Source: Patescibacteria group bacterium
GTDB lineage: Bacteria; Patescibacteriota; Minisyncoccia; Phycocordibacterales; UBA9973
Direction: 5' to 3'
Length of the DNA stretch: 64,000 nucleotides
Assembly: GCA_040388575.1 (NCBI GenBank)
Contig: JAZKBO010000002.1
Location: 95,942 to 159,941 of the forward strand
This document shows, piece by piece, positions 1 to 64,000 of the stretch. The position numbers were made by a program, and so were the translations under genes. How positions within the stretch are numbered: the stretch's first letter is position 1; every line of letters begins with the position of its first letter. A model generated the notes under the pieces. The model was not told where the DNA came from. It saw only the letters and a program-made list of their open reading frames with translations, and did not search any database.

Positions 1-109
1 CTGCCAGTTTTCTAGGTAATAAAAAATTCGTAGCATAGCCGCCATTAACTTCCTTAACATCATATTTTCTACCAACTCGTGGTACATCTTTTAGGAATAT
101 TACTTTCAT
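1..109 (-). CDS. rplI: 50S ribosomal protein L9, N-terminal fragment (gene continues beyond window start)
   Basis: Reverse-complement of 1..109 translates [36 protein letters not shown]. This matches the conserved L9 N-terminus pattern (MKVILLKDV.G.G..GDV..V..GYARNFL.P). The ATG is at about 107-109. Confidence 0.55.
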
Positions 110-124
110 AATTTATTTCAATTA

Positions 125-1354
125 TTATTTTATGCCTGGCCAATTTTTTAATAATTCAACAGCTTTGTCTAATTGTGGATCCTTCTTTTCATCGCCATCA
201 GCCTTGGTGAAGTCTACTGCGTAGTCAGGTGTTAAGCCTTTCTTAGATATTGAAGTACCGTTTGGAGTTAGCCATTTAGCTACCGTAATTTTAAGCAAAG
301 TGTCAGGTGTAATGTTTACTACTTCCTGCACGGAGCCCTTACCATAGCTTTGGGCGCCTACAAGTAACGCTTGCTTGTGGTCTTGCATTGCACCGGCGAG
401 AATTTCGGAAGCGGAAGCAGAGCCACCATCCATCAAAATTACAAATTTCAATTTGCCCTTAAATATATCATAGCCCTTACTCCTAAATATATTTGGCTTT
501 TGTGCAGTGCCGTAGTCCTCTGTCACGATAACCTGCCCACTTGGTAGGAACCAGCTTGCCATATCAACAGCTGCGTTTAAGTAGCCACCTGGGTTACCCC
601 TCAAGTCCAGCACCAACTTGTCAGTATGGGCGTCAGCAAACTCTTTAATTGCATTTCTAAATAGTTGCGAGGAAGTAGCTGAAAAGCTGTAGAGTCTTAT
701 TACAAAAACTCCATCTTTACGCATTTCAGTATCAAGCGTCGGGATATTTATGGTGTCGCGCACAATCTTGACCACACGAGCCTCACTTTCACCTTCACGG
801 AAAATAGTTAAGGAAACGGTGGTGCCTTTTTCTCCTCGAATTAATTTAATCGCTTCATCTATCGTCATATTGTTGGTAATAGTGTCATCAATTTTCAGAA
901 TTTTATCACCTGGCTTCATTCCGGCCTTTTCCGCTGGCGAACCCTTAACTGGTGAAACTACAGTCAAAACTTTATCTTTAATGCCTACCTCCATACCAAT
1001 TCCCGTAAAGCTGCCGGCTATATCTGCTTCGAAGGATTTAGCCTCATCTGGCTTGAAAAATACACTATAAGGGTCATTCAAAGAGCCTAGAAGGCCTGAA
1101 ATTGCTCCATATACCCTATCCTGGTCAGTTACCTTATCGGCGCCAGGATACTTCTCATCAATCAAATTCCAGACTTTCCAGAAATTCGTTAGGTCAACTT
1201 GCTCGGCTTTACTGGCTGTATTACCGTTAAAAACTGCTGCAGCTTTGCTGATGGCTAGCTGATTACTGAAGCCGATATAAATACCCAGGAAGAAAAATCC
1301 TGCAACAAAAATAACCGCGATGATTTTACGTTTTGTTTTATAAAATTCCTTCAT
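125..1354 (-). CDS. Carboxyl-terminal processing peptidase (S41 family, Ctp/Prc-like) with PDZ domain; N-terminal TM anchor
   Basis: Motifs GIGMEVG (PDZ), DLRGNPGG, GSASASEI and SYGKGSVQ are typical of S41 tail-specific proteases. There is an N-terminal hydrophobic segment. Confidence 0.85.
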   Translation of the reverse strand: MKEFYKTKRKIIAVIFVAGFFFLGIYIGFSNQLAISKAAAVFNGNTASKAEQVDLTNFWKVWNLIDEKYPGADKVTDQDRVYGAISGLLGSLNDPYSVFFKPDEAKSFEADIAGSFTGIGMEVGIKDKVLTVVSPVKGSPAEKAGMKPGDKILKIDDTITNNMTIDEAIKLIRGEKGTTVSLTIFREGESEARVVKIVRDTINIPTLDTEMRKDGVFVIRLYSFSATSSQLFRNAIKEFADAHTDKLVLDLRGNPGGYLNAAVDMASWFLPSGQVIVTEDYGTAQKPNIFRSKGYDIFKGKLKFVILMDGGSASASEILAGAMQDHKQALLVGAQSYGKGSVQEVVNITPDTLLKITVAKWLTPNGTSISKKGLTPDYAVDFTKADGDEKKDPQLDKAVELLKNWPGIK

Positions 1355-1359
1355 ACTAA

Positions 1360-1587
1360 TTATGCGCTATCTGAAACTGCACCCCCGAAGTCTCTATTTT
1401 CAGAAAAATTATCAAACTGCTTTTTACCTTCCTTCATTTTATGTTCCTTGTATAATACGAAAGCTACATAAATAACAGCTATGCCAGAAAGTGAAAGAAG
1501 AATATTTTTCCAGAAGTATGGAAAGCCAAGATATGGCAATAATGCGACCCACACACCTAGTGCTAAAAGCACTCTTATTTTACGCAT
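1360..1587 (-). CDS. Small membrane protein (2 predicted TM), unknown function
   Basis: 75-aa ORF with two hydrophobic helices. It is tightly packed between the CAP-domain protein gene and ctp on the same strand. Confidence 0.35.
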   Translation of the reverse strand: MRKIRVLLALGVWVALLPYLGFPYFWKNILLSLSGIAVIYVAFVLYKEHKMKEGKKQFDNFSENRDFGGAVSDSA

Positions 1588-1610
1588 GAATACAGTATAT
1601 CAAATGCCTC

Positions 1611-2654
1611 CTAGTATGCAACGATGACGCTGGCAGAGAGGTTGTCAGTCGGAACTTCAACATCAGGATGAAGCAACTTAACATTGGTATAAAATAGAAA
1701 GACGATTACAGCAATAAGCGCTACCCCACGAGCGATGACTGCAGGATGCTGAATTTCAGACTTTATGAAAATTGCCATAAGTAAAGCAAGAATAATTATT
1801 ATACCCACAAGCTCATAGGCATAATTTATGGATGTAAGCGGTGAGGTTATGATTTTTTGCATTAATTGTTTTATTCTCGATTGGTTAGAAGCTTTTTCTG
1901 CAACTGCGCTTGGAGTAGGACTGCTTTGCTCACCTAGTACTTGGAGTGGTGCCCTAGTAGGTGTTTGATTTTGAGTTAATGTGGTTGTTGGCCTTGGAGT
2001 AGGTTTGGGAGCGGGTTTAGGTGCTGGAGTTGTTGGAGTAGGTGTAGCTGTCGTGGGCGCAGGGGTAGGCTTAGGAATTACCCTTAATGGAGTGCCGAAA
2101 AATTGTGCAACGAAGATAGTATCGCGGCCCTTATATGTACCGTTGGCCACGCCTATGCCAATTTCCGTAAAGCCATCCTTGAGTATATTGGCTCGGTGGG
2201 TTGGCGAATTCATCCATGCCTGGTCCACATCACCTGACTCATAAAAATTAACTGCAAGGTTCTCTCCGGCCATAGTGTAGTTATAGCCCACGACATCCAG
2301 CCAGTGCCAAGGAGTTATGCCAGCCGGGCTTGTGTGAGCGAAGTAGCCGAGGGTTGCCATATCATGAGCTTTTAACTCTGCAGCTTTCTGTAATAAATCA
2401 TTATGCTTGAGCGGCGGCAGGTTGTTAGCCTCACGATCATCATTGGCGAGTGAAGTGAGTACACCCGGCAACACAGCAGCGAGGAATTTAGTTTTATCAA
2501 AAACGATAAATACTTGAGCCAGAAATCCTAACTCAACAATAATAACTACGAGGAAGACTGCCAGCATGGATTCGTGTCGGAGAAAATGAGGTTTATATTC
2601 GTTACCTTCGTGCGGGATGAAGTATTTTTGTAGCCACTTGAATACTCGTTTCAT
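1611..2654 (-). CDS. Membrane-anchored CAP/SCP (PR-1-like) domain protein with Pro/Thr-rich linker
   Basis: CAP-domain signature segments YFAHTSPAGITPWHWL...GENLA...WMNSPTHRANIL. These are followed by a PT-rich low-complexity linker (PKPTPAPTTATPTPTTPAPKPAPKPTPRPTTT) and C-terminal hydrophobic helices. Confidence 0.7.
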   Translation of the reverse strand: MKRVFKWLQKYFIPHEGNEYKPHFLRHESMLAVFLVVIIVELGFLAQVFIVFDKTKFLAAVLPGVLTSLANDDREANNLPPLKHNDLLQKAAELKAHDMATLGYFAHTSPAGITPWHWLDVVGYNYTMAGENLAVNFYESGDVDQAWMNSPTHRANILKDGFTEIGIGVANGTYKGRDTIFVAQFFGTPLRVIPKPTPAPTTATPTPTTPAPKPAPKPTPRPTTTLTQNQTPTRAPLQVLGEQSSPTPSAVAEKASNQSRIKQLMQKIITSPLTSINYAYELVGIIIILALLMAIFIKSEIQHPAVIARGVALIAVIVFLFYTNVKLLHPDVEVPTDNLSASVIVAY

Positions 2655-2728
2655 TGCTTTAATTATACACTACTTACCACATAATGTCAATTATGGAAAA
2701 GCTTAAATATTATGGCCATATTATAACA

Positions 2729-3328
2729 CTATTTGGAGGAAAGTACCGCAGTAACCACTAGCCTTTTATCGTGAGTTTTATATTGCGAAACCCAGCTTCC
2801 AGTACAGGTAATGAGCCGCAAAAGCTTGGCATCTTTTTCTTTGAAAACATTCGTACCTTTATCATTAAAGTCATAAGTATCTACCGCACTGACTATGAAA
2901 TGCAGCCTCTCCCCTCCTACTGTCGCCACGTACACATCATCACCAATACTCAAATCTTTTAAATTAGAAAATACACCTGGTAACGACAAACCATTGTCCA
3001 CGTGTCCAGCCATAACTGCGCTACCTAGTTGCCCTGGTAAAATCCCATATCTATACCAACCTACATCAGAGTAGTTAGTGGGTGTGCCCATATTTCCCCT
3101 ACTGGTAATTCCTACGTCAGTAATTTTGGCTTGCACATTAATCTTGGGGATCGAGAGCGTAACTGGATATAGAGCAGAGTCCTTGTTCGCGAGAGCTTCA
3201 TCAGTTACTCCAGGAGGTAGTGGAATTTCATCAGTGGCCGCATAGAAAACGGCTCGGTATAAAGTAATACAGAATATCACTGCCGCCAGGACTGTAATTA
3301 ATATTACAAGTTCTCTTTTATACTTCAT
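2729..3328 (-). CDS. Sortase-family transpeptidase
   Basis: N-terminal TM anchor, catalytic His in AGHVD and the TLxTC-type active-site motif LITCTG. It lies immediately downstream (same strand) of an LPRTG-bearing protein. Confidence 0.8.
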   Translation of the reverse strand: MKYKRELVILITVLAAVIFCITLYRAVFYAATDEIPLPPGVTDEALANKDSALYPVTLSIPKINVQAKITDVGITSRGNMGTPTNYSDVGWYRYGILPGQLGSAVMAGHVDNGLSLPGVFSNLKDLSIGDDVYVATVGGERLHFIVSAVDTYDFNDKGTNVFKEKDAKLLRLITCTGSWVSQYKTHDKRLVVTAVLSSK

Positions 3329-3339
3329 GGTCCTCTTTT

Positions 3340-5802
3340 CTAGGAGTTTTTCTTACGAAGTAGGTATGTAGATCCAAGTAGTGTGATAAGTCCCGATAGT
3401 GCAAGTACAAGTATGTTCATTGCTACGTCGCCGCTGCCGGTGCGAGGTAAGCCAACTTCAGCACCGAGGACTTCTCCAGCTGGTGCAGCTGCTAGCTGTC
3501 CGCCGCCGACACCCTGCACATCTGAATCACCTAACACATCTCCATTATTGTTGTTACTTGATCCACCATGATGACCTCCGCCGCCTCCACCACCACCATT
3601 GCCGTTGTCGGTAGTATCTTCAGTTAATATATTACTTATTACACACTTTTCATTCCAAACTATAATATATTGATCAGACGTAATATTTGTAAGTGCTGGA
3701 GCAGTATTAGTTTGAGATGCAGCTTCTGCAAATGCTTGAGTTGCGCCTGTGCTATAGCCAACTAATCGGAACTTACCTTCTACACATGTACCTCCGATAG
3801 GGAGAACATTACTCGTATTGTCTGTGATCTCGCTCGTAGTGTAGGCAGATCCGGTGGCCATGGCAGCAGTATCAGCGCCATATAAGTCTGCAGCGCCGCC
3901 GAAATTTTCACCAAGGGTGTATGTACCTGTACCTTGTACACCGCCTCCTATATTGGAAGCAGTCCAAGTAGCTGTCATTGGGAAATCATATCCGCTTGCT
4001 GAAGTATCAGTAGCCAATGATCCATCTAGATATTTAAGAACATGAATTTTTACGGTTTCATCACCAAGGACTTGTCCGCAAAGTTTATTTACAACTATTA
4101 TGAATTTATTTGAAGTAATATTTGTCAGGCTAGCAGTGGAAACTGTAGCAGAGGCTAGTGCCAAAGCCTCAGTATCCCCGATTTTATAACCCTCTACCAT
4201 ATATTGGCCTTGATTATTGGCAGTGCATGATGTAGCTACATTATTTTCTGAAGTACTGTAATTAGATCCGGAAGGCATTAGCGCAGTAGTAGCTTCATAT
4301 GCATCTGGATTATTAAATCCTGTTGATCCCAGGTTGAAGTCGCCTTCACCTCCTGGATACACAGCATGCATAGAGAATGTGGCATTGGTGGTATTTACTG
4401 TGGAGGCATGACTAAGCCCGTTAGCGTCGATGAATTTTTCAATTGTTACAGTAACGTCTGCCGGTGGCGGAGTTACACATTCGTTGTTATTGATTGAGAG
4501 TTTGTATAGCAATCCTGCAGGGTTACTAGATGCATCTTGCGGGAAATCAGCGTGGCCGGCACCATGTACCCAGTTGGTTGCTGTGATTTCTATCGTGTTG
4601 GATCCTGTGTGTAACTGCGGAAGTACATTATATGTTTGCTGAGCAGCAAAAGTATTTCCGTTCACTGTTTCGGAGCCAACTGTAATTCCATTAACTTTCG
4701 CAACATAGGTATTATCAGCAGCTATTTCCAGCGATCCACTTGTAGGGGTACCAACAATGTTGAATGTTTTTGTAAACACCTTGGTAAGGTCATTGCCATC
4801 TGGAAATTGTACTGGGTTAGTTGCCCAGATCCATAATGCAGACGGGATGCTTGCAGTCCAGGCTGGATGAATAAATGAAAGTAGCGCAGCATTGTGGCTA
4901 TCAACCTGGGTGCTAGCGTCACTCATAATTGTGCTCGAAGCATTTATATTACAACCTCCGCCTTCATCCGGAATGCACTCTTCACCCACTAAATGAGTTC
5001 CAGCTGGACACTGTGTAGGTGGAGGTGTGCACATATTACCTTGATTGAAAACATCTCCGTAGTATAAAGTAAAACCTTCAGGGAATGGAACGTTCCAATT
5101 TAGAACTCCGTCTTTGTAGAGGTCAATTTGATATGAACAATTAGGAACATTTATCTGGAAAGTAAGTGAACTACATGGAGGAATAGTTAGTGTTTGGTGG
5201 TCGAAAAGTGTCTGAGTAGTCAGCCATGTGCCATGAGGGTCAAAGTTGGGATCATTAGGAGTATAAGGAGAATATGTTTGATACGATCCAAATGTCACTG
5301 TGATAGCGGCATCTCCCCCATTATGAAATTCTGCATTTGCAGTGCCGTCACCTCCTGTGCCATTGTCCGTAACTGAGCCTCCCGTGCCAGAGATATCACA
5401 TCCCAATGGTCCTGGAGGTGTACATTGATTTAAATTAGTTTGAATTCCTGCAATATCGGGACAGACATCATCACTATTACATGGACCTGATGGCTGTACT
5501 CCTGGATCAGTATCTTCATTTGGGCACGCATCTACTACTTGAGTAATAGGTGCATTGTCTACACACCAGCCATCCTTATCTTCTATCTCACCGCCTGTAT
5601 AAAGAAAATCTCCATGTCCTAGGTGGGCATCGAGTGAAGGTCCTGCGGGAGTATCCATGTATTGCCAGCTTGGCCCAGTTTTGTGGCAGATACTTATTTT
5701 ATTGTTACTATCATTTTCTGCCTGGGCAACTAATGCCATTGTTGTCACTATTATTGCGAACATGACCACTGGCGCTATAAACTTAAATACAATTTTTTTC
5801 AT
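3340..5802 (-). CDS. Large secreted surface protein with C-terminal LPXTG-type sorting signal (LPRTG + TM + RKKNS); Gly/His-rich low-complexity tract; internal tandem domain repeats
   Basis: The C-terminus LPRTGSGDVAMNILVLALSGLITLLGSTYLLRKKNS is a canonical sortase sorting signal. The likely true start is MKKIVFKFIAPVVMFAIIVTTMALVAQA (signal peptide) at about 5802, not the ORF-track start 5913. There is a Cys-rich N-terminal region and the run GNGGGGGGGGHHGGSSNNNNG. The segment ...TNITSNKFIIVVNKLC repeats as ...TNITSDQYIIVWNEKC. Confidence 0.75.
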   Translation of the reverse strand: MKKIVFKFIAPVVMFAIIVTTMALVAQAENDSNNKISICHKTGPSWQYMDTPAGPSLDAHLGHGDFLYTGGEIEDKDGWCVDNAPITQVVDACPNEDTDPGVQPSGPCNSDDVCPDIAGIQTNLNQCTPPGPLGCDISGTGGSVTDNGTGGDGTANAEFHNGGDAAITVTFGSYQTYSPYTPNDPNFDPHGTWLTTQTLFDHQTLTIPPCSSLTFQINVPNCSYQIDLYKDGVLNWNVPFPEGFTLYYGDVFNQGNMCTPPPTQCPAGTHLVGEECIPDEGGGCNINASSTIMSDASTQVDSHNAALLSFIHPAWTASIPSALWIWATNPVQFPDGNDLTKVFTKTFNIVGTPTSGSLEIAADNTYVAKVNGITVGSETVNGNTFAAQQTYNVLPQLHTGSNTIEITATNWVHGAGHADFPQDASSNPAGLLYKLSINNNECVTPPPADVTVTIEKFIDANGLSHASTVNTTNATFSMHAVYPGGEGDFNLGSTGFNNPDAYEATTALMPSGSNYSTSENNVATSCTANNQGQYMVEGYKIGDTEALALASATVSTASLTNITSNKFIIVVNKLCGQVLGDETVKIHVLKYLDGSLATDTSASGYDFPMTATWTASNIGGGVQGTGTYTLGENFGGAADLYGADTAAMATGSAYTTSEITDNTSNVLPIGGTCVEGKFRLVGYSTGATQAFAEAASQTNTAPALTNITSDQYIIVWNEKCVISNILTEDTTDNGNGGGGGGGGHHGGSSNNNNGDVLGDSDVQGVGGGQLAAAPAGEVLGAEVGLPRTGSGDVAMNILVLALSGLITLLGSTYLLRKKNS

Positions 5803-5965
5803 AAAATAACTTACGTTAATTATTAATAATTTTTTAAAAATAGACAACGAACTTACACCTACAGAGTACCACATAAACCATAGAACATCAAAAAGGTAGT
5901 TTTTCCACAACAAAGCACCTTCACATAAGACGTGTGAAGTAAAATTAAATTACAACGGTTTAACC

Positions 5966-6304
5966 CTAGAAAGTAAAGTAATGAGCCAAACTACCCACTA
6001 CTGGCAGCTCCTTTTCATTGCCCCCTACTACATTGATTATCCCAATAATTGCTAGGACTAAAAGACAAAGGTGAATGAGGTTAAATAATGGCAACATAGC
6101 CCATAAAAACATGCCACTAAAGAGCACTGAAATAATAACTTCGATACAGAATAATACTAAGCCCTGTTTGGCATGAAATTTAACAAAGGGGTCATCCTTC
6201 TTTACTAAAAGTGAAATAATTACTAGTGGCCCAAGATAAGATAAAATTCCAAATATCGTCCTATCCCCTCCTTTAACAACTGGTGCATTATTTTGTGGAT
6301 CCAT
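5966..6304 (-). CDS. DUF4870-like small membrane protein
   Basis: About 3 TM helices. The ILSYLGPLVIISLL...FVKFHAKQGL pattern is reminiscent of DUF4870/PF09685 (recollection, not searched). Confidence 0.45.
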   Translation of the reverse strand: MDPQNNAPVVKGGDRTIFGILSYLGPLVIISLLVKKDDPFVKFHAKQGLVLFCIEVIISVLFSGMFLWAMLPLFNLIHLCLLVLAIIGIINVVGGNEKELPVVGSLAHYFTF

Positions 6305-6347
6305 AATTTATAATTATGATTAATAATATTATCGATAATTATAGCAA

Positions 6348-6382
6348 AAAAACAAAAAACCGCAATTTGCGGCTTTTTGTTA
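6348..6382 (-). terminator. Rho-independent terminator hairpin (A-run / CCGCA-ATT-TGCGG / T-run), bidirectional in form
   Basis: Reading the minus strand, the GC hairpin followed by a U-run lies 16-40 nt downstream of the metalloprotease stop (6398). Confidence 0.5.
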
Positions 6383-6397
6383 GATAACACTTTATAC

Positions 6398-7210
6398 TTA
6401 GTAAAGTTTGCTTATACCTGCAATGTCTCCGGCGTTTAAGTCCCTCTTTTTAGTTTCACCATTTGCTCCATAAGCGTACATAGTCTCATCCACACATGTG
6501 CTTGCTGGGTGGTCCATACCTACTGCGTGGCCTACTTCATGAGTAGAAATGTTTTCGAAGTCCATTTTAGTTGACTCACCTGTTAGTGACCACTGGAAGT
6601 TGGTATTGAACACTTGATCCCACTCCACTATTACTTGGTTTTGTACAGGACCTGAAAATATACCCCAAACGATAGTAACCGCAATGGTATTAGCATCAGC
6701 TATAGGACCGAAGTAAACCTCGTTTAGTCCATCGGTAGTTGTGTTGTCAGCTACTAGAGTGTTCGATGTTATTGCACCATTACCCATAATGTTGAAGTGA
6801 GATGCATCTTCCCATTTTTGAATATCATTCGCCTCAGTATTAAATAGAGTATTAGTATCAAGGCCGAAAGAATTAGTAGGGTTCATAACCCACCCTTCTG
6901 CTGTTCCTTTCCACTTAGCACCACCACCTGCACCCATGAATGCATAACAAGTACTAGGACCTGGCTTTTTAGAATTTACTGAAGCACTTGCACTTTTAGC
7001 TGGATCTTTTTTATGAACAAAGGCATAGCCCTCTACCATGGAGTCACTTTGCTTATCATAAGTTGTTCCTAAACTGAAAACATCCTGCGCTACTTGTGAA
7101 GCATTAGCAGGCAATTCAAAATCTTTATGCGAATTATTTGGCGCAGCCATCACTGGACTTGCCACAAAGACTATTGATAAGAAAACTGCAAACAAAGATT
7201 TTTTACTCAT
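6398..7210 (-). CDS. Secreted zinc metalloprotease, metzincin/matrixin-like
   Basis: Signal peptide MSKKSLFAVFLSIVFVASPVMAAP. Zinc-binding HExxHxxGxxH motif (HEVGHAVGMDH) followed by a Met-turn (ETMYAY). Confidence 0.75.
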   Translation of the reverse strand: MSKKSLFAVFLSIVFVASPVMAAPNNSHKDFELPANASQVAQDVFSLGTTYDKQSDSMVEGYAFVHKKDPAKSASASVNSKKPGPSTCYAFMGAGGGAKWKGTAEGWVMNPTNSFGLDTNTLFNTEANDIQKWEDASHFNIMGNGAITSNTLVADNTTTDGLNEVYFGPIADANTIAVTIVWGIFSGPVQNQVIVEWDQVFNTNFQWSLTGESTKMDFENISTHEVGHAVGMDHPASTCVDETMYAYGANGETKKRDLNAGDIAGISKLY

Positions 7211-7295
7211 AGATATTATTATATTTAATTTATTAATAATAGTAAACTTCTTATCATTATATACTATATTTAGATAAAAGTCAAGAGTAACAAAA

Positions 7296-7321
7296 AAGCC
7301 CCATTTTGGGGCCTTTTTGCG
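7296..7321 (-). terminator. Rho-independent terminator (A6-GCCCC-ATTTT-GGGGC-T5)
   Basis: Perfect 5-bp GC stem flanked by an A-run and a T-run, 20-45 nt downstream of the minus-strand stop at 7341. Confidence 0.6.
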
Positions 7322-7340
7322 GTCGTCCTATATTTAGTTT

Positions 7341-8624
7341 TTAGTGTTTACCTGCGTGTGGATTTGCTTGAACGTAGCTCACACACTGACCCTGATTCTT
7401 AAATGTTGGGCTGGTGAATGACTTCCATCCATCTGCCCTACATTGATCCTTGTCAGTTGGTGCACCTGATGTGGTATCAGCTGCAAAGTTCGCGGTAACA
7501 GATATGTTCGCTTGAACATTAGTATCTGTTCTTGGATTTGCAGTTGAGGCGTCAGACCAATTAACGAAGTGATAACCTGCATTACCTACTGCAGTTACAG
7601 CTGTACCATTAGCACCTTGGTTTACAGTTTGTGGGGATGTGCCGGAAATAGTTCCGTTGGCACCAGCGGTGTAAGTCAAGGTGTATTGGGTGACAGTATT
7701 AGGAGAGGTAGTGAAATTCAATTCCGCACCTGGATACCATGTACCCCCTACATTGGACCATGCTACAAAGTAGTAAGTCGTGTTTGGAGTAACTGCAGGC
7801 ATATTACTTGGAACTCCGCTTGTCGTAAGTGAAGATAGCAAAGCAGAGAAAGCAGTATTTCCAGCTATAGCACCCATGTCAGGAGTTGAGTAAACTCCAG
7901 CTGGGATACTTGGACTAGCAGTACTGAACGGACTTGTGGAAACCCAGAATGAGTGACCGACAGCTGCATTAGGCCCATTGGTACCATTTAGTGTTGCATC
8001 AGTTGAAGTTATGCCAGTTGCGGGATTAGTTGTAACATTGTCAGCAACTACACTTCCTAAATGAATGTTGCTCACTGTCCATGAGCCCGCATCATCAGCA
8101 ATAATAAACGGTACATCGGTACTGACTTTATATGTTGGAAAAGCTGCAACGAATGCTGCCCAGCCAGTATAACCACCAACGTCTCCACCTGTGATGAATA
8201 TTTTACAGTTAGGGTCATTGATAGGATCTACAAGATTACTTCCGCTAGTGCAGAGATTTGCGCCAATGAATGCATAAACATCAGTCGTACCATTTGCATC
8301 AGTGTCTATTGGAAGACTGATTCTTGGTGAGCCAGCCGTAGGGGTGCCAGTATAAGTAAACGAGAGCTGATCTGTACCCACTTGAGCAAGAGTCTTGCCG
8401 GTTAGAGTACTTGTAGGCGTATAAACTCCAGAGTAAGAGCCATCAGGGTCCCCACCAGAATTATCTAGTGTGGCAGTGCCTGCAGCTATTGAACAATTAC
8501 CGCCGTAGATGGTAACGTCAGAAACTCCACTAAAACATGTTAATGGATTTGGCGCAGCGTTGACTGAAAATGCAAAGCCTAAAGCGATAAGGGTAGCTAT
8601 TGATAATAGAGTTAATTTTTTCAT
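7341..8624 (-). CDS. Secreted Ser/Thr/Gly-rich surface protein with C-terminal Flg_new (Listeria-Bacteroides/InlB B-type) repeat
   Basis: Signal peptide MKKLTLLSIATLIALGFAFSVNA. The segment YTLTYTAGANGTISGTSPQTVNQGANGTAVTAVGNAGYHFVNWSD fits the Flg_new repeat pattern (Y.v.fdangG......v..G......P.r.GY.F.gW). Confidence 0.6.
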   Translation of the reverse strand: MKKLTLLSIATLIALGFAFSVNAAPNPLTCFSGVSDVTIYGGNCSIAAGTATLDNSGGDPDGSYSGVYTPTSTLTGKTLAQVGTDQLSFTYTGTPTAGSPRISLPIDTDANGTTDVYAFIGANLCTSGSNLVDPINDPNCKIFITGGDVGGYTGWAAFVAAFPTYKVSTDVPFIIADDAGSWTVSNIHLGSVVADNVTTNPATGITSTDATLNGTNGPNAAVGHSFWVSTSPFSTASPSIPAGVYSTPDMGAIAGNTAFSALLSSLTTSGVPSNMPAVTPNTTYYFVAWSNVGGTWYPGAELNFTTSPNTVTQYTLTYTAGANGTISGTSPQTVNQGANGTAVTAVGNAGYHFVNWSDASTANPRTDTNVQANISVTANFAADTTSGAPTDKDQCRADGWKSFTSPTFKNQGQCVSYVQANPHAGKH

Positions 8625-8763
8625 AATATTTTTCTTGATTAAGTTAATAATTAATAATGATAAATTTTAATAATGTCATTTAAGATCTGTAAGCCAAACA
8701 ATCGCCATAATTGGCCTCATAAACTAAGACGAAATTAAGGCGGTATTATTGCAGAACTAGGCA

Positions 8764-8792
8764 TTGTCAGTTAGAAATTTATGTAGTATAAT
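8764..8792 (+). promoter_or_regulatory. Sigma70-like promoter TTGTCA-N17-TATAAT with ATG 9 nt downstream (leaderless-type)
   Basis: TTGTCA (8764-8769), 17-nt spacer, TATAAT (8787-8792). The core 'ATGTAGTATAATCT' is identical to the promoter at 38140-38168. Confidence 0.5.
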
Positions 8793-8801
8793 CTGTTTTT
8801 T

Positions 8802-9200
8802 ATGGAGCTAATTGATAAAAAATCCTGGTATAAGAAAAAAAGGTATATTATTCCTGTAATTGCCCTAAGTTTAATACTTTTTTTTGGGTCAAATAATGGT
8901 TCAAGTCCTCAAGTAAAATCTGAGTCTATACCTATTCCATCTTATGGCAGTAATGTTCCATTATATGAATCTACTAATACTGTAAATTTAAATACAAATT
9001 CGTTTTCACCTACTCCATCAAGTGCTCTTTCAAATGATAATTACTACACAAACGTAAATGGTAATTCAGTTCACTCACCTGCATATTCTAATTCCGTACC
9101 ACAAGGAGCATCAGCTCGGTGCGGAGACGGCACATACAGCTATAGTCAACATCGAAGTGGAACATGTTCACATCACGGCGGCGTTTCCGAGTGGTTATAA
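8802..9200 (+). CDS. Membrane-anchored protein with C-terminal DUF3761-like Cys/His domain
   Basis: N-terminal TM (IIPVIALSLILFF) followed by an S/T/N-rich linker. The C-terminal ARCGDGTYSYSQHRSGTCSHHGGVSEWL matches the DUF3761 signature from memory. Confidence 0.5.
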   Translation: MELIDKKSWYKKKRYIIPVIALSLILFFGSNNGSSPQVKSESIPIPSYGSNVPLYESTNTVNLNTNSFSPTPSSALSNDNYYTNVNGNSVHSPAYSNSVPQGASARCGDGTYSYSQHRSGTCSHHGGVSEWL

Positions 9201-9212
9201 TGTCATGAGGAA

Positions 9213-9272
9213 TTAACCAACTAATGCTCCGATACCAACAATAAACAAGATATAACCTAAAAAGTTTTTCAT
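9213..9272 (-). CDS. Tiny hydrophobic peptide (19 aa, MKNFLGYILFIVGIGALVG), last cistron of AT-rich island operon
   Basis: Hand-translated; below the ORF-track size cutoff. The start lies 2 nt after the preceding cistron's stop. Single TM-like segment. Confidence 0.2.
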   Translation of the reverse strand: MKNFLGYILFIVGIGALVG

Positions 9273-9274
9273 AT

Positions 9275-9448
9275 TTATTCAGATTTATCTTTTTTAATCA
9301 AGTTAATGATTTCAATCTGCTTTCCTAAAATAAAAGCAAGAATTAACATCACGAGTCCTTCAAAACCTCTATTATCTCCAATAATAAAATACGAAAGAAT
9401 TAAAACTATTATTGTCCAAACCCATGGATTCTCATTCCAATTTTTCAT
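9275..9448 (-). CDS. Small 2-TM membrane peptide (57 aa, MKNWNENPWVWTIIVLILSYFIIGDNRGFEGLVMLILAFILGKQIEIINLIKKDKSE)
   Basis: Hand-translated. Its ATG overlaps the upstream cistron's TGA stop (ATGA overlap at 9445-9448). It has two hydrophobic helices. Confidence 0.35.
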   Translation of the reverse strand: MKNWNENPWVWTIIVLILSYFIIGDNRGFEGLVMLILAFILGKQIEIINLIKKDKSE

Positions 9449-9834
9449 ATAATTTTACTCAAAAAATCCTTACCTAATAAATATTTAAAACGTTTGTTAA
9501 TCTCATTTATTTGAACTAACTTTTCATTTATTTGGGATAAAATATATTCTTTATTTGATTTTCTTAGATTAATTACATCATTTATTATGATTAAATAATC
9601 ATACCAATCAGACTTAATTTGTTCTGACCATGTATTATCATGTTTAAATCTCTCCTTAAGTCTAATAAAATTTTGCCTACCGCTGTTAAACAATAGCTCT
9701 TCTTCGACTACTTCAACTCCAGTTAGCTTTTTCGAAATAAAAACCTCCATAATTATTATCTTTTTGTTGTTTTTTCCTAAAAGTAAATTTTTTAGTTTCA
9801 GGATTATTCCATTATAAATTGATAGTTTTTCCAT
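9445..9834 (-). CDS. Hypothetical protein (129 aa; alternative start MEVFISKK...), AT-rich island
   Basis: ORF in a very AT-rich segment, translationally coupled to neighbours. No recognisable motif. Confidence 0.4.
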   Translation of the reverse strand: MEKLSIYNGIILKLKNLLLGKNNKKIIIMEVFISKKLTGVEVVEEELLFNSGRQNFIRLKERFKHDNTWSEQIKSDWYDYLIIINDVINLRKSNKEYILSQINEKLVQINEINKRFKYLLGKDFLSKII

Positions 9835-9848
9835 AATTATTATTGTTA

Positions 9849-10391
9849 TTATCTCTTCTTTCCTATAAATGCTGGCTGCTTATTTTTCTTTGCTTCAATT
9901 ATATTGCTCATATTTGCGTTAGGTATGAAATTTATTCTTTCCGAAGAAGGCATCCTAAAGGATAGGGCGGTTTTACCGTTATAAGTGGTAACAGCAAAAT
10001 CACCCATACTAATGATATCCATACCAATTAGTAATTGAGGCTGTTCTTCTTCTTTTTGATTATCATCTGGAATGAGCTTTACCTCAGAAACGCGAACTCC
10101 CTCAAATAGAACTTTATTTGGTAAAGATATACTAACTAGATAGGTATTAACCAAGGATTTCCCATCAGCATGACGACTTTCTGCTATTCCAGATGGCGAT
10201 AATTTTAAATTATTAACAACTTTTTTTGTAATTGCAGAATTTGTTGCTCCAGTATCCCAAATTGCATTATATTCCTTAAAAATTGGAGGGTTATTTAATC
10301 TTTCCTGAGGTGTAGAGGGAACACAAACCCCAACTTTAGTGTAAAGGACTCTTGCTCTACCACTATAATCTGTAGTAAAAGCATGTTTCAT
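9849..10391 (-). CDS. Retropepsin-like (clan AA, DTGA-type) aspartic protease, soluble
   Basis: Active-site block YNAIWDTGATNSAI (hydrophobic-hydrophobic-D-T-G-A) and a downstream LLIGMDII block (the retropepsin 'ILGrD.L' motif). The likely start is MKHAFTTDYSG at about 10391, which overlaps the upstream small ORF's end. Confidence 0.65.
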   Translation of the reverse strand: MKHAFTTDYSGRARVLYTKVGVCVPSTPQERLNNPPIFKEYNAIWDTGATNSAITKKVVNNLKLSPSGIAESRHADGKSLVNTYLVSISLPNKVLFEGVRVSEVKLIPDDNQKEEEQPQLLIGMDIISMGDFAVTTYNGKTALSFRMPSSERINFIPNANMSNIIEAKKNKQPAFIGKKR

Positions 10392-10395
10392 AAAG

Positions 10396-10647
10396 CTAGA
10401 AGAGAGAAACTCTTGAATGAAAAGTTTGAGTGTAGCTTTCCTCACCAGGTAGGCATTTTTGAATAAGAAAAGTCCCTAATTCAAATTTTGCTTTAGCATC
10501 GATATAGGCTTCTATCTCTGAGTTATAAACTCCTTGTATCTTCTTATCTTTGATAACAAGAAATTTACCCCCATGTTGTTTTACAAGGTCTTCTTGATTG
10601 TCTTTAAAATATTCAAGTTCCTGCTCAAGATGTTTATTAATCACCAT
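10396..10647 (-). CDS. Small cytosolic protein (83 aa), possibly DUF5678-like; first cistron of island operon
   Basis: Pattern ...QHGGKFLVIKDKKIQGVYNSEIEAYIDAKAKF...FLIQKC resembles the small GKWVAI.DgKVv..gd..eE...a DUF5678-type fold (recollection, low certainty). Its 3' end overlaps the protease start. Confidence 0.45.
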   Translation of the reverse strand: MVINKHLEQELEYFKDNQEDLVKQHGGKFLVIKDKKIQGVYNSEIEAYIDAKAKFELGTFLIQKCLPGEESYTQTFHSRVSLF

Positions 10648-10822
10648 GTAATATTAACATATATTTATTAGCATTTCAATTCATCTCTGGCGATAAGAAA
10701 TATAGCAAACATTGCCCGCTTAGGCATATTTTATATTTTTTAAGGCATTAAAACTCCCAAAGACCCAGCTTTCTAACTGCCACCCCTATGAGATAATATG
10801 TCCACTAAATTTCTTAGCACAA

Positions 10823-10851
10823 AAAAAGCCCCGTGTGGGGCTTTTTTTGGT
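10823..10851 (-). terminator. Rho-independent terminator (A7-GCCCC-GTGT-GGGGC-T7)
   Basis: 5-bp GC stem with flanking A/T runs, 12-40 nt downstream of the minus-strand stop at 10863. Confidence 0.6.
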
Positions 10852-10862
10852 TCGAATTAAGT

Positions 10863-11450
10863 TTAGTTATCGTCTCCAGAACCGGAGCCGGATCCAGAGT
10901 TGTCGTCACCTCCTCTTGAGCCATGCATACCGTCCAATCTTGGAGGCATTATGCCCATGAAGCCACGATGGCCTTCACGATTTTGCTTCATCATGTCATT
11001 ACCTTCTGGAGCATCCTGATCATCTGGGATACCATCGGCATCCTTATCAGGCTTGTGGCCCCAAGCGCGTAGGATCCGCGCAGTAATGATAAAGTCCCCG
11101 TCCTTGGAAATACTACCTATTACACCCACAACATCATCCGCCTTAAAATCTGAAATAGACTTTGTAGCGCTCAAGATATTTGTAGAAGATGTAGTTTCAA
11201 TTGTCCAACTACCGCCCCAACTCTTTACTACAAGAGAGTTCGCGCTAGTGTCAATAGAAACAACTTTACCTCGGAGCATTACATTACCCTTCGGACCAAT
11301 ATTGATCATCATTGGGCTTGGATTTACACCCAAACTTCCTGATGCAGTAACAGCATTGCTTATCGTAGTCGAATTATTTTCAGCAAACACCACAGCCGCA
11401 CCTAGTACCACTACCAAAACTGTGAGACTTAAAACTAAGTATTTTTTCAT
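10863..11450 (-). CDS. Secreted protein with acidic Ca-binding-like DxDxDGxxD motif and Gly/Ser/Asp-rich tail
   Basis: Signal peptide MKKYLVLSLTVLVVVLGAAVVFA. DKDADGIPDDQDAPEGND resembles thrombospondin-type-3/EF-like calcium motifs. C-terminal GGDDNSGSGSGSGDDN. Confidence 0.45.
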   Translation of the reverse strand: MKKYLVLSLTVLVVVLGAAVVFAENNSTTISNAVTASGSLGVNPSPMMINIGPKGNVMLRGKVVSIDTSANSLVVKSWGGSWTIETTSSTNILSATKSISDFKADDVVGVIGSISKDGDFIITARILRAWGHKPDKDADGIPDDQDAPEGNDMMKQNREGHRGFMGIMPPRLDGMHGSRGGDDNSGSGSGSGDDN

Positions 11451-11555
11451 GTTTTTTATGTTAATTAATAATAATTAATAAGGACCCATACTATAAGACG
11501 CTATGGCTAGCCATATCTTACCGCCCTTACCTCCACTGTTAATTATACTACAACT

Positions 11556-13244
11556 TTAGCTTTGGAAATATTCTGGGGTATTTACTGACATCCAGTCCAG
11601 GAGCTGGCGCATGACGGTGGAGGCATTTACACTGTTGGTGGTGGGCCCAGACTCCATCATTATAGTAAAGGCGTATTTCGGGTTTTCATATGGCAAGAAG
11701 CCCATCACCCAGGAATTAACTTTATTCTTCAGCGCACCCACCTGGGCAGTTCCAGTTTTAACTGCCACATTCACATAAGGAACATTGAGGGCTGACGCCG
11801 TACCTGCCGTCACTGCTTGTCGCATACCCTCTCGCACTATTTGAAAATATTCTTTATTCATATCAATGGCTGTTGTTTTTCCTTCCATTGTTTTGTCGTT
11901 AAGTATGAAATGTGGAGTCATGAGTGTGCCAGAGTTAGCAATTGCTCCGGCTGCTCGCGCCATTTCCATCGGCGTTACTTGGAAGCCATACTGGCCGATG
12001 GCGGTATGGTAAGTGTCCCCAATACGCCACGCGTCCCCATTAAAATTTTTCAACTTCCACTCAGGGGTCGGTATCGTGCCATTGGTTTCATCTGGTAAAT
12101 CTACACCTGTCTCTGTGCCGAGTCCAAAAAGGCGCGCATATTTTTCAATATTTAAAATTCCCAAGCCTTTCTGATCCTGATAGCCACCACCGATAGAATA
12201 AAAATAGACATCCGAGGATACTGCTATTGCCTGCCGCATGTCAGTCCAACCATTAGCCCGCCAGTCCTTGAAGACAGTCTTCTGGCCCGGGAGGAATGGG
12301 TTAGGGATGGATATAGAGCCCGTAGAGAGTATCTGTTTCTTGGGGTCGATAATGTTCTCTGCCAAGGCACCTAGGGCCACGAAGGGCTTCACGATGGAGC
12401 CAGGAGTATACAGGCCCGAGATGGTACGGTCCAGATACACCTTCCGCTTGTCGGTGTTGTAGCCACTAATTACAGCGCTATCCTTGCCCAAGGAAAGGGT
12501 TTCAGAGTTGTATTCAGGGTAACTAGTAGAGGCTAGTACTTCACCATTTTGTACGTTCATTATAACTCCAGCGCCGCCGGAAAAGGAAAAGTTATCGGCT
12601 AAATTTTTAATAATACTGAATAACTCACCTTGGACCTTCGCATCAACTGTAGTTACCAGGTCCTGACCGCGAGCCGGCGCATTCACAATATTTTCAGAAT
12701 GGACGGAATCGTGCGCATCAACTTCAATAATTTTAGAGCCATTCTCACCTTTTACCACATCATTGTATTGTTTTTCGAGGCCATCTTTTCCCACAAATTC
12801 AGTTTGCCAATAATTACCTGACTTATCTTTCGCTGGGTAACTCACATAGCCCAGTAAATGTGAAAAGCCAGGTGTTTTATAGGCGCGCATCCTGAAACCA
12901 TCCTCCTCATCTTTGTTCCAAACGAGTTCTACCTTGTTACGGTCATAGATAATGCCTCTGTCAGCGAAGATCAAGCTTTTTTCTAGGATATTATTTTCAC
13001 TCCTATTGTAGTAAGCATTTCCGGAAGCGATTTGAAGATAACCCAGGCGAATAAAGAAAATTAAGATTAATGATCCGCAGATAATTCCGAGTACACCGAT
13101 GGTTTTCTTGGTAATAGGCTTTTCGATGCGGCCCTCGAATTGCTGGCGGTCAAAATTTTGAATATTTTTTGAATCCAGGAATATTTCATCCGGCTCCACC
13201 ATCATATTTTGTCTTTTTCTTTTTTTAAATATTCTTACGATCAT
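11556..13244 (-). CDS. Class B penicillin-binding protein (PBP2/FtsI-type peptidoglycan transpeptidase)
   Basis: N-terminal TM. The three transpeptidase motifs are present: SxxK (GSIVKP), SxN-like (SSD in AVSSDVYFY) and KTG (KTGTAQ). The start is probably MIVRIFKK (about 13244) or MMVEPDE, not 13292. Confidence 0.85.
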   Translation of the reverse strand: MIVRIFKKRKRQNMMVEPDEIFLDSKNIQNFDRQQFEGRIEKPITKKTIGVLGIICGSLILIFFIRLGYLQIASGNAYYNRSENNILEKSLIFADRGIIYDRNKVELVWNKDEEDGFRMRAYKTPGFSHLLGYVSYPAKDKSGNYWQTEFVGKDGLEKQYNDVVKGENGSKIIEVDAHDSVHSENIVNAPARGQDLVTTVDAKVQGELFSIIKNLADNFSFSGGAGVIMNVQNGEVLASTSYPEYNSETLSLGKDSAVISGYNTDKRKVYLDRTISGLYTPGSIVKPFVALGALAENIIDPKKQILSTGSISIPNPFLPGQKTVFKDWRANGWTDMRQAIAVSSDVYFYSIGGGYQDQKGLGILNIEKYARLFGLGTETGVDLPDETNGTIPTPEWKLKNFNGDAWRIGDTYHTAIGQYGFQVTPMEMARAAGAIANSGTLMTPHFILNDKTMEGKTTAIDMNKEYFQIVREGMRQAVTAGTASALNVPYVNVAVKTGTAQVGALKNKVNSWVMGFLPYENPKYAFTIMMESGPTTNSVNASTVMRQLLDWMSVNTPEYFQS

Positions 13245-13248
13245 AAAA

Positions 13249-13518
13249 TTATATTTGCGGATAGAACTTGAGCTTTCTTTTAAGAAATTCAATTAATACT
13301 ATGGCGATGACAGCCATTATGAATGATACATAGGTCAAGCCCCAGAATTTAGCTTCAGGCGTGCCATATATCAGGTCAGAAAGGAGGAAAAGTGCCACTC
13401 CCTCCCAATAGACACGAAAATATAGCATTGCTATTAGGGCTAGAATAACAGGGAGCCAAAAAGGCAGGAAAAGTATAGAAATAAGTAGCACAGCTCCGGC
13501 AATGATTCGAAGTATCAT
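13249..13518 (-). CDS. Small 3-TM membrane protein immediately upstream of the PBP gene (MreD-like position, unverified)
   Basis: 89-aa hydrophobic ORF on the same strand, abutting the PBP gene. No diagnostic motif. Confidence 0.3.
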   Translation of the reverse strand: MILRIIAGAVLLISILFLPFWLPVILALIAMLYFRVYWEGVALFLLSDLIYGTPEAKFWGLTYVSFIMAVIAIVLIEFLKRKLKFYPQI

Positions 13519-13542
13519 ATTTCCATATTACCTCAAATATTA

Positions 13543-14907
13543 TTATGACGCGAGTTTAGATGCTAAACCGATATAATTTAGCGGGGTAAATTTTTTAAGC
13601 TCCTTTTTGACCTTAGGTGATACTTCCAGGGTATCGATAAATCTATCGAAATCCATCATAGTTACAACCTTACCCCGAGTTAATTCTTTGAGTGCCTCAT
13701 AAGGCATTGCAGCACCCTCTCGGCGCAGTACTGTCTGAATAGCTTCCGCGATTACCTCTGGGTGGGCAACTAAGTACTCCTTAATCGCTTTATCGTTTAT
13801 TGAAATTTTACCTAGTCCCTTCCTTAACATAATATATGCAAGGTAGGAATGGCCGAATGCGGTACCAAATGCGCGTTCCACAGTTGAGTCTGATAAATCA
13901 CGTTGGAGTCGAGAGACTGGCAACTTGCGAGCAAAAAATTCAAAAAACGCATTTGCTAGGCCCAGATTTCCTTCACTATTTTCAAAATCAATCGGGTTCA
14001 CCTTATGGGGCATGGTTGAAGAGCCTGTCTCCCCTGCTTTTGGCTTTTGAATTATCCAGCCGTCGGAAATATATCTCCACATATCTTGATCGAAATCTAG
14101 GAGGACCGCATTAATCCTGCGAATATTATCAAATACTGCGATATAACTATCGTGGCATTCAATTTGAGTTGTGATCAGGTTGGTCTCAAGCTTTTGTTTG
14201 CGATTTTTATTAAATCCATTAATAAATTTCACAGAGAATTCCCGCCAATTGACTTTGGGATATGCGGCAACGTGAGCGTTGTAGTTACCTGTCGCACCAT
14301 TTAACTTAGCTTGAATTTTTAGGTCAGCCAAGCTTGTTAACATCTTTTCAATTCTTGCTGAAAAAACTTTCATTTCCTTACCAAAAGTTGTCGGGCTCGC
14401 GCTTTGGCCGTGCGTACGAGCAAGCATGGGGAGGTTTTTGTACCTCTTTGCAAGGCCGTTTAATTCAAGGACGATTTTTCCAATTTCTGGAGCAATTATC
14501 TTTTCGATCGAATCCGCAAGCATGAGGGCATAAGCAATATTATTGGTGTCTTCAGATGTCAGGGCAAAGTGGACCCACTCGATTGAATCTTTGAGTGAAG
14601 TTTTTTCAAGGATTTGCTTAATATAATACTCCACTGCCTTAACATCATGGTTTGTGGTTTTTTCAAATTCTTTTATCTTCTGGTATGCAGAGTCATTAAA
14701 CTTTTCATAAATATTGCGCAAGATCTTAACTTCAGCCGGTTTGAATCTACGCAGGGCGGTTTTGTTTAAGAAGGATAAGCTAATCAAATACTCACATTCC
14801 ATCAGAACGCGGTACTTCATGAGTGCCTGCTCTGAAAAATATGGAGCTAGGGCTCGGGTCTTTTCAAAATATCTGCCATCTAGTGGATTTATTGCACCCT
14901 GGATCAT
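13543..14907 (-). CDS. purB: Adenylosuccinate lyase
   Basis: Fumarate-lyase signature GSSTMPHKVNP and the overall ASL pattern. Sits in the purine cluster. Confidence 0.9.
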   Translation of the reverse strand: MIQGAINPLDGRYFEKTRALAPYFSEQALMKYRVLMECEYLISLSFLNKTALRRFKPAEVKILRNIYEKFNDSAYQKIKEFEKTTNHDVKAVEYYIKQILEKTSLKDSIEWVHFALTSEDTNNIAYALMLADSIEKIIAPEIGKIVLELNGLAKRYKNLPMLARTHGQSASPTTFGKEMKVFSARIEKMLTSLADLKIQAKLNGATGNYNAHVAAYPKVNWREFSVKFINGFNKNRKQKLETNLITTQIECHDSYIAVFDNIRRINAVLLDFDQDMWRYISDGWIIQKPKAGETGSSTMPHKVNPIDFENSEGNLGLANAFFEFFARKLPVSRLQRDLSDSTVERAFGTAFGHSYLAYIMLRKGLGKISINDKAIKEYLVAHPEVIAEAIQTVLRREGAAMPYEALKELTRGKVVTMMDFDRFIDTLEVSPKVKKELKKFTPLNYIGLASKLAS

Positions 14908-15869
14908 ATTTTGTAGGCCTTAAGGTTATTTTCAATACGCTCCAAAATATTTTCACCCAAATTTGCCTTAAACTTATTACCAGTTATCTGCTCGTATATT
15001 TGAATGTATCGGCGTGAAAGCTCTGCCACCATATCTATCGGCGCAGCTGGCAGCTTTTCATCTTTATAAGGGTCACAATTATCCTTGAACCATAGGCGCA
15101 GGAATTCCTTGTCGAAATTCTGTGGCTCTTGCCCCTGATCAATACGCTCCTGGTAGGAATCCGCTTGCCAGTAGCGGGAAGAATCCGGAGTATGGATTTC
15201 ATCGATAAGCATAACTTCACCTTCCGGTGTGAGGCCGAACTCATATTTAGTATCAACCAGTATCAACCCTCTTTTAAGCGCCAATTCTTGGCCGCGGACA
15301 AAGAGCTTGAGGGTAATATCGCAAACCTTGTCCCAGACTTCCTTATTAATCATCTTTTCCTCCAAAATAATTTTAGATGTCAGCGGCCTGTCATGGGCTT
15401 CAAACTTTGTAGTTGGAGTTATCACTGCTCTATCTAGTTTTTGATTTTTTTTCATTCCTTCAGGAAGAGTAAAATCACCGAAATCTCGCTGACCCTTTTG
15501 GTATAAAGTCCATAGTGCTGTGCCAGTGACACCGGTAATATAGCCACGGACTACCATTTCAACTGGTAGCACCGTGCACTTCTTTGCAACTATGGAATTT
15601 GGATCAGGAATGGCAATAACGTGATTCTGGACTATGTCCTTAGTATTATCGAACCAAAATTCTGTAATACCTGTTAGAACCTGGCCCTTAAATGGAATGA
15701 GTGCAAGGTTGCGATCAAAAGCAGAGTATCTATCCGTAGCAATTAAAATTAATTTATCATCTTGCTCATAAACATCGCGAACCTTACCCACCTTTTTCTT
15801 ACCCAAGGAATCAAAATTGGTTTCAATCAATACATCATTAATATGCTCTTCTATTGTTCGTATATCCAT
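14904..15869 (-). CDS. purC: SAICAR synthetase, long (eukaryote/yeast-like ~320 aa) form
   Basis: GKVRDVY...LIATDRYSAFD motifs of PurC. At 321 aa it is the long form rather than the ~240-aa bacterial form. Confidence 0.85.
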   Translation of the reverse strand: MDIRTIEEHINDVLIETNFDSLGKKKVGKVRDVYEQDDKLILIATDRYSAFDRNLALIPFKGQVLTGITEFWFDNTKDIVQNHVIAIPDPNSIVAKKCTVLPVEMVVRGYITGVTGTALWTLYQKGQRDFGDFTLPEGMKKNQKLDRAVITPTTKFEAHDRPLTSKIILEEKMINKEVWDKVCDITLKLFVRGQELALKRGLILVDTKYEFGLTPEGEVMLIDEIHTPDSSRYWQADSYQERIDQGQEPQNFDKEFLRLWFKDNCDPYKDEKLPAAPIDMVAELSRRYIQIYEQITGNKFKANLGENILERIENNLKAYKI

Positions 15870-15872
15870 AAA

Positions 15873-17036
15873 TTATCTACTACTATAAGTAATCTGTGTG
15901 CCTTTCGTTAATTTCGAATTTATTAAAATTTGAGGTGTCTTTTCCTTTGTAACTTTACCGATTACCCTAGCCCTTACTCCAAAATCCTTAGCCCTTTTAA
16001 TACAATGTTTTGCATCCTTTTCTTCTATAATTAATAGCATACCTTGGCCACCGTGCCAAACCTCGTAAAATTCCTCATCATCAATCTTGCGCCACTTTGC
16101 ACACTGCCTCATTATCTGTGGAGGTTCCCATAAATCATCTATAACAGCAGAAAGTTTTTTAGGAAAAAGTATATCCTTAGCTAACTTTTCTTTTAGGGCA
16201 CCGCCGGAAAGGTGGACTATTGAATGAATTTTAACTTCAGCTTTAAATTTTTTATCATACCAACCATGGAGTGTATTCACATAATTATCATATAGAACTG
16301 ATGGAGTAGCGGCTAACTTAATACTTTCTTTGGCTTTAGGATTCCTCCACCATTCTTTGCCGTATTTGGCCTTCAAGGCCTTTCGTACAGAACTAATGCC
16401 ATTACAGCGGAATCCATTTTCCTTTAGTCCTATTATCACCTGCCCGGCGGCTAGATTGATACCTGTCACCATTTTATTTTTGTGGTATGCACCAATCATC
16501 GTGCCTGACCAATTGAGTTTAGTTTTTGACGCAGTATTTTCAGAGCCGATTGCGTCACCCATTTGTGCTGTCTCACCTTTTAAAACTACAATTTTTGATT
16601 CCTTCGCTACTTTACCCAGGCCCGAGATTGCGCTCTTGTAAGTTTTACTCACTTGATCACCTTTGTTACCAATGGATGTAGTGTCAAAAACATTTACGAA
16701 AATTAAGGGCACTCCACCAAACCGTGTAATATCGCTCGCCGTCATCGCAATGATGTCATAAGCAGCTAAATGGTGTGTTTTGGCTGCATCAATGATGATA
16801 CCCTTGGTTCCTATTCCGTCAGTTGAAGCTTCTATTAAGTACCCCTTCGGAAGATTCTTTAGAAGAAATGGTCTAGGACCCCTGAAATTACCACCCGATA
16901 GGTCATGAATTTGTACAAAAGGTGAATTTTTATAACTCCCTTTACATATTGAGCCAGCAAAGCTACTGAATGAAGATTCCTCTTCCACGTCGACTCCATC
17001 CATCGAATATATTTTCTTCTTTGAGGAGTCACTCAT
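15873..17036 (-). CDS. purM: Phosphoribosylformylglycinamidine cyclo-ligase (AIR synthetase) with N-terminal extension
   Basis: ASTDGIGTK ... DIIAMTASD ... GGVPLIFVNVFD matches the PurM blocks (TDGVGTK; D.VAM.VND; G.PL.F.DY). Purine-operon context. Confidence 0.8.
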   Translation of the reverse strand: MSDSSKKKIYSMDGVDVEEESSFSSFAGSICKGSYKNSPFVQIHDLSGGNFRGPRPFLLKNLPKGYLIEASTDGIGTKGIIIDAAKTHHLAAYDIIAMTASDITRFGGVPLIFVNVFDTTSIGNKGDQVSKTYKSAISGLGKVAKESKIVVLKGETAQMGDAIGSENTASKTKLNWSGTMIGAYHKNKMVTGINLAAGQVIIGLKENGFRCNGISSVRKALKAKYGKEWWRNPKAKESIKLAATPSVLYDNYVNTLHGWYDKKFKAEVKIHSIVHLSGGALKEKLAKDILFPKKLSAVIDDLWEPPQIMRQCAKWRKIDDEEFYEVWHGGQGMLLIIEEKDAKHCIKRAKDFGVRARVIGKVTKEKTPQILINSKLTKGTQITYSSR

Positions 17037-17039
17037 GGG

Positions 17040-17567
17040 TTAATTTTCTAAATATTTTTTAAAACCTATTTCTGAAAGTTTGTCGCCCTTAGCCATAACC
17101 TCACTATTCATCTTTTCACGGAAAGTCACAATTTGGCCGTCTAGGCTTTTATCCGATAAAGCTAAAATTTGCATAGCCAGGAGTCCTGCATTCTTGCCAG
17201 CATTAATGGCCACAGTGGCCACAGGTATGCCTGGTGGCATTTGAATGATGGATAGCAAAGAATCCATTCCCTCCATAGTTTTGGTCTTGATTGGTACTCC
17301 TATTACCGGCACTGTTGTCATTGCAGCAGTCATACCTGGTAAATGTGCCGAGCCTCCAGCGCCAGCTATAATAATTTTTATGCCTCTTTCCTTTGCAGTA
17401 GTGGCATATTTATAGAGTTTGTCGGGAGTACGGTGGGCAGAGACAACTGTCATTTCATATTTAACATTAAATTCTTCTAGAATTTTTGCAGCTTCACTCA
17501 TTACAGGCAGGTCAGAGTCTGACCCCATAATTATTCCAATTTGTATCCTACTTTTTTTACTTGTCAT
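17040..17567 (-). CDS. purE: N5-carboxyaminoimidazole ribonucleotide mutase
   Basis: [24 protein letters not shown] and [11 protein letters not shown] are hallmark PurE segments. Confidence 0.9.
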
Positions 17568-18715
17568 TATATTGAAATACTTTCTCTGGCTTCTAAAGCT
17601 ATCCCTTCAGCCTCATCAGTAGTACCTGCCAATACTGTTATGTGGCCCATTTTTCTCTCTGGCCGCGTTTCCATCTTACCATAAATATGAACTGAAATAC
17701 CACTCAACTTTTCAGCACTCTCGAGTCCTTTTATTTGGACAGGGCCGCTCCTTTCGCCCAGAATATTTATCATAACAGCGGATGAAATTTGCTCAATATC
17801 AAGTATTGGTAGCTCAGCTATGGCGCGGATATGCTGTTCAAATTGGGAAACATTAAATGCTTCAATGGTGTGATGTCCAGAGTTATGGACTCGGGGTGCG
17901 ATTTCATTAACTAAAACTTCATTGTCTTTTGTTAAAAACATTTCAACTGCAAAAACTCCCACCCCTCCCAATTTATTCAGAGTTCTGCCCGCTAGTTCGT
18001 GGGCTTTATCAGCAACTTTCTTGGAGACATTAGCTGGTGAACGCACGATATGGCATATATTATTTTTATGCACAGTTTCAACCACAGGGTACGAAACTAT
18101 TTTACCAAAGACGTCGCGTGCAGACACAACGGAAAGTTCTTTTATAAATGGTACGAACTTTTCAGCGTAAAGTGGGCTTTTCGAAAGCTTTGCAAATGCA
18201 GTGGTAATTTCAGCCTCATTTTTTATTAATACGTTCCCTCTGCCATCATATGCGTCGAACCTGGCTTTAAGAAAGTAGGGATAACCGAATAATTTACCTT
18301 GTTCGATGCAATCTTCTTCGTTATTAATTAGTGCAAAATTTGCTACTGGTATTAAATTCTTTTCAAGAAATGCTTTTTGGGAAAATTTATCTTTAATAAT
18401 TTTTAATATATTAGGATCGGGGTTGACTGGTTTACCACTTTTTATAATTTCAAAGAGAGCTTCTTCGTTAATTCCTTCTAGCTCAACAGTTAAATAATCA
18501 GACTCCACCGCAAGTTCTAAAATTTTATCTTTATCCTTAAAGCTACCGAGGATCTGTTTATTTGCTACCTGTCCTCCAGGAGAATTCGGCGTTGGGTCGA
18601 GAACTATAACCTTGAAGCCCAGCCTGTGTGCAGCATTAGTGAGCATTCTGCCTAATTGTCCGCCGCCAACTATACCTATCGTTTTTTTATCGTTGGGCAT
18701 GATTAATTCTTGCAT
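17567..18715 (-). CDS. purK: N5-carboxyaminoimidazole ribonucleotide synthetase (ATP-grasp)
   Basis: N-terminal [13 protein letters not shown] and an ATP-grasp fold pattern. Its stop overlaps the purE start (ATGA-type). Confidence 0.85.
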
Positions 18716-18773
18716 TTTTGTTAAATAAAAACAATTGACGGGAGCCCCTTCTCGGAGCCCCCGTCGTGTGTAT

Positions 18774-19100
18774 CTATATTGCTGGAACAGCCGGTTTGCT
18801 GCGCCGACTGCTTCCTCTGGGGTATGGTACGTCGAGTGGTGCTTTTCGTACCCGATTTAACACCAATACGGCGATGACCCCAGCGGAAAGAACGACTATA
18901 GTTGAGCCGATGATCCCTACAACAGGGCTCAGACCACCAAAGGCTCCGCCGAGGAAAGCCCCGATCAGCGTTAGCGCGTAGCTGAATGGACAGAAAGCGG
19001 CCCCACCATTTTTACACGGTATGCCCGCCTCTTGCACCTCATGCACCCAGATCGAAATAGTGAATCCAATGAAAGCGCCCCATAAGGCACTTACCAACAT
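18774..19100 (-). CDS. GC-rich small membrane protein (likely TTG start preceded by GGAGGTG SD) inserted inside purine operon
   Basis: Gly/Ala-rich hydrophobic protein (..GAFLGGAFGGLSPVVGIIGSTIVVLSAGVIAVLVL..). The local GC is far above the surrounding sequence. The SD 'GGAGGTGCCC' sits 5 nt before TTG. The ORF-track N-terminus (MYYHIWRCPLGA) probably reads through the RBS. Confidence 0.4.
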   Translation of the reverse strand: MLVSALWGAFIGFTISIWVHEVQEAGIPCKNGGAAFCPFSYALTLIGAFLGGAFGGLSPVVGIIGSTIVVLSAGVIAVLVLNRVRKAPLDVPYPRGSSRRSKPAVPAI

Positions 19101-19156
19101 TGCGCCCAAGGGGCACCTCCAAATATGATAATACAATATTAACCTATCTAGTCAAT

Positions 19157-20452
19157 CTACCTTTCCAAGCCTAAAGCCTTCTGACCAATATCTTTTCGGA
19201 ATTGCATTCCTTCGAAATGTATTTTTGAAATTGCTTCGTAAGAGGTACTAAGTGCCTTCTTTAAGGTGAGACCAGTTGCTGAAACGCCCAGCACACGCCC
19301 ACCGTTGGTAACTAAGTTCTTCTTTTCATCTAGCGTAGTTCCTGAATGGAATATAACAATGTTGCCATTCCTTTGAGCTTCTTCTAGGCCAGTAACCACT
19401 TTACCTTTTTCATATTTATTCGGGTAGCCACCTGAGGCTAGTGCAATATTGCAGGCAAATTCATTTTTCCATCCGATATTTAAATTATTTAAAGTGCCAT
19501 CGATTGAGGCGTCAATTATGTCTAGGAAGTCAGTTTCAAGTATCCGCATATAAGTTTGAGTTTCCGGATCACCAAAGCGAGAATTGAATTCGAAAACCTT
19601 TGGTCCGTCTAAAGTTATCATTATGCCAGGATACAAACACCCTTTAAACTCTCTTCCCTCCTCCCTCATACCTTTTATCGTCGGAGTAATAATCTCTTTT
19701 TCTATCAAATTCATCATACTGGGCATAATAAAAGATAATGGCGCAATTGTTCCCATCCCTCCGGTGTTAGGCCCAATATCTCCATCTAGAATCCTTTTGT
19801 GATCTTGGGACGCAGGAAAAATCTTGTAATTTGTGCCATCTGAAATTGCATGAATAGATATTTCAATTCCTGCAAGATATTCCTCAATAATTACTTCGTT
19901 GCCCGCAGAGCCGAAAACTTTATCAACTAAAATTTTATGGAGCGCATTGATAGCTTCCTCCTTGCTCTGCGCAACTGTAACGCCCTTACCTAGCGCCAAC
20001 CCACTCGCCTTAATTACTACAGGCACTGGGCCCTTTTCTACATAAGCTTTTGCCCCTTCAAAATCAGTGAAAACTTGGTGCCTAGCAGTGGGTAAATGGT
20101 GGCGGGTCATGAAGTCTTTAGCGTACGCCTTGGACCATTCAAGCTCACTGGCCGCCTTAGTTGGCCCCCAGACGCGCATATCGAACGCTGTAAATGCATC
20201 TACCACGCCTGCTGCCAGCGCATCGTCAGATACAACCAGGGTTAGGTCCACGCCTTCACTCTTAGCAAAGCCTAGTAAGGCCGGCGTATCAGTTTCTTTA
20301 ATGTCTAAATTTGTGCCTATTTGTGCTGTACCAGCATTACCTCTAGCAAAAAATAATTTCCCCGCTCTTTCTGACTGAGCAATTTTCCAGCCTAAGGCGT
20401 GCTCTCTGCCACCGCCGGCTCCAATTATTAAAATTTTATTATATTTAATCAT
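19157..20452 (-). CDS. purD: Phosphoribosylamine--glycine ligase (GAR synthetase)
   Basis: N-terminal ILIIGAGGGREHALGWK and the ATP-grasp pattern. Confidence 0.9.
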   Translation of the reverse strand: MIKYNKILIIGAGGGREHALGWKIAQSERAGKLFFARGNAGTAQIGTNLDIKETDTPALLGFAKSEGVDLTLVVSDDALAAGVVDAFTAFDMRVWGPTKAASELEWSKAYAKDFMTRHHLPTARHQVFTDFEGAKAYVEKGPVPVVIKASGLALGKGVTVAQSKEEAINALHKILVDKVFGSAGNEVIIEEYLAGIEISIHAISDGTNYKIFPASQDHKRILDGDIGPNTGGMGTIAPLSFIMPSMMNLIEKEIITPTIKGMREEGREFKGCLYPGIMITLDGPKVFEFNSRFGDPETQTYMRILETDFLDIIDASIDGTLNNLNIGWKNEFACNIALASGGYPNKYEKGKVVTGLEEAQRNGNIVIFHSGTTLDEKKNLVTNGGRVLGVSATGLTLKKALSTSYEAISKIHFEGMQFRKDIGQKALGLER

Positions 20453-21071
20453 CTATATTTGTTAATTTCTCAAGAACCTCTATATATAACTGATTTTCCT
20501 TTTTCTTTAAGCGTGAATATAGCGATTCTACGTTATCATGTTCATCCACTGCCTCAAATGTTCTACCTAACACTGGCCCGAAGTCAAAATTTTGGGTTAA
20601 AAAGTGTATTGACGACCCTGCATAAGTAGATTCTTTATCCAAAAAATTCTGGATAGCCTTATCAGTGAGCATGCCTTTATTCCACAAGGCTTCTGTGCCA
20701 TCAGGATTCTTTACTTTTCCATCCACCGAATCAGGAATAAGCCCAGGGTGGAGGTTTAAGATTTTATTTGGATACGCCTCAATAACCGAGTTTACGATAA
20801 TCTGCTTCCAGCCAGCAAGGCATATAAAATCAGGACTAATTTTTTGGAGGAGCGGTAGGAGCTCATCCTTGTATTTGCAAATTTCAATATTCAAACCATG
20901 TTTTCTCGCTCGCTCTAGGCCGAGAGCGGCTGGAGTATCTGAAATAACCGCTGAAATCTCAGCATTTATTTTATTAGCCTCGACCGCATCAATAATAGCC
21001 TGCAAATTAGTGCCTGTGCCAGCATCAGAAATAAGAACCGCGAGTTTCAATTTATTCTTTCGCAACATCAT
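20445..21071 (-). CDS. purN: Phosphoribosylglycinamide formyltransferase
   Basis: KLAVLISDAGTGTNLQAII and NLHPGLIP (PurN N-x-HPSLLP motif). Confidence 0.85.
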   Translation of the reverse strand: MMLRKNKLKLAVLISDAGTGTNLQAIIDAVEANKINAEISAVISDTPAALGLERARKHGLNIEICKYKDELLPLLQKISPDFICLAGWKQIIVNSVIEAYPNKILNLHPGLIPDSVDGKVKNPDGTEALWNKGMLTDKAIQNFLDKESTYAGSSIHFLTQNFDFGPVLGRTFEAVDEHDNVESLYSRLKKKENQLYIEVLEKLTNIDD

Positions 21072-22464
21072 AGCTTACCTCCCCTTTTCTTTCTTTTAAA
21101 TCGATAGGATATTCTCCGGTAAAAAATGACGTGCATAAATGATCCTTTGGGATACCAATAGACTCAACCATCCCGTCTAGGGATAGATATTTAAGAGATG
21201 TAGCACCTAAATATTGCCGGATCTCCTCCACAGTTTTGTGGGATGCAATTAATTCATCTTGTGTAGGAGTGTCGATACCGTAAAAATCAGGGAAACGCAC
21301 TGGTGGCGAGGAAATTAATAGATGCACTTCCTTAGCGCCATTTTTAAATAATGATTCTACGAGTTTACGTGAGGTGTGGCCACGGACGATGGAGTCGTCA
21401 ATTACTGCAATTCTTTTACCTGTTAAAATTTCAGGCAAAGGTACCAGTTTTAAGGCCACGCTGTGTCGGCGGGATTCTTGGCTAGGTTCGATGAACGTGC
21501 GATGCACGTATCTATTCTTAACTAGTGCTAGCTCGAGTGGTATTCCAGATTCCTGAGAAAATCCAATAGCCACTGGCATGGCAGTGTCTGGTACTGGCAC
21601 AACCGCATCAACTTTTAAACCCTTACACTCACGTGCGAGGGCTCTGCCGAAATTTTTCCTAACATCATAAATGAGCTTGCCATTTTGGACGCTATCGGGT
21701 CGAGCAAAATAAACATATTCGAAAATATCATGCTTTGGTGTGGCTGGAGCAAGGTTCATGCATTTAAGTCCATCCTCATTTATTACAAGCATTTCACCAG
21801 GCAGAACTTCCTGGATAAAAGTAGCCCCGATAGTTTTAAGTGCGCAAGTTTCCGATGCTACAACAAAACCATCATCATTCTCACCGATACTGCCTAGACA
21901 AAGTGGCCGCATACCATAGGAGTCTCTAACAGCAACTAAAGTATCTTCAGTCATCATTACTAGGGCAAAGGCTCCAGTTAGAAGTGGAAAAACTTTTTCA
22001 ACTGCTTGGGCGAGCTTGTCACCCTTCTTAAGATACACATCCACTGCATCTAGAATAAGTTCAGAATCACTGCGATCCTCCTTAAGCGCATTATTTGTTT
22101 TAAGAAAATCTTGAAGTGAAGTTACAGAAGGCAAATTGCCATTATGAGCCAATGCAAAAGTCTCGGTATCATTTAGTACTGGTTGCGCATGAGCAAGCGC
22201 CCCGCCACCTGAAGTTGAATACCTGTTATGGCCGATAGCAATATTACCATGGAGCATGTTAATATTTTCCTCTGTATAAACTTGGGAAACCAGGCCTACT
22301 CCTTTATGTGTTAAGAGCTTAGTGCCGTCATTGGTAGTGATGCCAGAGGCTTCTTGTCCGCGATGTTGGAGGGCAAAGAGAGCAAAAAATGCTAGGCGCG
22401 AAACTGGCAACTTATTGCCCCCATATATTCCTACGATTCCACATTTTTCTTTCAATTCACTCAT
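21052..22464 (-). CDS. purF: Amidophosphoribosyltransferase
   Basis: N-terminal nucleophile MSELKEKCGIVGIYG and a PRTase domain (VIDDSIVRGHTS). Confidence 0.9.
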   Translation of the reverse strand: MSELKEKCGIVGIYGGNKLPVSRLAFFALFALQHRGQEASGITTNDGTKLLTHKGVGLVSQVYTEENINMLHGNIAIGHNRYSTSGGGALAHAQPVLNDTETFALAHNGNLPSVTSLQDFLKTNNALKEDRSDSELILDAVDVYLKKGDKLAQAVEKVFPLLTGAFALVMMTEDTLVAVRDSYGMRPLCLGSIGENDDGFVVASETCALKTIGATFIQEVLPGEMLVINEDGLKCMNLAPATPKHDIFEYVYFARPDSVQNGKLIYDVRKNFGRALARECKGLKVDAVVPVPDTAMPVAIGFSQESGIPLELALVKNRYVHRTFIEPSQESRRHSVALKLVPLPEILTGKRIAVIDDSIVRGHTSRKLVESLFKNGAKEVHLLISSPPVRFPDFYGIDTPTQDELIASHKTVEEIRQYLGATSLKYLSLDGMVESIGIPKDHLCTSFFTGEYPIDLKERKGEVSYDVAKE

Positions 22465-22465
22465 A

Positions 22466-23236
22466 CTAATTTTTATTTCGAAAGTAATTTATTGCGTTTT
22501 TAAAAATCAAAATTCCATCTCCCCATTCGGATGTAATCATTTTTTTATTCTTCTGCCACATTGGACTCTGGTGAGAGAACATTGCTCTCTCCGGATGCGG
22601 CATGAGCCCTAGTACTCTACCATTATAAGCCAATACTCCTGCAATGTCATGCATAGAGCCATTTGGATTTGCTTTAAGGTTCTGGAACTTACATATATTA
22701 CCTTTCGTGTAAGTAAATGCAATTTGCTTATTCTTTTTTAGGTTTTTATAGTCCTTCGCGCTAATTGTATATTGACCCTCACCATGAGCAATTGGAACCG
22801 AAATTGTTTTGATGCCAGTTAACCACGGACTCTTTCCTTCAACCTTGAGGTCCACCCAGCGGTCGAGGTACTTTCCTCCGCTATTGAATGTCAGCGCACC
22901 TGGTAGTATGCCTAAACTTGTAGTAATTTGAAAGCCATTACAGATACCAATAACCAAAGTATCACGTGTAAGGAATTCCGTAAGTTCTTTTGAAAGGTGA
23001 TTTTTAAATTTATTAGCATAAGCCTTGCCGCTACCTGTGTCATCACCATACGCAAAGCCGCCAGGAAAAGCGAGGATGTCATACTCCTTTAAAATGGCTG
23101 GGCTAGCAATTAAATCATTTAAGTGGACAATGTCAGCCTGTCCACCAGCCTTTTCAAATGCGAACTTCGTCTCCTCCTCGCAGTTGAGGCCGTAGCCTGA
23201 CATTATTATTATTTTGGGTTTCCTATTTAACTTCAT
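22466..23236 (-). CDS. purQ: FGAM synthase glutamine amidotransferase subunit
   Basis: Class I GATase triad context (GICNGFQ ... HGEG / PHPE). Adjacent to purL. Confidence 0.8.
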   Translation of the reverse strand: MKLNRKPKIIIMSGYGLNCEEETKFAFEKAGGQADIVHLNDLIASPAILKEYDILAFPGGFAYGDDTGSGKAYANKFKNHLSKELTEFLTRDTLVIGICNGFQITTSLGILPGALTFNSGGKYLDRWVDLKVEGKSPWLTGIKTISVPIAHGEGQYTISAKDYKNLKKNKQIAFTYTKGNICKFQNLKANPNGSMHDIAGVLAYNGRVLGLMPHPERAMFSHQSPMWQKNKKMITSEWGDGILIFKNAINYFRNKN

Positions 23237-26181
23237 TTCATTGATTCGGAAAATTTATGATAAAGTCCGTGTAATTTTTTAATATTAGTATCCACAACTT
23301 TATTTTTACCAGATGAAATACTAACCTTGCCGTCTTTTGAGACTGTGCCTAGTCTATTGAAAGCTATTCCGGTTATTAATTTTTCAAATTTCTTTATATT
23401 TTGGGGACTTACAGATACTAAAATTCTACCTTGTGACTCGGAAAATAATTTCACATCAATACTTGAGTCCCCTTCTAAATTTATCTTGGTGCCCAACATC
23501 CCACCCACACAAGCCTTAGCAATAGCTATCCCTAGCCCACCTGAGGTAACTGAGAGGGAAGATTCTATTAAGTTGTGTTCGATTGCATCCTCTAGAGCTT
23601 TATATGTTTTAAGATTTTTCTTGTAATCAACCTTTGGCACATTGCTTCCCAAAGACCCTAACATCTTGAAATATTCCGAGGCACCAAGTTCATCCTTAGT
23701 CTCACCTAATAAATAAACAATGTCGCCAGGGCTTTTAAATTCAGGCGAAATAGTTTTATGCAAATCTGGCATCACGCTGATTGCGCTGATAAGAAGTGTG
23801 GGTGGGATGGAGATTTTAATAGGTTTACCCTTTTCATTAAATCCGGAAAAGTCATTAAACATACTATCTTTACCTGAAATAAATGGGGTGCCGTAGGCCA
23901 CAGCAGCATCGTAACAGGCCTTGAGTGAGTCCAAGAGCTCAGCCAAGCGCTTCTTGTCATAGGAAGAGCACCAGCAGAAGTTATCTAAGATCGCTAGATG
24001 TGAGAGTTTGGCCCCAGCAGCAACGGCATTACGCACAGCAGTATCGAGGGATCCCGCGGCCATATCATAAGTATTAATATCAGAGTATGAAGGAAATAAG
24101 GCGGCGGAAATAACTACACCTTTATTCGAGCTTAGTACCGGTTTGAAAACTTGAGCATCAGTATTAATTCGCCCTGGGCCAGAAAGTGGTTTTAATACAG
24201 AAGATGCCTGGACCTCGTGGTCATATTGCTCTGATACGAATGAGTAGCTCCCAATGTTATTATTGCTCAATAAATCCTCTAAAACCTTTGTCCTGGAAAT
24301 GCCTTTTGGTAATTTCGGATCAGGATAAGAGTAAAGATATGGGGTAGTTTGTAAATGTTTCTTGGGATAACCGTTATGTAAGAAATCGAGCTCCATATCC
24401 ATGATGTTTTTTCCTCCATATGAAACTATACATTTACCCGAGTCTGTAAATTCTCCGATTACTGTGGCTTCTACACCTCGCCTCTTCATGAGGGTATTAA
24501 AGACCTCCCATTTTTTAGGCGGGATTGCGAGAGTCATGCGCTCTTGGGATTCCGAAATCCAAATTTCCCATGGGCGCAGGCCAGGATATTTAAGTGGCAC
24601 TTTCTCCAAATTAACTTTAGCTCCACCGCATTCCTTAGCCATTTCGGCCACCGAGCATGAAATGCCACCAGCACCGTTATCGGTAATGCTATTGTATAAA
24701 TCCATGGCACGAGCCTCCTTAACGATCGCATCACTTAACTTCTTTTGTGTAATTGGGTCACCTATTTGGACTGCAGTGGCAGGAGAATTCGAATCCATAA
24801 CTACGGATGAAAATGTTGCCCCATGAATACCATCGAGGCCTACTCTGCCACCAACTACTACAATATAATCCCCTGGTTTGGCAGATTTTTCGTACGATGG
24901 TTTACCATTTATTTTCGTTGGAATTAGTCCTACTGTACCAGCGAAGACTAATGGCTTGGCTCGGAATCGATCATCAAACTTTATAAATCCCGAAAGCGTT
25001 GGTATTCCAGAACAATTACCGCCAGTATTGATGCCCCTTATCACACCATCCATAATGCGCCTTGGTGAAAGCATTTCCTGCTTGAAATTAGCAGCTTTAT
25101 AGAACTTTCTTTTATCGCTTGGCTGGCCTAAACAAAAGCCATAAGTATTGGCAACAGGCTTGGCCCCGAGCCCAAAGCCAATGCAATCACGATTCACTCC
25201 CACAATCCCTGTGATAGCGCCGCCGTATGGATCGAGTGCCGAGGGGCTGTTATGAGTTTCTACTTTGTGGGTTATTAAATATTCATCATCGAAAGCTATG
25301 CCTCCAGCATTGTCAGAAAATACTGAAACACAGAAGTCATCCTTGCCTTTTTTCATTCGGATAATATTAGTTGCTCCCTTAATATATGTTTTATATAGCC
25401 CTTCCTTCACATCATCTATCGCACTTGCGAAAATAGTATGCTTGCAATGTTCGGACCAGGTTTGAGCTAGGGATTCTAGTTCAATGTCAGTAGGGTCACG
25501 CTGTAGTTTAATAAAGTACTCCCGGATAGTTTTCATGGAATCCAAGTCGAGAGCCAAAGGTCCACGGCGGCCGCCAGTTTCAGGGTCCTGTACGCCTTCA
25601 CGGCCAATACGTACAAGCTCATCATCTGAAACATTAAGGCTAATTTTTATTACTGGAGTATGCTTGCCGAGAATTACCTCTGGAACCTTAAGTGGTAAGT
25701 TTCTTTTTTTTTCGATCTCTTGTGAGCTAGTAATATACGAAGACTCAATCAGTGGATTGTGGAGTGATAGAGCTATTGCTTTAGCATCACTGTTTGTGAT
25801 ATTTCCATTAATTAAAAAAACTTTTGAGGAAAAGACATTAAGATTTGAATTGTGCGGTAAATGTAGGAGGTCAGTAATAGTTTCCTTAACAGTATGGGCA
25901 ACATTGTCAGTGACTCCAGGTTTATAGCCAATTTCGATAAGATAAGTAGATTTCTTCCCACTAGGGATTAGATTGATGGAATACTCCTCCAAAATAGGAT
26001 TAGTTAGAGCTTCCCCGATTTTAATTAATGAGTCATGGCCTAAACTATGCTCAATGAGATACGAATCTATTATCTGAATATTGCTTATTTTACCTTTGAG
26101 CCCCAGGCTCGCCCATGATTTTTTATAGAGTCCCTCTCGTACATCTTTGTTTTTCTGGGCGACGTATACTCGGGAAATCAT
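23233..26181 (-). CDS. purL: Phosphoribosylformylglycinamidine synthase, fused PurS-like N-domain + PurL synthetase domain (982 aa); glutaminase encoded separately
   Basis: Large-PurL-like N-terminal domain and linker, then the SESQERM block and AIR-synthase-related repeats. There is no GATase domain in this ORF, and purQ is adjacent. Confidence 0.85.
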   Translation of the reverse strand: MISRVYVAQKNKDVREGLYKKSWASLGLKGKISNIQIIDSYLIEHSLGHDSLIKIGEALTNPILEEYSINLIPSGKKSTYLIEIGYKPGVTDNVAHTVKETITDLLHLPHNSNLNVFSSKVFLINGNITNSDAKAIALSLHNPLIESSYITSSQEIEKKRNLPLKVPEVILGKHTPVIKISLNVSDDELVRIGREGVQDPETGGRRGPLALDLDSMKTIREYFIKLQRDPTDIELESLAQTWSEHCKHTIFASAIDDVKEGLYKTYIKGATNIIRMKKGKDDFCVSVFSDNAGGIAFDDEYLITHKVETHNSPSALDPYGGAITGIVGVNRDCIGFGLGAKPVANTYGFCLGQPSDKRKFYKAANFKQEMLSPRRIMDGVIRGINTGGNCSGIPTLSGFIKFDDRFRAKPLVFAGTVGLIPTKINGKPSYEKSAKPGDYIVVVGGRVGLDGIHGATFSSVVMDSNSPATAVQIGDPITQKKLSDAIVKEARAMDLYNSITDNGAGGISCSVAEMAKECGGAKVNLEKVPLKYPGLRPWEIWISESQERMTLAIPPKKWEVFNTLMKRRGVEATVIGEFTDSGKCIVSYGGKNIMDMELDFLHNGYPKKHLQTTPYLYSYPDPKLPKGISRTKVLEDLLSNNNIGSYSFVSEQYDHEVQASSVLKPLSGPGRINTDAQVFKPVLSSNKGVVISAALFPSYSDINTYDMAAGSLDTAVRNAVAAGAKLSHLAILDNFCWCSSYDKKRLAELLDSLKACYDAAVAYGTPFISGKDSMFNDFSGFNEKGKPIKISIPPTLLISAISVMPDLHKTISPEFKSPGDIVYLLGETKDELGASEYFKMLGSLGSNVPKVDYKKNLKTYKALEDAIEHNLIESSLSVTSGGLGIAIAKACVGGMLGTKINLEGDSSIDVKLFSESQGRILVSVSPQNIKKFEKLITGIAFNRLGTVSKDGKVSISSGKNKVVDTNIKKLHGLYHKFSESMK

Positions 26182-26206
26182 ATAAGTATAGTATCACTAA
26201 TGGTTT

Positions 26207-27595
26207 CTACTTCCAATAACGCTCTACCACATGATGTTCCTCTGGGCCGGTGCCAACATATATAATTTTCGCTCCCAGATTTTTTTCAAGGAATTTAACA
26301 TAATCTAAGGCTTCCTTGGGTAATTTAGTGTCGTAGTCTGAAAGTCTGCCCTGCCACAATGGAAATATTTTCAAAACGGGTTTAATAGTGACTTTCGAGA
26401 TGTCGAATGGGATTTTAGAAGTTTTTTTACCGTCAATCATATACTCTGTGCAAACTTTTATATTTCTAAATCCTGAAAGGACATCGAGCTTGGTTAAAAC
26501 TAATTCAGTCGCGTTATTCATTTTGATGGCATATTTAAGCAGCGGAATATCCAGCCAGCCTGTACGGCGCAGGCGGCCAGTGGTGGCCCCAATTTCATTA
26601 CCTAATTTTCGGAGTGCTATGCCTTGCTCGAATTCATCTGTACTATTTGGGTCAGGGGTTGGGTAAGCTTTATTTTCATCAAATAATTTTTTATCGCGGC
26701 ACCAAACTGCTGAAACTTGACCGCCGAGCTCGGTAGGAAACGGGCCCTCGCCCACTTTAGTTGTGTATGCCTTCAAAATTCCAATAGCGCCACCTATATA
26801 TGAGGGTGGAATACCGAGCCCAGTGCCTACCCCACTTGAAATGGTGTGGGAAGACGTTACGAATGGGTAATGTCCGAAGCGAATATCAAGAAGTGCTCCC
26901 TGCGCCCCCTCCGCTATAACTTTTCTGCCAGTAGATAGTGCGGCTTCAACAATTTCTGCAGACTCAATTAATTTAATCTTACTTAAAAATTTAATACCTT
27001 TGAAGAAGTGAGCTTCACTCTCCTTTAGTTCACTATCTTTGAGTCTGTAGTCGAAAACCTTCTCTAGGGTTTGCTTATGCTCATTGCGTAGTGCTTGGTA
27101 GTGCTCTTTAAAATCCTTTTGGTAAATGTCCCCAACACGCAATGCCCTACGCAACGTAAGGTCAGTATATGAAGGCGAAATGCCTCTACCAGTTGAGCCT
27201 ATTTTTCTTTTACCTTTAGTCTTTTCAGAAATTGTATCTAAAACAAGGTGGGTAGGAATAGTTAAAATTGCATGGGGTGAAACTGACATTCTACCCAGGA
27301 AGGAAATATTTTTTGGAATTACAGAAGCTTCATTTAATAATGCACCTGGATTGATAACCATACCAGCTCCCAAATGAATTTGTGCTTTACCAAAAACCCC
27401 TGACGGAATGAGATGAAATACATAACATTTCCCTTTGTGCCAAATAGTATGCCCAGCATTGTTGCCACCTTGAAAACGTACAATTAAATCTTGTGCTTTT
27501 AAGCCCGATGCAATACGCGCCACGCCCTTGCCTTTGCCTTCATCGCCCCATTGGAGGCCGATGATCGGTATAATTTTGGATTTAATATTCTTCAT
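26207..27595 (-). CDS. purA: Adenylosuccinate synthetase
   Basis: QWGDEGKGKG P-loop signature and GAQGALLDIRFG. Confidence 0.9.
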   Translation of the reverse strand: MKNIKSKIIPIIGLQWGDEGKGKGVARIASGLKAQDLIVRFQGGNNAGHTIWHKGKCYVFHLIPSGVFGKAQIHLGAGMVINPGALLNEASVIPKNISFLGRMSVSPHAILTIPTHLVLDTISEKTKGKRKIGSTGRGISPSYTDLTLRRALRVGDIYQKDFKEHYQALRNEHKQTLEKVFDYRLKDSELKESEAHFFKGIKFLSKIKLIESAEIVEAALSTGRKVIAEGAQGALLDIRFGHYPFVTSSHTISSGVGTGLGIPPSYIGGAIGILKAYTTKVGEGPFPTELGGQVSAVWCRDKKLFDENKAYPTPDPNSTDEFEQGIALRKLGNEIGATTGRLRRTGWLDIPLLKYAIKMNNATELVLTKLDVLSGFRNIKVCTEYMIDGKKTSKIPFDISKVTIKPVLKIFPLWQGRLSDYDTKLPKEALDYVKFLEKNLGAKIIYVGTGPEEHHVVERYWK

Positions 27596-29094
27596 TATTC
27601 TTTTGAGTAGTTTGAGGTTGGACTAACCATAAAAATATCATGCACATGGCTCTCTCGCAGCCCAGCACCGGTAATAGTATAGACCGATGCATCACGCAAA
27701 TTATTTATTTCTTTTGCTCCCAAATACCCCATACCGGATCGTAGCCCGCCAATATATTGATGGAGAACCTCTCCAAGTGGACCTTTGTAAGGCACATGAG
27801 CGGAAACTCCTTCTGGAACAAGCTTGATCGGATCATATTGATCATCCTGGAAATATCTGTCCTTGGAACCTTTTTGCATTGCGTCCACTGAACCCATCCC
27901 ACGATACTTTTTAAATTTTTGTTCATTGCTGATAATTATCTCCCCAGGAGATTCATCGGTGCCTGCAAAAATACTTCCAGACATAACTACATCTGCACCG
28001 AAGACGAGGGCTTTGACTACATCACCACTGTATTTAATGCCGCCATCTGCAATAACAGGGATATCGTGAGCAGCACACGCTTTATAGACATCGTAAATTG
28101 CGGAAAGTTGAGGCACGCCCACCCCAGAGACGATTCGAGTAGTACATATTGAACCCGGACCAATGCCCACCTTAATTGCGTCAGCTCCGGCTTCGATTAA
28201 GGCTAGCGCAGCTGCACCTGTGGCAACATTACCGGCAATAATATCTAGCTTAGGATACTTAGTTCTAATATTCTTAACTGTATCAATAACTCCCTTGGAA
28301 TGGCCATGGGCTGTATCAATGCAAATTAAATCTACCTTACTCTCGACGAGTGCATCCACTCGTGCCAGAGCATCGGCACCTGTGCCAACTGCAGCTCCTA
28401 CGCGAAGCTTACCCTCAGCATCTTTGGTTGCGTTCGGATATTCGCGGCTTTTGACTGTGTCACCATGGGTTATCAAGCCCACCAACCTGTTGTCTTTATC
28501 AACTAGAGGCAACTTTTCTACACCGTGCTGCTTGAATAAATCATTCGCCTCCTCAATGGACGTATCAGCATGGCCAGTTATAAGCTTGGTAGTCATTATG
28601 GTTTTTATCGGCACAGTATCACTCTTTTCAAAACTTTCAAAGCGCAAATCCCTTTTAGTAACTAAACCAACCAGGGTACCCGTCTGGCTAATAATCGGGA
28701 TACCACTAATATTATTTTTTTGCTGGATTCGGAGTGCATCACCAATCGTTGCATTCTCAAGCAGTGTAATCGGATCTGTGATACGTCCAGACTCAAAGCG
28801 TTTAACTGTAAGTACATGGCTGGCTTGCTCCGTTACCAGTAAATTCTTATGAATAATACCAATGCCGCCATATTGAGCCATGCCGATAGCCATATCGCTC
28901 TCTGTCACGGTATCCATTGCAGCAGACATTAACGGAATACTTAGTGAAATATTTTTTGTTAGACGAGTTTTGATTATTACATCCTTCGGCAGCACTTCAG
29001 AATAGTTTGGTACCAACAAAATATCATCAAAGGTAAGCCCTTGGCCTAGCATATTAGGCATTGATACTTTTTTATCACCTTTTTCGTTTGTCAT
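27595..29094 (-). CDS. guaB: IMP dehydrogenase (with CBS pair)
   Basis: [10 protein letters not shown] start, CBS domains, catalytic loop [11 protein letters not shown]. Confidence 0.9.
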
Positions 29095-29123
29095 ATATTA
29101 CCTTAACTATACACGTAATGATT

Positions 29124-29420
29124 TTATGCGTCAATTTTTACTCCCTCCTCAAGCAATAGTGATCGCTTAGTCTTAATGCCGCCCTTACCAGAGTATCCAC
29201 CAAGGGTTCCGTCATTCCGGATGACTCGGTGGCATGGAATTTGTGGTGCGCAGGGATTTGCGCCTACCGCATTAGCTACGGCTCGGATGGCCTTGGGCTT
29301 GCCAATACGCTTTGCTAGATCGGTATAAGTAATGACTTTTCCTTGAGAAATTTTTTGGAGTTCTTTCCAAACCTTTTTCTGAAATTCCGTTCCACTTAAT
29401 TTTGACACGTTAATTTTCAT
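29124..29420 (-). CDS. ogt: Methylated-DNA--protein-cysteine methyltransferase, stand-alone C-terminal (active-site) domain
   Basis: PCHRV active-site motif (Cys retained, so not an ATL protein) and VITYTDLA... helix-turn-helix. Only 98 aa, with no N-terminal domain. Confidence 0.8.
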   Translation of the reverse strand: MKINVSKLSGTEFQKKVWKELQKISQGKVITYTDLAKRIGKPKAIRAVANAVGANPCAPQIPCHRVIRNDGTLGGYSGKGGIKTKRSLLLEEGVKIDA

Positions 29421-29461
29421 ATTGCTTATTCTAACATGTGGAAAAATAAGGCCAAAATGAC

Positions 29462-29492
29462 TTGACTTTTGTCTAATAATGTGAAATACTAT
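29462..29492 (+). promoter_or_regulatory. Putative promoter TTGACT-N17-(TG)AAATACT upstream of GC-rich element
   Basis: Near-consensus -35 with an extended -10-like box on the plus strand. All flanking genes are on the minus strand. Confidence 0.35.
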
Positions 29493-29530
29493 CAGTAGAT
29501 CACTCCGAGGGCGGAGTGAGGGAAGGAAAA

Positions 29531-29719
29531 ATGAAACTGACCTACATCGCAGAAAAGCGATATTGTCGGCGAGGGGCCTGCAGAAAGCTCCTCTCGCACT
29601 ACAACCCGACTGACGAGTGCCTCTCGCACGGTAAGTCGGCAGGATTCAGAAGCGTGAGGGCCGAAGACTTCACGAACGACACGGTTCGGAAGTCGGAGCC
29701 CAAACCGCAACACCGCTAG
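29531..29719 (+). CDS. Small basic Cys/His-containing protein (62 aa) in a ~58% GC island; alternatively part of a structured RNA
   Basis: Strong SD (GGAAGGA, 4-5 nt spacing) before ATG. A 5' hairpin CACTCCG-AGGG-CGGAGTG precedes the SD. Sequence MKLTYIAEKRYCRRGACRKLLSHYNPTDECLSH... has a C-x4-C-x11-C-x2-H spacing. A ~130-nt 3' region then leads to a T-run. Confidence 0.35.
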   Translation: MKLTYIAEKRYCRRGACRKLLSHYNPTDECLSHGKSAGFRSVRAEDFTNDTVRKSEPKPQHR

Positions 29720-29804
29720 ACTCGAGCGCCTCTTCTAGTGCCGTGATCCCAGCCACGGCAACCCGTTCTTAAGTTCCCTCTGGTTAAGCCAGACGGAAAG
29801 CAAC

Positions 29805-29856
29805 ATCAAAATCTCTCGTCGTCCCCACAAGGCCGTCGAGATTTTTTGTTTTTAGG
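29805..29856 (+). terminator. Putative terminator (imperfect GC stem followed by TTTTTTGTTTTT)
   Basis: A T-rich run sits at 29843-29856 after a GC-rich segment on the plus strand. The stem is imperfect. Confidence 0.35.
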
Positions 29857-30327
29857 CTATATTATTTCAACTTTCTTTTCTATTATTTCCTTTCCTTCCG
29901 TACTAAATGTAAAGCTAGCATTCACTTTCTTACCTTCTAGGACTTGTGGCAACCAATGAATATCGTCAATCCACATATTTTCATAAGGGACTTTGTTGAT
30001 TGAATACCACTTAGGGGCCATCTCTTCGGTTTCAATTGGTTCCCCTTGCCACTTTTCTATAAAAAATACATGGACTTCTTGATTCCAATCCGAATTATCT
30101 TGAAAACTGAAATTAATAGTTGCGACTTGATGGAGATCCTTCGGCTCAATCTGGACTCTAATTTCCTCACGAGTCTCCCTAACTAGAGCTTCCTTGATAG
30201 TTTCGCCAATGTCCAATTTTCCTCCGACACCATTCCATTTACCCGCACCAAACCCACGCTTCTTCATTGCTAGTAATATTTGCTTCTCCTTAGGTTTATT
30301 CAGAAAAAGTAAAGTGGTCTTTTTCAT
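29857..30327 (-). CDS. NUDIX hydrolase (MutT-like)
   Basis: Nudix box GGKLDIGETIKEALVRETREEIRV (Gx5Ex7REUxEExGU). Confidence 0.8.
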   Translation of the reverse strand: MKKTTLLFLNKPKEKQILLAMKKRGFGAGKWNGVGGKLDIGETIKEALVRETREEIRVQIEPKDLHQVATINFSFQDNSDWNQEVHVFFIEKWQGEPIETEEMAPKWYSINKVPYENMWIDDIHWLPQVLEGKKVNASFTFSTEGKEIIEKKVEII

Positions 30328-30331
30328 ATTG

Positions 30332-30402
30332 CTGGGAGGCTTGGAATCGAACCAAGATTAACGGCTTCAAAGGCCGCTGTCCTACCGTTAGACGATCTCC
30401 CA
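30332..30402 (-). tRNA. tRNA-Gln (anticodon UUG), CCA not encoded
   Basis: Hand-folded cloverleaf. U1-A72 and G73 are typical of bacterial tRNA-Gln. D-stem GTCT/GGAC, anticodon loop CTTTGAA, T-arm CTTGG-TTCGATT-CCAAG. There is one 7-66 mismatch. Confidence 0.8.
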
Positions 30403-30426
30403 ATAACTTAAAAACACTGAACAACC

Positions 30427-31485
30427 TTAATCTTTACTTATTATTCTTACCAACGCAAGCTCAAGTGGTAATTCGGTAATAAAAGCCTTATCCATATTTT
30501 GGTACTCTTCTAGTAGCGTCGCCAATGCAGGTGAGCGCAAATTTCCCTCTTTGTCATCCTTAATTATACCTTTTAGAAACTCTAAGTCAGTTGCCCCGAT
30601 GTCTTGCGCCATTTCATCTTGCAGCTTTGGAGCATAGCGCAGGATAATTACCAGACGGAACTTTTCAATAATTAATTTAAAAAATAATTTCATATCAAGG
30701 TTACTTGAGGATGCATCCTTTACCGCGGTAATACCCATAGGTAGATCTTTAGTAGCGATAGCCCGAATATAATCATTAACCAAGGTTGTTTTAGGTGCAC
30801 CAGTCACCTTTTCTACATCATCTCGCGACACCTTGGTTGCTTTCTTTCCTTTAGCGTCCTTTTGATAAAAATTTAAAACTTTCTGGAGTTCACCTAATGC
30901 ATCACGGAAGGAGCCGTCACTAAGTATTGCCAGGAGTTCCGCTGCACCAGCATCCAAGTCCACAGACTCCTTCTTAGCAACATCTAATAGCATTTTTTTA
31001 GCAACTACCTCCGATGCTTTTCTAAAAGTAAAAACCTGACAGCGGGAAATTATTGTGTCCGGAACTTTATGGAATTCAGTAGTAGCTAAAATAAAAATCA
31101 CATGCTTCGGCGGCTCTTCTAGGGTCTTGAGTAATGCGCCCCAGGCATCCTTCGAGAGCATGTGGACCTCGTCAATAATATAGACCTTGTATTTGGAATC
31201 GAATGGCAGGACTCGCACTCCGTCACGGAGGGCCTTAATGTCCTCAATGCCGCGGTTAGATGCTGCATCGATTTCATATAGGTCATTCGTAGATATTCCG
31301 ATTTCTTTAGCAAAGATTCGAGCTACGGAGGTTTTACCTGTACCACGGGATCCTACAAATAAGTAGGCATGGGAGACTTTATTGGTCTCCACTGAGCTTT
31401 CAAGTATGTCCACAATGTGGTCCTGGCCCAACACTTCGCTCCATTTTTGCGGCCTATATTTACGGTAAAGCGCTAAGTCATGCAT
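30427..31485 (-). CDS. dnaX: DNA polymerase III gamma/tau subunit, short form
   Basis: LYRKYRPQKWSEVLGQ start, P-loop GSRGTGKTS, DEVH-like box IIDEVHML, sensor SRCQ. Confidence 0.85.
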   Translation of the reverse strand: MHDLALYRKYRPQKWSEVLGQDHIVDILESSVETNKVSHAYLFVGSRGTGKTSVARIFAKEIGISTNDLYEIDAASNRGIEDIKALRDGVRVLPFDSKYKVYIIDEVHMLSKDAWGALLKTLEEPPKHVIFILATTEFHKVPDTIISRCQVFTFRKASEVVAKKMLLDVAKKESVDLDAGAAELLAILSDGSFRDALGELQKVLNFYQKDAKGKKATKVSRDDVEKVTGAPKTTLVNDYIRAIATKDLPMGITAVKDASSSNLDMKLFFKLIIEKFRLVIILRYAPKLQDEMAQDIGATDLEFLKGIIKDDKEGNLRSPALATLLEEYQNMDKAFITELPLELALVRIISKD

Positions 31486-31494
31486 AAAATTATT

Positions 31495-32484
31495 CTACCT
31501 TATTCCTCCTAAAAAATCATTAACAATATCCTCAACTTCCTTTGCATTATTTACCTCCATTAATTTAACCCGGAGTTCCTTGGCGCCATCGAAACCATTT
31601 ACATATGCCTTGTAATGCTTTTTCATTATTGCAAAGTTTTTATGTCTGCCCAACATTTCCTCAAAGAGCTTTGTATGTTCTACCATAACTTTTAATTTTT
31701 CTTGTAAGGTTGGGGCTTTGCCAGTGAAGAGCCATGGATTGCCAAAGATCGCACGCCCCAACATCACACCATCACAGCCATAGTCATTTGCTTTTTGTTT
31801 TGCATCCACTAAATCAAGTGCGTCACCATTACCGAAAATTAAGGTATCTTTTTTCATCTGATTTCGGATTTCAATAATTCTTGGCATCAAGTCCCAATGT
31901 GCTGGCACGTCTGACATTTCCTTCCTTGTGCGTAGGTGCACAGTCAGCATTGCTAAATCCTCCTCAAGTAGGGCTGGTATCCAAGTTTCAATTTCATCTT
32001 TATTGTAACCAATGCGAGTTTTTACTGACACGGGTAATCCTGGTGCGCCTTCTTTAACTGCTCTAATTATTGCTTTAGCGAGCGAAGGATCCTTCATCAT
32101 CGCAGCTCCCGCACATTGCTTTTCGATAGTTTTATCGGGGCAGCCCATGTTAATATCAATGCCATCAAAGCCCAGCTCCTTACAAAGAGCCGCAGCAATT
32201 TTAATATTCTCCGGTCTACCGCCAAATATTTGCGCAACAATCGGCCGTTCATTTTCTGCATATTTAAAATCAATCAACAGCTTCTCGCGAGCTATTGGAT
32301 GCGCCAAACCATCTGCCGATACAAATTCCGTCCAGAATACGTCCGGCTTGCCATGCTCGGCAATTATTTGCCTAAAGACACAATCAGTAACGTCTGCCAT
32401 TGGTGCAAGAACCATGATTGGCTTATTTAGATTCTGCCAAAATCCTAAGTTACTCATTAAATTTCCAGTAAACCTTATTGCCAA
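31495..32484 (-). CDS. dus: tRNA-dihydrouridine synthase
   Basis: LAPMADVTD, IDINMGCP and TVHLRTR motifs of the Dus family (TIM barrel, FMN). Confidence 0.85.
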   Translation of the reverse strand: MAIRFTGNLMSNLGFWQNLNKPIMVLAPMADVTDCVFRQIIAEHGKPDVFWTEFVSADGLAHPIAREKLLIDFKYAENERPIVAQIFGGRPENIKIAAALCKELGFDGIDINMGCPDKTIEKQCAGAAMMKDPSLAKAIIRAVKEGAPGLPVSVKTRIGYNKDEIETWIPALLEEDLAMLTVHLRTRKEMSDVPAHWDLMPRIIEIRNQMKKDTLIFGNGDALDLVDAKQKANDYGCDGVMLGRAIFGNPWLFTGKAPTLQEKLKVMVEHTKLFEEMLGRHKNFAIMKKHYKAYVNGFDGAKELRVKLMEVNNAKEVEDIVNDFLGGIR

Positions 32485-33313
32485 ATCTTAGATCAATATA
32501 ATTTAGTTTCCCATAATTTTTCTTAAAGTCAGTCTGCAGCGGCTCGGTGGTTAGTGCAGTTTGTAAATTTTCGATTATTTTCGACAAATCTGCGTCCTTT
32601 TTAAGTATTAGCTGGGGGTTAGGTGCGGGAGGGGCTTTAGGTGAAAGTACTACTTTTATTTCATCATCCTTGGTGACAGTAATTGCAATATCCTTCAGCC
32701 CTAGAGCATCCAGATCCTTCTTGAATGTAATGAGATTAGAAAAAATTGCAGGCTCATAGTACTCACCCACACCAGTTTCTAGCCCACCATCATAGAATTT
32801 AAAATAAACATTTCCTGAAAAATACGGAGCTTCGTCGAATATATATCCAGTATTGTCCATAAAATAACACTTTTCATTCTTATCATTATTAGTAGCCGGA
32901 TTGTCTCCACACCAAGTATAGAGTCCATCTCTTTCAGTCATTGAAATTTCAAGGACGCGGTCATTTTTAATGCTAAATGAAATATTTTGCAGTCTTGGAA
33001 ATTTTGCCTCAAGCTCTTTTTGAATATCTACCTTTGGATAGAGTAAGAAATTTGTTTTAGGGAATATGTACAGGTAGTTACCTTCAAGATTTTCGAGCGC
33101 AATGGTACGTATTTCGCCTGTATCAACGACTCTATTGCCTGTTGCCTCGACTTGCGTAATGTTAAATTTATCAATCCTCGTAAGTAACGACAAGCCGCCG
33201 ACAATGGCACAAAAGCCAAAAACAACAACAGAGATTTTGACCCAGAGTATATTACGCCTTTGCCTCTTTAATTCCCTAAGGCGTGGAGAGTCTAAAACGC
33301 TTCGCTTGCTCAT
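32450..33313 (-). CDS. Cell-division protein FtsQ/DivIB-like (POTRA domain)
   Basis: Basic N-terminus, a single TM, then FNITQVEATGNRVV...LYIFPKTNFLL...KFPRLQNISFSIK...LEISMTER, which fits the POTRA/FtsQ pattern. Confidence 0.6.
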   Translation of the reverse strand: MSKRSVLDSPRLRELKRQRRNILWVKISVVVFGFCAIVGGLSLLTRIDKFNITQVEATGNRVVDTGEIRTIALENLEGNYLYIFPKTNFLLYPKVDIQKELEAKFPRLQNISFSIKNDRVLEISMTERDGLYTWCGDNPATNNDKNEKCYFMDNTGYIFDEAPYFSGNVYFKFYDGGLETGVGEYYEPAIFSNLITFKKDLDALGLKDIAITVTKDDEIKVVLSPKAPPAPNPQLILKKDADLSKIIENLQTALTTEPLQTDFKKNYGKLNYIDLRFGNKVYWKFNE

Positions 33314-33315
33314 AG

Positions 33316-34581
33316 CTATTTAATGATGGTCTTGCCACCCATATACTTCTGTAAAACTTCAGGAATTTTTATCGTGCCGTCTGCTTGTTGATAGTTTTCC
33401 AGGATTGAAGCCGGTAGCCTGGAAGTAGCGCAGGCAGTATTGTTTAATGAATGCACGTATTTAAGTTTTCCACCTTCATCCTTGTATTTAATATTTAGTC
33501 GGCGAGTTTGAAAATCATGAAAGTAGGAAGAGGAGTGGGTTTCCCGATATTTATTTTGTGAAGGCATCCAGGCCTCGATGTCATACTTCTTTACTTGGCC
33601 GAGCCCAAGATCCCCACCACAATTTACTACAACGCGATAAGGAACTTTCAATTCCTGCATTAAGTGCTCCACATGTGCTGTTATTTCTTCGTGCAGTTTT
33701 ACTGACATTTCATGGTCCGCTTCGCAAAGTAGAACCTGTTCAACTTTAAAAAATTCATGAACTCGAATTATACCCTTCACATCCTTACCGTGGCTACCAG
33801 CTTCGCGCCTGAAGCATGGTGAGAAGGCGATAATTTTATTTGGTAATGATGTTTTTGGCACTACTTCACCTGAGAAATACGACATGGTGGCAACTTCCGC
33901 GGTGCCTGCTAGGTACTCACCATCTTGCGTTTTATAAAGATCATCCTCACCTCCTGGAATATAGCCAGTGCCCATGAGAGCCTCCTTCCTGACTAATGAC
34001 GGCACGATCATCGGCGTGTAACCCTGCTTCACAAAATAGTCCATGGTGTATTGCCAGAGTGCAAAAAATAGTAGTGCACCATCATTCTTCATAAAATAGC
34101 CTCGAAAACCAGAAACTTTTGTGCCACGCTCGAAATCCGCTAAGTCCAAACTCTCCAGGAGTTCCACATGATCCTTGGGAGTAAAATCGAACTTTGGCTT
34201 TTCACCCCAGGCCCTGACTTCCACATTTTCAATATCACTACTACCATCGGGAACTGAAATATCTGGGACATTTGGAACCTGCAACATCACCTTCTGCCAC
34301 TCCTCCATCACGGTCTTCAATTTTTCCTCTTTACCTTTTATATCTTCCTTTACCGCACGCATTTCCTCAATTAGCTGCACTTTCAACGCTGGATCTTGGT
34401 CCCGAGCAATATCATTCGATACTCGATTCACTTCCGCACGCAAATCCTCTATCTCCTTGAGCATTTTTAAGCGGTCATCATCAAGCTCAACAAGCTTATT
34501 TATGTCAATTTTTATAAGCTTTTTATTGGCTCCGGCCTGGACTACATCCTTATTTTCCCGGATGAATTTGATATCTAGCAT
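33316..34581 (-). CDS. serS: Seryl-tRNA synthetase
   Basis: N-terminal coiled-coil, class II motifs (FRRE...GSHG, GLGQ), 421 aa. Confidence 0.9.
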   Translation of the reverse strand: MLDIKFIRENKDVVQAGANKKLIKIDINKLVELDDDRLKMLKEIEDLRAEVNRVSNDIARDQDPALKVQLIEEMRAVKEDIKGKEEKLKTVMEEWQKVMLQVPNVPDISVPDGSSDIENVEVRAWGEKPKFDFTPKDHVELLESLDLADFERGTKVSGFRGYFMKNDGALLFFALWQYTMDYFVKQGYTPMIVPSLVRKEALMGTGYIPGGEDDLYKTQDGEYLAGTAEVATMSYFSGEVVPKTSLPNKIIAFSPCFRREAGSHGKDVKGIIRVHEFFKVEQVLLCEADHEMSVKLHEEITAHVEHLMQELKVPYRVVVNCGGDLGLGQVKKYDIEAWMPSQNKYRETHSSSYFHDFQTRRLNIKYKDEGGKLKYVHSLNNTACATSRLPASILENYQQADGTIKIPEVLQKYMGGKTIIK

Positions 34582-34604
34582 TTCATTATTATATACTATA
34601 GACG

Positions 34605-35462
34605 ATGGAAATCAAAAAACTCCCTTTTAATCGATTCCCTAAGGTGATGTTGGAAATTCCTCAACCTCCTAAGAATCTTTGGATTATGGGCGAGATGCCG
34701 CCAGAGAAATCTATATATTTATGTATAGTCGGTTCCCGTAAATTTACATCCTATGGACGAGATGCGTGTGAAAAAATAATTGCCGGCTTGAGGGGCTACC
34801 CTATTGTGATTGTTTCTGGGCTTGCACTAGGTATTGATGCCATAGCCCACCAGAAGGCGCTAGCGGTTGGACTCAAAACACTGGTCTTCCCGGGTTCCGG
34901 GCTCTCACCAGCTGCAATGTATCCAAAAACAAATGTTAGGCTGGCTGAAGATGTGGTAAGGAGTGGTGGCTGTGTAATTTCAGAATTCGAACCCGACTTT
35001 AAGGCAACACTTTATAGCTTTCCGTTACGCAACAGACTCATGGCAGGAATTTCTAAAGCTGTACTGGTAATTGAAGCTGCGGAAAAATCTGGCACGACTA
35101 TTACAGCACGATTAGCTACAGAATACAATCGTGATTTGCTAGTAGTACCTGGCTCAATATTTTCCCCAAATTCAGCCGGCACAAATAGATTGTTGCGCCA
35201 AGGGGCTACCCCTGTAACCTCGTCTGAAGACGTGCTAGAAGCATTAGGATTTAAAATTGATAAAAAGGAAAAACAGGCTAAGCTCTTTGCTGACCTTGCT
35301 CCAGAGGAGAAGAAGGTTATTGATTTATTGCGCGAGCCAGTGGAGCGAAATGACTTAATTAAGAAAATGAAGATGAACACCCCGGATGCAAATGCGTTAC
35401 TTTCTATTATGGAAATCAAAGAACTAATTAAAGAAGAATTAGGTGAAATAAAACTTGCTTAA
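34605..35462 (+). CDS. dprA: DNA-processing protein DprA/Smf
   Basis: Rossmann-like block VGSRKFTSYGRDACEKIIAGL...VSGLALGIDAIAHQKAL...VFPGSGL. Confidence 0.85.
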   Translation: MEIKKLPFNRFPKVMLEIPQPPKNLWIMGEMPPEKSIYLCIVGSRKFTSYGRDACEKIIAGLRGYPIVIVSGLALGIDAIAHQKALAVGLKTLVFPGSGLSPAAMYPKTNVRLAEDVVRSGGCVISEFEPDFKATLYSFPLRNRLMAGISKAVLVIEAAEKSGTTITARLATEYNRDLLVVPGSIFSPNSAGTNRLLRQGATPVTSSEDVLEALGFKIDKKEKQAKLFADLAPEEKKVIDLLREPVERNDLIKKMKMNTPDANALLSIMEIKELIKEELGEIKLA

Positions 35463-35474
35463 TTTTGTTGAAAT

Positions 35475-35503
35475 TTGCAAATAATTTCTATTTCGTGTAA
35501 TAC
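35475..35503 (+). promoter_or_regulatory. Promoter TTGCAA-N17-(TG)TAATAC, ATG 9 nt downstream (leaderless-type) for topA
   Basis: Same architecture as the promoters at 8764 and 38140. There is no SD between the -10 box and the ATG. Confidence 0.4.
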
Positions 35504-35512
35504 TTAGCTCCT

Positions 35513-37729
35513 ATGAAACTGTTGATTGTTGAGTCGCCATCAAAAGCAAAGACGATTGAAAAATATTTAGAAGGCGCATACACAGTACGCGCCTCGGTTG
35601 GGCACGTGCGTGATTTACCCAAGTCAAATAAAAAAGCCATCGACATCGAGGGCGGTTTTGTACCTTTTTATGAAATTTCAAAAGGCAAAGACAAGGTGGT
35701 ACATGAACTCCAAGCTCTTGCTGAAAAAGCTAAGGAGATAGTATTGGCAACCGACCCCGACCGTGAGGGTGAAGCGATAGCATGGCATATTGAAACACTC
35801 CTCAAGCAGGACAAAAAAGTAAAGGCGCCTATTGAACGTGTAGCTTTCCATGAAATAACTAAGGAAGCTGTGGAGGAAGCACTGAAAAGCCCACGCAAGA
35901 TTGATACTGACCTTAGGAAGGCACAAGAGGCCCGCCGAGTACTTGACCGCTTAGTGGGCTACGACCTTTCAGGGCTCATTTGGAAAAAAGTTCGCTATGG
36001 ACTCTCCGCTGGACGCGTACAATCCCCCGCACTACGCATAATAATGGAACGTGAGCGCGAAATAAGAGCTTTCATTCCGGAAAAGTTCTGGAGAATTCTC
36101 GGGCTCTTTGAAACTAAAAAGGGGGCAAAAATTACCCTCGAGTGCAGCGAGGAACCTCGTGATGAAAAATTAGTTGATAAAATTTTAACTGAAGGCAAGA
36201 AAGGCAGCTGGATAATTAAAGACGTTAAAGAATCCGAACAAAAACGCACCCCGCGCGCACCTTTTACCACTTCGACGCTGCAGCAAACAGCAAGCTCACG
36301 CCTGGGCTACTCCCCATCTCGTACCATGCAGATAGCCCAAAAGCTCTACGAGGCCGGGCATATTACATATATGAGGACTGACAGTACAACTCTGGGAGCG
36401 GCAGCCCAGGGACAAATTCTAGGCTATGTGCAGAAAGAATATGGTAAAGAATACGCTGAGGCTAGAGTATATAAAACTAAGTCGAAAAATGCCCAGGAGG
36501 CTCACGAGGCCATCCGCCCAACGCATATAGACAAGCTGCACAGCGGGCACGATGATTTTGATAAGCTTTACAGATTAATTTGGGAACGTGCAGTTTCATC
36601 CCAAATGTCAGATGCGAAGTTATTAAAAACAAAAGTCACAGCCGTGATTGAAGGCCATGAAGACCTCCCACCATTCGGTGCGGTAGGTTCCCGCCTATTA
36701 TTTCCTGGCTGGCTTGCGGTAGACACTGGTGCGCGCGGTGAAGATGTAGAGCTACCGGAATGCAAAGCTGGAGAGAAATTGAATTTAATTGATTTAAGTA
36801 GTGAAGAAAAGTTTACAGAGCCACCAGGTAGGTATAGTGAAGCTGGACTTGTGAAAGAGCTCGAGAGCCGCGGCATCGGCCGCCCCTCTACATACGCCTC
36901 CATCATGCGTACTATTGAGGACCGTGGCTATGTCAGGAAGGAAGGTAAAACATTATTCCCAACCGATACCGGTGAGGTGGTCTCGGACTTTTTGGAAGCG
37001 CATTTTGCTAATTATATTTCAGACACCTTTACTGCCGAGATGGAAGATGAGCTGGATGAAATATCCCGTGGTGAGCGTGAATATGAAAAGACGCTTAGAG
37101 ATTTTTATACTCCATTTTCAAAAGATGTAAAAGCAAAAGATAAATTAGAAAAGGCTACAAACCTGGGCGACGCACCGGCGAATATCAAATGCCCTAAATG
37201 CGGCAGCCCGATGATTATTAAGCTATCACGCGCTGGTAAATTTTATTCCTGCTCAAAGTACCCAGATTGCGACGGTGCCCTGATGCTAGACGGTACTGAA
37301 CTCCAGGGTCCTAAAGAAACTGGTGAAATGTGTCCGCTCTGTGGGGAGAAGAAGGGTAAATCCGGCGGCGGTAAACTCGTAATCAAAGAGAGACGTGATG
37401 GCTCTGGTACATTTATAGCCTGCTCACGATACCCAAAGTGTAAATTTATTAAACAAGACGAAGAAGAAGTAAAAAGAAAAATGACAACTGTACAATGCCC
37501 AACATGTAAAAAAGGAATGATTATGGAACGCAAAGGTAGATTTGGAATTTTTTATTCTTGCTCTGACTACCCTGATTGCAAATTTGCGATGAAGGCCAAG
37601 CCGACTGGAAATATTTGCAATGTTTGCGGCTCTCTAATGATGCAAGGGACAAAGACCATACCAGAGCGTTGCAGTAAAAAAGAGTGCCCAAACTTCCGAC
37701 CAGATAAAATTAAAAAAATTGAGTCTTAG
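35513..37729 (+). CDS. topA: DNA topoisomerase I with C-terminal C4 zinc ribbons
   Basis: Toprim start MKLLIVESPSKAKTIEKYL, VRASVGHVRDLP, active-site region, and multiple CxxC...CxxC ribbons at the C-terminus. Confidence 0.9.
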   Translation: MKLLIVESPSKAKTIEKYLEGAYTVRASVGHVRDLPKSNKKAIDIEGGFVPFYEISKGKDKVVHELQALAEKAKEIVLATDPDREGEAIAWHIETLLKQDKKVKAPIERVAFHEITKEAVEEALKSPRKIDTDLRKAQEARRVLDRLVGYDLSGLIWKKVRYGLSAGRVQSPALRIIMEREREIRAFIPEKFWRILGLFETKKGAKITLECSEEPRDEKLVDKILTEGKKGSWIIKDVKESEQKRTPRAPFTTSTLQQTASSRLGYSPSRTMQIAQKLYEAGHITYMRTDSTTLGAAAQGQILGYVQKEYGKEYAEARVYKTKSKNAQEAHEAIRPTHIDKLHSGHDDFDKLYRLIWERAVSSQMSDAKLLKTKVTAVIEGHEDLPPFGAVGSRLLFPGWLAVDTGARGEDVELPECKAGEKLNLIDLSSEEKFTEPPGRYSEAGLVKELESRGIGRPSTYASIMRTIEDRGYVRKEGKTLFPTDTGEVVSDFLEAHFANYISDTFTAEMEDELDEISRGEREYEKTLRDFYTPFSKDVKAKDKLEKATNLGDAPANIKCPKCGSPMIIKLSRAGKFYSCSKYPDCDGALMLDGTELQGPKETGEMCPLCGEKKGKSGGGKLVIKERRDGSGTFIACSRYPKCKFIKQDEEEVKRKMTTVQCPTCKKGMIMERKGRFGIFYSCSDYPDCKFAMKAKPTGNICNVCGSLMMQGTKTIPERCSKKECPNFRPDKIKKIES

Positions 37730-37780
37730 AAAGAGTGACGACCAGAGGCCTGTTCGGCACCCTGGTCGAGAACTGACCCT

Positions 37781-38083
37781 CTATTTCATTCGCTCCAGAA
37801 CGTTGGGCGGAATCTTCTCGCATGGCACGTTGGCGATCGACGGGATGAGATTGCCGCCGCGCCAATCTTCGAAGTACGCGTAGCAGAGCCCCACCCGAGC
37901 GTCTTCAATGTACTCGATGCTCCGCACGATGTGGTTAATACGTCCTTGTGTGGTGTCCGCTTCTTCCTGCGCATAGCGCGCCTGGGCTTCCGGACTCAAG
38001 CTTTCCTTCACAGCAGCATACACGATCGCTCCAAAAGCAGCGACAGCCAGCAATACCAATACGATTCCTCGCCACTTCTTCAT
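37781..38083 (-). CDS. GC-rich small secreted/membrane-anchored protein (about 100 aa) with perfect SD
   Basis: The likely start is MKKWRGIVLVLLAVAAFGAIVYA (signal/anchor). It is preceded by GGAGGTGCCCA-ATG on the minus strand. Local GC is about 55%, against about 40% in the flanks. Confidence 0.4.
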   Translation of the reverse strand: MKKWRGIVLVLLAVAAFGAIVYAAVKESLSPEAQARYAQEEADTTQGRINHIVRSIEYIEDARVGLCYAYFEDWRGGNLIPSIANVPCEKIPPNVLERMK

Positions 38084-38139
38084 TGGGCACCTCCGTGCCA
38101 TACAATTGTTCCTAAATAATTTACAATTTATTTTTGCTG

Positions 38140-38168
38140 TTGTCAATCCGTGAAATATGTAGTATAAT
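38140..38168 (+). promoter_or_regulatory. Sigma70-like promoter TTGTCA-N17-TATAAT, ATG 6 nt downstream (leaderless) for rel
   Basis: TTGTCA 38140-38145 and TATAAT 38163-38168. The core ATGTAGTATAATCT is identical to 8781-8794. Confidence 0.5.
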
Positions 38169-38174
38169 CTATAT

Positions 38175-39641
38175 ATGACAAGTATTAAGGAGCTTACTCA
38201 TTTAATGGGTAACAAACTTAATAAGAAGGAATGTGACCTTATTACAAAGGCATATGACTTTGCACTCAAAGCTCATGAAGGGCAAAAAAGGATGAGTGGT
38301 GAGCCCTACTTTAATCACGTATTCGAAACTGCAAAAATCTTGGCCAGTATGGGCATGGACACCCAGACAGTCGTGGCCGGGCTTCTGCATGATGTGGTGG
38401 AGGACACCAATGTAACTGAGGAGCAACTTGAAAAGGAATTTGGGCAGGACATTGCCTTTCTAGTAAAAGGAGTCACTAAACTTGGAACTTTGAAATACCG
38501 CGGGCATCAGCGACACATTGAAAGTTTGCGGAAGTTTTTCGTCGCCATGGCTAACGACCTGCGCGTGGTGATCATAAAGTTCGCTGACAGACTGCATAAT
38601 TTACGAACACTAGAGTATGTTCGGGAAGATAAGCGTGAACGGATTGCAGTAGAATCCATTGAACTATACGCGCCGCTGGCAAATAGGCTCGGTATGGGTA
38701 AATTAAAGGGTGAGATAGAGGATGCTGCCTTCCCTTTTGCCTACCCCAAAGAGTACACGATAATCGAGGACTTAATTAAAGAAAAGAAAGATGAATATCA
38801 GAAGTGCTTAACTGAGGTAAAGAATGAACTTGAAAAGGAATTAAAGAAAAATAAAATAAAACCGGTAGAAATCAATTACCGCATGAAGCATAAATACAGC
38901 CTATATAAAAAGTGGCTGAAGTATGACAAAGACATCGGTAAAATTTATGACATCGTGGCACTCCGGGTAGTGGTGGATACTGTGGAGGAGTGTTATAGGG
39001 TGCTAGGGCTCGTGCATGCACTCTGGAACCCGCTACCGGGCCGCATTAAAGACTACATTGCAGTTCCTAAGCCTAATGGCTATCGCTCCATTCATACCAC
39101 TATCTTTACTGGTCGCGGTGAAGTTGCTGAAATACAAATAAGGACTGCGGAAATGCACGCCGAAGCTGCATATGGTATCGCCGCCCATTTTGCCTACAAA
39201 GAAAAAGGTAAAAAAGCCCTAATGGATCAGTCGAAGTTCAAGTGGATTGAAGAGCTCAAGGAGTTGAATTATTCTCCAAGTGAGCCCAAGAGCTTTATTG
39301 AGCACCTCAAGATGGATTTTTTCAATGACCGTATTTTTATTTTTACCCCTAAGGGTGATGTAGTTGACCTGCCGGAGGAGTCCAGTCCGGTAGACTTTGC
39401 ATATTCTATTCACTCAGACATTGGCAACCATATGTTCGGCGCCAAGATTAATGGCAAAATGTCTCAGATTTTTACCAAGTTGCGAAATGGTGATATTGTA
39501 GAAATTATTACCAAGAAGGATTCCAAGCCATCAAGTAAGTGGCTGGAATATTCTAAAACTAACATCGCTCGCAAACATATCAAGCAATATTTAGATAAAA
39601 ATAGTTTACTTTCTAGGCTTAAGTCCTTCGGTCAGAAATAG
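38175..39641 (+). CDS. rel: Bifunctional (p)ppGpp synthetase/hydrolase, truncated Rel/SpoT (HD + synthetase + TGS; no ACT/RRM domain)
   Basis: HD motif LHDVVEDT, synthetase block RMKHKYSLYKK...YDIVALRVVV, TGS segment IFIFTPKGDVVDLPEESSPVDFAYSIHS. The protein ends at 488 aa. Confidence 0.85.
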   Translation: MTSIKELTHLMGNKLNKKECDLITKAYDFALKAHEGQKRMSGEPYFNHVFETAKILASMGMDTQTVVAGLLHDVVEDTNVTEEQLEKEFGQDIAFLVKGVTKLGTLKYRGHQRHIESLRKFFVAMANDLRVVIIKFADRLHNLRTLEYVREDKRERIAVESIELYAPLANRLGMGKLKGEIEDAAFPFAYPKEYTIIEDLIKEKKDEYQKCLTEVKNELEKELKKNKIKPVEINYRMKHKYSLYKKWLKYDKDIGKIYDIVALRVVVDTVEECYRVLGLVHALWNPLPGRIKDYIAVPKPNGYRSIHTTIFTGRGEVAEIQIRTAEMHAEAAYGIAAHFAYKEKGKKALMDQSKFKWIEELKELNYSPSEPKSFIEHLKMDFFNDRIFIFTPKGDVVDLPEESSPVDFAYSIHSDIGNHMFGAKINGKMSQIFTKLRNGDIVEIITKKDSKPSSKWLEYSKTNIARKHIKQYLDKNSLLSRLKSFGQK

Positions 39642-39647
39642 GCACTA

Positions 39648-40628
39648 CTATAGACTGAATTTAGAAATATCGTACAGCTTGGATTCGTCATCCGCGACTT
39701 CGTCTTTACTTCTATCATCTACTGGCGCCTCACCGGCTGCTTCAGTAGTAATTTTTTCGCTAGCAATATGCTTGTTTAAAAGGTCCTCAGGCTTTTTGTC
39801 CCCCATTTCCTTTTTAATCATTTCCAGAATTGAACGAAGGTCATCAGTTGAAAAGAAATCGATTTTAATTTGCCCACCGGACTCTTTGCGTTCGATATGC
39901 ACTCGAGTACCTAATTTGTCCTGGAATTCCTCCTCAAGAGAGGAGATTTCCGGATCAGGGAGGAATTCCTTCTTACGGACACGATCAAATGCAATCTTAC
40001 GAGCTAAACGCTCTGCTTCGCGCACTGTAATCTTCTTATAAACAATTTCTTTAAACAAGACTAGCTGCTCTTCAGGATGGTCAGCAAGCATAAGGATAGG
40101 GCGGGTGTGCCCTTCTGTAATTTTACCCTCCGATAGTCCAGTTAAAATTTCATCTGGCAAACTCAGGATGCGCAGAGTGTTCGATACGTACTCGCGACTG
40201 CGACCCATCTTCTTAGCAACTTCATTGTGGGTAAATTTAAATTCATTTACTAGGCGAAAAAAGGCTCGAGCCCGATCCACAACATTTAGATCCTCGCGCT
40301 GAAGATTTTCAATGATGGCTAGCTCAAGCTTCATCATCGAGGTGTCACCCACGCGAATAATTACTGGCACTTGGGCGACTCCAGCAAGCTTAGCGGCACG
40401 TAACCTGCGCTCGCCAGCAATTAGTTCATACTCAGTAACAAGGCCACCCTCTTCTTTTTCCACCTCCATACGGGAAACTGTAAGTGGCTGCAGCACGCCG
40501 TACTGCTTGATCGATAGTGCTAGATCCTCGAGCCTCGCCTCGTCAAATTCCCTACGGGGTTGGTAGGGATTCGGCTTAATTTTGTCGGTATCAATCCAAA
40601 AAATGGAGTTGGAATAAAGGTTGGACAT
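39648..40628 (-). CDS. parB: Chromosome partitioning protein ParB/Spo0J with long acidic C-terminal extension
   Basis: ParB box ELIAGERRLRAAKLAG and an HTH. 326 aa with an E/D-rich tail. Confidence 0.85.
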   Translation of the reverse strand: MSNLYSNSIFWIDTDKIKPNPYQPRREFDEARLEDLALSIKQYGVLQPLTVSRMEVEKEEGGLVTEYELIAGERRLRAAKLAGVAQVPVIIRVGDTSMMKLELAIIENLQREDLNVVDRARAFFRLVNEFKFTHNEVAKKMGRSREYVSNTLRILSLPDEILTGLSEGKITEGHTRPILMLADHPEEQLVLFKEIVYKKITVREAERLARKIAFDRVRKKEFLPDPEISSLEEEFQDKLGTRVHIERKESGGQIKIDFFSTDDLRSILEMIKKEMGDKKPEDLLNKHIASEKITTEAAGEAPVDDRSKDEVADDESKLYDISKFSL

Positions 40629-40691
40629 GACTCAATTGTAATTGATTTTTTATGTAAATTCAAGTAAGATTTATGGCATTGCCCACCGAAC

Positions 40692-40775
40692 GCCCAGGTG
40701 GCGGAATTGGTAGACGCGATAGACTCAAAATCTATTGTTGGCAACAACATGAGAGTTCGATTCTCTCCCTGGGCA
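40692..40775 (+). tRNA. tRNA-Leu (anticodon CAA), type II with long variable arm
   Basis: Acceptor GCCCAGG/CCTGGGC, 3-bp D-stem, anticodon stem ATAGA/TCTAT with loop CTCAAAA, long variable arm, T-arm GAGAG-TTCGATT-CTCTC, discriminator A. Confidence 0.85.
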
Positions 40776-40786
40776 CATAAGAATTT

Positions 40787-42115
40787 ATGAATAAGAAAAC
40801 AGAAAAAATAAACAAGTCAATTGATTTTGAAATTAACGGCGGCAAAAAGCTCTCCGGTACTATTCATACTGGATATTCCAAGAACGGCTCTGTGGGCCTT
40901 TTGTGTGCATCGGTACTAAATCGTGGTAAAACAATTCTTCACGGCATCGCCAGGATTGAGGAGGTTTATAGAATAATTGAAATTCTCGAAAGCATCGGAG
41001 CCCAAGTTTCTTGGACGGGCACCAATACCGTAGAAATCATTCCTCCTAAAGAATTTAACGTAAGGAAATTAATCCGTGAATCTGCTGAAAAAACTCGCTC
41101 TATACTTATGTTCATCGGCCCGCTAGCTCACTTTCTGCCTTCATTTTATATTCCCCATGCCGAGGGCTGCCACCTCGGCAAACGCACGATAGCAGCACAT
41201 AGATATGCCTTGCAAGAGCTAGGTGTAGAGATCCAAGTGACAGAAGATAGATATGAAATCAAAACCAAAAAATTCCAACCGGCTAATATTATTATGTATG
41301 AAGCGGGAGACACTGCGGTGGAAAATGTTTTAACAGCAGCTGCGCTTATTCCTGGTAAAACTACCATCAAATTCACCAGTTCTAACTACCAAGTTCAGGA
41401 AATATGCTTTTTCTTAGAAAAGTGTGGAGTTAAGATAGATGGTATCGGTACCTCTACCCTGACAGTGCAGGGAATAAAAAGTATAAATAAAAAAATTGAA
41501 TATTATAATAGCGAGGACCCAATAGAATCTATGGCCTTCATTACTGCAGCCATTGCCACTGACTCAACCCTGAAGGTAGCTGCCTGCCCCATTAGATTTA
41601 TAGAGCTTGAATTATATAAGTTAAAGAAAATGGGTTTGAAGTTTGAGGTTTCAAAAGAATATAAAGCGGAGAATGGTAGGACTATCCTCGCTGATGTGAC
41701 AGTATTTCCATCTAAATTTAAAGCGCTCGACGATAAGATCCACGCCAACCCATATCCAGGAATAAATATGGACAACCTGCCTTATTTTGTGATTCCTGCC
41801 ATAAAGGCGAAAGGCCAAACATTAATTCATGATTGGACATACGAAAACCGTGCCATTTACCTGACTGAGCTCAACCGCATGGGTGCCAACATAACCCTAG
41901 CAGACCCCCATCGATTATATGTAGAAGGAGGAACTAAGCTGCGCCCTGCTCAGATGGTCTGCCCACCGGCCCTGCGCCCGTCTATGGTTATCTTACTTGC
42001 CATGCTTTCTGCACCAGGAATTTCAGTATTGCGTAACGTATATATGATAAATCGCGGCTATGAGGAAATTGTGAAGCGTTTAAATTCTATTGGTGCTGAT
42101 ATTAAAATCCTATAG
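40787..42115 (+). CDS. Enolpyruvyl transferase of MurA type (UDP-GlcNAc 1-carboxyvinyltransferase-like)
   Basis: EPT-family architecture. The Cys-containing loop PHAEGCHLGKRTIAAH aligns with the MurA PGGCAIGARPVDLH loop. MurA versus AroA cannot be fully resolved without alignment. Confidence 0.6.
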   Translation: MNKKTEKINKSIDFEINGGKKLSGTIHTGYSKNGSVGLLCASVLNRGKTILHGIARIEEVYRIIEILESIGAQVSWTGTNTVEIIPPKEFNVRKLIRESAEKTRSILMFIGPLAHFLPSFYIPHAEGCHLGKRTIAAHRYALQELGVEIQVTEDRYEIKTKKFQPANIIMYEAGDTAVENVLTAAALIPGKTTIKFTSSNYQVQEICFFLEKCGVKIDGIGTSTLTVQGIKSINKKIEYYNSEDPIESMAFITAAIATDSTLKVAACPIRFIELELYKLKKMGLKFEVSKEYKAENGRTILADVTVFPSKFKALDDKIHANPYPGINMDNLPYFVIPAIKAKGQTLIHDWTYENRAIYLTELNRMGANITLADPHRLYVEGGTKLRPAQMVCPPALRPSMVILLAMLSAPGISVLRNVYMINRGYEEIVKRLNSIGADIKIL

Positions 42116-42120
42116 TTTGT

Positions 42121-42978
42121 ATGAAGAAGAATGTTATTGTTATCTTGGGCCAAACTGCCACTGGCAAGAGTAGCCTCGCCGTAAAACTAGCTAAAAAAAT
42201 AAATGGTGAGATAATTTCCGCAGATTCAAGACAAGTATATAAGGGCCTTAATATTGGCACAGGAAAAATAACAAAAAAAGAGATGGGTAGTGTACCTCAC
42301 CATTTACTTGATATTGCTAATCCTAAGCTACAATTTTCAGTTGCCGAATTTAAAGTACAGGCTGAACGCGAATTAGGAGCAACAATCGCACGTGGCCATA
42401 CGCCCATTATCTGCGGTGGCACAGGATTCTACATTGATGCCGTGACAAAATGTCTAGTTTTGCCAGAAGTCCCTCCGAACCAAAAACTACGCAAGGAATT
42501 AAGTAAAAAATCAGCCGGAGATCTACTTAAAATTCTAAGGAAATTTGACAGGTCTAGGGCAAATAGTATTGACCCAAATAATGAAGTCAGGATAATCAGG
42601 GCAATCGAAATAGTTAAAGCCCTTGGCAAAGTCCCAAAGATTTCCACCACGCCTTCAAAATATGAATTTATTAAAATTGGCTTATACCTACCTGAAGATA
42701 AATTAAAGGGTAAGGTAGAAAAAAGGGTGATAAAAATGTTTAAGGATGGATTACTAAGTGAAATAAACAAATTAAAAAAATCAGGGCTAACCAACAAGCG
42801 ACTACAGGAGCTCGGTTTTGAATATTACAATCCAGATGTTGAAGGGGTGATTACAAAAACAATTCAATATGCCAAGCGGCAAATGACTTGGTTTAAACGC
42901 GATAAAGACATTATTTGGATAGACTCTTCGGCCACAACTTCAGCAGGAATGGTAAGAAGGATATTAAAACTATTATAA
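42121..42978 (+). CDS. miaA: tRNA dimethylallyltransferase
   Basis: P-loop VIVILGQTATGKSSLA and ISADSRQVYKGLNIGTGK. Confidence 0.85.
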   Translation: MKKNVIVILGQTATGKSSLAVKLAKKINGEIISADSRQVYKGLNIGTGKITKKEMGSVPHHLLDIANPKLQFSVAEFKVQAERELGATIARGHTPIICGGTGFYIDAVTKCLVLPEVPPNQKLRKELSKKSAGDLLKILRKFDRSRANSIDPNNEVRIIRAIEIVKALGKVPKISTTPSKYEFIKIGLYLPEDKLKGKVEKRVIKMFKDGLLSEINKLKKSGLTNKRLQELGFEYYNPDVEGVITKTIQYAKRQMTWFKRDKDIIWIDSSATTSAGMVRRILKLL

Positions 42979-43504
42979 CTGCAATCCAGGAAATATGGTC
43001 CGCGATTTGTGGAAACACATGTCCTAGGAAGAATCCCAGGAGCGTGATTACTAGGGTCCATATTAGCGACCCTAAAGCATTGAATTTTAAAAAAGTTCGA
43101 TAATTCATGCGTCCTACCCCAGCTACTATGGGTGTAAAGGTCCGGATAATTGGGATAAAGCGACAAAATAATATGGCTACCTTGCCGTACTTTTCGAAGA
43201 AAATGTGTGCTTTGTCAATGTGCTCCTTTTTAAAAATTTTTCTAAAAAATGAAAAGTTGTAGAGTTTGACTAGATACACCCCTACCTCATACCCCGCCAT
43301 AGCTCCAAGGGCTGTGGCAAAGAAAACGACAATCAAAAGATAATAAATATTTAGCCCAATGGTAGCTGCAAAAAGCCCACCAGTAAAAAGGAGTGAATCC
43401 CCTGGTAATGGAAAGAAAATTCCAGATTCAAAAAAAATAATAACAAATATCCCGGCGTAGCCGAAGGTGGTAAGTAAGTATGGAATGTTAAAAAGTTCAA
43501 GCAT
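42911..43504 (-). CDS. DedA/TVP38-family membrane protein
   Basis: FPLPGDSLLFTGGLFAA motif and about 5 TM helices. Confidence 0.7.
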   Translation of the reverse strand: MLELFNIPYLLTTFGYAGIFVIIFFESGIFFPLPGDSLLFTGGLFAATIGLNIYYLLIVVFFATALGAMAGYEVGVYLVKLYNFSFFRKIFKKEHIDKAHIFFEKYGKVAILFCRFIPIIRTFTPIVAGVGRMNYRTFLKFNALGSLIWTLVITLLGFFLGHVFPQIADHISWIAVIIVLISFLPFLLKLWPKSLSK

Positions 43505-44006
43505 TATTATTTACTCGGGAACTTCTTATATCTTTAATAAATTTCTTTGTTTCTGCAATAATTGTTTTTGAAAAGCCTTCCACAATAGCCCCATTTCTGT
43601 CTGTAAACTGCCTAGGTATGATAATACCCTTACTTTTAAGTATTTCTATTACTTTCAAAATTGTAGGGCGATGCTCTGGAGAGCTAATTTTATTTGCGGC
43701 TTCTAGCGCTGTATAGTGATCCATAGGCATTACAGGAAATTCCTGGAAATGTTTTTTTACCCTTTCCTCTACAACGGGAGACAGATATTGAGTAAGTGCA
43801 CTACCATTCCTTGTATATTTTTCATACTGAAAAGAGTCAGGGAGTTCAGCCATGGCCTTGTTTATTACTACTCGCAGAGCATCACTAGTGCATCCTATCT
43901 CCTTTTGAATTTGAGTGAAAAACTTCCATCCTTCCGGTACTTCGGTGAGCATTTCTGCAGATGCAGGCTTTTCAGGTGTATTACCTGGGATCTCTTCTAA
44001 ATTCAT
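43497..44006 (-). CDS. Hypothetical protein (169 aa)
   Basis: ORF only; no motif recognised. Confidence 0.3.
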   Translation of the reverse strand: MNLEEIPGNTPEKPASAEMLTEVPEGWKFFTQIQKEIGCTSDALRVVINKAMAELPDSFQYEKYTRNGSALTQYLSPVVEERVKKHFQEFPVMPMDHYTALEAANKISSPEHRPTILKVIEILKSKGIIIPRQFTDRNGAIVEGFSKTIIAETKKFIKDIRSSRVNNNA

Positions 44007-44103
44007 ATGTTTGTTTATTATTATATATCCTCTTGTAATAAAAACCTCGCTATTTCGGCATAATCATTGTAACATAAAGATTATAAGTTAATTTAACAAA
44101 AAT

Positions 44104-44451
44104 ATGAAAATTCTAATCCATTGGATCGTTTCAGCTATAGCTATATTAATTGCGGCGTATATCCTCCCTGGTGTTCATGTTAGCGGCATTGTCGCAGCTT
44201 TAATCCTGGCAGTTGTGCTCGGCGTAATTAATGCCTTCATTCGCCCACTTATAATAATGCTGACCTTGCCGGTTACAATTATTACCCTCGGGCTTTTTGT
44301 GTTGGTTATTAACGCTCTACTCATCATGCTCTCTGCGGCTATCGTCCCAGGATTTTCTGTGGACAGCTTCTGGTACGCCTTCCTCTTCGGAATTGTACTT
44401 GCGATTATTATGGCAATCCTGCATTCACTTGAACCTAAAAGTATAAGATAA
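44104..44451 (+). CDS. Four-TM 'phage holin 4_2'/DUF360-family membrane protein
   Basis: Duplicated ..LPGVHVSGIVAALILAVVLGVINAFIRPL.. and ..VPGFSVDSFWYAFLFGIVLAII.. halves, typical of the PF04020-like family. Confidence 0.55.
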   Translation: MKILIHWIVSAIAILIAAYILPGVHVSGIVAALILAVVLGVINAFIRPLIIMLTLPVTIITLGLFVLVINALLIMLSAAIVPGFSVDSFWYAFLFGIVLAIIMAILHSLEPKSIR

Positions 44452-44465
44452 ACTATTTTTTTGGG

Positions 44466-44536
44466 CGGGCGATGAGGGAATCGAACCCCCGCTAGCGGTT
44501 TTGGAGACCGATGTACTACCACTATACTAATCGCCC
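44466..44536 (-). tRNA. tRNA-Trp (anticodon CCA), CCA not encoded
   Basis: Acceptor GGGCGAT/ATCGCCC, D-stem GTAT/GTAC (one G-U), anticodon loop CTCCAAA, T-arm GGGGG-TTCGATT-CCCTC, G73. Confidence 0.8.
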
Positions 44537-44540
44537 ATGC

Positions 44541-44578
44541 TCTACTTGCCCAGCCTTGCGGCCAAGCAAGTAGAGCTA
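44541..44578 (-). other. Extended stem-loop (11-bp perfect stem GCTCTACTTGC/GCAAGTAGAGC, inner 4-bp stem with GCAA tetraloop on minus strand) abutting tRNA-Trp 5' end; second hairpin GAGGGG/CCCCTC at ~44584-44613
   Basis: Inverted repeats read directly from the sequence. On the minus strand the hairpin ends 2 nt before tRNA position 1. It lies downstream of the response-regulator gene. Confidence 0.45.
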
Positions 44579-44699
44579 TAGAGGGGCAAATTAAAAATTA
44601 ATCACCCCTCATTCAAAAGAACATACAGCAAAACACTTTGCCGTAGCCCTACTATAACAGAAATCAAAGAAAACTTAAAGGAAAAACTAAAGAAAATTT

Positions 44700-45080
44700 C
44701 TAGTCCCCAATGGTTCGCTCGATGGTCTTGATGATCATGTCCATATTCTCGGATGCCTTTACGATGTAACCCTTCACTCCTACTTCCATACCCAAGGTTA
44801 CTCCCTCGCTGATATCTTTCATTTTAGAAAGCTGCGAAGAAATTAAGATAGGTATATTATGATGTCCACCTTGTTTTTTAAGTGCTTCTAGGAACTGGAG
44901 TCCTCCCATTTTAGGCATAATTAGATCGAGGGTAATCAAGTCTGGTGGGTTCTTCTCTATTTCCTTTAAGCCATCCTCACCGTTGTCTACATGGCTAACC
45001 GTGTATCTATCCTTAGGTAAAGTATCTTTCAGGATTTTTGCAAACACTTCATCGTCGTCAATAATCAGTATCTTTTTCAT
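44700..45080 (-). CDS. Stand-alone response-regulator receiver (CheY-like)
   Basis: ILIIDDDE...DLIMPKMGG...K receiver motifs. 126 aa with no output domain. Confidence 0.8.
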   Translation of the reverse strand: MKKILIIDDDEVFAKILKDTLPKDRYTVSHVDNGEDGLKEIEKNPPDLITLDLIMPKMGGLQFLEALKKQGGHHNIPILISSQLSKMKDISEGVTLGMEVGVKGYIVKASENMDMIIKTIERTIGD

Positions 45081-45111
45081 ATTGAATCAGGTTATTAATA
45101 ATCAGTGCTCA

Positions 45112-46890
45112 TTATACCAACGGTAGGGTGAAAAAGAAAGTACTACCCACGCCTATCTTAGAAACAACCCCGATATGGCCATTATGCTCATCTATAACGC
45201 CCTTAGCTATAACCAGACCCAAGCCAGTACCCTTTTGCTTCTTCGGTACAGCATTCTTGGTATCAAGTTGTCGGAACTTACTGAAAATCGCGCCAATATT
45301 CTCTTCTTCAATACCTATGCCCGAATCCGAGACCATCACCACTAAGCACGAGTTCTTATCATCACCGGTAATCTTAGTTGGAAACGGAACTCCAGAATTA
45401 TAGCCGGCAGCCTTAGCTTCCTCTTCCATATTGCCGCCACCTTTATGTAAATAAGTTACTACTTTAACTTCCCCTTTTTCATTGGTATATTTAATAGCGT
45501 TGGAAAGGAGGTTATTGAGGACATGCTCGATACCCTCCTGGTCAAACATAACTTTTTCGGGAATATCTTTAGCGAATGAGGAAGTAAGTGTCACATTGGA
45601 GTCCTTAGCCAGGAAGGAATAGAAGTCTACCCTTTCATTAATGACCTTTGATATATCGCCTTCTTGTTTCTTAATTACAAATTTACCTGATTCAATTTTT
45701 GCAACATCTAAAATATCATTTACCAGCTCCAGCATATTAGATGAGTTCTTGTGGATAAGCTCGATGTATTCATCATGGCCCTTGTTGTCTAGGACAATAG
45801 TTTTATTTTTCAAAACTTCACTGATTTTTTTAATACCATCGAGCGGTGAGCGTAGCTCGTGCACCAACATAGAGGTAAAGTCTTTACGCAATGTCTCCAC
45901 TTCCACCTCGGATGTTACATCGTGCAGGATCACCACCCCACCATGCACTACTTCCTGGCCAAGAATTGTTTGGTTTTTAACAGGAGATACGAAAATTTGA
46001 TAAAATCTTTCTCCGAGTAAAATTCTTTCCGAAACATATTCCTTTTTTAGTTTAACTGACTCCTCGAGGCGCCCACGAATATCAAACTTTCCCCCCAGGT
46101 TATCGATGAAGTCAAATATTGTGACGTCCTTTTTATCCGGCATTTTTATTGCCTTTTTTGCTGCGGGGTTGATAACTAGGATACGATAATCCAGGTCAGT
46201 CATGAAGATACCGTCGGCCATACTCTCCACCATCGCGTTAAGCTTACCTTGCTCTGTCGCCACAACTTCCTGAAGCTTAGTAACAGCTTGGGAAGCTTGG
46301 TTGGTAATCTTATACAATATTGTCATCTGGTCCTCCTTATATAGCCCGACCTGCGTGTCAGCAACCGTGAGGACTCCCACTACCTTACCAGCGATAACTA
46401 GCGGAATGTTGAAGAAGGAGCGCACTGGCTCCTGAACCTCCTCGATAAGAATTGCTCCAGAAATAAGTTCCTCAACTTGCTCCTTGGTAAATTCTTTATC
46501 CAAGAGCGCCGAGAGTGACTTGAGCATTCTGTCTCTAACTTCATCTAGGAATCCACGATGTACCGAGCGCTCGAGGTGAACCTTGAATAGAACCTTCTCC
46601 GGCTCGATAAGCATGTATGACACCGCAGAATAGGCTATAAATTGATGCAGTGATCCGGTAATAACGTCAATAATCTGGTGAATATCCAGCGAGTAGCCGA
46701 CTCTATCACCGAGCTCCTTTAAGATCGCAAGCTCGTACATCTTACTATCCGTCTCCTTCTCCTTGTCTACGATACTGGCAGCTTTGTCAGAAATGTTTTT
46801 ACTTAATTCCCGACTGCGCAAGAAAAAAAGCACCGCCACGAATAATGAGGCAACCGAAATTATTAGAGATAGTATTAATGATGTACTCAT
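45112..46890 (-). CDS. Sensor histidine kinase (N-terminal TM, GAF/PAS-like sensor, HisKA + HATPase_c)
   Basis: H-box HELRSPLDGI, N box NLLSNAIKYT, G boxes DSGIGI and GTGLGL. Confidence 0.85.
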   Translation of the reverse strand: MSTSLILSLIISVASLFVAVLFFLRSRELSKNISDKAASIVDKEKETDSKMYELAILKELGDRVGYSLDIHQIIDVITGSLHQFIAYSAVSYMLIEPEKVLFKVHLERSVHRGFLDEVRDRMLKSLSALLDKEFTKEQVEELISGAILIEEVQEPVRSFFNIPLVIAGKVVGVLTVADTQVGLYKEDQMTILYKITNQASQAVTKLQEVVATEQGKLNAMVESMADGIFMTDLDYRILVINPAAKKAIKMPDKKDVTIFDFIDNLGGKFDIRGRLEESVKLKKEYVSERILLGERFYQIFVSPVKNQTILGQEVVHGGVVILHDVTSEVEVETLRKDFTSMLVHELRSPLDGIKKISEVLKNKTIVLDNKGHDEYIELIHKNSSNMLELVNDILDVAKIESGKFVIKKQEGDISKVINERVDFYSFLAKDSNVTLTSSFAKDIPEKVMFDQEGIEHVLNNLLSNAIKYTNEKGEVKVVTYLHKGGGNMEEEAKAAGYNSGVPFPTKITGDDKNSCLVVMVSDSGIGIEEENIGAIFSKFRQLDTKNAVPKKQKGTGLGLVIAKGVIDEHNGHIGVVSKIGVGSTFFFTLPLV

Positions 46891-46911
46891 AGCGCACTAA
46901 CCACAGTGCTG

Positions 46912-47637
46912 CTATGCTTTTGCGAAAGCTTTCAAGCGCAATGCAGCAAAAATAACACAAATTGCAGCAATAGTTAGGAATATCTTTTCGACACCCTCAC
47001 CCACTTGTGGGGTAACAATTATAACTTTCCAACTTTCATTTAATAGTTCCCAAAGGTGTTGAAGTGCAACTGCCCAAACTGCAATGATCATTGGGCTAGC
47101 AATAGCGCGGCCAATTTGACCTAGGAAAATTTTAGCACTAAATACGTACGCACCTACAATACCAGCAAAGATGAAAGCTATGAAGTGATGTAGCCCAAGC
47201 TCACCAAGGCGAGAGGAAGTATACATATTTACCCAAGATTCCGCGTAATTTGGGATTATAAAAATAATTACAAGTAGAACTGCGGAAATTATACCCCATG
47301 TCTTGCCAGCATTGGCAGCAACTGGAGTGCTAGCATCGGCACTTGCGAGACCGGCTAACTTCTTGAATCCAATATAGTACGAAAACATCGCCATATAGAA
47401 CATAAGGTGCCACCAAATGTCAGGAGATTCATCTGAAATACTATAGACACCAGATGCAGCCATCTTCTGGAAAATTGTAATGAAGAAGAAGGTTCCGGTA
47501 CCGATGAACAAATAAGTAAGGACAGTTTTTAAGCCTGACTGGGAGGACTTGCGCATTGCATTGAACGTGACCAAGCTAGCAATAAGAAAACCAATTGAGG
47601 ATACGTAATAACCAAGACTAATTAATGTGTCTGTCAT
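46912..47637 (-). CDS. Polytopic membrane protein (~7 TM) co-transcribed with the two-component system
   Basis: Hydrophobicity pattern only. Tight spacing to the HK gene. Confidence 0.4.
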   Translation of the reverse strand: MTDTLISLGYYVSSIGFLIASLVTFNAMRKSSQSGLKTVLTYLFIGTGTFFFITIFQKMAASGVYSISDESPDIWWHLMFYMAMFSYYIGFKKLAGLASADASTPVAANAGKTWGIISAVLLVIIFIIPNYAESWVNMYTSSRLGELGLHHFIAFIFAGIVGAYVFSAKIFLGQIGRAIASPMIIAVWAVALQHLWELLNESWKVIIVTPQVGEGVEKIFLTIAAICVIFAALRLKAFAKA

Positions 47638-47645
47638 AGAATTAT

Positions 47646-47918
47646 TTATTGATTAATGTTTATATTAGGATACTTAGCAAAAATTGAACCGAGAGCGTTT
47701 TTAACAATTTGACCAGAGAGCTCAACATATTGATCGACCAAACTTTGCAATGTTTCCTTTGGATTTGGGCCAACACCAGTGACCTTGCCGTCATTGTCTA
47801 CCATAAGGCCCTGAACACTGCGTGCCTTAAGGACAGCAATCTCCGGTCCAAGAATAATCGACTGCTTCTTAATGATTTCACTAATAAGAGCACCGTACTG
47901 TTCATTATCTTCAGCCAT
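47646..47918 (-). CDS. Hypothetical small protein (90 aa)
   Basis: ORF with good coding look and no motif. First gene of the TCS cluster. Confidence 0.35.
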   Translation of the reverse strand: MAEDNEQYGALISEIIKKQSIILGPEIAVLKARSVQGLMVDNDGKVTGVGPNPKETLQSLVDQYVELSGQIVKNALGSIFAKYPNININQ

Positions 47919-47991
47919 AAATATATATTCATTAATCCCAATACAAATCTGGGACTTCTATTAATGGATATATTATAGCAACAAAGGAAAA

Positions 47992-48020
47992 GCCCCGCTA
48001 GCGCGGGGCCTGTAAAATGT
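47992..48020 (-). terminator. Rho-independent terminator (GCCCCGC-TAGC-GCGGGGC then U-rich on minus strand)
   Basis: 7-bp GC stem. On the minus strand it is followed by TTTTCCTTT. It lies about 5-30 nt downstream of the rpmG stop. Confidence 0.55.
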
Positions 48021-48023
48021 GGA

Positions 48024-48188
48024 TTACCCAGTCATTTTAGCTTCCTTGTGCTTGGTCTTCTTCTTGCACCACTTGCAATACTTTAAAAGCTCGATCTTTT
48101 TAGTGACGAGTTTCTTGTTTTTACTTGTGTAATAGTTGGCGTGCTTGCAGACGCTGCATTTAAGCCTTAAAAGTCTATCTTGTGACAT
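48024..48188 (-). CDS. rpmG: 50S ribosomal protein L33 (Zn-ribbon type)
   Basis: Hand-translated 54-aa ORF MSQDRLLRLKCSVCKHANYYTSKNKKLVTKKIELLKYCKWCKKKTKHKEAKMTG. It carries the C-x2-C...C-x2-C L33 pattern and the 'NYxTxKNK' block. It is below the ORF-track cutoff. Confidence 0.8.
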   Translation of the reverse strand: MSQDRLLRLKCSVCKHANYYTSKNKKLVTKKIELLKYCKWCKKKTKHKEAKMTG

Positions 48189-48201
48189 GGACTAGATACT
48201 A

Positions 48202-49362
48202 TCAGTTTATTATACGTTTGACAAGTGGGTTAATTCTATAAAATCTCTTTATTATTGGGTTAATTCGGGTGACTATTTCGTAATTAATCGTGTCAGAATC
48301 CTGGGCCATCATGTCAGCTTCAGCATAGTGGCCGTGGTCACCTCCTATTATGGCTACTTCGTCCCCCACTTTAGCCCTTACATCAGTAAGGTCTATCACA
48401 ATCATGTCCATCGATACTCGGCCAATGATCTTGACTGTTTTGCCAGCAACATTAAATACTCCTTTGCTTGAAAGTAGCCTAGGATAACCGTGCCAGTAGC
48501 CCACCGGTACAACTCCTAGCACTGAATTACGCTTGAGCTTTTCAGTTAGGTCGTAACCAATCTCTGCGCCTTTGGGTAGTGATTTAATTTCAGTGATTAT
48601 AGCTTTCCAGGAGAGTACTGGGTGAAGTGTATATTTATTTTCAAAAGCTTCCTTGGTTTCACTCGATGACCAGAGGCCGTACATGCCGATACCAACACGC
48701 ACCATGTCGTAATGCAATTCCGGAAAGAACATTGTGGATGAACTCGCGCAGATGTGAAGAAGTGGAGTAAAACCATTTATATTAAACTCCCTCTCCCAGA
48801 GCTCAAGCCTTTCAGCTTGCAACATTGTATATTCTCGGCCTTCCGATGCTTCGCCGACTGCCAAGTGGCTATATAGGCCTTCCACAATTACCCCCTTATT
48901 TTTCCTTAGAAATTCAATGACTCTCTTCATGTCGCTCATTAAAAATCCCTGCCTGCCCAGGCCGGTGTCTACCTTGATGTGAATTTTTATTCCTTTGATA
49001 TTTTTAAGCGCGTGTAAGGCCTCGAAGTTGGAAATAGTTATAGAAACATTCTTTTTCAGAGCCTCCTTGTAATACGCAGGTGATACGTAGCCAAAAACCA
49101 TGATTCTTGTCTTAATTCCGACGGCTCGCAATTCTTGAGCTTCCTCAAATGAATCCACCCCAAGAAAATTCACCCCGCACTTCACTACTTCCTTTGAAAA
49201 CTCTATTAGCCCGTGACCATAGGCGTTAGACTTGACCACTGCCATTAGGATACAGTCTTTGGGAATAATACTTTTGAAAGTTTGGTAATTTTTTGCAATC
49301 GCAGCACGATCCAGCTCCACCCAGGTGCGTAATTTAGTTTTTTCTACTTGAGTGAGTTTCAT
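48202..49362 (-). CDS. alr: Alanine racemase
   Basis: PLP-lysine motif VVKSNAYGHG and an overall Alr fold. Confidence 0.85.
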   Translation of the reverse strand: MKLTQVEKTKLRTWVELDRAAIAKNYQTFKSIIPKDCILMAVVKSNAYGHGLIEFSKEVVKCGVNFLGVDSFEEAQELRAVGIKTRIMVFGYVSPAYYKEALKKNVSITISNFEALHALKNIKGIKIHIKVDTGLGRQGFLMSDMKRVIEFLRKNKGVIVEGLYSHLAVGEASEGREYTMLQAERLELWEREFNINGFTPLLHICASSSTMFFPELHYDMVRVGIGMYGLWSSSETKEAFENKYTLHPVLSWKAIITEIKSLPKGAEIGYDLTEKLKRNSVLGVVPVGYWHGYPRLLSSKGVFNVAGKTVKIIGRVSMDMIVIDLTDVRAKVGDEVAIIGGDHGHYAEADMMAQDSDTINYEIVTRINPIIKRFYRINPLVKRIIN

Positions 49363-50330
49363 ATAGTGCTTTGAAGTTTAGCTTCCCCCTTATGCCTTTG
49401 CATTGCAAGGTGAATTAATTTATCCAGAAGAACAGTTGTGGGCACCCCGCTAGCTTCCCAGAGCTTAGGATACATGCTAATTCCTGTAAAGCCTGGGATG
49501 GTATTAATTTCATTCACAAAAATTTGCCCGCTTGGTGTGAGGAAAAAGTCTACTCGGCTCATACCTTCACATTCTAGAACTTGGAATACTTTTATGGCCA
49601 TTACTTGGATTTTCTTTTTAATATTTTCGGGCAATTTCACTTTCACTAAAGTCTTAGAATCATCAACATACTTGGCATCATAAGAATAAAAGTCTCCAAC
49701 AGGAATAATTTCACCCAGTACTGATGCCTTTGGCTTGTCATTACCTAGAACAGCACATTCAATTTCTCTACCCTTTATATTTTTTTCAATAACTATTTTT
49801 GTATCAAACTTAAACGCAAGCTTAACTGCTTTGTCGAAATCCTTTTTACCTTTAACTTTACTTATACCTACTGATGAGCCCATATTAGCGGGCTTAATGA
49901 AAAGCGGCAAACCGAGTTCCTTTTTTACTTTATCGAAATTCATTTTCTCACCGGAGCGTACAGTTATAAATTTACCGATAGGTACCTTAGCATCTCGCAG
50001 TAACCTCTTCATTACATCCTTATCCATTCCAACTGCAGAGCCGAGTACTCCGGGGCCCACAAATGGCACGCCTGCTAGCTTGAGCAGCCCCTGCATACTA
50101 CCATCCTCGCCAAATGGACCGTGTAAAACAGGAAAAACTACGTCAAGCTTCTTCAATGGTTCAAAATTAAAATTTCCTTCCTTGCCTATTTTTATTGGGG
50201 TAACTTTGTATTTATTCTTATTCAGGGCACTAATAACATTGCGCGCGGAAACCACCGACACATCATGCTCAGCTGATTTTCCGCCAAAAAGGACCCCTAT
50301 ACTTATTTTCCTTGGCTTTTTCCTTGCCAT
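49359..50330 (-). CDS. ddl: D-alanine--D-alanine ligase
   Basis: ISIGVLFGGKSAEHDVSVVSA start and ATP-grasp motifs. Adjacent to alr. Confidence 0.9.
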   Translation of the reverse strand: MARKKPRKISIGVLFGGKSAEHDVSVVSARNVISALNKNKYKVTPIKIGKEGNFNFEPLKKLDVVFPVLHGPFGEDGSMQGLLKLAGVPFVGPGVLGSAVGMDKDVMKRLLRDAKVPIGKFITVRSGEKMNFDKVKKELGLPLFIKPANMGSSVGISKVKGKKDFDKAVKLAFKFDTKIVIEKNIKGREIECAVLGNDKPKASVLGEIIPVGDFYSYDAKYVDDSKTLVKVKLPENIKKKIQVMAIKVFQVLECEGMSRVDFFLTPSGQIFVNEINTIPGFTGISMYPKLWEASGVPTTVLLDKLIHLAMQRHKGEAKLQSTI

Positions 50331-51055
50331 GGAGAGAGTGTAGCACTTTTCAAATCTTTAGGCACATTGCTCAGGTTTTTGCAGCCTTTAGTAGTTATCA
50401 GCACCATATCCTCAATTCGGACGCCACCAAAACCTTTGAAGTATAGCCCAGGTTCAACTGTCATTACACAATTTATCGGCAATATATCCTTACTCTTAGG
50501 CTTAAAGTTGGGCCACTCATGGATGACAGTGCCCACGCCATGACCAAGGCCATGCTTAAAATTATTTTTAAAAATTCTCGCTAGAAATCCCCGGGGAGCT
50601 TTATCTACTATTACTGCTCGCCTTTCACCTTTTATTAATTTCTGAAGTGCAATTTCTTGCGCCTTTAATACTGCCAAATAAACCTTCTTTTGCCTCGCAC
50701 TCGGCTGCCCCCAAAAATATGTGCGGCTCATGTCGGAACAATAATGGTTCACAGTGGTGCCAAAATCGAACATTATTATGTCACCAACTTTTAATTTACT
50801 TTTTCCTGGCTCATGGTGTATGTTTGCACTATTTTTACCAAATGAAACAATTGGTGGAAATGATAGAATTGGTGCGCTGAGCCTAATAAATTCTTTTTTG
50901 ATTAAATTAGCAACTTCCACTTCTGTAACCCCAGTTCGTAGTTTTGTTAAAATAAGTTGCAACACCTTCTCACTTATCCTTTGCGCTTTTACAATACTAG
51001 CTATCTCAAGCTCACTCTTCTGTGCTCTGACCTCATGAATTAGTTTCGTTTTCAT
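50303..51055 (-). CDS. map: Methionine aminopeptidase type I
   Basis: Metal-ligand blocks (D..D, HGLGHGVG, VEPG) within a 250-aa pita-bread fold. Confidence 0.85.
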   Translation of the reverse strand: MKTKLIHEVRAQKSELEIASIVKAQRISEKVLQLILTKLRTGVTEVEVANLIKKEFIRLSAPILSFPPIVSFGKNSANIHHEPGKSKLKVGDIIMFDFGTTVNHYCSDMSRTYFWGQPSARQKKVYLAVLKAQEIALQKLIKGERRAVIVDKAPRGFLARIFKNNFKHGLGHGVGTVIHEWPNFKPKSKDILPINCVMTVEPGLYFKGFGGVRIEDMVLITTKGCKNLSNVPKDLKSATLSPWQGKSQGK

Positions 51056-51056
51056 T

Positions 51057-51710
51057 TCATTTCATTTCAAAATTATCTGGTTTTTTAAAGTTTTTTCTAC
51101 TGTCTGGACTTGCTAGACTGGAAGTTTGAACTTCAAAATGATTCCTAAGTACATCAATCGTTCTACCAACACAGCCTTCTAAATCACCAGTAGTATTTAG
51201 AGGATCTGTCCATAAATTCATTCCACCAACAATTATTCTCTTTACTCCAAGCGTTTTTAGCTTTTCAATGAAAAGTGCCCACTCCTGCCCCTCAGTTTCA
51301 GGAGAACTACCAAAATAAGGTAACGGATCTGCTGGATGGGTCTCAACGAGATAAATTTGATTACTAGCTTTTTTTAGAATGGGCTCAATAATATGCTTAG
51401 TCCTATTCACCATATCATAACTTTCAAATAATATAGTTGGGGTTTGGGACTTAGTTTTTAAAATTTTTTCGAATCCTCTTTCTACTGTTGGTATTCTTTC
51501 TAGATGATAATATTCTAAAACATCTGGATCATCCATCTTTTTTTGAGCAATATAATAAGGGTGAACCATTATCCTAACTATGCCGTTATTTTTTTCAATA
51601 CGGTCCTTAAGTTCAAGCGTTTCTTGAGGTGTGAGGCTGAAAATTTTTTGAACAGGATTCTCTTTAATCTTTTCTGAATTTAAATTTGAATCAGGACTGA
51701 ATTCTGGCAT
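51057..51710 (-). CDS. Hypothetical protein (217 aa)
   Basis: ORF only; conserved-looking, but no motif recognised. Confidence 0.3.
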   Translation of the reverse strand: MPEFSPDSNLNSEKIKENPVQKIFSLTPQETLELKDRIEKNNGIVRIMVHPYYIAQKKMDDPDVLEYYHLERIPTVERGFEKILKTKSQTPTILFESYDMVNRTKHIIEPILKKASNQIYLVETHPADPLPYFGSSPETEGQEWALFIEKLKTLGVKRIIVGGMNLWTDPLNTTGDLEGCVGRTIDVLRNHFEVQTSSLASPDSRKNFKKPDNFEMK

Positions 51711-51719
51711 AGAATTTAT

Positions 51720-52841
51720 TTAAATTAACCTAACAATATCGTGATATGTAACTAACACCATGAGGAGAATTAAAATACCGAAGCCGATAGTGTTGGCCAT
51801 GTTGGCAAACTTTGGATTGATTGCAGAGCCTTTAATTTTTTCGATGAGTAGAAAGAACAACCGCCCACCGTCGAGAGCCGGAAATGGTATAAGGTTGATG
51901 ATACCGAGGTTGACGGAGATAAGTGCTGCGAAGGAAAGGAGGTACGCAAAGCCGAAGTCATAGGCGTCCCCCACAATACCCACCATTCCTACCGGCCCAG
52001 TAATGCCCGCTAGGCTACCGTGGCCCATTATAGCCTCTGCAATAAGCGTATAAAGCCCTACAGCGGTGTCTTTTATCACAGATAGTGTTAGTAGCAATCC
52101 TTCCTTAAGAGCCACAAAAAAGGGCAATTTGGCCGTGCCTATTTGGTCCATAGATATGCCTATCATTGGCTTATGATCCACCACTCCTGGCGCTGGGGTC
52201 ATGTCAGTAAATTTAACATCCTGGCTCCTACCACGAGTAAAGCCTATCTCAATTTCTTTATCTGAATGCGCTCCAACGAAAGCCTTAACACTCTCTGGAG
52301 TAATGTCTTCTAGATTTTCATTATTCTCACCAATATCAGTAGATAGGCTGGAAACCGATACAATTGCGTCCCCAAGTTTTAATCCTGCTTTAGCAGCTGG
52401 AGAGTCGGGCAATACAGAAACAATTAATAAATTCACATCATCAAGTTCATAACCAGGTAAGTTGCTGCCGACAGATGTAGGCACTCCGGACATAAGCCCA
52501 ATAGAAAATAGGAGCCAGGCCAGGAGGAAGTTCATTACCACACCCGCCACTAACACAATTGCTTGCTTCCACTTTGCTTTACCTATTAATGCCCTAGCAC
52601 TATCTGGACCACTCATAGATTCATCATCAGGACTTTCGCCGAAAATTTTAACAAAGCCACCGATAGGGAAAAGGTTAAAGGTGTATTCTGTCTCCCCTTT
52701 TTTAAATCCAAAAAGTCGTGGTGGGAAGCCGAAGCCGAATTCATCTACTCGCATACCGAAAAGTTTGGCCGTAAAAAAATGCCCGAACTCATGGACTAGA
52801 ACCAAAACTAAAAGAATTATTATAAATATAACTATACTCAT
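51720..52841 (-). CDS. rseP: Site-2 (RIP) zinc metalloprotease RseP with PDZ
   Basis: HEFGHFFTAK (HExxH) in TM1, PDZ segment, C-terminal LDGG motif (NLIPFPALDGG). Confidence 0.85.
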   Translation of the reverse strand: MSIVIFIIILLVLVLVHEFGHFFTAKLFGMRVDEFGFGFPPRLFGFKKGETEYTFNLFPIGGFVKIFGESPDDESMSGPDSARALIGKAKWKQAIVLVAGVVMNFLLAWLLFSIGLMSGVPTSVGSNLPGYELDDVNLLIVSVLPDSPAAKAGLKLGDAIVSVSSLSTDIGENNENLEDITPESVKAFVGAHSDKEIEIGFTRGRSQDVKFTDMTPAPGVVDHKPMIGISMDQIGTAKLPFFVALKEGLLLTLSVIKDTAVGLYTLIAEAIMGHGSLAGITGPVGMVGIVGDAYDFGFAYLLSFAALISVNLGIINLIPFPALDGGRLFFLLIEKIKGSAINPKFANMANTIGFGILILLMVLVTYHDIVRLI

Positions 52842-52847
52842 TTTATT

Positions 52848-53399
52848 TTATCCCATTACTTCCTTCTCCTTCTTTTCGAAAGTTGTTTCTAGGTTATTAT
52901 TTGTAGCATCTATTATTTTTTGCAATTCCTCTTTACCTCTGAATCTTTCGTCCTCTGTCATCTTGCCGAGTTTTTCTTGAGACTCGATATCCTTCAATAT
53001 CCTCTCGCGTTCATGACGGGCTGCAATCCTAGCGTCTTCTAGTTTTTGTTTTAAGGTTTTTACTAATGTTTGCCTTGTTTCCGTAGTTAATTGCGGAAAG
53101 ATAACTCGGATACCAAGGTCATCCGTAGCAACTGAAAGTCCTAGATTTGCAGCCACTATCGCCCGCTCAATATCCTTAACTTGATTTTTATCCCAAGGCG
53201 CGATGCGCAAGGTCTTCGGGTCTTCAATAGATACCGAAGCCACATTTTTAAGAGGCAAGAAAGCTCCATATGACTCTACATTTATACTGTCGAGAATTGA
53301 AGGTGACGCCCGGCCCACGTTCAGCTCGCGATATTCCTTACCTAAAAATTCTTCTACCTTTTTAAGTTCAATTTTAAGAATTGAAAAGTTATACTGCAT
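52848..53399 (-). CDS. frr: Ribosome recycling factor
   Basis: Conserved blocks ...IRVIFPQLTTETRQTLVK... and the helical arm; 183 aa. Confidence 0.9.
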   Translation of the reverse strand: MQYNFSILKIELKKVEEFLGKEYRELNVGRASPSILDSINVESYGAFLPLKNVASVSIEDPKTLRIAPWDKNQVKDIERAIVAANLGLSVATDDLGIRVIFPQLTTETRQTLVKTLKQKLEDARIAARHERERILKDIESQEKLGKMTEDERFRGKEELQKIIDATNNNLETTFEKKEKEVMG

Positions 53400-53406
53400 A
53401 CAACAA

Positions 53407-54078
53407 TTATAGCACAGGAATCATGATAGCTACAGACTCCATTAGGCTTTTAGTTGAGGAGCCGGGCATGCGGAGGAATTCACGAACTTTGAAAATATGA
53501 TGGTAGCAGGTCACACTGGAAAAATTTTGCAGTGTCTTGTGTAGACAACTTTCTATTGCATTTAAAAATTTGAGCGCCTTGGAGCGAGTACTATCAAGAG
53601 CCGGATTTTCCTCATCTTCATCTGCTTCAGTTAATAATTCTTTAATAAAATCTATTCGCCTCTGTAGAGGCATCTTGATAAATTCCTCGGCTTCTCTTAG
53701 TGGAGTTCCCTCCTTAGTCCTAATCAAATAGAATCGGGAGATGAAAGTTTTTAGGAGTGCACTCACATCCGGCACAATAAGAAAAAAGTGAGTATCCTCT
53801 ATCGGCTCCTCAAACATTTTAAGTAAGGTATTCTGCGCCTCAAGTAGGAAACTGTTTGCGGAAATTATAAATACTTTCTTTTTATCTGAATACCCTTTCT
53901 CTGCCCCGTAGGACTTCAAATTTCTCGCGTCATCAATTTTAAATGAATCTAGATTTATTTGCACCACCTCTTCATTTTGGATAAAAGCAATTAATTCGGG
54001 CACAACTTCATCCCGTGTCCCTTCTATTAAGTACGCATGGTGTAGATTATTTTTATTTATTTGTTCGCTAATTTTCAT
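53407..54078 (-). CDS. holB: DNA polymerase III delta'-like clamp-loader subunit (P-loop-less)
   Basis: HAYLIEG... / KKVFIISANSFLLEAQNTLLKMFEEP...FFLIV...ALLKTFISRF mirrors the delta' pattern (HAYLF.G / K.viI..A..m...AaNALLKtLEEP / TIrSRC). No GxxGxGK(T/S) motif. Confidence 0.6.
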   Translation of the reverse strand: MKISEQINKNNLHHAYLIEGTRDEVVPELIAFIQNEEVVQINLDSFKIDDARNLKSYGAEKGYSDKKKVFIISANSFLLEAQNTLLKMFEEPIEDTHFFLIVPDVSALLKTFISRFYLIRTKEGTPLREAEEFIKMPLQRRIDFIKELLTEADEDEENPALDSTRSKALKFLNAIESCLHKTLQNFSSVTCYHHIFKVREFLRMPGSSTKSLMESVAIMIPVL

Positions 54079-55092
54079 TTACTTCTTACTTAACACTGCC
54101 CTCTTATATACATCCAAGTGTTCGAGCGCAATACCAGTACCCTTGGCTACACAATAGAGCGCATCTTCCGCGAGGATTGCCTTGACCCCAGTTTTTCTAT
54201 AAACCAAATCTGGAAAATTACGCAAGAGTGAAGAGCCACCAGTCATAATAATTCCGTAGTCCATAATATCTGATGCAAGCTCGGGTGGAGTTTCCTGTAG
54301 TACATCTTTGATCGCCTTAATAATGTGGCGCAACTCACCATCAATAGCTTTAACTATCTCGTTAGTCCCGACTTGTGCAGAGCGTGGCAAGCCTTGGATA
54401 AAATCTCGGCCCTTTATAGTGACACGCAGTTCCTCATCTAACGCCACTGCAGCACCAATTTTAATTTTAACTTCCTCTGCTGTCCTATCACCTATCGCTA
54501 GGTTGAAAGTTTTCTTTATATAATCGGCTATGGCCTGGTCAATTTTATTTCCAGCGCATTTTACCGAGGTCGATGCCACAATACCCCCGAGTGAGATCAC
54601 CGCAACATCAGTCGTGCCGCCACCTATGTCAACAATCATGTACCCACGAGATTCATATATAGGTATTCCAGCTCCAATCGCAGCCAAAATAGGCTCCTTC
54701 ACAACGTACGCATTCTTGGCGCCCGCTTTGATTGCAGCCTCGACAACTGCACGGCGTTCAGTTGAAGTTACTCCAGCTGGGACAGATATCATCACGTCAG
54801 GTTTCCAGAGGTTGAAACGGCCCATGGCTTTATTTATAAAATATTTCAGCATGGCCTCCGTTACCCGGTAGTCCGCAATTACGCCGTCCTTCATTGGACA
54901 GTAAGTAATTATAGATTCTGGGGTCTTACCGATCATGTCTTTAGCAGCAAAGCCGATAGCTAGAATTTTGTTATCTTGTTCGGAAACGGCAACAACTGAA
55001 GGCTCGTTTAGAACGATGCCCTTGCCAGGTACGAAGACCAGGGTGTTTGCAGTACCCAGGTCAATGCCTAATTTCCTAGAAAATATGCCCAT
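54079..55092 (-). CDS. mreB: Rod-shape determining actin homolog MreB
   Basis: GIDLGTANTLV phosphate-1 motif, DIGGGTTD phosphate-2, 337 aa. Confidence 0.9.
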   Translation of the reverse strand: MGIFSRKLGIDLGTANTLVFVPGKGIVLNEPSVVAVSEQDNKILAIGFAAKDMIGKTPESIITYCPMKDGVIADYRVTEAMLKYFINKAMGRFNLWKPDVMISVPAGVTSTERRAVVEAAIKAGAKNAYVVKEPILAAIGAGIPIYESRGYMIVDIGGGTTDVAVISLGGIVASTSVKCAGNKIDQAIADYIKKTFNLAIGDRTAEEVKIKIGAAVALDEELRVTIKGRDFIQGLPRSAQVGTNEIVKAIDGELRHIIKAIKDVLQETPPELASDIMDYGIIMTGGSSLLRNFPDLVYRKTGVKAILAEDALYCVAKGTGIALEHLDVYKRAVLSKK

Positions 55093-55129
55093 ATAAAGTA
55101 ATATATCACATTTATGTTAGAATCCTAGG

Positions 55130-57070
55130 ATGGAGACCGCGATGAAAATTGTGACGATAATTCCGTTAGAAAAAGGACCACTCCGAGGCGATTTAACATA
55201 CTTTACAAGCAAAAATATTGAAAACGGAAGTATCGTAGAAGCTACCCTCCGGAGTAAAAAAATACTGGGCCTGGTGGTATCGGTCGAAGAACTGACTGGC
55301 TCTAAAGGCGAGGTCAAGGAGATGGACTTCAATTTAAAGAAAATTATCGATGTTAAGGAGCACTCTGTTTTTAGAAAAGAATTTTTGGATAGTGTCCTCC
55401 TCACTGCCAAGTATTTTGCGGCACGCAATAATGACACCATCGCTACGCTTATTCCTGGAATTCTGCGAGAGGAATATGACAAAATTTCAAAATTTACAAA
55501 AATGGAAAGTGTTAAGCCCGCTGCCCAAAAAGGCATCCGGAATGAAAAGTTAATTCTTCAAGCTTCACTTGATGAGAGAATATCCTCATATAAAACGCTA
55601 ATCCGTGGATCTTTCGCTCAAAAAAAATCAGTTTTTATGGTTTTGCCAACTGAATACGATATTGAAAATTTTAATAAAATCCTGGGTAAGGGTATCGAGA
55701 AGTTTACTTTCTTTGTGCATAGTGGGCTAGCTCGCAATAAACTAGTAGAACGCGTAGAGAGGATACTTGCCTCCGATCATCCAGTATTAATTATCGGCAC
55801 AGCACCATTCCTAGCCATCCCACGACACAATATAGGCACAGTAGTGCTGGAACATGAAAATTCTACCGCATACAAAACGATAGCCCGGCCACATTTGGAT
55901 TTGCGAATTTTTGCGGAAATTTTTGCTGAGAAAATTAATGCTAAATTTATACTTGGTGACACCTTGCTACGATTCGAGACTATTGGCCGAGGTGAGATTG
56001 AAAATATATCTCCGGTGCATCCACTTTCATTTCGAACTGACTTTGGGGGCAAAATTGAAATTGTTCCTAAGGGTGATAAATTTAAAATTCTTACTGATGA
56101 GACAGTAGAAAACATTAAAAATGCGGTTGCAAAGAAGAAAAAAGTTTTCGTTTTTTCCTTCAGGAAGGGGCTGGCCACGATGACCATCTGCCGCGATTGC
56201 TCGACTATTGTATTCTGTGACAGGTGTAGCGCACCTGTCGTGCTCTATGAGTCCCAAGACGGCAAGAAACGTATGTTTATTTGCAATCGTTGTAAGAGAG
56301 AGTTACCAGCTGAAACTACATGTGCCACTTGTGCTGGCTGGAACCTAATGCCACTCGGCATCGGTACTGAAACAGTGCAGGAAGAGCTTAAAAATGTTTT
56401 TCATGGTGAAAAAAGTGTCAAAATTTTTAAATTAGATAAAGAATCTGCAAAGACTAAGAAGGGTGCCAGAGATATAATCAAAGAGTTTGAAGCAACCAGT
56501 GGTTCTATACTAGTTGGTACTGAAATGGCATTTTTTTATATGAAAGAGAAGGTGGCACTCTCAATAATCGCTTCATTTGACTCACTGTGGAGTATCCCAA
56601 GTTTTAAAATGAGCGAGAAGGTGGTAGAAATTATGCTCGCGGCTGTGGCTAAGACTAATGATACTTTTATTGTGGAAACTAGAAATGAAAATGATGCCGC
56701 AATTCGTGCCGTGGAAAGTGGCAACCTGGCCCCCTTCGTCCGTGAAGAACTGTATGATCGAAAAAAATTAGACTACCCACCATATAAACGCTTTATCAAG
56801 ATCACTCACTTGGCCGATAAAATACAAACAGCAGGAGCTAAAGAAATGTTGCAAGAACTTTTTAAGGATTACAATCCGGAAATTTTCAGCGGCTTCGTAG
56901 CTAAAATGCAAGGTAAATACATCACTAACACTTTAATTAAATTGGATTTGAAAAAATGGTCCCTGCCAGAGCTATCCTTAAATTCCTCGATAGATGAGAA
57001 TCTTTTAACTCGTATTCGCTCCTTACCACCGAACTTTGAGGTCTTTGTGGATCCTGAGGATTTGCTTTAA
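55130..57070 (+). CDS. priA: Primosomal protein N' (PriA) homolog with degenerate Walker A/B motifs and intact Cys-rich zinc-binding region
   Basis: N-terminal 3'-DNA-binding-like domain. The helicase core aligns with PriA (..MVLPTEYDIENF..FFVHSGL..VLIIGTAPFLAIP..TVVLEHENSTAYK). GxGKT is replaced by ISSYKT and DEEH by LEHE. The zinc region C-x2-C...C-x2-C...C-x2-C...C-x2-C is present. Confidence 0.65.
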   Translation: METAMKIVTIIPLEKGPLRGDLTYFTSKNIENGSIVEATLRSKKILGLVVSVEELTGSKGEVKEMDFNLKKIIDVKEHSVFRKEFLDSVLLTAKYFAARNNDTIATLIPGILREEYDKISKFTKMESVKPAAQKGIRNEKLILQASLDERISSYKTLIRGSFAQKKSVFMVLPTEYDIENFNKILGKGIEKFTFFVHSGLARNKLVERVERILASDHPVLIIGTAPFLAIPRHNIGTVVLEHENSTAYKTIARPHLDLRIFAEIFAEKINAKFILGDTLLRFETIGRGEIENISPVHPLSFRTDFGGKIEIVPKGDKFKILTDETVENIKNAVAKKKKVFVFSFRKGLATMTICRDCSTIVFCDRCSAPVVLYESQDGKKRMFICNRCKRELPAETTCATCAGWNLMPLGIGTETVQEELKNVFHGEKSVKIFKLDKESAKTKKGARDIIKEFEATSGSILVGTEMAFFYMKEKVALSIIASFDSLWSIPSFKMSEKVVEIMLAAVAKTNDTFIVETRNENDAAIRAVESGNLAPFVREELYDRKKLDYPPYKRFIKITHLADKIQTAGAKEMLQELFKDYNPEIFSGFVAKMQGKYITNTLIKLDLKKWSLPELSLNSSIDENLLTRIRSLPPNFEVFVDPEDLL

Positions 57071-57106
57071 GCGCATTATTGAGTTATAAAATACACAGGA
57101 GGCGCA

Positions 57107-57364
57107 ATGTACCGTTTCATGTTCTTCAGGGGGCGAAAGCGTCTCCGGTGGGATGAAATACCCACAAAAGCGAACGGGGAAGTCTTTAATGCAGCCAATA
57201 TGCAAAAGGCTTTCGAATACTGCTTCGCCAAGTATCAAGAAGGCGGCACAGTGTACGGCGGAGGCGACATGACGCGCGACGTCCCCGCCTGGGTTCCAGC
57301 TCCAGTTCGACACACACGTACCATCTCGCACCCCGACGAAGCGTCGGCACATGCGGACAAATAA
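57107..57364 (+). CDS. GC-rich small protein (85 aa) with AGGAGG SD, own terminator
   Basis: ACAGGAGGCGCA-ATG. Local GC is about 58%. No motif. It is followed by a stem/T-run terminator. Confidence 0.4.
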   Translation: MYRFMFFRGRKRLRWDEIPTKANGEVFNAANMQKAFEYCFAKYQEGGTVYGGGDMTRDVPAWVPAPVRHTRTISHPDEASAHADK

Positions 57365-57378
57365 CAAGCGACCGGTTA

Positions 57379-57428
57379 GCACGCGAAAGGTCAATCCCTT
57401 TCCGTGCTCCCGGCGATTTTTTTTGCCC
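57379..57428 (+). terminator. Rho-independent terminator (GCACG(C)GAAAGG...CCTTTCCGTGC stem, then T8)
   Basis: An approximately 11-bp stem with one bulge, followed by GATTTTTTTT. Confidence 0.55.
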
Positions 57429-57454
57429 GAAATTTCAGTGTATAATGTATAAGT

Positions 57455-57943
57455 ATGAAAAAGACCCTTCTTTCATTAGCTTTAATACTGACCTTCGGCG
57501 CCTATACTGCCTTTCTAAGGTCTGATATCACTTCCAAACTCCATACCCCAATTGTTCCTGTCACAACACCGGATCCCTCACCAATTACCCAAACACCCTC
57601 TCCAACACCCACAACTCCAACCCCAGCACCAACTACCCCACCAAGCAATACTGGTAAATTTAAAAATGGCACCTATACTGGTGACAGCGTGGATGCCTTT
57701 TATGGTAACGTGCAAGTATCAGCAATAATTTCCGGTGGCCAGCTAACAAATGTTACCTTTCTAGATTATCCCCGAGACCGCCGAACTTCACTACAAAAGA
57801 GCAATCAGGCGATGCCGATACTGAAGTCTGAAGCCATATCCTCCCAGAGTGCAAATGTTAATAGTGTTTCCGGAGCTACCTACACTAGTGAAGCCTTTAC
57901 TCTCTCCCTTACCTCTGCCCTCAATCAAGCAAAAAATATATGA
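57455..57943 (+). CDS. Secreted FMN-binding domain protein with flavinylation motif
   Basis: Signal peptide plus a PT-rich linker. The FMN_bind pattern is GTYTG...GNVQVSAIISGGQLTNV...VNSVSGATYTS. The [S/T]GAT[Y/F][T/S] motif is the ApbE flavinylation site. Confidence 0.75.
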   Translation: MKKTLLSLALILTFGAYTAFLRSDITSKLHTPIVPVTTPDPSPITQTPSPTPTTPTPAPTTPPSNTGKFKNGTYTGDSVDAFYGNVQVSAIISGGQLTNVTFLDYPRDRRTSLQKSNQAMPILKSEAISSQSANVNSVSGATYTSEAFTLSLTSALNQAKNI

Positions 57944-58692
57944 CATCAATAAAGAAAACTGAACTCATCATGGGTATGCCTATTACACTAGAAATTGTTG
58001 GTGATATGGTCACTGAGGGTGCCTTCAAATTAGTTTTTGATTACTTTAAATATATCGATGAAAAATTTAGCACTTATAAAAGCGGCAGTGAAATGATGCG
58101 CATTAATCGCGGGGAGATTGATGAAAAGGAGTATAGTGAAGACATGCGGGAAGTTCTGGCATTATCTGAAATCACCAGGAAAGAAACGGGTAATTATTTC
58201 GATATTAAAAGGTTAGACGGCTCCCTGGATCCTTCCGGCTTAGTTAAGGGCTGGGCAATACACAATGCGGCCCACCTGCTAAGGGATGCAGGCTTTAAGA
58301 ATTTTTGCATCGAAGCTGGTGGGGATATTGAAACCTTTGGATTAAATAGTGAGTGTAAAGTTTGGACCGTCGGTATTAGAAATCCATTCAATACAACCGA
58401 GATAGTAAAGATACTCCACAGTGATAATAAAGGAATTGCTACTTCCGGCAATTATATACGTGGGCAGCACATTTATAATCCTAAGGAAAAGATGGGTAGG
58501 GTTGAGGGCGTAGTAAGTTTAACAGTGGTGGGGCCCAATATTTATGAAGCAGACCGCTTTGCTACCGCAGCTTTTGCGATGGGCGAGGCTGGAATAATGT
58601 TTATTGAAAAATTGCCGGGATTTGAAGGCTATATGGTTAATGATAACGGCATCGCAACTTTTACCAGCGGTTTTGAAAAGTATGTCAAATAA
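57940..58692 (+). CDS. apbE: FAD:protein FMN transferase (ApbE family)
   Basis: ApbE-family blocks (..ALSEITRKETGNYFDI.., GWAIHNAAHLL, IEAGGDIETFG, ATSGNYIRG). Its start overlaps the upstream stop (ATGA), indicating operon coupling. Confidence 0.8.
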   Translation: MTSIKKTELIMGMPITLEIVGDMVTEGAFKLVFDYFKYIDEKFSTYKSGSEMMRINRGEIDEKEYSEDMREVLALSEITRKETGNYFDIKRLDGSLDPSGLVKGWAIHNAAHLLRDAGFKNFCIEAGGDIETFGLNSECKVWTVGIRNPFNTTEIVKILHSDNKGIATSGNYIRGQHIYNPKEKMGRVEGVVSLTVVGPNIYEADRFATAAFAMGEAGIMFIEKLPGFEGYMVNDNGIATFTSGFEKYVK

Positions 58693-58703
58693 AATTTTGT
58701 AAT

Positions 58704-60236
58704 ATGATCCGACTTATCGACAACTTGCTAAACAAAATCACGATGTATCGGCTAGTGCTGTATTTTTTGATTATATTAGTTGCTGTTGCAGGGATACTAG
58801 GAAGCATCGGATTCCTGCCATTTAGCCCACTGATGCTGCTACTTTCGGTTACACTACTTACCGTAGTTTGTTATGTAATTAATAAATTATTTTCCTTGGC
58901 TTTCAATGCACCGACCAATGTGGAGTCAGTATATATTACAGCTCTTATCCTTACTCTCATCATAACCCCACCTAGCAGCTTGAGCGATATTTCATATTTG
59001 ATTTTTATTTTTTGGGCGGCCACTTGGGCCATGGCTTCGAAATACATCCTGGCTATTGGAAAAAAACATATTTTTAATCCTGCAGCTTTCGGTGTAGCCC
59101 TTACAGCTCTTACTATCAATCAATCCGCTAGCTGGTGGATAGGCACAGCAAGCATGGCACCCTTCGTCATCGTAGGTGGGTTGTTAGTTGTGAGGAAAAT
59201 CCGCCGTTTTGACTTTATACTTTCTTTTCTTACAGTAGCCTTAATTGGCACAATCCTTCTACATGTTAATAGCCTACCGGGTGCATATATTATTTTAAGA
59301 AGGATGTTACTTTCATCCCCACTTTTATTTTTTGCTACTATTATGCTCTCCGAGCCACTCACCACCCCGCCGAAGCGTTATGCACGTATGGGCTACGGTG
59401 CGTTAGTGGGAGCGATATTTGACCCAAGTATCCACTTGGCTGGCTTATATTCCACCCCAGAGCTAGCCTTGCTCTTGGGCAATATAATATCCTATATTCT
59501 AAGCCCTAAGAAAAAATTAATGCTTAGATTAATTGCTAAGGAACAAATAGCTAAAGACACTTATCAATTTTCCTTCACTTCTGGTAAAGATGAAATGGAA
59601 TTCCATCCTGGGCAATACTTAGAATGGACCCTCCCACATAAGCACTCTGACAGTAGGGGCAACAGGCGCTACTTTACTATTGCTTCCTCTCCAGTGGAAG
59701 AAAATTTCCGAATTGGGGTTAAGTTTTATCCGGAACCATCTAGCTTTAAAAAAACATTATTGGGAATGAAACCCAATGACATGCTAGTTGCTTCTGGACT
59801 CGCTGGAGAATTTATTATGCCTCACAATAAAGATGTGAAGTTATGCTTCATGGCCGGTGGAATTGGCATTACCCCTTTTGAAAGTATGCTGAACTATATG
59901 CTTGAGCGTAAACAACATAGGGATGTGATAATGCTTTACTCCAATAAAACTTCCGCTGATATTGCCTATCTGGAGACTATAAAAAGGGCTCAAAATGAAC
60001 TCGGAATTAGGACGGTGCATGTTCTGTCAGATACAAACTCACTCCCAACGGGTTGGCAAGGGGAAAGTGGATTTATCACAGCTGAAATGATCAAAAGAAA
60101 AGTACCTGATTGGAATGAAAGAATATTTTTTATTTCCGGGCCCCATGGCATGGTGAATGCTTTCAAAGACGCCTTAAAGGAGATGGGTGTACACCGTTCA
60201 CATATTAAAATTGACTTCTTCCCTGGTTTTGCTTAA
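58704..60236 (+). CDS. Fusion protein: RnfD/NqrB-like polytopic membrane domain + C-terminal FNR-like FAD/NAD(P)H oxidoreductase module
   Basis: N-terminal ~250 aa has 6-8 TM helices with HIFNPAAFG (compare NqrB/RnfD FNPAL). The C-terminal part has RRYFTIASSP (the RxY[ST] FAD motif), GGIGITP (NAD(P)-binding) and no 2Fe-2S Cys cluster. Confidence 0.6.
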   Translation: MIRLIDNLLNKITMYRLVLYFLIILVAVAGILGSIGFLPFSPLMLLLSVTLLTVVCYVINKLFSLAFNAPTNVESVYITALILTLIITPPSSLSDISYLIFIFWAATWAMASKYILAIGKKHIFNPAAFGVALTALTINQSASWWIGTASMAPFVIVGGLLVVRKIRRFDFILSFLTVALIGTILLHVNSLPGAYIILRRMLLSSPLLFFATIMLSEPLTTPPKRYARMGYGALVGAIFDPSIHLAGLYSTPELALLLGNIISYILSPKKKLMLRLIAKEQIAKDTYQFSFTSGKDEMEFHPGQYLEWTLPHKHSDSRGNRRYFTIASSPVEENFRIGVKFYPEPSSFKKTLLGMKPNDMLVASGLAGEFIMPHNKDVKLCFMAGGIGITPFESMLNYMLERKQHRDVIMLYSNKTSADIAYLETIKRAQNELGIRTVHVLSDTNSLPTGWQGESGFITAEMIKRKVPDWNERIFFISGPHGMVNAFKDALKEMGVHRSHIKIDFFPGFA

Positions 60237-60907
60237 GAAACTAGTACTGTAAATTCCCCTTTTTGTTTAACCGGATTTTGTTTTAAATATTCTAGGAGTT
60301 CGGCTGGCTTGCCTGTTTTAAATTCTTCATATATTTTTGTAAGCTCGCGAGCGAGGCAGACATTTTTCTCTGGACAAAATTTAGCCAGCGACTCTAAAGT
60401 TTTCAAAATTCTGTGAGGGGACTCGTAGAAGACCATTGTGCGCTTGGCATCGGCTATTTCTTTAAATAAAGTCTCCCTACCCTTTTTATGCGGCAGGAAT
60501 CCGAGGAATGTAAACTCGTGCGCTGGAAAACCTGCGCCTGATAGGGCGGTTATCACGGCCGATGGCCCAGGAATAGGAATAATTTCTATGCTATTCATGA
60601 ACCTGCCCCTAACCTTATCAATAAGCATTATCCCTGGATCGGAAATACCAGGAGTGCCCGCATCCGATACTAGGGCTAAATTCTTTTCATCCTTAAGCAA
60701 GTCAAAAATCTTTTCAATCTTGGAAAGTTTGCTATGCGCATGATAGCTCAAGGTCGGTGTATTGATACTGTATTTGTCTAAGATTTTTTTCGTCTCTCTA
60801 GTATCCTCACATAAGATTAGGTCCACACTTTTAAGAGTTTCAATAGCACGAAGAGTTATGTCACCCATGTTTCCGATAGGCGTGGCAACTATATAAAGTT
60901 TAGACAT
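60233..60907 (-). CDS. rsmI: 16S rRNA (cytidine1402-2'-O)-methyltransferase
   Basis: LYIVATPIGNMGDITLRAIETL...LILCEDTR tetrapyrrole-methylase-like fold, typical of RsmI. Confidence 0.85.
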   Translation of the reverse strand: MSKLYIVATPIGNMGDITLRAIETLKSVDLILCEDTRETKKILDKYSINTPTLSYHAHSKLSKIEKIFDLLKDEKNLALVSDAGTPGISDPGIMLIDKVRGRFMNSIEIIPIPGPSAVITALSGAGFPAHEFTFLGFLPHKKGRETLFKEIADAKRTMVFYESPHRILKTLESLAKFCPEKNVCLARELTKIYEEFKTGKPAELLEYLKQNPVKQKGEFTVLVS

Positions 60908-61373
60908 TTGTCCTTTCTTCTTTAAGTGGAGTCAAGCTAGCAAACACTACAATTGCTAAGGCGATTATTAAAATATTTTTTATTATGTATTGCCCTTCAA
61001 TAGTAGGCACACCGAAACTTGCCCAAGTGAACTGTGGCAAAAGAATTAGTGGCATAATGGTAGTGATCATATGAATTGCAAGAAAAAACAAACCTAAACG
61101 TTCCATCTTAGGCACGATAAATAAGAGCCCAATAATCATTTCAAACACACCAAAGCATATTAAGAAGCCTCCTGGTGGAACACCATGGAGAGTTTTATTA
61201 AGGAGTGCCACTACGAGTGGATTAGCGGCGCCATTTTCCGCGAAGACCTTAATCGCCCCGAAATAAAAATAAACCAAAAATATTGCGAATCTGGCGAACG
61301 GCACTGCCGTCCTCTGCATAAAACTTACTAATTTATAGTCCCAAGTCTCTATTTTTGCATTAAAATTTCGCAT
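60900..61373 (-). CDS. Small 4-TM membrane protein (DoxX-like?)
   Basis: Hydrophobic pattern only. The family assignment is tentative. Confidence 0.3.
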   Translation of the reverse strand: MRNFNAKIETWDYKLVSFMQRTAVPFARFAIFLVYFYFGAIKVFAENGAANPLVVALLNKTLHGVPPGGFLICFGVFEMIIGLLFIVPKMERLGLFFLAIHMITTIMPLILLPQFTWASFGVPTIEGQYIIKNILIIALAIVVFASLTPLKEERTNV

Positions 61374-61388
61374 GGGAATATTATACTA

Positions 61389-61835
61389 CTATCTTCTATA
61401 TTTTCTAGTGCGCCATTTGTCGGCTATTTTGACACGGGTTAACGAGCGCTCGAGTTCGGCTTCAAAGTGCTCGAAGTCGACATGGTCTTTATCTTGCATT
61501 TGTTTTTGTAGTTCCCCTGCTTTCCTCTTAGCTTCTTCTATCTTCTGGTCAGTAATTTCAGCAACTGGCTCTGCAAAGTCAGCTAGCACTGCGACTTCTG
61601 TAATTCCTTCGGGATTCTTTTTAACTTCTAGGAATCCACCAGCCACAGCCATAGGGATATGCTCCCCACCTGATACTGCCACCACATCGCCAGATTTTAA
61701 ACCGACAACAAGCGGAATATGATCTGGGAGAACAGTTATCTCACCTTCCGTTGTCGGCAAACTTACCTGATCCACCATTTCTTCGAGGATAAGTCTTTCC
61801 GGAGTTACAATTTTTAATTTCAACTGCTTGGACAT
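61389..61835 (-). CDS. atpC: F0F1 ATP synthase epsilon subunit
   Basis: LKIVTPERLILEE...VSLPTTEGEITVLPDHIPLV... beta-sandwich plus C-terminal helices. Downstream of atpD. Confidence 0.85.
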   Translation of the reverse strand: MSKQLKLKIVTPERLILEEMVDQVSLPTTEGEITVLPDHIPLVVGLKSGDVVAVSGGEHIPMAVAGGFLEVKKNPEGITEVAVLADFAEPVAEITDQKIEEAKRKAGELQKQMQDKDHVDFEHFEAELERSLTRVKIADKWRTRKYRR

Positions 61836-61838
61836 AGA

Positions 61839-63194
<1,356 letters not shown>

Positions 63195-63215
63195 TTATTA
63201 ATTAATTATAATTTA

Positions 63216-64000
63216 TTAACTTACTGAAGCCATACCGGCACTTATCTCTGAAATTTCCCTGGTAATGTTCGACTGCCTGGCTTTGTTGAATATCAGGGTT
63301 AGTTCATCTATCATTTCGCCACTGGCCTCACTCGCATTCTTCATGGCTACCATCCTGCTGGACTGCTCGGAGGCATTCGACTCGAGCATCATCTGGTAAA
63401 TTTGCATTCGAGTCAGCTTTTCAGCCAGTGATGTGATTAATTCCTCCATGTTGCCTTCAAATAAATAATTGGTCTTAATTTCATTATGCTGGACATCTTC
63501 TGATTTAATGCCTTCAATTAATTCTTTAATGTCACTTTTTGAAACTGGGAGGATTTGTTTAATGTTTGGCTTCTGGGTTAATGCGGAAACAAAGTCAGTA
63601 TATGCAACCACAACTTTATCGTAATTCCCTTTTGTATATTCATTCGTTAACATTTTAGAAATTGGTAGGATATTTTGTAAAGTAATATTGTCTGGCAATT
63701 CCGTAAAGCTCGCAATAATATTTTGCCCCACTCGGCGCATGGCTGCATCACCCTTTTTGCCAATGGCAAGGATACTTACTTTGGCTGCGCTTTCATTTTT
63801 AAGTACAGCAATTGCTTTTTTTATTACCTGCGCATTGTAAGCACCACAAAGGCCGCGATTTGAGGTAATCAAAACCAAAAGAATATTCTTCACTGGACGC
63901 TGTTCAAAAAGCGGATGTCTGAAATCAGTGCTCTCAATATTCTGCGCAATGGAAGTCAAAATTTCCCAGGAGTATCCAGCATAAAATCGTGAAGCAAGGG
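63216..64000 (-). CDS. atpG: F0F1 ATP synthase gamma subunit (5' end beyond window)
   Basis: RGLCGAYN block and C-terminal ...ITREISEI... helices. The N-terminus is truncated by the window edge. Confidence 0.85.
   Translation of the reverse strand, partial: LASRFYAGYSWEILTSIAQNIESTDFRHPLFEQRPVKNILLVLITSNRGLCGAYNAQVIKKAIAVLKNESAAKVSILAIGKKGDAAMRRVGQNIIASFTELPDNITLQNILPISKMLTNEYTKGNYDKVVVAYTDFVSALTQKPNIKQILPVSKSDIKELIEGIKSEDVQHNEIKTNYLFEGNMEELITSLAEKLTRMQIYQMMLESNASEQSSRMVAMKNASEASGEMIDELTLIFNKARQSNITREISEISAGMASVS

Follow-up and report, generated by a model that had tools for sequence, protein, structure and literature searches.

A candidate adhesin and its putative cognate class-F-like sortase in a variable gene slot of a Patescibacterium

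The 64,000-nucleotide stretch of Patescibacteria DNA analysed here (the window) carries a minus-strand set of genes for a Flg_new_2 protein, an M10 metzincin, a DUF4870 protein, an LPRTG protein, a sortase, and a CAP protein. ORFs and profile matches confirm these six genes and their common strand, as a sequence-only reading of the same DNA had described them. That reading had also set the CAP gene within positions 2729-8624; the gene is real, and it lies just outside that interval. The genes, with those that follow CAP, are these:

125..1587, minus strand: two-TM 75-aa protein and S41 C-terminal processing protease, after CAP with gaps of 23 and 5 nt
1611..2654, minus strand: CAP/YkwD-like membrane protein, polytopic; a neighbour, not sortase-dependent
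2729..3328, minus strand: class-F-like sortase, 199 aa, with N-terminal membrane anchor, His109, Cys175 (LITC), and Arg189
3340..5802, minus strand: surface-protein gene (ORF), 820 aa, with signal peptide and C-terminal LPRTG sorting signal
5966..6304, minus strand: DUF4870 membrane protein, a neighbour (35 bits, cut-off 25), conserved in position in the sortase-free locus L086
6398..7210, minus strand: secreted M10-type metzincin, a neighbour with a Peptidase_M10 match and a predicted transcription unit of its own
7341..8624, minus strand: Flg_new_2 secreted protein, a neighbour with one Flg_new_2 (InlB B-repeat-like) domain (E=1.1e-13)

The longest ORF of the surface-protein gene begins at a TTG at 5913 (3340-5913, minus) and accounts for the 857 aa of the sequence-only reading. 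An ATG at 5802 opens the signal peptide MKKIVFKF...LVAQA and is the likely start; the resulting product of 820 aa is identical to NCBI MES2315374.1. The length is thus corrected, and the tail stands as described: LPRTG (residues 785-789), a hydrophobic span (795-815), and RKKNS. In isolation, the tail scores 20.1 bits against the TIGR01167 LPXTG_anchor model (cut-off 15.9) and 17.8 bits, slightly under the cut-off of 20, against PF00746. Motif, span, basic tail, and TIGR01167 match together identify an LPXTG cell-wall anchor, and no second LPxTG-type tail occurs in the 64-kb window. Searched whole (857 aa), the protein gave nothing useful in Pfam and NCBIfam, and its domain pieces gave a sub-threshold Bac_rhamnosid_N match only; whole or in pieces, it yielded no catalytic domain in these collections. 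Its domains and C-terminal features are as follows:

5548..5706, minus strand: D1 (residues 33-85), N-terminal Cys/His module (alignment A2, AF2 model)
5029..5403, minus strand: D2 (residues 134-258), rare beta-rich domain between Cys-rich linkers
4477..4953, minus strand: D3 (residues 284-442), CBM67-like lectin/jelly-roll domain (phmmer, profile search, Foldseek)
4078..4458, minus strand: D4 (residues 449-575), pilin/CnaB-like Ig domain with Lys456, Glu519, and Asn572 (AF2, Foldseek)
3643..4056, minus strand: D5 (residues 583-720), second pilin/CnaB-like Ig domain with Lys590, Glu658, and Asn717 (AF2, Foldseek)
3460..3642, minus strand: Gly/Asn-rich spacer (721-775) and junction motif GEVLGA (776-781), from sequence
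3343..3450, minus strand: cell-wall sorting signal LPRTG, hydrophobic span, RKKNS (TIGR01167 match and tail homology)

D1 carries the motif K-I-x-I-C-H-x-T-G ... H-L-G-H-G-D-F ... W-C (alignment A2) and is modelled by AF2, at a pLDDT of about 90, as a hairpin and two helices; it had zero Pfam matches at E<=10. The A2 profile, 229 positions long, retrieved 490 representative proteins at E<=1e-3, with D1 taking most of the listed matches. D1 forms tandem repeats in some of them and is the sole passenger of a small LPNTG protein (P0234). D2 has homologs in P0004 and P0007 only, and the L010 substrate is weakly similar; its AF2 model is weak (pLDDT 55-78), and Foldseek returned only weak Fn3-like matches (E about 0.08).

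D3 is the domain common to most homologs of the surface protein. By phmmer against PDB it matches the Pleurotus lectin (6t1d/6kbj) at about 5e-7 (6t1d, 4.5e-7) and the CBM67 of SaRha78A (3w5m) at 3e-6; Foldseek pairs it with 3w5n at 6.6e-7, and against Pfam Bac_rhamnosid_N it reaches 18.6 bits, under the cut-off of 25. Three residues stand out by their conservation: Asp363 (86 of 87 sequences), Asn364 (85 of 87), and Pro428 (87 of 87). In the Pleurotus lectin, the position aligned with Asp363-Asn364 is taken by an Asp-Asp that forms, with a Pro, a calcium/sugar site (PMC11512411; see also PMC11186620, cited in support of the lectin assignment). With similarity in sequence and fold, and with the conserved acidic pair and Pro of that site, D3 is CBM67-like and probably a calcium-dependent lectin-type domain.

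D4 and D5 (AF2 pLDDT 83.9) resemble the major pilin of S. pyogenes (Spy0128-type; 3b2m and 8f5n), the top Foldseek match of the two domains at 3.7e-8 to 1e-7; further matches are RrgB, PitB, and the 5u5o adhesin. Without exception, the 28 instances of D4/D5-type domains have a conserved Lys, Glu, and Asn and two Cys, and the model places the Lys on the first strand, the Glu on a central strand, and the Asn on the last. Fold and triad agree with isopeptide-bonded pilin/CnaB-type Ig domains; since an invariant Lys/Glu/Asn triad is the signature of such bonds, D4 and D5 are probably stabilised by Lys-Asn isopeptide bonds. The predicted structure, a CBM67-like lectin domain and a pilin-like Ig stalk, thus fits the earlier idea of an adhesin.

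Tail and junction recur in relatives. Residues 740-817 (spacer and tail) are 43% identical to the L010 substrate over 82 aa (E=2e-10), and the tails of other relatives resemble this one as well; the close homologs P0004 and P0007 have LPRTD in place of LPRTG. Two kinds of C-terminus occur among homologs of the passenger domains, LPxTG-type tails and PG_binding_1; ahead of the anchor, VLG[AEDT] is found in 11 of 12 homologs of the first kind and 41 of 41 of the PG_binding kind. As a separate observation, the anchor in the related locus L003 is frame-shifted; slippage in the Gly-rich spacer was considered as a possible cause; the junction shows no visible repeat tract.

Directly downstream of the surface-protein gene, as the sequence-only reading had it, lies the sortase. 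It matches Pfam Sortase (PF04203) at 73.7 bits (cut-off 26.6, E=1.4e-20) and contains both LITCTG and AGHVD; His109, Cys175 (in a TLxTC-type LITC), and Arg189 are invariant among 33 aligned homologs. A single membrane helix sits at the N-terminus, with none at the C-terminus. At NCBI it goes under the name 'class F sortase', and the NCBIfam class F model (NF033748) gives by a wide margin the best score, 115 bits, under its cut-off of 166; we therefore describe the enzyme as class-F-like. Classes D (30-32 bits), C (27 bits, cut-off 160), and E (26 bits) follow far behind, so that the enzyme falls with neither the pilus nor the sporulation class. The sole characterised class F enzyme, SrtF of Cutibacterium acnes, recognises LPXTG (PMC8225981). 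From this precedent and the adjoining LPRTG substrate, we infer a putative LPXTG specificity and peptidoglycan transpeptidase activity for the sortase. That the organism makes peptidoglycan is indicated by a PBP2-type transpeptidase encoded at 11556-13292 of the window. A literature search on sortases in Patescibacteria/CPR turned up passing mentions only.

The two genes are closely coupled. Only 11 nt separate the stop codon of the surface-protein gene from the sortase, which is preceded by the RBS AAGAGGA. In loci of other Paceibacteria species (80 in all), the gene that immediately precedes the sortase homolog on the same strand encodes a homologous xPxTG tail in 43 of 60 cases, a count that, like the other counts over related loci given below, is approximate because ORF calling was crude. 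Throughout Paceibacteria, adjacency and extended sorting signal are both conserved, and the JGI contig has two substrate-sortase pairs in tandem. The short gap, the RBS, the conserved adjacency and signal, and an LPXTG-recognising class F relative support the view that sortase and LPRTG protein form a cognate pair whose adjacency exceeds chance. With one sortase and one LPxTG-type tail in 64 kb, the surface protein is indeed the sole predicted sortase substrate of the window.

The pair occupies a position whose surroundings are far more stable than its contents. CAP, the small TM protein, S41, and ribosomal protein L9, into which the synteny runs on, form a block kept in L003, L086, L090, and the JGI contig. 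On comparative evidence, the position between DUF4870 and this block is a hypervariable surface-protein slot, filled in relatives by unrelated large surface proteins. Of the relatives found, L086 is the closest (71% identity in S41, 66% in CAP, 71% in DUF4870). It retains DUF4870 on one side of the slot and CAP, the small membrane protein, S41, and L9 on the other, and between them it encodes an unrelated protein of 972 aa anchored by PG_binding_1. Flanking genes are likewise kept in L090, L100, and L110, and a sortase was found in none of these four loci. Pfam recognises PG_binding_1 in the occupants of L086 and L090, and those of L100 and L110 have similar C-terminal sequences. Across the sequences compared, a sortase is present where the occupant of the slot ends in LPxTG and was not found in L086-type relatives. 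The combination seen in L086, a PG_binding_1-anchored occupant with no sortase found, suggests that sortase and LPxTG tail travel together in the slot, and this tracking of sortase and tail supports their functional pairing. The CAP gene, by the same comparison, recurs beside anchored surface proteins irrespective of the type of anchor.

Taken together, the locus is best explained, and we think quite probably, as a two-gene unit placed in this slot: an 820-aa adhesin-like surface protein and its cognate class-F-like sortase. Following the established sortase mechanism, the Sec signal peptide would export the surface protein, and the hydrophobic span and RKKNS tail would hold it in the membrane; Cys175 of the sortase would then cut LPRTG between Thr and Gly, and the protein would be transferred to a peptidoglycan precursor. 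Once displayed, the Gly/Asn spacer and the two Ig-like stalk domains would hold out the D3 lectin, the rare beta domain D2, and the Cys/His module D1. In its modelled build, a CBM67-like head on a pilin-like stalk, the protein looks like a Gram-positive adhesin, and its role is likely to be glycan binding, on another cell or on a surface.

A neighbouring account would keep the architecture and change the purpose: the protein may capture glycans, whether polysaccharide from the environment or glycans of the cell's own wall, and thus serve nutrient scavenging or envelope architecture rather than attachment to a partner. Glycoside hydrolases are the main setting of CBM67 and related jelly-roll domains (PMC4690510), and no host is known for the organism. 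The surface protein, however, yielded no catalytic domain, and head, stalk, and LPXTG tail compose the architecture of an adhesin; the hypervariability of the slot fits selection on an interaction surface, while being compatible with glycan capture too. We regard this account as possible and on the whole unlikely.

A broader proposal, implied by the sequence-only reading, is that sortase, substrate, CAP, metzincin, DUF4870, and Flg_new act in concert as one dedicated host-interaction module. The single CAP protein of the window matches PF00188 at 58.7 bits (cut-off 21.1, E=1.3e-15) and a YkwD-type model at 111.6 bits, under the cut-off of 171; it consists of an N-terminal KYFIPHEGNEYKPH motif, a TM helix, the CAP domain, a Pro/Thr linker, QVLGE, and two TM helices. 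A literature search on bacterial CAP/YkwD function found no relevant paper. The metzincin carries HEVGHAVGMDH followed by an ETMYAY Met-turn, as expected of M10, and matches Matrixin M10 (PF00413) at 39.4 bits (cut-off 24) over the C-terminal half of the profile only; orthologs were found in L003 and the JGI contig only. Predicted transcription signals around these genes are the following:

2662-2690, minus strand: CAP promoter-like site, 12/12 match to the sigma-70 consensus, between sortase and CAP, about 7 nt before the CAP ATG
5819..5847, minus strand: promoter-like site ahead of the surface-protein ATG, 9/12 (consensus match alone; the weakest element listed)
6351-6381: predicted metzincin terminator with a 14-bp stem
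7256-7284, minus strand: metzincin promoter-like site, 11/12 consensus match

These calls are consensus matches, and their total of 30 against 26.6 in shuffled sequence is no excess. They predict that metzincin, DUF4870, Flg_new, and CAP are transcribed apart from the substrate-sortase pair.

Conserved order gives the one-module proposal its appeal. L003 and the JGI contig share the succession M10, substrate, sortase, CAP, small TM, S41; in 80 sortase-centred loci, the CAP genes all lie within two genes of the sortase (7 of 7); and of 71 loci, 14 have a gene of at least 600 aa directly upstream of CAP (baseline 5%), with about 22 of the 71 upstream genes wall-anchored, judging by C-terminal sequences read by eye. 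From L086 to L090, moreover, a different metzincin-like protein (about 270 aa, QEVGHTFGLDH) takes the upstream position. Against this stand the separate predicted promoters and strong terminator; the relatives compared, in which Flg_new was not found at this locus; and L086, with the neighbours in place and no sortase found. The sortase adjoins CAP in only 6 of 80 CAP-centred loci, most sortase loci are without M10, S41, and DUF4870, and the synteny extends through L9, L27, M23, and GluRS, as plain conserved gene order would. With promoters and a terminator predicted inside the set, and Flg_new not conserved, the six genes are not predicted to form a single operon, and a sortase-dependent multi-gene module is not supported. 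We consider it improbable; the adhesin part of the earlier host-interaction claim endures in the predicted folds, and the part that tied all these genes together is weakened by the L086 synteny and the CAP counts.

A more speculative reading starts from the CAP gene. Anchored surface proteins precede about 30% of CAP loci, and the CAP protein itself carries VLG[AE], the motif found ahead of both anchor types. The slot might then exchange the wall anchor as a cassette, as either an LPxTG tail with its own sortase or PG_binding_1, and CAP might be a dedicated partner of the giant proteins in processing, maturation, or attachment; S41 could act at VLG[AE]. We hold this joint reading to be doubtful; if true, it would amount to an undescribed envelope system of Paceibacteria.

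We reject as very improbable a sortase-assembled pilus, in which D4/D5 would be polymerised head to tail into a covalent fibre: the top Foldseek matches of D4-D5 are the major pilins Spy0128, RrgB, and PitB, but the same stalk fold is also common among adhesins that do not polymerise, 5u5o for one, class F far outscores class C for the sortase (115 bits against a sub-threshold 27 bits), whose only TM helix is at the N-terminus, a lone sortase and substrate without detectable minor pilins lie in the window, and no YPKN-type pilin motif was seen on reading the surface-protein sequence.

The preferred two-gene reading makes the locus an ordinary sortase-substrate pair of a familiar type, in genes already annotated by NCBI, and its value lies in the domain assignment and comparative context rather than in a new mechanism. 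Most Patescibacteria are not in culture, and those that are live attached to other microbes. Apart from type IV pili, their means of recognising and holding a partner are, to our knowledge, largely unknown. The locus offers a concrete and testable candidate: a surface protein predicted to be covalently anchored to the wall, with a conserved lectin-type head, in a fast-changing slot.

The system can be set beside 4 groups of known ones. Gram-positive housekeeping sortases, of which the nearest is class F (C. acnes SrtF, Actinobacteria), share the His-Cys-Arg triad, the TLxTC-type motif, and the N-terminal anchor, and their LPXTG substrates share the signal peptide, LPxTG, hydrophobic span, and basic tail. 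The host here is a Patescibacterium rather than an actinobacterium; the sortase is matched, within the 64 kb, to one adjacent substrate gene, whereas a Gram-positive housekeeping sortase serves many dispersed ones; and the extended signal (G-L-P-x-T-G-x-G-[GD], N-I-L, S-G-L) is lineage-specific and differs from Gram-positive systems. Gram-positive modular adhesins and pilins (Spy0128, RrgB, PitB, and the Mobiluncus adhesin 5u5o) have the same tandem Ig-like stalk with the same strand placement of Lys, Glu, and Asn, and the same combination of LPXTG anchor and distal binding head. Unlike in these proteins, each stalk domain here has two invariant Cys and no detectable sequence similarity to the Pfam CnaB or SpaA models; unlike in the pilins, no pilin motif was seen, and the window has no class C sortase.

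CBM67-like lectins (SaRha78A, 3W5M/3W5N; Pleurotus ostreatus, 6KBJ/6T1D) share fold and sequence similarity (3e-6 to 5e-7) with D3, which has Asp-Asn where the Pleurotus lectin has Asp-Asp, with the Pro aligned too. These relatives belong to a glycosidase or, in the fungus, to a soluble lectin, whereas D3 is a passenger of a wall-anchored protein. Closest to home, the PG_binding_1-anchored mosaic surface proteins of Patescibacteria draw on the same shuffled set of D1, D3, D4/D5, DUF642, SpaA-type, and DUF11 domains, have the same VLG[AE] junction ahead of the anchor, and in L086 and L090 fill the same slot; they would bind peptidoglycan non-covalently and lack an adjacent sortase, whereas the protein described here ends in an LPxTG tail.

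The window proteins are identical to NCBI entries MES2315372-77, on a 179,846-bp contig of a Patescibacteria MAG, and the genes are already annotated singly in GenBank. What is gained here is a domain assignment for the "hypothetical" 820-aa protein, together with evidence of anchor-cassette exchange. The genes concerned are as follows.

8624-7341, minus strand: Flg_new_2 protein
7210-6398, minus strand: M10 metzincin
6304-5966, minus strand: DUF4870 membrane protein
5913 (TTG, longest ORF) or 5802 (ATG) to 3340, minus strand: LPRTG protein
3328-2729, minus strand: sortase
2654-1611, minus strand: CAP-domain protein
1587-1360, minus strand: 75-aa membrane protein
1354-125, minus strand: S41 C-terminal processing protease

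The sequence-only reading proposed a six-gene, sortase-dependent surface module for host interaction at 2729-8624. All motifs that it quoted are found in the sequence, and its sole sortase substrate is indeed the only one: the 64 kb hold a single LPxTG-type tail and a single gene each for sortase and CAP. The length of 857 aa applies to the longest ORF, from the TTG start; the signal peptide starts at ATG 5802, which gives 820 aa, in agreement with NCBI. CAP falls slightly beyond the proposed interval. The idea of a surface module survives as a cognate sortase-adhesin pair, a core of two genes that the evidence supports; transcription signals, conservation, and a reciprocal CAP-centered test speak against a module of six.

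Substrate and sortase are tightly spaced, with 11 nt between stop and start codons and AAGAGGA preceding the start. The sortase has one N-terminal membrane helix, and all 33 aligned homologs retain His109, Cys175, and Arg189. We call it class-F-like only, since its 115 bits with the NCBIfam class F model fall short of the cut-off of 166 (every other class gives 33 bits or less). The one characterized class F enzyme recognizes LPXTG (PMC8225981). Scanned in isolation, the substrate tail exceeds the cut-off of the TIGR01167 LPXTG_anchor model.

The pair is conserved among relatives. Species-representative genomes yielded 80 loci with sortase homologs (39-55% identity), all of Paceibacteria-type lineages. 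The sorting signal is conserved with them: in 43 of 60 cases, by a count resting on crude ORF calls, an xPxTG signal closes the protein encoded immediately upstream on the same strand as the sortase. The tails follow an extended pattern: P-G-[LFVI]-P-x-T-G-x-G-G-[ND], N-I-L-L, S-G-L, and basic residues. Spacer and tail (residues 740-817) are 43% identical over 82 residues to the substrate of locus L010, and the passengers differ. Large mosaic proteins occupy this upstream slot mainly in the window's own clade: the occupant in L003 has 880-900 aa, and the JGI contig carries two tandem substrate-sortase pairs with substrates of 1694 and 517 aa. Large occupants also turn up at a few loci farther away, among them L080 with its 1641-aa LPDTG protein. 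Outside the clade, the partner of the sortase is usually small.

Several features of these substrates stand apart. The usual small partner has 160-270 aa: a ~28-residue two-Cys repeat, F-P-x-G-C-[ST]-S-x-x-G-Y-S-x-x-T-G-x-P-C-[NS]-G, is present in 3-6 tandem copies, and LPTTG comes after them; the repeat protein matched no Pfam family. Examples are found in L004 (9421-10014), L006 (9446-9925), L008 (4443-4940), L013 (8114-8599), L017 (9300-9989), L032 (3517-4173), and L071 (8960-9760). Minimal substrates just upstream of the sortase (L038, 66 aa; L054, 76 aa; L023, 73 aa; L064, 84 aa; L083, 85 aa) consist of a signal peptide, 10-40 Thr/Ser-rich residues, and a sorting signal; once anchored, the mature product would amount to a short peptide. 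Among homologs of the window tail, the closest, P0004 and P0007 of the JGI contig, have LPRTD in place of LPRTG and lie directly upstream of a 62%-identical sortase (P0085); motif position 5 may be tolerant in this lineage. Sortase-adjacent substrates in L135 (2-370) and L142 (3-2399) carry a variant signal, G-A-P-D-A-G-A-G-G, following VLGEQ; that in L096 (1482-3598) carries LPATG following GEVKGV. In L003, the 900-aa passenger (7168-9870) and the LPRTG anchor (62-aa ORF, 9837-10025) are out of frame with each other, by frameshift, assembly error, or pseudogene formation; the junction shows no repeat tract.

The sharpest comparison comes from L086, a locus nearer to the window than L003 (S41, 71% versus 57%; CAP, 66% versus 54%). 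Its order is T2SSE-like ATPase, 271-aa secreted protein, DUF4870, 972-aa protein, CAP, small membrane protein, S41, and L9, with no sortase at the locus. BLAST finds no similarity between the 972-aa protein and the window protein; the former combines SpaA-type domains with a PG_binding_1 anchor. The pattern recurs in L090, L100, L110, L092, and L089. Sortase and LPxTG tail are thus gained and lost together between constant flanks. This gives strong comparative support for the pairing and is evidence against a dependence of the neighbors on the sortase.

The neighbors themselves point the same way. A perfect TTGACA-17-TATAAT promoter lies between sortase and CAP (2654-2690), ending ~7 nt before the CAP start; this proximity would imply a leaderless mRNA spanning CAP, the small membrane protein, and S41. 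An 11/12 promoter-like site precedes the metzincin gene, and a terminator with a 14-bp stem comes after it; a hairpin lies 3' of DUF4870. These signals are consensus matches from a scan that overall was not enriched over shuffles, yet their placement within intergenic gaps is consistent. M10, S41, DUF4870, and the small membrane protein are missing from the majority of sortase-centered loci. Where they do occur, it is mainly in the nearest relatives (L001, L003, and, by Pfam annotation, the JGI contig); there the common order runs on through the genes for ribosomal proteins L9 and L27, an M23 peptidase, and a class I tRNA synthetase, which is what plain synteny would give. Flg_new is found at this locus in none of the relatives. 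In the reciprocal test on 80 metagenome loci centered on CAP homologs, only 6 had an adjoining sortase.

Two of the neighbors carry further features. The Flg_new_2 protein ends in a Cys-flanked motif, C-R-A-D-G-W-K-S-F-T-S-P-T-F-K-N-Q-G-Q-C-V-S-Y-V (7341-7440), which looks like a separate small C-terminal module. In relatives without an M10 gene, a different secreted protein of ~270 aa lies upstream of the surface-protein or CAP gene (L086 1571-2386; L087 442-1275; L088 5013-5804; L090 3-428). Its metzincin-like motif, QEVGHTFGLDH, has Gln where the first His would stand, and the L087 copy gives a weak Reprolysin match.

The CAP protein belongs to a family of constant architecture: a cytoplasmic K-K-Y-F-I-P-H-x-x-N-x-x-K-P-H motif comes before a single membrane helix and the CAP domain, and a linker rich in Pro/Thr leads to VLG[AE] (QVLGE in the window protein, 1611-2654) and two more membrane helices. 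All 7 CAP hits of sortase-centered loci lie at most two genes from the sortase. The gene directly upstream of CAP encodes at least 600 aa in 14 of 71 CAP-centered loci (baseline, 25/497), and in about 22 of 71, counted by eye from C-terminal sequences, it has VLG[AE] followed by a PG-binding or LPxTG anchor. Among surface-protein homologs (P0003-P0081), VLG[AEDT] stands a few residues ahead of the anchor in 11/12 of LPxTG type and 41/41 of PG_binding_1 type; a role in processing or recognition is conceivable. Given this proximity and the common motif, a link between the CAP membrane protein and anchored giant proteins of either anchor type is possible, as a conjecture and not as a result.

Elsewhere in the window, G+C dips to 0.34 at 8000-10650 (about 0.41 elsewhere). 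The genes there encode a DUF3761 protein (8802-9200, plus strand) and a retropepsin-like aspartyl protease (9849-10445); two further small genes are unannotated. As relatives have type IV pilus/T2SS genes at this position, the segment may be inserted or variable. The minus strand at 13543-29094 carries a near-complete de novo purine synthesis cluster (purB, purC, purM, purE, purK, purD, purN, purF, purQ, purL, purA, and guaB, read from Pfam matches). Such a cluster is unusual for a Patescibacterium and qualifies the label of a reduced-genome organism.

The passenger, numbered from ATG 5802, is built as follows.

residues 1-28: signal peptide, Sec export
residues 33-85: D1, Cys/His module, no Pfam family
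residues 134-258: D2, rare beta-rich domain
residues 284-442: D3, CBM67-like lectin domain
residues 449-575 and 583-720: D4 and D5, pilin/CnaB-like Ig domains
residues 721-775: Gly/Asn-rich spacer
residues 776-781: junction, GEVLGA (window 3460-3477)
residues 785-820: sorting signal (LPRTG, hydrophobic span, RKKNS)

Its homologs are mosaic Patescibacteria surface proteins with shuffled modules, covering at most 57% of the protein. D1 (K-I-x-I-C-H-x-T-G ... H-L-G-H-G-D-F ... W-C, window 5548-5706) matched no Pfam family; it is predicted as a hairpin and two helices (pLDDT about 90). A profile of alignment A2 found 490 matches among 1.84 billion representative proteins, those listed falling mostly within D1. 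Across its ~55 residues, the module conserves Cys, His, and Asp, and it may bind metal. Some proteins repeat it in tandem, up to 11 copies (D1 examples: P0208, P0211, P0224, P0234, P0284); in P0234, a small LPNTG protein, it is the only passenger. D2 has homologs only in P0004 and P0007, and its model is weak.

D3 is the domain found in most homologs. By sequence, it matches a lectin of Pleurotus ostreatus (5e-7) and, in a Streptomyces rhamnosidase, the CBM67 module (3e-6). CBM67-like domains are calcium-dependent lectins for Gal, GalNAc, GlcNAc, or L-Rha (PMC11186620, PMC4690510), with a calcium/sugar site of a Pro and two neighboring acidic residues (PMC11512411). Asp363-Asn364 align with the acidic pair, and Asp363, Asn364, and Pro428 are kept in 85-87 of 87 domain instances.

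Structure prediction, suggested earlier as a search for adhesin or Ig-like folds, returned both a CBM67 fold for D3, matching the same rhamnosidase module, and, for D4-D5 (mean pLDDT 83.9), top matches to the S. pyogenes major pilin, RrgB, PitB, and an internally cross-linked Mobiluncus adhesin. The 28 D4/D5 instances all have a first-strand Lys, a Glu on a central strand, a last-strand Asn, and two Cys; the Lys, Glu, and Asn form the signature of intramolecular isopeptide bonds, which we infer to form here. A PBP2-type transpeptidase at 11556-13292 indicates that peptidoglycan is made. From the assignments of D1-D5, spacer, and sorting signal, the overall build is that of a Gram-positive-type adhesin: a binding head, a rigid stalk, a spacer, and a covalent wall anchor.

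Follow-up and report, generated by a model that had tools for sequence, protein, structure and literature searches.

A putative retropepsin-type protease and a DUF5678-like protein form a mobile two-gene cassette in an AT-rich islet of a Patescibacteria chromosome

Which of the genes packed into a small AT-rich island of a Patescibacteria chromosome belong together, and what might a free-standing retropepsin-type protease be doing among them? The initial annotation of the 64-kb stretch of DNA analysed here (the window) read positions 9201-10650 as a tightly coupled five-cistron operon in which the protease is combined with a protein of 129 residues and two tiny hydrophobic peptides. The features of the island are given below in the order of transcription, followed by its flanking genes.

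10820-10850, minus strand: intrinsic terminator (A-tract, 13-bp hairpin, T-tract), assigned from its fold and its position relative to the ORFs
10648-10819, minus strand: untranslated spacer, putative promoter region (consensus scan)
10396-10647, minus strand: p83, ORF of 83 aa
9849-10391, minus strand: p180, ORF of 180 aa, counted from ATG
9445-9834, minus strand: p129, ORF of 129 aa
9275-9448, minus strand: p57, ORF of 57 aa
9213-9272, minus strand: p19, ORF of 19 aa
Flanking genes: DUF3761 protein, surface-repeat protein, secreted protein

The island is indeed AT-rich. Positions 9201-10650 have a GC content of 29.8%, compared with 41.4% (sd 2.7) for the window on average, and rank fifth lowest among the 1251 segments of equal size in the 64-kb stretch; the low-GC zone, the poorest in GC of the whole window, extends over approximately 8500-10750 and is thus broader than originally described. 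Two composition classes can be distinguished within it, p83 and p180 having 33-34% GC and p129, p57 and p19 24-28%. A search across the window revealed no second copy of the p83-p180 gene pair, and no tRNA was found near the island. As for insertion scars, the repeats flanking the island are only AT-rich low-complexity matches.

The five ORFs follow one another closely, with a 4-nt gap between p83 and p180, a 14-nt gap between p180 and p129, an ATGA overlap between p129 and p57 and a 2-nt gap between p57 and p19. Judging from this spacing alone, they are probably co-transcribed as one unit, and to that extent the proposed operon stands; a conserved five-gene unit it is not, as related loci show no such synteny. 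The hairpin at 10820-10850, which had been taken to bound the operon, is real (-19.8 kcal/mol, z = -5.09, with none of 200 shuffles equally stable), but it precedes the operon when the coding strand is followed, coming just after the stop of the upstream gene at 10863-11450. It therefore serves that gene and insulates the unit of the island at its 5' side; it is not where the operon ends. A search for a terminator was negative at the other end of the operon, where the p19 stop lies 12 nt from the stop of the convergent DUF3761 gene. The promoter of the unit would be placed in the spacer 10648-10819; the best consensus match, TTGAAA-17-TAATAT with an upstream TG (10679-10651), is very near the start codon, and promoter-like sites in the spacer are no more numerous than in shuffles. 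An Rfam scan yielded no family at gathering score. Since an SD-like core precedes just 4 of the 36 long ORFs of the window, a Shine-Dalgarno test is uninformative for the small ones.

The second gene encodes a soluble, single-domain clan-AA aspartic protease of the retropepsin type, as had been claimed. p180 passes the Pfam cut-offs of both Asp_protease_2 (PF13650; 29.4 bits, cut-off 24.3) and gag-asp_proteas (PF13975; 29.2 bits, cut-off 28.2). Both of its motifs, IWDTGAT and LLIGMDII, occur unchanged in 21 close homologues, and across 78 loci D-T-G-A and LIGMD show a conservation of at least 90%. Altogether, 2163 homologues were found, and alignment with homologues places the start at the ATG at 10391. 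By contrast, p180 is not a member of TIGR03698, which had also been proposed for comparison, because its score of 22.2 bits is far from the cut-off of 57.35. No 19-residue window of TM-level hydropathy is present in p83, p180 or p129, consistent with the earlier description of the protease as soluble. p180 has a single DTGA motif and is therefore presumed to be active as a homodimer. No solved structure related to p180 by sequence was found, and profile searches of solved structures, one of them seeded with a DUF5678 orthologue, returned nothing significant.

The first gene, p83, appears to encode a small, soluble and divergent DUF5678-like protein, an assignment based on the scores of its orthologues and on its modelled fold. 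p83 itself reaches 15.1 bits with Pfam DUF5678 (PF18929), below the gathering cut-off of 23.2, but the orthologues that occupy its place beside other proteases reach 25.9, 24.3, 28.6 and 31.0 bits, and several homologues carry a precomputed DUF5678 domain. In the AF2 model (pLDDT 80.4), a helical hairpin at the N terminus is joined by a beta-beta-alpha-beta core and a C-terminal tail modelled at low confidence, with a pLDDT of 55 to 40. The best BFVD matches of this model are DUF5678 domain-containing proteins (TM 0.68, E 2e-4, prob 1.00). The same tail, LGTFL.Q.C.PG..SYTQTFHSRV, is the most conserved part of the protein. The model has no significant match among solved folds. p83 has no recognisable DNA-binding domain; neither p83 nor its orthologues contain HTH, RHH or AbrB families.

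These two genes are strictly paired. In all 80 related bacterial loci, representing at least 15 phyla, and in 79 of 80 IMG/VR loci, the protease gene is directly preceded by a p83 homologue of the same orientation, the lone exception being at a contig edge; overall, 159 of 160 loci are paired. Reciprocally, the protease follows 15 of the 17 viral p83-like genes, one of the remaining two being cut by a contig end and the other followed by a decayed protease remnant. The median intergenic gap is 3 nt (n = 139), with 93% of the pairs within +/-20 nt and 26% overlapping. The pairwise distances of the p83 and p180 families correlate as well (r = 0.71; Mantel 0/999). One locus (L001) has a second, divergent pair composed of a DUF5678 protein (64 aa) and an Asp_protease_2 protein (140 aa). 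In the degraded copies of the cassette, the small gene is retained and the protease lost, and degradation of no other kind was seen. Meanwhile, the gene 3' of the protease varies in strand, distance and size across the 80 bacterial loci, and the neighbours at viral loci are equally varied. Thus, p83 and p180 form a self-contained, translationally coupled two-gene cassette, beside which no third gene is conserved. The conserved partner of the protease is the upstream p83, and not p129 or the hydrophobic peptides with which the initial annotation had associated it.

The cassette is mobile and is carried, among others, by (pro)phages. It has 408 matches in species-representative genomes of at least 15 phyla and 150 in viral contigs, and is also found in Leptospira LE1-type phages; PLSDB plasmids contain no copy. 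Isolates of Flavobacterium, Tamlana and Aquimarina are among its carriers. In 66 of 75 loci it is poorer in GC than its flanks, with an average difference of 8 points (p = 2e-12). The cellular copies mostly sit among housekeeping genes, and 150 neighbours at cellular loci fall into 182 Pfam families, each seen at most three times. At viral loci, where the IMG/VR contigs possibly include host flanks of prophages, the neighbours include integrases, endolysins, repressors, anti-repressors, methyltransferases and HicB. The initial view that this is not a housekeeping arrangement is upheld. Among defence families, the protease weakly matches the candidate PDC-M08B of PADLOC-DB v2 (E 0.003-0.03, 12-16 bits), which has nothing for p83, p129 or p57, and a PHROGs scan of the cistrons gave no match.

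How might the two proteins act? They would form a complex in which the C-terminal tail of the DUF5678 protein, near-invariant and disordered on its own, fills the substrate cleft of the homodimeric protease or controls access to it. In that arrangement, the protease would be the effector, and its small partner would either neutralise it or give it specificity. Were the partner lost or titrated away, for example upon phage infection or loss of the element, the protease would be released to cut targets of the cell or the phage, a logic resembling that of a type II toxin-antitoxin (TA) or abortive-infection module. Such traits of the cassette as the small gene coming first and, in the window, an acidic p83 (pI 5.9) accompanying a basic p180 (pI 9.5) are TA-like, as are the conserved catalytic motif, the placing of the strongest conservation of p83 in its low-confidence tail and the survival of the small gene in degraded copies; across homologues, the protease is mostly basic (7.0-9.6) and the partner ranges from 5.3 to 9.5, with about half below 6.2. 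We regard a TA-like mechanism of this kind as a tentative proposal, with a chance of being right that falls somewhat short of even. The bolder form of the idea is possible at best and rather doubtful: the cassette would represent an unrecognised class of TA or abortive-infection systems, in which a retropepsin is kept inactive by a pseudo-substrate DUF5678 tail, spread by phages through at least 15 phyla and with DUF5678 relatives reaching giant viruses. A TA or abortive-infection module had been among the candidate functions listed at the outset, a reasonable idea but one built on the wrong partners.

Comparison with described systems is consistent with this proposal in some respects and departs from it in others. 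Like type II TA systems (PMC2701414), the cassette consists of two small co-directional genes, the smaller first, with abutting or overlapping frames; it is patchily distributed across phyla, occurs in prophages and has variable neighbourhoods, some genomes have more than one pair, and decayed copies retain the small gene. Unlike in those systems, a clan-AA aspartic protease would be the effector: neither 'aspartyl' nor 'aspartic' occurs among the toxins or predicted toxins of the 2009 TA survey (Makarova, Wolf & Koonin, PMC2701414). In addition, p83 lacks the HTH, RHH or AbrB DNA-binding domain of most type II antitoxins. Closer to the protease itself are RimB and RloA, characterised retropepsin-like proteases of Pseudomonas (PMC11957791, PMC12239564). 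These, too, are aspartic proteases with a single domain and a DTG motif. They function as homodimers, as p180 presumably does, and belong to small operons in which the remaining products influence protease activity, as may be the case for p180. However, the partners of RimB and RloA are ATP-grasp proteins (RimK and RloC), whereas p180 is accompanied by a DUF5678 protein; an ATP-grasp family neither recurs among the 150 cassette neighbours nor is present in the island of the window. Furthermore, RloA is secreted, whereas p180 has no hydrophobic N-terminal or TM segment, and the p83-p180 cassette, unlike RimB and RloA, is mobile and phage-borne. Free-standing prokaryotic retropepsin domains are also known from TIGR03698 (clan_AA_DTGF) and from the Saci_1895 group of small (~100 aa) archaeal CRISPR-associated proteins (PMC3973734). 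Compared with the latter, p180 is ~80 residues longer and has no CRISPR-cas genes nearby. Some free-standing retropepsin domains of the TIGR03698/Saci_1895 kind are tied to defence loci. Among eukaryotes, Ddi1 combines a ubiquitin-like domain with a retropepsin domain. It resembles the cassette in being a cytosolic, non-viral retropepsin homodimer (presumed for p180) with a small alpha/beta domain on the N-terminal side.

The pairing also admits a reading in which neither protein is a toxin. As in the ImmA/ImmR (COG2856-Xre) systems, where a protease gene in prophages and integrative elements is strictly coupled to a small partner gene, the retropepsin might cleave its DUF5678 neighbour, a regulator or pro-protein, upon a signal, perhaps within the conserved tail. 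Such a switch would control the life cycle of the mobile element or release an active fragment. The strict pairing and coupling of the two genes fit this scheme, and the hydrophobic and aromatic TQTF-HSRV stretch of the invariant tail is a candidate cleavage site. Moreover, the viral copies have repressors, anti-repressors and integrases in their vicinity, and protease-repressor pairs of the COG2856-Xre type are an established theme of mobile elements (PMC2701414). However, ImmA is a zinc metalloprotease with an HTH-repressor partner, whereas p180 is an aspartic protease and p83 lacks an HTH or any other DNA-binding domain, and most of the cellular copies, located among housekeeping genes, have no element to regulate. 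We consider a switch of this kind unlikely, both as to the cleavage of the partner and as to its proposed effects.

Less probable still is an obligate two-subunit enzyme engaged in ordinary regulated proteolysis, with the DUF5678 protein as an adaptor that brings substrates to the retropepsin or an activator that turns it on, much as partner proteins do with RimB or ClpS. The mirror-tree correlation of the p83 and p180 families, together with the strict linkage, is also expected of any obligate two-subunit function. Such an enzyme would provide a niche-specific benefit, with no role in addiction or defence, a reading to which we likewise give a low probability.

The TA-like cassette leaves the three downstream ORFs to be accounted for. 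p129 is a real protein-coding gene, with a dN/dS of 0.19 relative to its sole close homologue. Its 20 distant homologues constitute a sparse unnamed family found in phage and mobile-element contexts and sharing the pattern NF.RL.ERFKHD ... EI.KRF..LLG; most of these relatives have an N-terminal TM helix, which p129 lacks. No Pfam family matches p129, and its all-helical AF2 model (pLDDT 87.5, five helices) retrieves generic helical bundles and nothing else. An ORF of the length of p57 arises in 0.8% of dinucleotide shuffles (P = 0.008), and p57 is an annotated gene in public annotations of the same contig. It has two hydrophobic segments by hydropathy, in agreement with the two TM segments originally assigned to it, and is plausibly an orphan small membrane protein. 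Two metagenome matches of p57 were rejected as spurious, the 12-residue match NRGFEGLVMLIL lying inside a 381-aa high-GC membrane protein. In hydrophobicity, p19 is among the highest 2% of the window's ORFs of comparable size; ORFs of at least 19 codons occur in 54% of dinucleotide shuffles of the region, and p19, counted at first as a cistron, is probably not a gene. No protein-level relatives of p57 or p19 were found in the 80 related loci or in a metagenome scan.

Could all five nevertheless be one system, in which the retropepsin processes or regulates small membrane peptides, either as a membrane-peptide toxin or as a bacteriocin/RiPP-like cluster? The tight packing on one strand leaves no space for a terminator, and p57 is hydrophobic and longer than expected by chance. 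In addition, at one locus (L090), a p129 homologue, which adjoins an ImmA/ImmR-type (COG2856-Xre) pair, is overlapped by 4 nt by the gene for an N-terminally anchored membrane protein starting with MKN. Because of this likewise overlapping arrangement, p129 and p57 may form a pair of their own. By contrast, when all five products were searched by tblastn against 86 loci, p129, p57 and p19 were matched only in copies of the same contig, with relatives in none of the 80 bacterial loci, and five-gene synteny was rejected. The sole close p129 homologue follows a PG_binding_1 gene and not a protease; together with the absence of p57 and p19 relatives, this is the kind of outcome that the initial annotation itself had named as speaking against its model. 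The variable gene after the protease, in bacterial and viral loci alike, the two composition classes within the island and the lack of statistical support for p19 also stand against a single system. As for the RiPP or bacteriocin reading, Pfam, NCBIfam, PADLOC and PHROGs scans revealed no modifying enzyme, transporter, immunity or precursor-like family, and the peptides are not conserved; a membrane-peptide toxin regulated by the protease is similarly unsupported. The five-cistron model is thus largely refuted by the lack of synteny, and we consider it very improbable.

Instead, p129, probably with p57, is separate cargo (module B) outside the cassette, and we are highly confident in an architecture of a two-gene cassette plus unrelated cargo. 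Most likely, the island was acquired horizontally and is a composite islet of the Patescibacteria chromosome, assembled from unrelated accessory modules. Taken as a whole, that is, composite islet, cassette and TA-like mechanism together, this explanation is favoured by a narrow margin over its being wrong in some part.

Free-standing retropepsin-like proteases are common in prokaryotes, and the few that have been studied, RimB, RloA and APRc among them, come from quite different settings. No description of a DUF5678-retropepsin pair was found in the literature, including the 2009 TA survey (PMC2701414). The present analysis shows that one large subfamily of retropepsins has a constant DUF5678 partner, with which it travels as a mobile cassette, including in phages. 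This constant pairing and mobility provide a concrete, testable hypothesis, that of an addiction or defence module, for a DUF family and likewise for a protease family that had been an orphan. For annotation, the lesson is that tightly packed ORFs in an AT-rich islet are not evidence for a functional operon. If the hypothesis is true, an aspartic protease would join the known toxin and defence effectors, and the finding would be relevant to the prokaryotic ancestry of the retroviral protease fold.

Only two of the five minus-strand ORFs in the AT-rich island at 9201–10650, p83 and p180, belong together. The ORFs, named by product length, are as follows:

10396–10647, minus strand, p83, ORF of 83 aa
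9849–10391, minus strand, p180, ORF of 180 aa
9445–9834, minus strand, p129, ORF of 129 aa
9275–9448, minus strand, p57, ORF of 57 aa
9213–9272, minus strand, p19, ORF of 19 aa

The ORF positions, the junctions (from p83 to p19: a 4-nt gap, a 14-nt gap, an ATGA overlap and a 2-nt gap) and the AT-richness described in the initial annotation were borne out, and p180 starts at the ATG at 10391 rather than at the GTG upstream, with 20 homologues aligning from that Met. GC content of 9201–10650 is 29.8%, while the window averages 41.4% (sd 2.7, same-size windows), and lies within the five lowest of 1251 windows. The low-GC stretch (~8500–10750) extends past its reported limits to include the convergent DUF3761 gene at 8802–9200, and contains two GC classes, 33–34% in p83/p180 and 24–28% in p129/p57/p19. 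The hairpin at 10820–10850, proposed as the bounding terminator, is indeed strong (−19.8 kcal/mol, z = −5.1), but it lies directly 3′ of the stop of the upstream gene (10863–11450) and thus terminates that gene, isolating the island transcription unit on its 5′ side instead of ending it. No terminator was found at the 3′ end of the island, and the sole promoter-like match in the spacer (10679–10651) is a consensus match without statistical weight. Rfam families, tRNAs and meaningful flanking repeats are absent from the island. The DUF3761 gene (plus strand, 91 bits, N-terminal TM segment, GC 36%) stops 12 nt from the p19 stop, so that its transcription unit must either overlap that of the island or end at an undetected terminator common to both. 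The island is flanked by cell-envelope genes, all on the minus strand: a 427-aa surface protein with a Flg_new_2 repeat (7341–8624), a 195-aa protein outside any Pfam family, hydrophobic at its N-terminus and rich in Gly, Ser and Asp in its tail (10863–11450), and a 578-aa ORF for a putative penicillin-binding protein (11556–13292).

The assignment of p180 to clan AA holds, as it passes the curated thresholds of both Pfam Asp_protease_2 and gag-asp_proteas, although it falls short of NCBIfam TIGR03698 (22.2 versus 57.35 bits). Hydropathy analysis found no hydrophobic segment in p180, in agreement with the claimed lack of a TM domain. Retropepsins dimerise (PMC12239564) and, with a single DTGA motif per chain, p180 is predicted to need to do so as well. 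Some orthologues (L032, 3983–4570; P0061) end in a SEC-C-like Cys motif (GRNDPCPCGSAKS) that also matches the PADLOC models PDC-S12 and E2 at their C-termini, and the public name of one homologue is ‘SEC-C motif domain protein’; unlike these, p180 has a basic tail without cysteines. Its partner p83 is itself below the DUF5678 threshold (15.1 versus 23.2 bits), whereas its positional orthologues score 24–31 bits. Furthermore, the best viral-library matches of the p83 AlphaFold model (pLDDT 80.4) are DUF5678-named proteins (TM 0.68, E 2e-4). The best BFVD matches come from Pandoraviruses, which are giant viruses infecting amoebae; they are DUF5678 or uncharacterised proteins, and some sit within longer proteins of 145–245 aa. 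p180 belongs, and p83 probably belongs, to Pfam families already defined, though uncharacterised. Detectable homologues number 2163 for p180 and 527 for p83, and are mostly from Patescibacteria at 55–75% identity.

The protease scan, with one genome per species, yielded 408 loci in at least 15 phyla, including Patescibacteria, Chloroflexota, Omnitrophota, Planctomycetota, Bacteroidota, Verrucomicrobiota, Acidobacteriota and Nitrospirota. Of these loci 80 were kept, and in every one a p83 homologue lies immediately upstream of the protease on the same strand. In IMG/VR, 150 viral contigs matched, and 79 of the 80 kept carry the pair, the exception being cut by the contig end. The reciprocal p83 search found the protease downstream in 15 of 17 viral loci; one of the other two is cut by the contig end and one has a 44-aa protease remnant. 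The intergenic gap has a median of 3 nt, with 93% of gaps within ±20 nt and 26% of pairs overlapping (n = 139). Moreover, the two families show correlated pairwise distances (r = 0.71, Mantel 0/999), a value to which shared descent contributes. The pair is obligate, translationally coupled and mobile, with a conserved catalytic motif. In L001, a locus of another Patescibacteria genome, a second, divergent DUF5678–Asp_protease_2 pair lies beside the orthologous one, implying that the association reaches beyond this subfamily. Three tandem small-plus-large gene pairs are present there (3165–5561; DUF5678 of 64 aa with Asp_protease_2 of 140 aa, 79 with 215 aa without family, and DUF5678 of 82 aa with protease of 186 aa), and this looks like an array of toxin–antitoxin (TA)-like cassettes. 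Two viral contigs carry decayed copies: in L187 (2468–2873) the p83-like gene is intact but only 44 aa from the N-terminus of the protease are left, and in L190 the protease match is truncated.

The gene 3′ of the protease varies in strand, distance and size between loci. In cellular genomes, the 150 immediate neighbours represent 182 Pfam families, each encountered at most three times; most neighbours are housekeeping genes. Neighbours on viral contigs include integrases, endolysins/amidases, repressors, anti-repressors, DNA methyltransferases and a HicB antitoxin, classes that we read as typical of lysogeny, lysis and accessory regions of temperate phages. In 66 of 75 loci the cassette has a lower GC than its flanks, the average difference being 8 points (p = 2e-12). 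Collectively, the variable neighbours, viral copies and lower GC mark the cassette as self-contained, accessory and horizontally mobile. No PLSDB plasmid has it, but Leptospira LE1-type phages do (L173, KF114879.1, 72891–73385); in these genomes the protease ORF has been left unannotated, although the 80-aa DUF5678-like ORF before it is annotated. In LE1-type genomes the pair adjoins the portal gene. In L175 (4562–8275), two overlapping genes (94/95 aa) and one for a serine recombinase of 515 aa come after the cassette.

We infer that p83 and p180 form a complex in which the DUF5678 protein would control the protease, because the small gene comes first, because p83 is acidic and p180 basic in the window (pI 5.9 versus 9.5; across homologues the protease is mostly basic and the partner ranges from 5.3 to 9.5), because the C-terminal tail of p83 (SYTQTFHSRV) is its most conserved part across phyla (S78 and R79 at least 90% conserved) yet the lowest-confidence part of its model, as expected for a segment that would fold on a partner, and because the decayed copies seen retain the small gene and drop the protease. 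We tentatively favour a TA or abortive-infection logic, in which the aspartic protease would be the effector and the DUF5678 tail a pseudo-substrate blocking its cleft. A weak point of the TA reading is that no DNA-binding domain was found in p83. No known defence model matched, the protease reaching only 12–16 bits to the PADLOC candidate PDC-M08B. By analogy with ImmA/ImmR, the two proteins might instead form a protease–substrate switch, which we consider unlikely, and an ordinary two-subunit enzyme with an adaptor appears improbable. The five-gene system initially proposed is very unlikely: in the 80 related bacterial loci, only p83–p180 recurs.

p129 is a real gene. Its dN/dS is 0.19 against the only close homologue (60% identity), which sits after a gene for PG_binding_1 rather than for a protease. 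Exhaustive searching with HMMER brought up 20 distant relatives with a common helical domain (NF.RL.ERFKHD ... EI.KRF..LLG); most have an N-terminal TM helix, which the window copy lacks. The p129 model is confident (pLDDT 87.5), but shows a generic helical bundle. Wherever context is available the relatives have mobile-element genes around them: contig L089 also encodes a rolling-circle Rep and a fragment of a resolvase, locus L090 is a phage-like lysogeny region that contains Phage_rep_O, HTH repressors and an ImmA-type M78 peptidase, and elsewhere a relative adjoins MqsA/RelE. On the 3.9-kb L089 contig (mobile-element marker at 3808–3909), a 237-aa membrane protein is encoded on one side of the p129 homologue and the resolvase N-terminus on the other. 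The same 14-nt context (ATAATAATTATGGA, coding strand) surrounds Met1 and the in-frame Met29 of p129 (9830–9843 and 9746–9759, respectively) and may mark two alternative starts; the homologue in locus L004 also has Met at the second position. Of the two terminal hydrophobic peptides, p57 is longer than expected by chance (P = 0.008) and has two hydrophobic segments, whereas p19 has no length support, as 54% of shuffles contain an ORF of 19 codons or more, and only its marked hydrophobicity speaks for it. No p57 relatives were found by tblastn of related loci or in the metagenome scan, from which two matches were rejected as a 12-residue coincidence within a large membrane protein. p129 and p57 may be a separate pair, since the distant p129 homologue in L090 is likewise overlapped by 4 nt by the gene of an MKN-starting anchored protein (region 5001–6031; L091). 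The latter is a 136-aa, N-terminally anchored product whose start, MKNQSYTWIVIAVVILIGG, recalls that of p57, MKNWNENPWVWTIIVLIL.

Overall, the initial sequence-level observation was accurate, but the object of interest is the p83–p180 pair, not a protease with membrane peptides, and the ‘five-cistron operon’ consists of accessory genes that are unrelated and merely adjacent, within an AT-rich islet of a Patescibacteria chromosome. Characterised bacterial retropepsin-like enzymes are RimB, whose partner is the ATP-grasp RimK (PMC11957791), and the RloA proteases, which are secreted (PMC12239564); neither partner type was found among the 150 cellular neighbours of the cassette. Small retropepsin-domain proteins have been noted at archaeal type III CRISPR loci (PMC3973734), and prokaryotic single-domain clan-AA peptidases have been catalogued and described as little known (PMC2642776). 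A 2009 survey covering type II TA systems includes no aspartic protease (PMC2701414), and the searchable literature holds one, unrelated, mention of DUF5678. On these comparisons, we class the cassette as a mobile, TA-like module of two genes in which the combination of effector and partner is new. The p83–p180 system, whose mechanism we infer, is widespread, strictly organised, unstudied and easily tested.

Follow-up and report, generated by a model that had tools for sequence, protein, structure and literature searches.

A GC-rich intergenic element of a Patescibacteria genome probably encodes a small Cys3-His zinc-knuckle protein of an apparently undescribed family

Genomic context of the element

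The element described here spans positions 29462-29853, on the plus strand, of a 64,000-nucleotide stretch of DNA (hereafter the window) from a Patescibacteria (CPR) genome having a GC content of 41%. It forms a transcription unit of its own, which runs antisense to the neighbouring genes. On one side lies an ogt-like gene, encoding a 98-aa protein with PF01035 as its sole domain; a promoter-like site on the minus strand (29455-29428) points at this gene. On the other side is found the gene of a NUDIX protein, convergent to the element and located on the minus strand, with its stop codon at 29857-29859. The element is hence enclosed between a divergent promoter, on the ogt-like side, and the 3' end of a convergent gene. 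A tRNA-Gln gene, detected by ARAGORN, follows at 30331-30402. The setting between ogt and NUDIX genes, near tRNA-Gln, corresponds to that reported in the original prediction, formulated from the sequence of the window. The opposite orientation holds as well, as all the long ORFs in the 9445-34581 interval are on the minus strand.

The promoter-to-terminator element had been singled out for its GC-richness, and this is borne out. The GC content of the 29495-29846 interval is 55.7%, versus a window mean of 41.4% (sd 6.1%, 150-nt windows); values of 57-58% are reached by 200-nt windows, and the peak is 62% (150 nt). The 29488-29850 tract is the longest run at 54% GC or above within the 64 kb. Three further GC-rich islands hosting orphan small genes are present in the same window, and no mutual similarity was found when the four islands were compared.

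The same locus is found in two independent public assemblies, and is therefore no assembly artefact. The nearest relatives, as judged from GuaB, are Candidatus Nomurabacteria and Paceibacterota MAGs (72-76% identity). In a synteny search through GuaB among species-representative genomes, these closest relatives lack the element, both by position and by blastn. The slot delimited by tRNA-Gln and guaB is filled differently in each relative examined. It hosts two small ORFs in L005, a nudix gene, three secreted or sortase-like genes and ogt in L008, and about 5 kb of other genes in L003. The element therefore occupies a variable slot beside a tRNA gene. Att-like repeats of the tRNA-Gln 3' end were searched for, and none was found.

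Organization of the transcript

Transcription is plausibly driven by a sigma-70-type promoter located at 29462-29490 on the plus strand (9/12 matches), in which the -35 box TTGACT (29462-29467) and the -10 box AATACT (29485-29490) are separated by 17 nt, and the -10 box is extended by a TG at 29482-29483, just as had been predicted. The transcription start is inferred to lie near 29497. A stem-loop, UCACUCCG-AGGG-CGGAGUGA, follows at 29500-29519, its 3' edge being 11 nt upstream of the AUG. This 5' hairpin had been noticed before, with a stem of 7 bp; the hairpin stands, the stem drawn by RNAfold measures 8 bp. A strong Shine-Dalgarno sequence beside the hairpin had also been indicated, and by direct reading a purine-rich ribosome-binding region, GAGGGAAGGAAAA, is present at 29518-29530.

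An ORF of 62 codons (ORF62, 29531-29719, plus strand) is followed by a structured 3'UTR of 133 nt (29720-29853, 52% GC), which matches the untranslated stretch of about 130 nt already proposed. The 3'UTR includes two hairpins, H1 and H2. H1 (GCCGUG-AUCCCAGC-CACGGC, 29740-29759) has a stem of 6 bp. H2 (UUCC-C-UCUGG-UUAAG-CCAGA-C-GGAA, 29774-29798) has ten stem positions, including an internal mismatch. An intrinsic terminator, located at 29808-29853, closes the unit. It is made of an A-tract, an imperfect GC-rich hairpin (29812-29841) and the run TTTTTTGTTTTT (29842-29853), and may also serve the convergent NUDIX gene. A simple terminator scan passed over it because of the bulges in the stem.

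The RNA is unusually structured, as the original prediction implied. The plus strand transcript folds with z = -4.35 relative to dinucleotide shuffles, none of the 100 shuffles equalling it, and the minus strand with z = -2.0. For the 3'UTR, z is -4.4 when the terminator is included and -3.1 when it is left out. ORF62 alone also folds better than its shuffles (z = -3.7).

Known RNAs of comparable features were sought by several routes. Only tRNA-Gln, tRNA-Leu and tRNA-Trp were detected by cmscan in the whole window. The 29380-29920 segment (541 nt), searched on both strands against Rfam 15 with permissive filters, gave no match at E<=10, and ARAGORN found in the window three tRNAs and no tmRNA. 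The housekeeping RNA reading (RNase P, tmRNA, SRP or 6S), which the original prediction had kept beside the protein one, is therefore rejected for curated families.

The 62-aa ORF

ORF62 (MKLTYIAEKRYCRRGACRKLLSHYNPTDECLSHGKSAGFRSVRAEDFTNDTVRKSEPKPQHR) is the basic Cys/His protein that had been anticipated. It features a CCCH zinc-knuckle core at residues 10-33 and an unconserved C-terminal tail. The ligands are spaced C12-x4-C17-x12-C30-x2-H33, the second spacing being longer by one residue than the x11 previously given. The core is encoded at 29560-29629 (plus strand) and reads R10-x-C12-x4-C17-x3-L21-S22-x-Y24-N25-P26-x3-C30-x2-H33, these positions being invariant or near-invariant columns in an alignment of 33 sequences. 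The protein is hydrophilic, and has no hydrophobic helix. GC content at the three codon positions is.51/.48/.73; the GC3 of 0.73 compares with about 0.37 in the neighbouring genes. The AlphaFold2 model is confident for residues 11-30 only, which form a beta hairpin (pLDDT 87-91), and the tail is of low confidence. No structural neighbour of the model was found by Foldseek in the PDB at E<=0.001.

ORF62 is not called in the public annotations of the locus (L001 and L002), which leave the nudix-ogt gap empty, and a collection of 15 billion proteins does not contain its exact sequence. Both the window and L001 have an intact ORF with all its invariant residues, as well as intact promoter, ribosome-binding site and terminator. 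In L002, a public contig from the same population, 31 nt (29549-29579) lying between GCAGAAA(A)GC repeats are deleted, which frameshifts the ORF ahead of the knuckle, the remaining element being identical. It follows that either the gene is dispensable, or that allele is dead.

A close relative

One true homologue of ORF62, P0003 (E = 2.4e-5), was found by phmmer among 1.84 billion representatives. The two proteins are 61% identical over residues 2-34, sharing the string RYCRxxxCxKLLSHYNPxDECLxH. A word-indexed protein search returned no candidate with ORF62 alone, and only P0003 when ORF62 and P0003 were used together. The contig encoding P0003, L083, is 38.5% GC overall and 51.6% in the element.

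The 30 N-terminal codons that can be aligned encode 20 identical residues, 13 of which are specified by different codons, and this is the bias towards synonymous change that the original prediction had put forward as a check on the ORF. Nucleotide identity at codon positions 1, 2 and 3 is 21, 23 and 11 of 30, respectively. Synonymous sites are saturated, the protein having been kept, and this comparison shows that the reading frame of ORF62 is under purifying selection. Of the two interpretations left side by side in the original prediction, the small Cys/His protein gene is the one favoured by the codon-periodic conservation, and by the presence in ORF62 of the eight family-invariant residues described below. 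The C-terminal halves of the proteins are no longer recognizably alike, as they share only 3 of 19 residues, and their DNA aligns with z = 1.1. The global alignment of the two 3'UTRs scores instead z = 5.9 against shuffles.

The two elements are collinear in promoter, 5' hairpin, ribosome-binding site, ORF length, both 3'UTR hairpins and terminator. The L083 promoter (ACTTGACTTTT, 17 nt, TATGAT) is in the same place as in the window element. The 5' hairpin, ACGCUCCA-UUGG-UGGGGCGU, is found 12 nt before the AUG, in a position matching that in the window, and the ribosome-binding region is AGAAAGGGAGAA. The ORF has 61 codons and ends with UAG, and a 3'UTR of 143 nt leads to a T-run terminator. 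GC3 is 0.52, versus 0.22-0.49 in comparison genes. The transcript folds with z = -3.86, the ORF alone with -2.6, and the 3'UTR without terminator with about -3.

The UTR hairpins are kept in L083 with compensatory changes. Among the 8 pairs of the 5' stem, 3 are changed on both sides and 1 on one side, and none is broken. H1 keeps its 6 bp with 1 compensatory change, and the loop motif CCCAGC is common to both sequences. H2 shows 2 compensatory changes and 1 one-sided change, with the internal mismatch at the same position. Altogether, the 24 stem positions of the three hairpins include 15 identical pairs, 2 one-sided and 6 double changes, and no broken pair; 23 are paired in both sequences, and 1 is the shared internal mismatch. 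Distances of the hairpins from the 5' ends of the extracted transcripts are also similar (4/12, 244/240 and 278/282 nt in the window and L083, respectively). Selection would accordingly act on the structure of the transcript in addition to the protein, a conclusion drawn from one pairwise comparison, as the known low-GC members are two. No other copy of H1-like hairpins was detected scanning the window and related loci, low-GC sequences included.

Two further pairings or resemblances were considered and set aside by comparison of the two elements. A pairing of the ribosome-binding site with the pyrimidine tract found past the stop codon is not conserved between them, as checked by eye. The resemblance of the 3'UTR to an integron attC site comes from a core-like GTTAAGC site which is present in the window and absent from L083.

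The Cys3-His knuckle family

ORF62 and P0003 belong to a wider set of proteins. A profile search retrieved about 60 clusters of proteins 52-116 aa long, mostly from genomes with a GC content of 67-70%. Every cluster with a source name is denominated "hypothetical protein", and Pfam domains are lacking throughout. The family core fits the consensus R-x-C-x4-C-x3-L-S-x-Y-N-P-x3-C-x2-H. Residues R10, C12, C17, L21, Y24, N25, C30 and H33, all found in ORF62, are invariant in the 33-sequence alignment, an apparent invariance that is somewhat inflated, since the high-GC members were retrieved by a pattern and a profile derived from ORF62. Two further positions, S and T, the latter being H in ORF62, come close to invariance. 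H23 of ORF62 is not conserved, and the likely ligands are therefore C12, C17, C30 and H33.

Members were also identified at the DNA level. A degenerate pattern for the Cys/His core matched 27 metagenome stretches, 16 of which are family members, that is, small ORFs with the same core located on contigs of 66-70% GC. The remaining matches are fortuitous; one of these, L106, was inspected and rejected, having neither a start codon nor the architecture of a gene. A protein-pattern scan of metagenome contigs with KLLSHYNP yielded nothing that could be confirmed.

A profile built with high-GC members only, leaving out the two low-GC ones, scores the ORF62 frame with E = 4.6e-9, the next-best value among the 955 stop-to-stop segments of the window being 0.44. 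ORF62 also shares the size and the stand-alone character of the family, the members of which are mostly monocistronic, being 62 aa long and having its own promoter and terminator.

No significant family match was obtained in Pfam, NCBIfam or PADLOC, and ORF62 reaches the cut-off of no zinc-finger or zinc-ribbon family in Pfam or NCBIfam. Sub-threshold matches of other members to CxC6 and EsV_1_7_cys were noted (E about 0.015). One viral contig in IMG/VR encodes a member, in which the knuckle is at the extreme N-terminus. Neither ORF62 nor a high-GC member gave significant matches to phages by blastn, or to phages and plasmids by tblastn. No paper containing the motif strings was retrieved by a literature search.

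In several high-GC lineages, genes encoding cold-shock-domain (CSD) proteins are found close to family genes. In L111, L112, L114-L116, L118 and L119 the CSD gene is divergent, and about 280-300 nt away. It is in tandem with the family gene in L098, again at no more than about 300 nt, and 1.6 kb away in L117. CSD genes are missing in the 64-kb window, in L083 and in L120-L124. In other lineages the family gene adjoins lgt, a glycosyltransferase gene or an anti-sigma module. The CSD neighbourhood is an association rather than a trait by which the family is defined, and no more than hints at a stress-related or RNA-related role.

High-GC family genes share a leader, conserved and about 110 nt long, which opens with the hairpin CUCGGG-YGACG-CCCGAG and has no match in Rfam. 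A 3'UTR comparable to those of the window and L083 was not found in the high-GC members.

Comparison with known systems

E. coli YacG is a stand-alone small zinc-finger protein, in which the ligands are spaced C-x2-C-x15-C-x3-C. Its organization, about 60 residues with one N-terminal Cys/His knuckle and a short tail, encoded by a monocistronic intergenic gene, recalls that of ORF62, and so does that of Brz. Brz, from Halobacterium salinarum, is likewise a stand-alone small zinc-finger protein of prokaryotes (PMC2253796). ORF62 differs from both in the C-x4-C-x12-C-x2-H spacing and in the L-S-x-Y-N-P motif, and the family has no sequence or profile match to the curated zinc fingers of Pfam and NCBIfam.

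Two other similarities are of lesser weight. Positions 45-75 of the phage family phrog_10853 (PHROG) are matched by 25 of 33 family members over the knuckle; the matches are mostly weak (E = 0.02-0.08, best 1.6e-6), and ORF62 itself is unmatched. The sole PDB sequence match is with the MYND-like N-terminal zinc finger of methionine aminopeptidase 1 (7sek), where a local R-V-C-E-x-x-G-C is found at the first Cys pair; being non-significant (E = 0.32) and confined to that pair, it can serve as a lead, not as evidence of kinship.

At the RNA level, the 5' stem-loops of the ompA and aprE leaders have a known role in mRNA protection, and SgrS/SgrT and RNAIII/hld are dual-function RNAs. As in the ompA and aprE leaders, a hairpin lies here immediately ahead of the ribosome-binding site and a few nt from the putative 5' end. 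As in SgrS/SgrT and RNAIII/hld, a small ORF is carried by an RNA that is highly folded and has conserved hairpins outside the coding part. The element is unrelated in sequence to any of these systems, the likeness being one of layout, as read from the sequence. The element also departs from all of them in that the protein is conserved across a broad family, and the RNA between two members only.

Discussion

The data are best explained by assuming that the element is a gene transcribed on its own and left out of the annotations, which encodes a Cys3-His zinc-knuckle protein representative of an undescribed family of stand-alone small proteins. We regard this interpretation as probable. The object is of an ordinary kind, a gene for a small protein of the zinc-finger type; the family is apparently undescribed, has a distribution that crosses phyla and includes at least one virus, and was missed by annotation at this locus.

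The knuckle (C12, C17, C30 and H33) is predicted to bind one zinc ion. As a guess, the protein could be a small regulator whose partner is either a nucleic acid or a second protein, with contacts peculiar to each lineage provided by its variable C-terminal tail. Exonucleolytic or 5'-end-dependent decay of the mRNA may be countered by the 5' stem-loop together with the 3' hairpins. The high GC content, third codon positions included, may reflect either selection for the fold or a foreign, mobile origin. The gene has probably been acquired horizontally, given its location in a variable slot next to tRNA-Gln, and given that the family is found mostly in high-GC bacteria and in at least one virus.

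The transcript could have a second function in addition to encoding the protein, a tentative proposal that we consider possible, though not probable. A regulatory role would also fall to H1 and H2, or to the folded RNA as a whole; the 3'UTR may give rise to a small RNA, or the knuckle protein may have its binding site on its own mRNA. Conservation of the 3'UTR in excess of that of the C-terminal half of the ORF, the compensatory changes seen in each of the three hairpins and the shared CCCAGC loop all fit this proposal. The same is true for the GC enrichment at synonymous sites, the tendency of the ORF alone to fold better than shuffles, and the presence of a conserved leader hairpin also in high-GC members. 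These arguments come however from two sequences, and hairpins located at the 5' end or ahead of a terminator are ordinary mRNA stabilisers. In addition, a target or complementary site was not found, the high-GC members have no comparable 3'UTR, and H1 has no second copy among the sequences scanned.

A more elaborate form of the same proposal, rather doubtful at present, is that protein and RNA make up a single module. The knuckle protein would recognize its own hairpins, or the 3'UTR would be freed as a small RNA. The family would then consist of widespread RNA-binding regulators, linked to cold-shock proteins in high-GC bacteria, and moved by viruses between phyla and into the CPR. The loop of the 5' stem-loop (AGGG or UUGG) could pair with the CCCAG loop of H1.

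It is improbable that the element is the decaying remnant of horizontally acquired DNA, functionless in the present genome. The variable slot adjoining a tRNA gene, the foreign-looking composition, the frameshifting deletion allele present in the population and the other three GC-rich islands with orphan genes are all features that a remnant might show. Against decay stand the integrity in the window and L001 of the ORF, with its invariant residues, and of the signals for its expression, and the collinearity with a homologue so distant as to be saturated at synonymous sites, which denotes that protein and UTRs alike have long been under selection.

The small size of the ORF, the length of the 3'UTR and an mRNA that is strongly folded and bears a hairpin close to its 5' end would also suit a type I toxin-antitoxin-like module, in which a toxic peptide is encoded by a stable folded mRNA controlled by an antisense RNA. 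This explanation is very unlikely. The protein is basic and hydrophilic and has no hydrophobic helix, and the family core is a Cys/His knuckle; the sole antisense promoter-like site is weak (9/12) and located at the far 3' end, and PADLOC found no match.

That the element is a known structured RNA (RNase P, tmRNA, SRP, 6S or of the OLE/GOLLD/ROOL type) carrying an accidental ORF has a negligible probability, as its GC-richness in an AT-rich genome, its size of about 355 nt from promoter to terminator and its marked folding are outweighed by the empty Rfam searches, both at gathering threshold and at E<=10, by the lack of tmRNA, and by an ORF conservation of the protein type, with synonymous changes and family-invariant residues.

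The interpretation of the element as a zinc-knuckle protein gene has some implications. A CPR genome gains a gene uncalled by the public annotations of the locus, and a Cys3-His family still uncharacterised, for which Pfam and NCBIfam have no model, is defined in high-GC bacteria, in low-GC (CPR-like) genomes and in at least one virus. GC-rich islands of AT-rich genomes are not necessarily structural RNAs, and conservation by codon position can decide whether a sequence is coding even when only one homologue is available. As gene callers missed ORF62, protein databases under-report genes of this type. The UTR hairpins, along with the three other islands, point to a reservoir of small, self-contained expression cassettes which would be entering this reduced genome.

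Variation at the ORF62 locus

The gene encoding the Cys3-His knuckle protein ORF62 is also found in a second public assembly from the same population (L002; GCA_040384165.1, JAWVHB010091574.1). This allele lacks 31 nt, corresponding to window positions 29549-29579 and flanked by the near-repeats GCAGAAAAGC and GCAGAAAGC, and the deletion shifts the reading frame ahead of the Cys knuckle. All the bases of the element outside the deletion are identical in the two assemblies.

The gene content of the interval spanning tRNA-Gln and guaB (27595-30402) differs in each of the relatives compared (L003, L004, L005 and L008). An exact 13-nt direct repeat, TTTTCATATTGCT, is found in the window at 29414-29426 and 30321-30333. 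The starts of the two copies are separated by 907 nt, the NUDIX gene and the element lie in between, and each copy covers a start codon together with bases upstream of it, one that of the ogt-like gene and the other that of the NUDIX gene. The repeat could be the footprint of an insertion or of a duplication, or could simply reflect the likeness of two initiation regions. Repeats of the tRNA 3' end were searched for in the window, and none was found.

The ogt-like gene (29124-29420, minus strand) encodes a protein of only 98 aa, which consists of the DNA-binding and active-site domain PF01035, includes the PCHR motif and lacks the N-terminal domain. GuaB (27595-29094, minus strand) is 72-76% identical to the homologs of a handful of CPR MAGs. 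A transfer of guaB between phyla is hinted at by its sequence, because the best matches beyond these MAGs, at 54-58% identity, are proteins from Bacteroidota (Saprospiraceae, Chitinophagales).

Other GC-rich islands in the window

Three further GC-rich intergenic islands, 385-445 nt in length and with a GC content of 52-63%, are found in the window at 18716-19156 (minus strand), 37730-38174 (minus strand) and 57071-57454 (plus strand). In each of them one orphan small ORF is preceded by a sigma-70-like promoter and a strong ribosome-binding site (GGAGG) and followed by a hairpin/T-run terminator. The products vary: the first (108 aa) has hydrophobic, membrane-like segments, the second (100 aa, MES2315406.1) a hydrophobic, anchor-like segment at the N-terminus, and the third (85 aa) is soluble. 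At the DNA level the islands resemble neither each other nor the element, and they have no significant match in Pfam, PHROG or phages; two of the three proteins are singletons in a collection of 15 billion proteins. In the relative L006 purD runs directly into purE, which makes the first island look like an insertion.

Family members in high-GC genomes and in a viral contig

The roughly 110 nt that precede the family gene form a conserved leader in ten contigs of high-GC family members (L087, L089-L091, L095, L112, L114, L115, L122 and L123). It starts with the hairpin CUCGGG-YGACG-CCCGAG, followed by GGUUCGCGUCGAGCGACGG, and has no match in Rfam. One compensatory pair was detected, the sequences being too alike for much covariation. 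In several high-GC lineages (L098, L111, L112 and L114-L119) the family gene is adjoined by a gene encoding a 68-aa cold-shock-domain protein; the two are usually divergent, their starts lying about 280-300 nt apart.

A family member of 93 aa, MRFCKEPGCRTILSTYNSEDRCFVH..., is encoded at positions 2998-3279 of a viral contig (L125; IMG/VR UViG_3300045120_000222). The contig has a GC content of 60%, and the family gene is located amid small early-type ORFs.

Follow-up and report, generated by a model that had tools for sequence, protein, structure and literature searches.

An NQR/RNF-like flavin operon with a leaderless ApbE in a Patescibacteria genome

Patescibacteria are thought to be largely fermentative and to contain few membrane redox systems. 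Three adjacent genes on the + strand of a Patescibacteria genome, within the 64-kb stretch of DNA analysed here as a whole (the window), raise the question of whether such a cell could pass electrons from cytosolic NAD(P)H to a flavin on its surface, and whether the proteins concerned represent a new system. A conduit of this kind could be one of the few routes that Patescibacteria have for reductant disposal, iron reduction, or redox interaction with hosts.

The three genes and their products

The genes are co-directional, as a preliminary description of the locus had stated, and occupy positions 57455-57943 (g1, 162 aa), 57940-58692 (g2, 250 aa), and 58704-60236 (g3, 510 aa). The ATGA overlap of the first two, at 57940-57943, can be read directly from the sequence, and 11 nt separate g2 from g3. 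The peptides singled out earlier (VSGATYTS, HIFNPAAFG, RRYFTIASSP, and GGIGITP) are all found in the translations. A hairpin followed by a T-run upstream of g1 (57372..57420, + strand), present in both the MFE and centroid folds, is probably the terminator of the preceding small ORF, so that g1, g2, and g3 would form their own transcription unit. Consensus promoter matches were not commoner than in shuffled sequences, and none could be assigned to the operon above chance. The region upstream of g1 also yielded no FMN riboswitch or other characterized RNA: Rfam gave nothing at gathering thresholds across the window, and nothing at E ≤ 1 in positions 57000-57470.

The first gene (57455..57943, + strand) encodes an NqrC/RnfG-like FMN_bind subunit that scores 31.6 bits against Pfam FMN_bind (PF04205; GA 22) and, among PDB sequences, matches the single FMN-binding domain 8P2A_A best (E = 3.4e-12). 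It consists of an MKK sequence and transmembrane anchor (aa 4-22), a Pro/Thr-rich linker (aa ~31-66), and the FMN_bind domain (aa 73-159). The anchor helix is conserved, and its charge bias favors an N-in orientation in 72 of 73 homologs. The preliminary description of g1 as a secreted FMN_bind protein with a Thr flavinylation motif therefore holds for domain and motif but not for free secretion; judged by hydrophobicity and charge, the protein is better described as N-terminally membrane-anchored, with the linker following the conserved helix. The predicted ApbE flavinylation site is Thr142 within VSGATYTS (codon 57878..57880, + strand), 20 residues from the C-terminus. Loss of this residue in orthologs had been named in advance as an outcome that would count against the proposal, and alignment of the 73 homologs finds Thr in 61 and Ser in 12, leaving no homolog without one or the other. 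The flanking S, G, and A are conserved in 71, 73, and 73 homologs, respectively.

The product of g2 (57940..58692, + strand) is a compact, leaderless FAD:protein FMN transferase of the ApbE family, as originally proposed (PF02424, 134 bits, E = 8.7e-39). It aligns to the ApbE structures of Vibrio cholerae (6NXI), Escherichia coli (4XGW), and Salmonella. In the alignment to 6NXI and 4XGW, the His in GQHIYNP pairs with SHIIDP and ADrfAT with ADGLAT. The catalytic His and the Asp and Thr of the Mg2+-binding site (D...T) are conserved.

In g3, a polytopic membrane domain (aa 1-268; 58704..59507, + strand) is fused to a cytoplasmic FNR-type module (aa ~270-510; 59512..60236, + strand, including the stop codon), which bears out the fusion recognized earlier. 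Identification of the membrane domain draws on profile and fold evidence. Its match to NQR2_RnfD_RnfE (PF03116), at 24.2 bits, falls short of the GA (27.7) and extends over no more than the C-terminal half of the profile. This shortfall is made up by precomputed PF03116 matches in most close homologs and by a profile of the membrane domain whose sole match among PDB sequences is RnfD (8AHX_D, E = 0.0019). Since a fold search with full-length g3 was swamped by matches to the FNR module, the membrane domain was modelled and searched alone. With the AF2 model of residues 1-268 (pLDDT 79.9), the top 13 Foldseek matches in the PDB are all RnfD or NqrB chains, with TM-scores up to 0.72 and a probability of 1.00, and the next match follows at E ~ 2. 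Together with the profile matches, the modelled structure settles the fold as that of RnfD/NqrB. K/R-rich loops place both termini of the domain inside, and an invariant loop, SA.WW..T (aa 139-151), faces outward.

The membrane subunit carries no flavinylation motif of its own: [ST]GA[ST] occurs in none of 80 sequences (g3 and 79 homologs), which leaves g1 as the necessary source of the covalent flavin. Between the FNPAAF motif and the stretch aligning with RnfD 221-328 lie only 18 residues, as against ~88 in RnfD, and by this comparison the loop of ~70 residues that bears the covalent FMN of NqrB/RnfD appears to have been deleted. The FNR module matches FAD_binding_6 (PF00970, 27.5 bits) and NAD_binding_1 (PF00175, 61.1 bits), and contains the motifs RRYFTIAS for FAD and GGIGITP for NAD(P)H. 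Partial NCBIfam matches are to flavohemoprotein, BenC, and NqrF reductase modules, while Foldseek returns NqrF FAD domains, cytochrome b5 reductase, and flavohemoglobin at E ~ 1e-16 to 1e-18. By the positive-inside pattern, this module lies on the cytoplasmic side of the membrane and the g1 domain on the outer side.

Placement among flavin-based redox systems

An NQR/RNF-like system, proposed to carry electrons one way across the membrane from NAD(P)H to an extracytosolic covalent flavin (Méheust et al., 2021, eLife 10:e66878, PMC8238504; Huang et al., 2024, mSystems 9:e00375-24, PMC11334425), has been reported primarily in Actinobacteria and CPR (PMC8238504). The operon is a typical member of this published class. 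It displays the same architecture, in which an NqrB/RnfD-like domain with a C-terminal PF00175 is encoded with an NqrC/RnfG-like FMN_bind protein bearing the motif and an adjacent apbE; both occur without other Nqr/Rnf subunits, and no architectural difference was found. Of the domains by which Méheust et al. (2021) defined the system, g3 contains PF00175 at 61.1 bits, and its PF03116 score below GA is offset by homologs, profile, and fold. The same authors looked for ApbE and/or FMN_bind within five genes, with at least one export signal; here g1, with its MKK and transmembrane helix as a signal-anchor (judged by hydrophobicity and charge), and g2 lie directly upstream of g3. In the system as described by Huang et al. 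(2024), the NqrB/RnfD-like subunit is without the flavinylated Thr of NqrB and RnfD, as is g3. Their NqrC/RnfG-like extracytosolic partner bears the flavinylation site and docks on the membrane subunit; g1, the candidate counterpart, has an acceptor residue in 73/73 homologs and a conserved anchor helix. The electron-transfer function suggested in the preliminary description coincides with the published proposal, with which the topology analysis agrees, and its novelty was overrated, the conduit idea in Patescibacteria being already in print. The locus adds one member, a census, and detail. Two points are not stated in the published accounts: that the ApbE is uniformly leaderless and that the family greatly outnumbers the original count of 127 clusters (Méheust et al., 2021; Huang et al., 2024). 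A further addition is that Pfam thresholds miss part of the family. In the literature, no experiment was found on any NQR/RNF-like member, and the operon offers a compact three-gene candidate for a first biochemical reconstitution of such a complex.

The kinship with Na+-NQR (NqrABCDEF) and Rnf (RnfABCDEG) is evident in the NqrB/RnfD fold of the g3 membrane domain, in a C-terminal module resembling the FAD/NADH domain of NqrF, in g1 as an FMN_bind protein like NqrC and RnfG, and in ApbE as a common maturation factor. The canonical complexes contain six subunits, whereas here there are two, with no Fe-S centers, NqrD/E or RnfA/E pair, NqrA, or RnfB/C. Their electron flow is semicircular, in contrast to the one-way outward flow predicted here, and the present proteins show no evident site for quinone or ferredoxin. 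As the preliminary description had observed, canonical partners are missing from the locus: the window (~55 annotated genes) contains no other Nqr/Rnf subunits (RnfA/B/C/E, NqrA/D/E), Fe-S or 2Fe-2S proteins, or quinone genes, and RnfA/B/C/E or NqrA/D/E/F genes are absent from the conserved neighbors in 80 loci. Neither a six-subunit operon nor covalent FMN on NqrB/RnfD, the hallmarks of canonical Na+-NQR/Rnf, was thus found in the 64-kb window, the neighbors of the 80 loci, or the g3 motif search.

Flavin-based extracellular electron transfer (EET) of the Listeria type (Ndh2, EetA/B, DmkA/B, PplA, FmnB) likewise involves a proposed ApbE-flavinylated, membrane-tethered FMN_bind protein outside a monoderm cell, which would be the final protein-bound carrier for electrons from cytosolic NADH. 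There, electrons travel through the quinone pool, whereas the NqrB-like flavin domain would provide the crossing here, with no demethylmenaquinone step; FmnB is a secreted lipoprotein, in contrast to the leaderless g2. No NDH-2, EetA/B, or prenyltransferase genes of a Listeria-type locus occur in the window or among the conserved neighbors. MsrQ-like and PepSY-like NAD-binding fusions and NOX/STEAP-type ferric reductases likewise combine a polytopic wire with an FNR-type NAD(P)H/FAD module in the cytoplasm and reduce an acceptor outside the cytosol, and apbE and FMN_bind genes are often found nearby. These proteins use bis-His hemes in a ferric-reductase or PepSY fold, whereas g3 displays the RnfD/NqrB fold, no heme-ligand pattern, and presumably flavin cofactors.

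Predicted electron path and flavinylation

The operon probably encodes an NQR/RNF-like complex of two subunits together with its maturation enzyme, forming a flavin-only electron conduit across the membrane. NAD(P)H would be oxidized at the FAD of the cytoplasmic FNR module of g3, and electrons would then cross the membrane through the RnfD/NqrB-fold domain, which by analogy with NqrB most likely uses a non-covalent flavin. From there they would reach the FMN that ApbE (g2) is predicted to attach covalently to Thr142 of the outward-facing, anchored g1. This FMN may dock in the site where NqrB and RnfD hold their own covalent FMN; in an AlphaFold-multimer model, the flavinylation site of the NqrC-like subunit lies beside the NqrB-like flavin pocket (PMC11334425). 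The reduced surface flavin could pass its electrons on to an acceptor outside the cell or in its envelope, for example Fe(III), a soluble flavin or quinone, or O2, with NAD(P)+ regeneration or reductive uptake as the net outcome.

The same complex might serve a narrower purpose, assimilatory iron reduction, in which the surface FMN reduces Fe(III) chelates for uptake rather than disposing of electrons generally. Six NQR/RNF-like clusters carry the ferrous transporter VIT1 (PMC8238504), and MsrQ-like and PepSY-like systems, which are analogous and also flavinylated, have links to iron. No iron transporter or acceptor-related gene is conserved in the 80 loci examined, however, and none is found in the window, making this specialization unlikely.

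Retention of the Nqr/Rnf cation channel would instead make the complex a minimal ion pump, coupling transfer from NAD(P)H to the outer flavin to Na+/H+ export, or running in reverse on the gradient. The cation path of Na+-NQR passes through NqrB, the g3 family maintains invariant acidic or polar intramembrane residues (E74, D170, E217, E253, N72, and N125), and an F-type ATP synthase adjoins the operon. But the conformational partners that serve coupling in Nqr/Rnf (NqrD/E and RnfA/E, each a pair, and their Fe-S center) are absent from the window, and outward electron flow alone dissipates the membrane potential rather than building it, so pumping appears improbable.

The flavin-only conduit requires g1 to be flavinylated, and it is here that g2 complicates matters. 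ApbEs with extracytosolic substrates usually carry an extracytosolic signal (lipoprotein or Sec), which is absent from g2, and a periplasmic location is reported to be essential for Salmonella ApbE (review, PMC12052999). The N-terminus of g2 is not hydrophobic, and the same 8-residue lead-in occurs across 71 loci; in all 71 of these syntenic loci the ApbE is leaderless, which seems to be an unreported point. Since g1, the sole candidate substrate, faces outward, the ‘extracytosolic flavinylation’ step is not straightforward. A longer upstream start providing a signal peptide was discarded, as the ORF in the window opens at the first start after a stop. Where other loci show a longer ApbE ORF, this is an artefact of taking the longest ORF: the extension is non-hydrophobic, and MK.TR recurs as the internal start. 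A programmed frameshift that would join ApbE to g1, and so export the enzyme, was likewise rejected: across 66 loci the g1/g2 junctions, though tight, occupy all three relative frames. One locus (L056) encodes a second ApbE paralog, which is also leaderless and thus uninformative as a leader-bearing comparator.

It is very improbable that the flavinylated domain of g1 is itself cytoplasmic, in a membrane-associated flavoprotein reductase served by a cytosolic ApbE like the cytoplasmic fumarate reductase of Klebsiella, a reading that would suit the uniformly leaderless ApbE and the documented cytosolic ApbEs modifying cytosolic substrates (PMC12052999), but against which stand the MKK and hydrophobic helix favoring N-in/C-out in 72/73 homologs, the Pro/Thr/Ser-rich linker, the outer-face position of the covalent-FMN pocket of NqrB/RnfD that g1 is modelled to fill (PMC11334425), and a cytoplasmic face already taken by the g3 C-terminus and FNR module.

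With an outward-facing g1, a tentative and rather doubtful possibility is that the dedicated ApbE of this Patescibacteria and Chloroflexota operon family acts in the cytoplasm, adding FMN to the C-terminal tail of the FMN_bind subunit, itself destined for the outside, either ahead of Sec translocation or while it is under way; the polypeptide would then be exported with its FMN already in place. The position of the acceptor Thr, so close to the end of g1, is in line with such a sequence of events. If it holds, this maturation route is one not described for ApbE substrates and would dispense with an FAD exporter, which fits genome-reduced CPR cells. It may also account for flavinylation being ‘strikingly underrepresented’ in CPR in signal-peptide-filtered surveys.

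Family spread and neighborhood

The family is encoded in at least 583 species genomes, with at least 563 representatives at 50% identity. One likely reason for the earlier undercount is that PF03116 often falls below threshold, as it does in g3. Of 80 loci, taken from different species, about 67 keep the order g1-g2-g3, and among the 80 the operon has no other conserved neighbor. A search of these 80 loci for a conserved acceptor gene near the operon (VIT1, a reductase, or a cytochrome) gave none. The next commonest neighbors, an ABC ATPase and a sigma-factor-like gene (names read from sequences only), occur in 15 of the 80 loci each. A DoxX/DUF417-like membrane protein at 60900-61373 was dismissed as a partner, adjoining the operon in only 1 of the 80. 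The F-type ATP synthase is adjacent in the closest relatives as well. The ‘reduced gene set’ ascribed to the organism in the preliminary description is not uniformly so, as the same window encodes a near-complete de novo purine pathway.

Operon content and class assignment

Three plus-strand ORFs lie where the preliminary description had placed them, encoding an FMN_bind protein (g1, 57455-57943, 162 aa), an ApbE protein (g2, 57940-58692, 250 aa) and a membrane domain joined to an FNR module (g3, 58704-60236, 510 aa). The ATGA overlap between the g1 stop and g2 start is present in the sequence, with a gap of 11 nt between g2 and g3. The domains named in that description were recovered with Pfam as FMN_bind in g1 (31.6 bits), ApbE in g2 (E=8.7e-39), and both FAD_binding_6 and NAD_binding_1 in g3; NQR2_RnfD_RnfE reached 24.2 bits in g3, slightly below its gathering score of 27.7 and over the C-terminal half of the profile only. 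Against NCBIfam, the g3 C-terminus gave partial matches only, to reductase modules of the FNR type (flavohemoprotein, BenC, and NqrF among them).

Three further lines of evidence bear out the proposal that the g3 membrane domain is RnfD/NqrB-like. Most of the closest g3 homologs carry a precomputed PF03116 match, and a profile of residues 1-268 found a single match among PDB sequences, Azotobacter vinelandii RnfD (8AHX_D, E=0.0019). With an AF2 model of the same residues (pLDDT 79.9, pTM 0.82), the 13 best Foldseek matches were RnfD (7ZC6_D, 8AHX_D, 8RBQ_D) and NqrB chains (TM up to 0.72, probability 1.00; next match E~2). In the full-length model (pLDDT 83.7), the C-terminal half matches NqrF FAD domains, cytochrome b5 reductases, and flavohemoglobins.

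The operon is an NQR/RNF-like system, a class defined by the fusion of PF03116 to PF00175 within a cluster associated with flavinylation (Méheust et al., 2021; PMC8238504), and every defining feature tested is found in g1-g2-g3. The initial interpretation was correct. The class had already been described, CPR (Patescibacteria) included, and the operon is a typical representative of a large family. No experimental characterisation of the system was found in the literature; the modest interest of this operon rests on that absence of biochemical study and on the localisation of its ApbE.

With each GTDB species represented by one genome, relatives of g3 occur in at least 583 species, mostly Patescibacteria lineages and some Chloroflexota among the matches listed. 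The membrane-domain profile retrieved 563 representatives at 50% identity (E<=1e-30), mostly fusions of 490-515 aa. Among 80 related loci, the order g1-g2-g3 is kept in about 67, and no other neighbour is conserved; the next most frequent, an ABC ATPase and a sigma-factor-like gene, appear in 15 each (names from our own reading of the sequences, not Pfam). The latter, judged by eye to be of ECF type, sits directly downstream of g3 in about 15 of the 80 (e.g., L033 7534-8166, L043 10494-10949) and is followed in about six by a possible anti-sigma membrane protein, also named by eye. In some lineages, this arrangement hints at regulation tied to envelope stress. Seven typical Patescibacteria-like copies (L027, L031, L037, L046, L049, L051, L072) come from records labelled ‘uncultured Gammaproteobacteria’ or ‘Thermoanaerobaculia’, probably through mis-binning or mislabelling rather than as true hosts.

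Orientation of g1 and the leaderless ApbE

The g1 protein opens with a conserved MKK and a hydrophobic helix, followed by a Pro/Thr/Ser-rich linker and a compact FMN_bind domain, the best solved relative of which is a single FMN-binding domain (8P2A_A, E=3.4e-12). A charge bias in 72 of 73 homologs favours an N-in orientation, in support of the extracytosolic location first suggested; the term ‘secreted’ fits less well, since the conserved pattern within the helix suggests that, as in NqrC and RnfG, it stays uncleaved and anchors the protein in the membrane. The expected flavinylation acceptor is present in all 73 (61 Thr, 12 Ser), within a [VI]SGA[TS]x[TS]S motif ~16 residues from the C-terminus.

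The g2 protein can be aligned with ApbE structures from V. cholerae, E. coli, and Salmonella, is ~80 residues shorter, and has the catalytic His (GQHIYNP) and the Asp...Thr metal site. It lacks a signal peptide, a lipobox, and any hydrophobic segment (maximum 17-residue Kyte-Doolittle mean 1.44). The same holds throughout the family: in 71 syntenic loci the protein begins ~8 residues ahead of the first conserved strand (MK.TR..M|GMP.T.E), and the compact leaderless form (~247-256 aa; e.g., L001 5245-5988, L052 5262-6008) is uniform over Patescibacteria and Chloroflexota. Longer ApbE ORFs in other loci are artefacts containing the same internal start, and a g1-g2 frameshift fusion is ruled out because the junctions use all three frames.

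In Salmonella, the periplasmic location of ApbE is essential, and known cytosolic ApbEs act on cytosolic substrates (PMC12052999). The pairing of a leaderless ApbE with an only candidate substrate predicted to face outward is a puzzle on which neither Méheust et al. (2021) nor Huang et al. (2024) comments. Three options are left: the C-terminal tail of g1 may be flavinylated in the cytoplasm prior to translocation, ApbE may be exported by an undescribed route, or the topology of g1 may be inverted. A g1 oriented to the cytoplasm would suit the leaderless ApbE, but both the charge pattern of the anchor and the geometry of the fold speak against it. Leaderless ApbEs may also be part of the cause of the reported under-representation of flavinylation in CPR, as the survey in question filtered on signal peptides.

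The g3 membrane domain and a proposed electron path

The g3 membrane domain has ~10 helices, and its K/R-rich segments (N-terminus; GKKH, aa 119-122; RR, 167-168; SPKKKLMLR, 267-275) place both of its ends, and with them the FNR module, in the cytoplasm. Loop 139-151, which faces outward in this topology, is uncharged, with S141, A142, W144, W145, and T148 invariant. The [ST]GA[ST] motif is absent from g3 and all 79 homologs. Because only 18 residues separate FNPAAF from the segment aligning with RnfD 221-328, versus roughly 88 in RnfD, we infer that the covalent-FMN loop of RnfD/NqrB is deleted in g3. In the modelled Ktedonobacter complex the NqrB-like subunit lacks the flavinylation Thr, and the covalent FMN of the NqrC-like subunit is proposed to sample the membrane subunit's flavin pocket (Huang et al., 2024; PMC11334425).

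With g1 facing outward, electrons would most likely pass from NAD(P)H to FAD in the cytoplasmic FNR module of g3, then to a non-covalent flavin in its NqrB-fold domain, by analogy with riboflavin in NqrB, then to FMN on Thr142 of g1 at the outer face, and finally to a further acceptor. The LYSNKTSADI segment, which follows strand two of the NAD domain, bears a tentative resemblance to the NADH-specific cytochrome b5 reductase pattern, so that NADH may be the preferred donor. As first described, no further Nqr/Rnf or 2Fe-2S genes accompany the operon, and outside it the 64-kb window is free of Nqr/Rnf, Fe-S, and quinone genes; a minimal ion pump, one of the rival readings of the complex, would lack its coupling partners. 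A dedicated iron-assimilation role is possible but has no local support.

Other features of the window

Housekeeping genes make up the rest of the window: a purine operon, cell-wall and replication genes, RelA/SpoT, a two-component pair, and F-ATPase. Nucleotide biosynthesis is usually said to be missing from Patescibacteria; the near-complete de novo purine block at 13543-29094 (minus strand: purB, purC, purM-like, purE, purK, purD, purN, purF, purQ, purL, then purA and guaB) means that the ‘reduced gene set’ earlier ascribed to this organism needs qualifying.

Between priA and g1 lies a plus-strand island (57085-57425) of 54% GC in a ~41% GC genome. Its 85-aa ORF (57107-57364, plus strand) has a strong AGGAGG Shine-Dalgarno and its own hairpin and T-run terminator (57372-57420). 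Neither Pfam nor Rfam (E<=1) gave a match for the island, which is absent from 80 of 80 related loci and has an RNA fold z-score of -2.25; it may represent either a small gene that was acquired or a structured RNA as yet unclassified. A small DUF417/DoxX-like membrane protein (60900-61373, minus strand), encoded between the operon and the genes for ATP synthase, shows weak similarity to the reactive-chlorine-resistance protein RclC. Its place beside the operon is not conserved, being found in only one of the 80 loci.

A minus-strand cluster at 125-10445 codes for proteins predicted to be secreted or to sit at the surface: an S41 protease with PDZ, a CAP-domain protein, a sortase, a matrixin-like M10 peptidase, an InlB B-repeat protein, a DUF3761 protein, an aspartyl-protease-like protein, and an 857-aa protein without a Pfam match (3340-5913, minus strand). 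The cluster may constitute an arsenal at the cell surface that depends on sortase and would be of relevance to an episymbiotic lifestyle.
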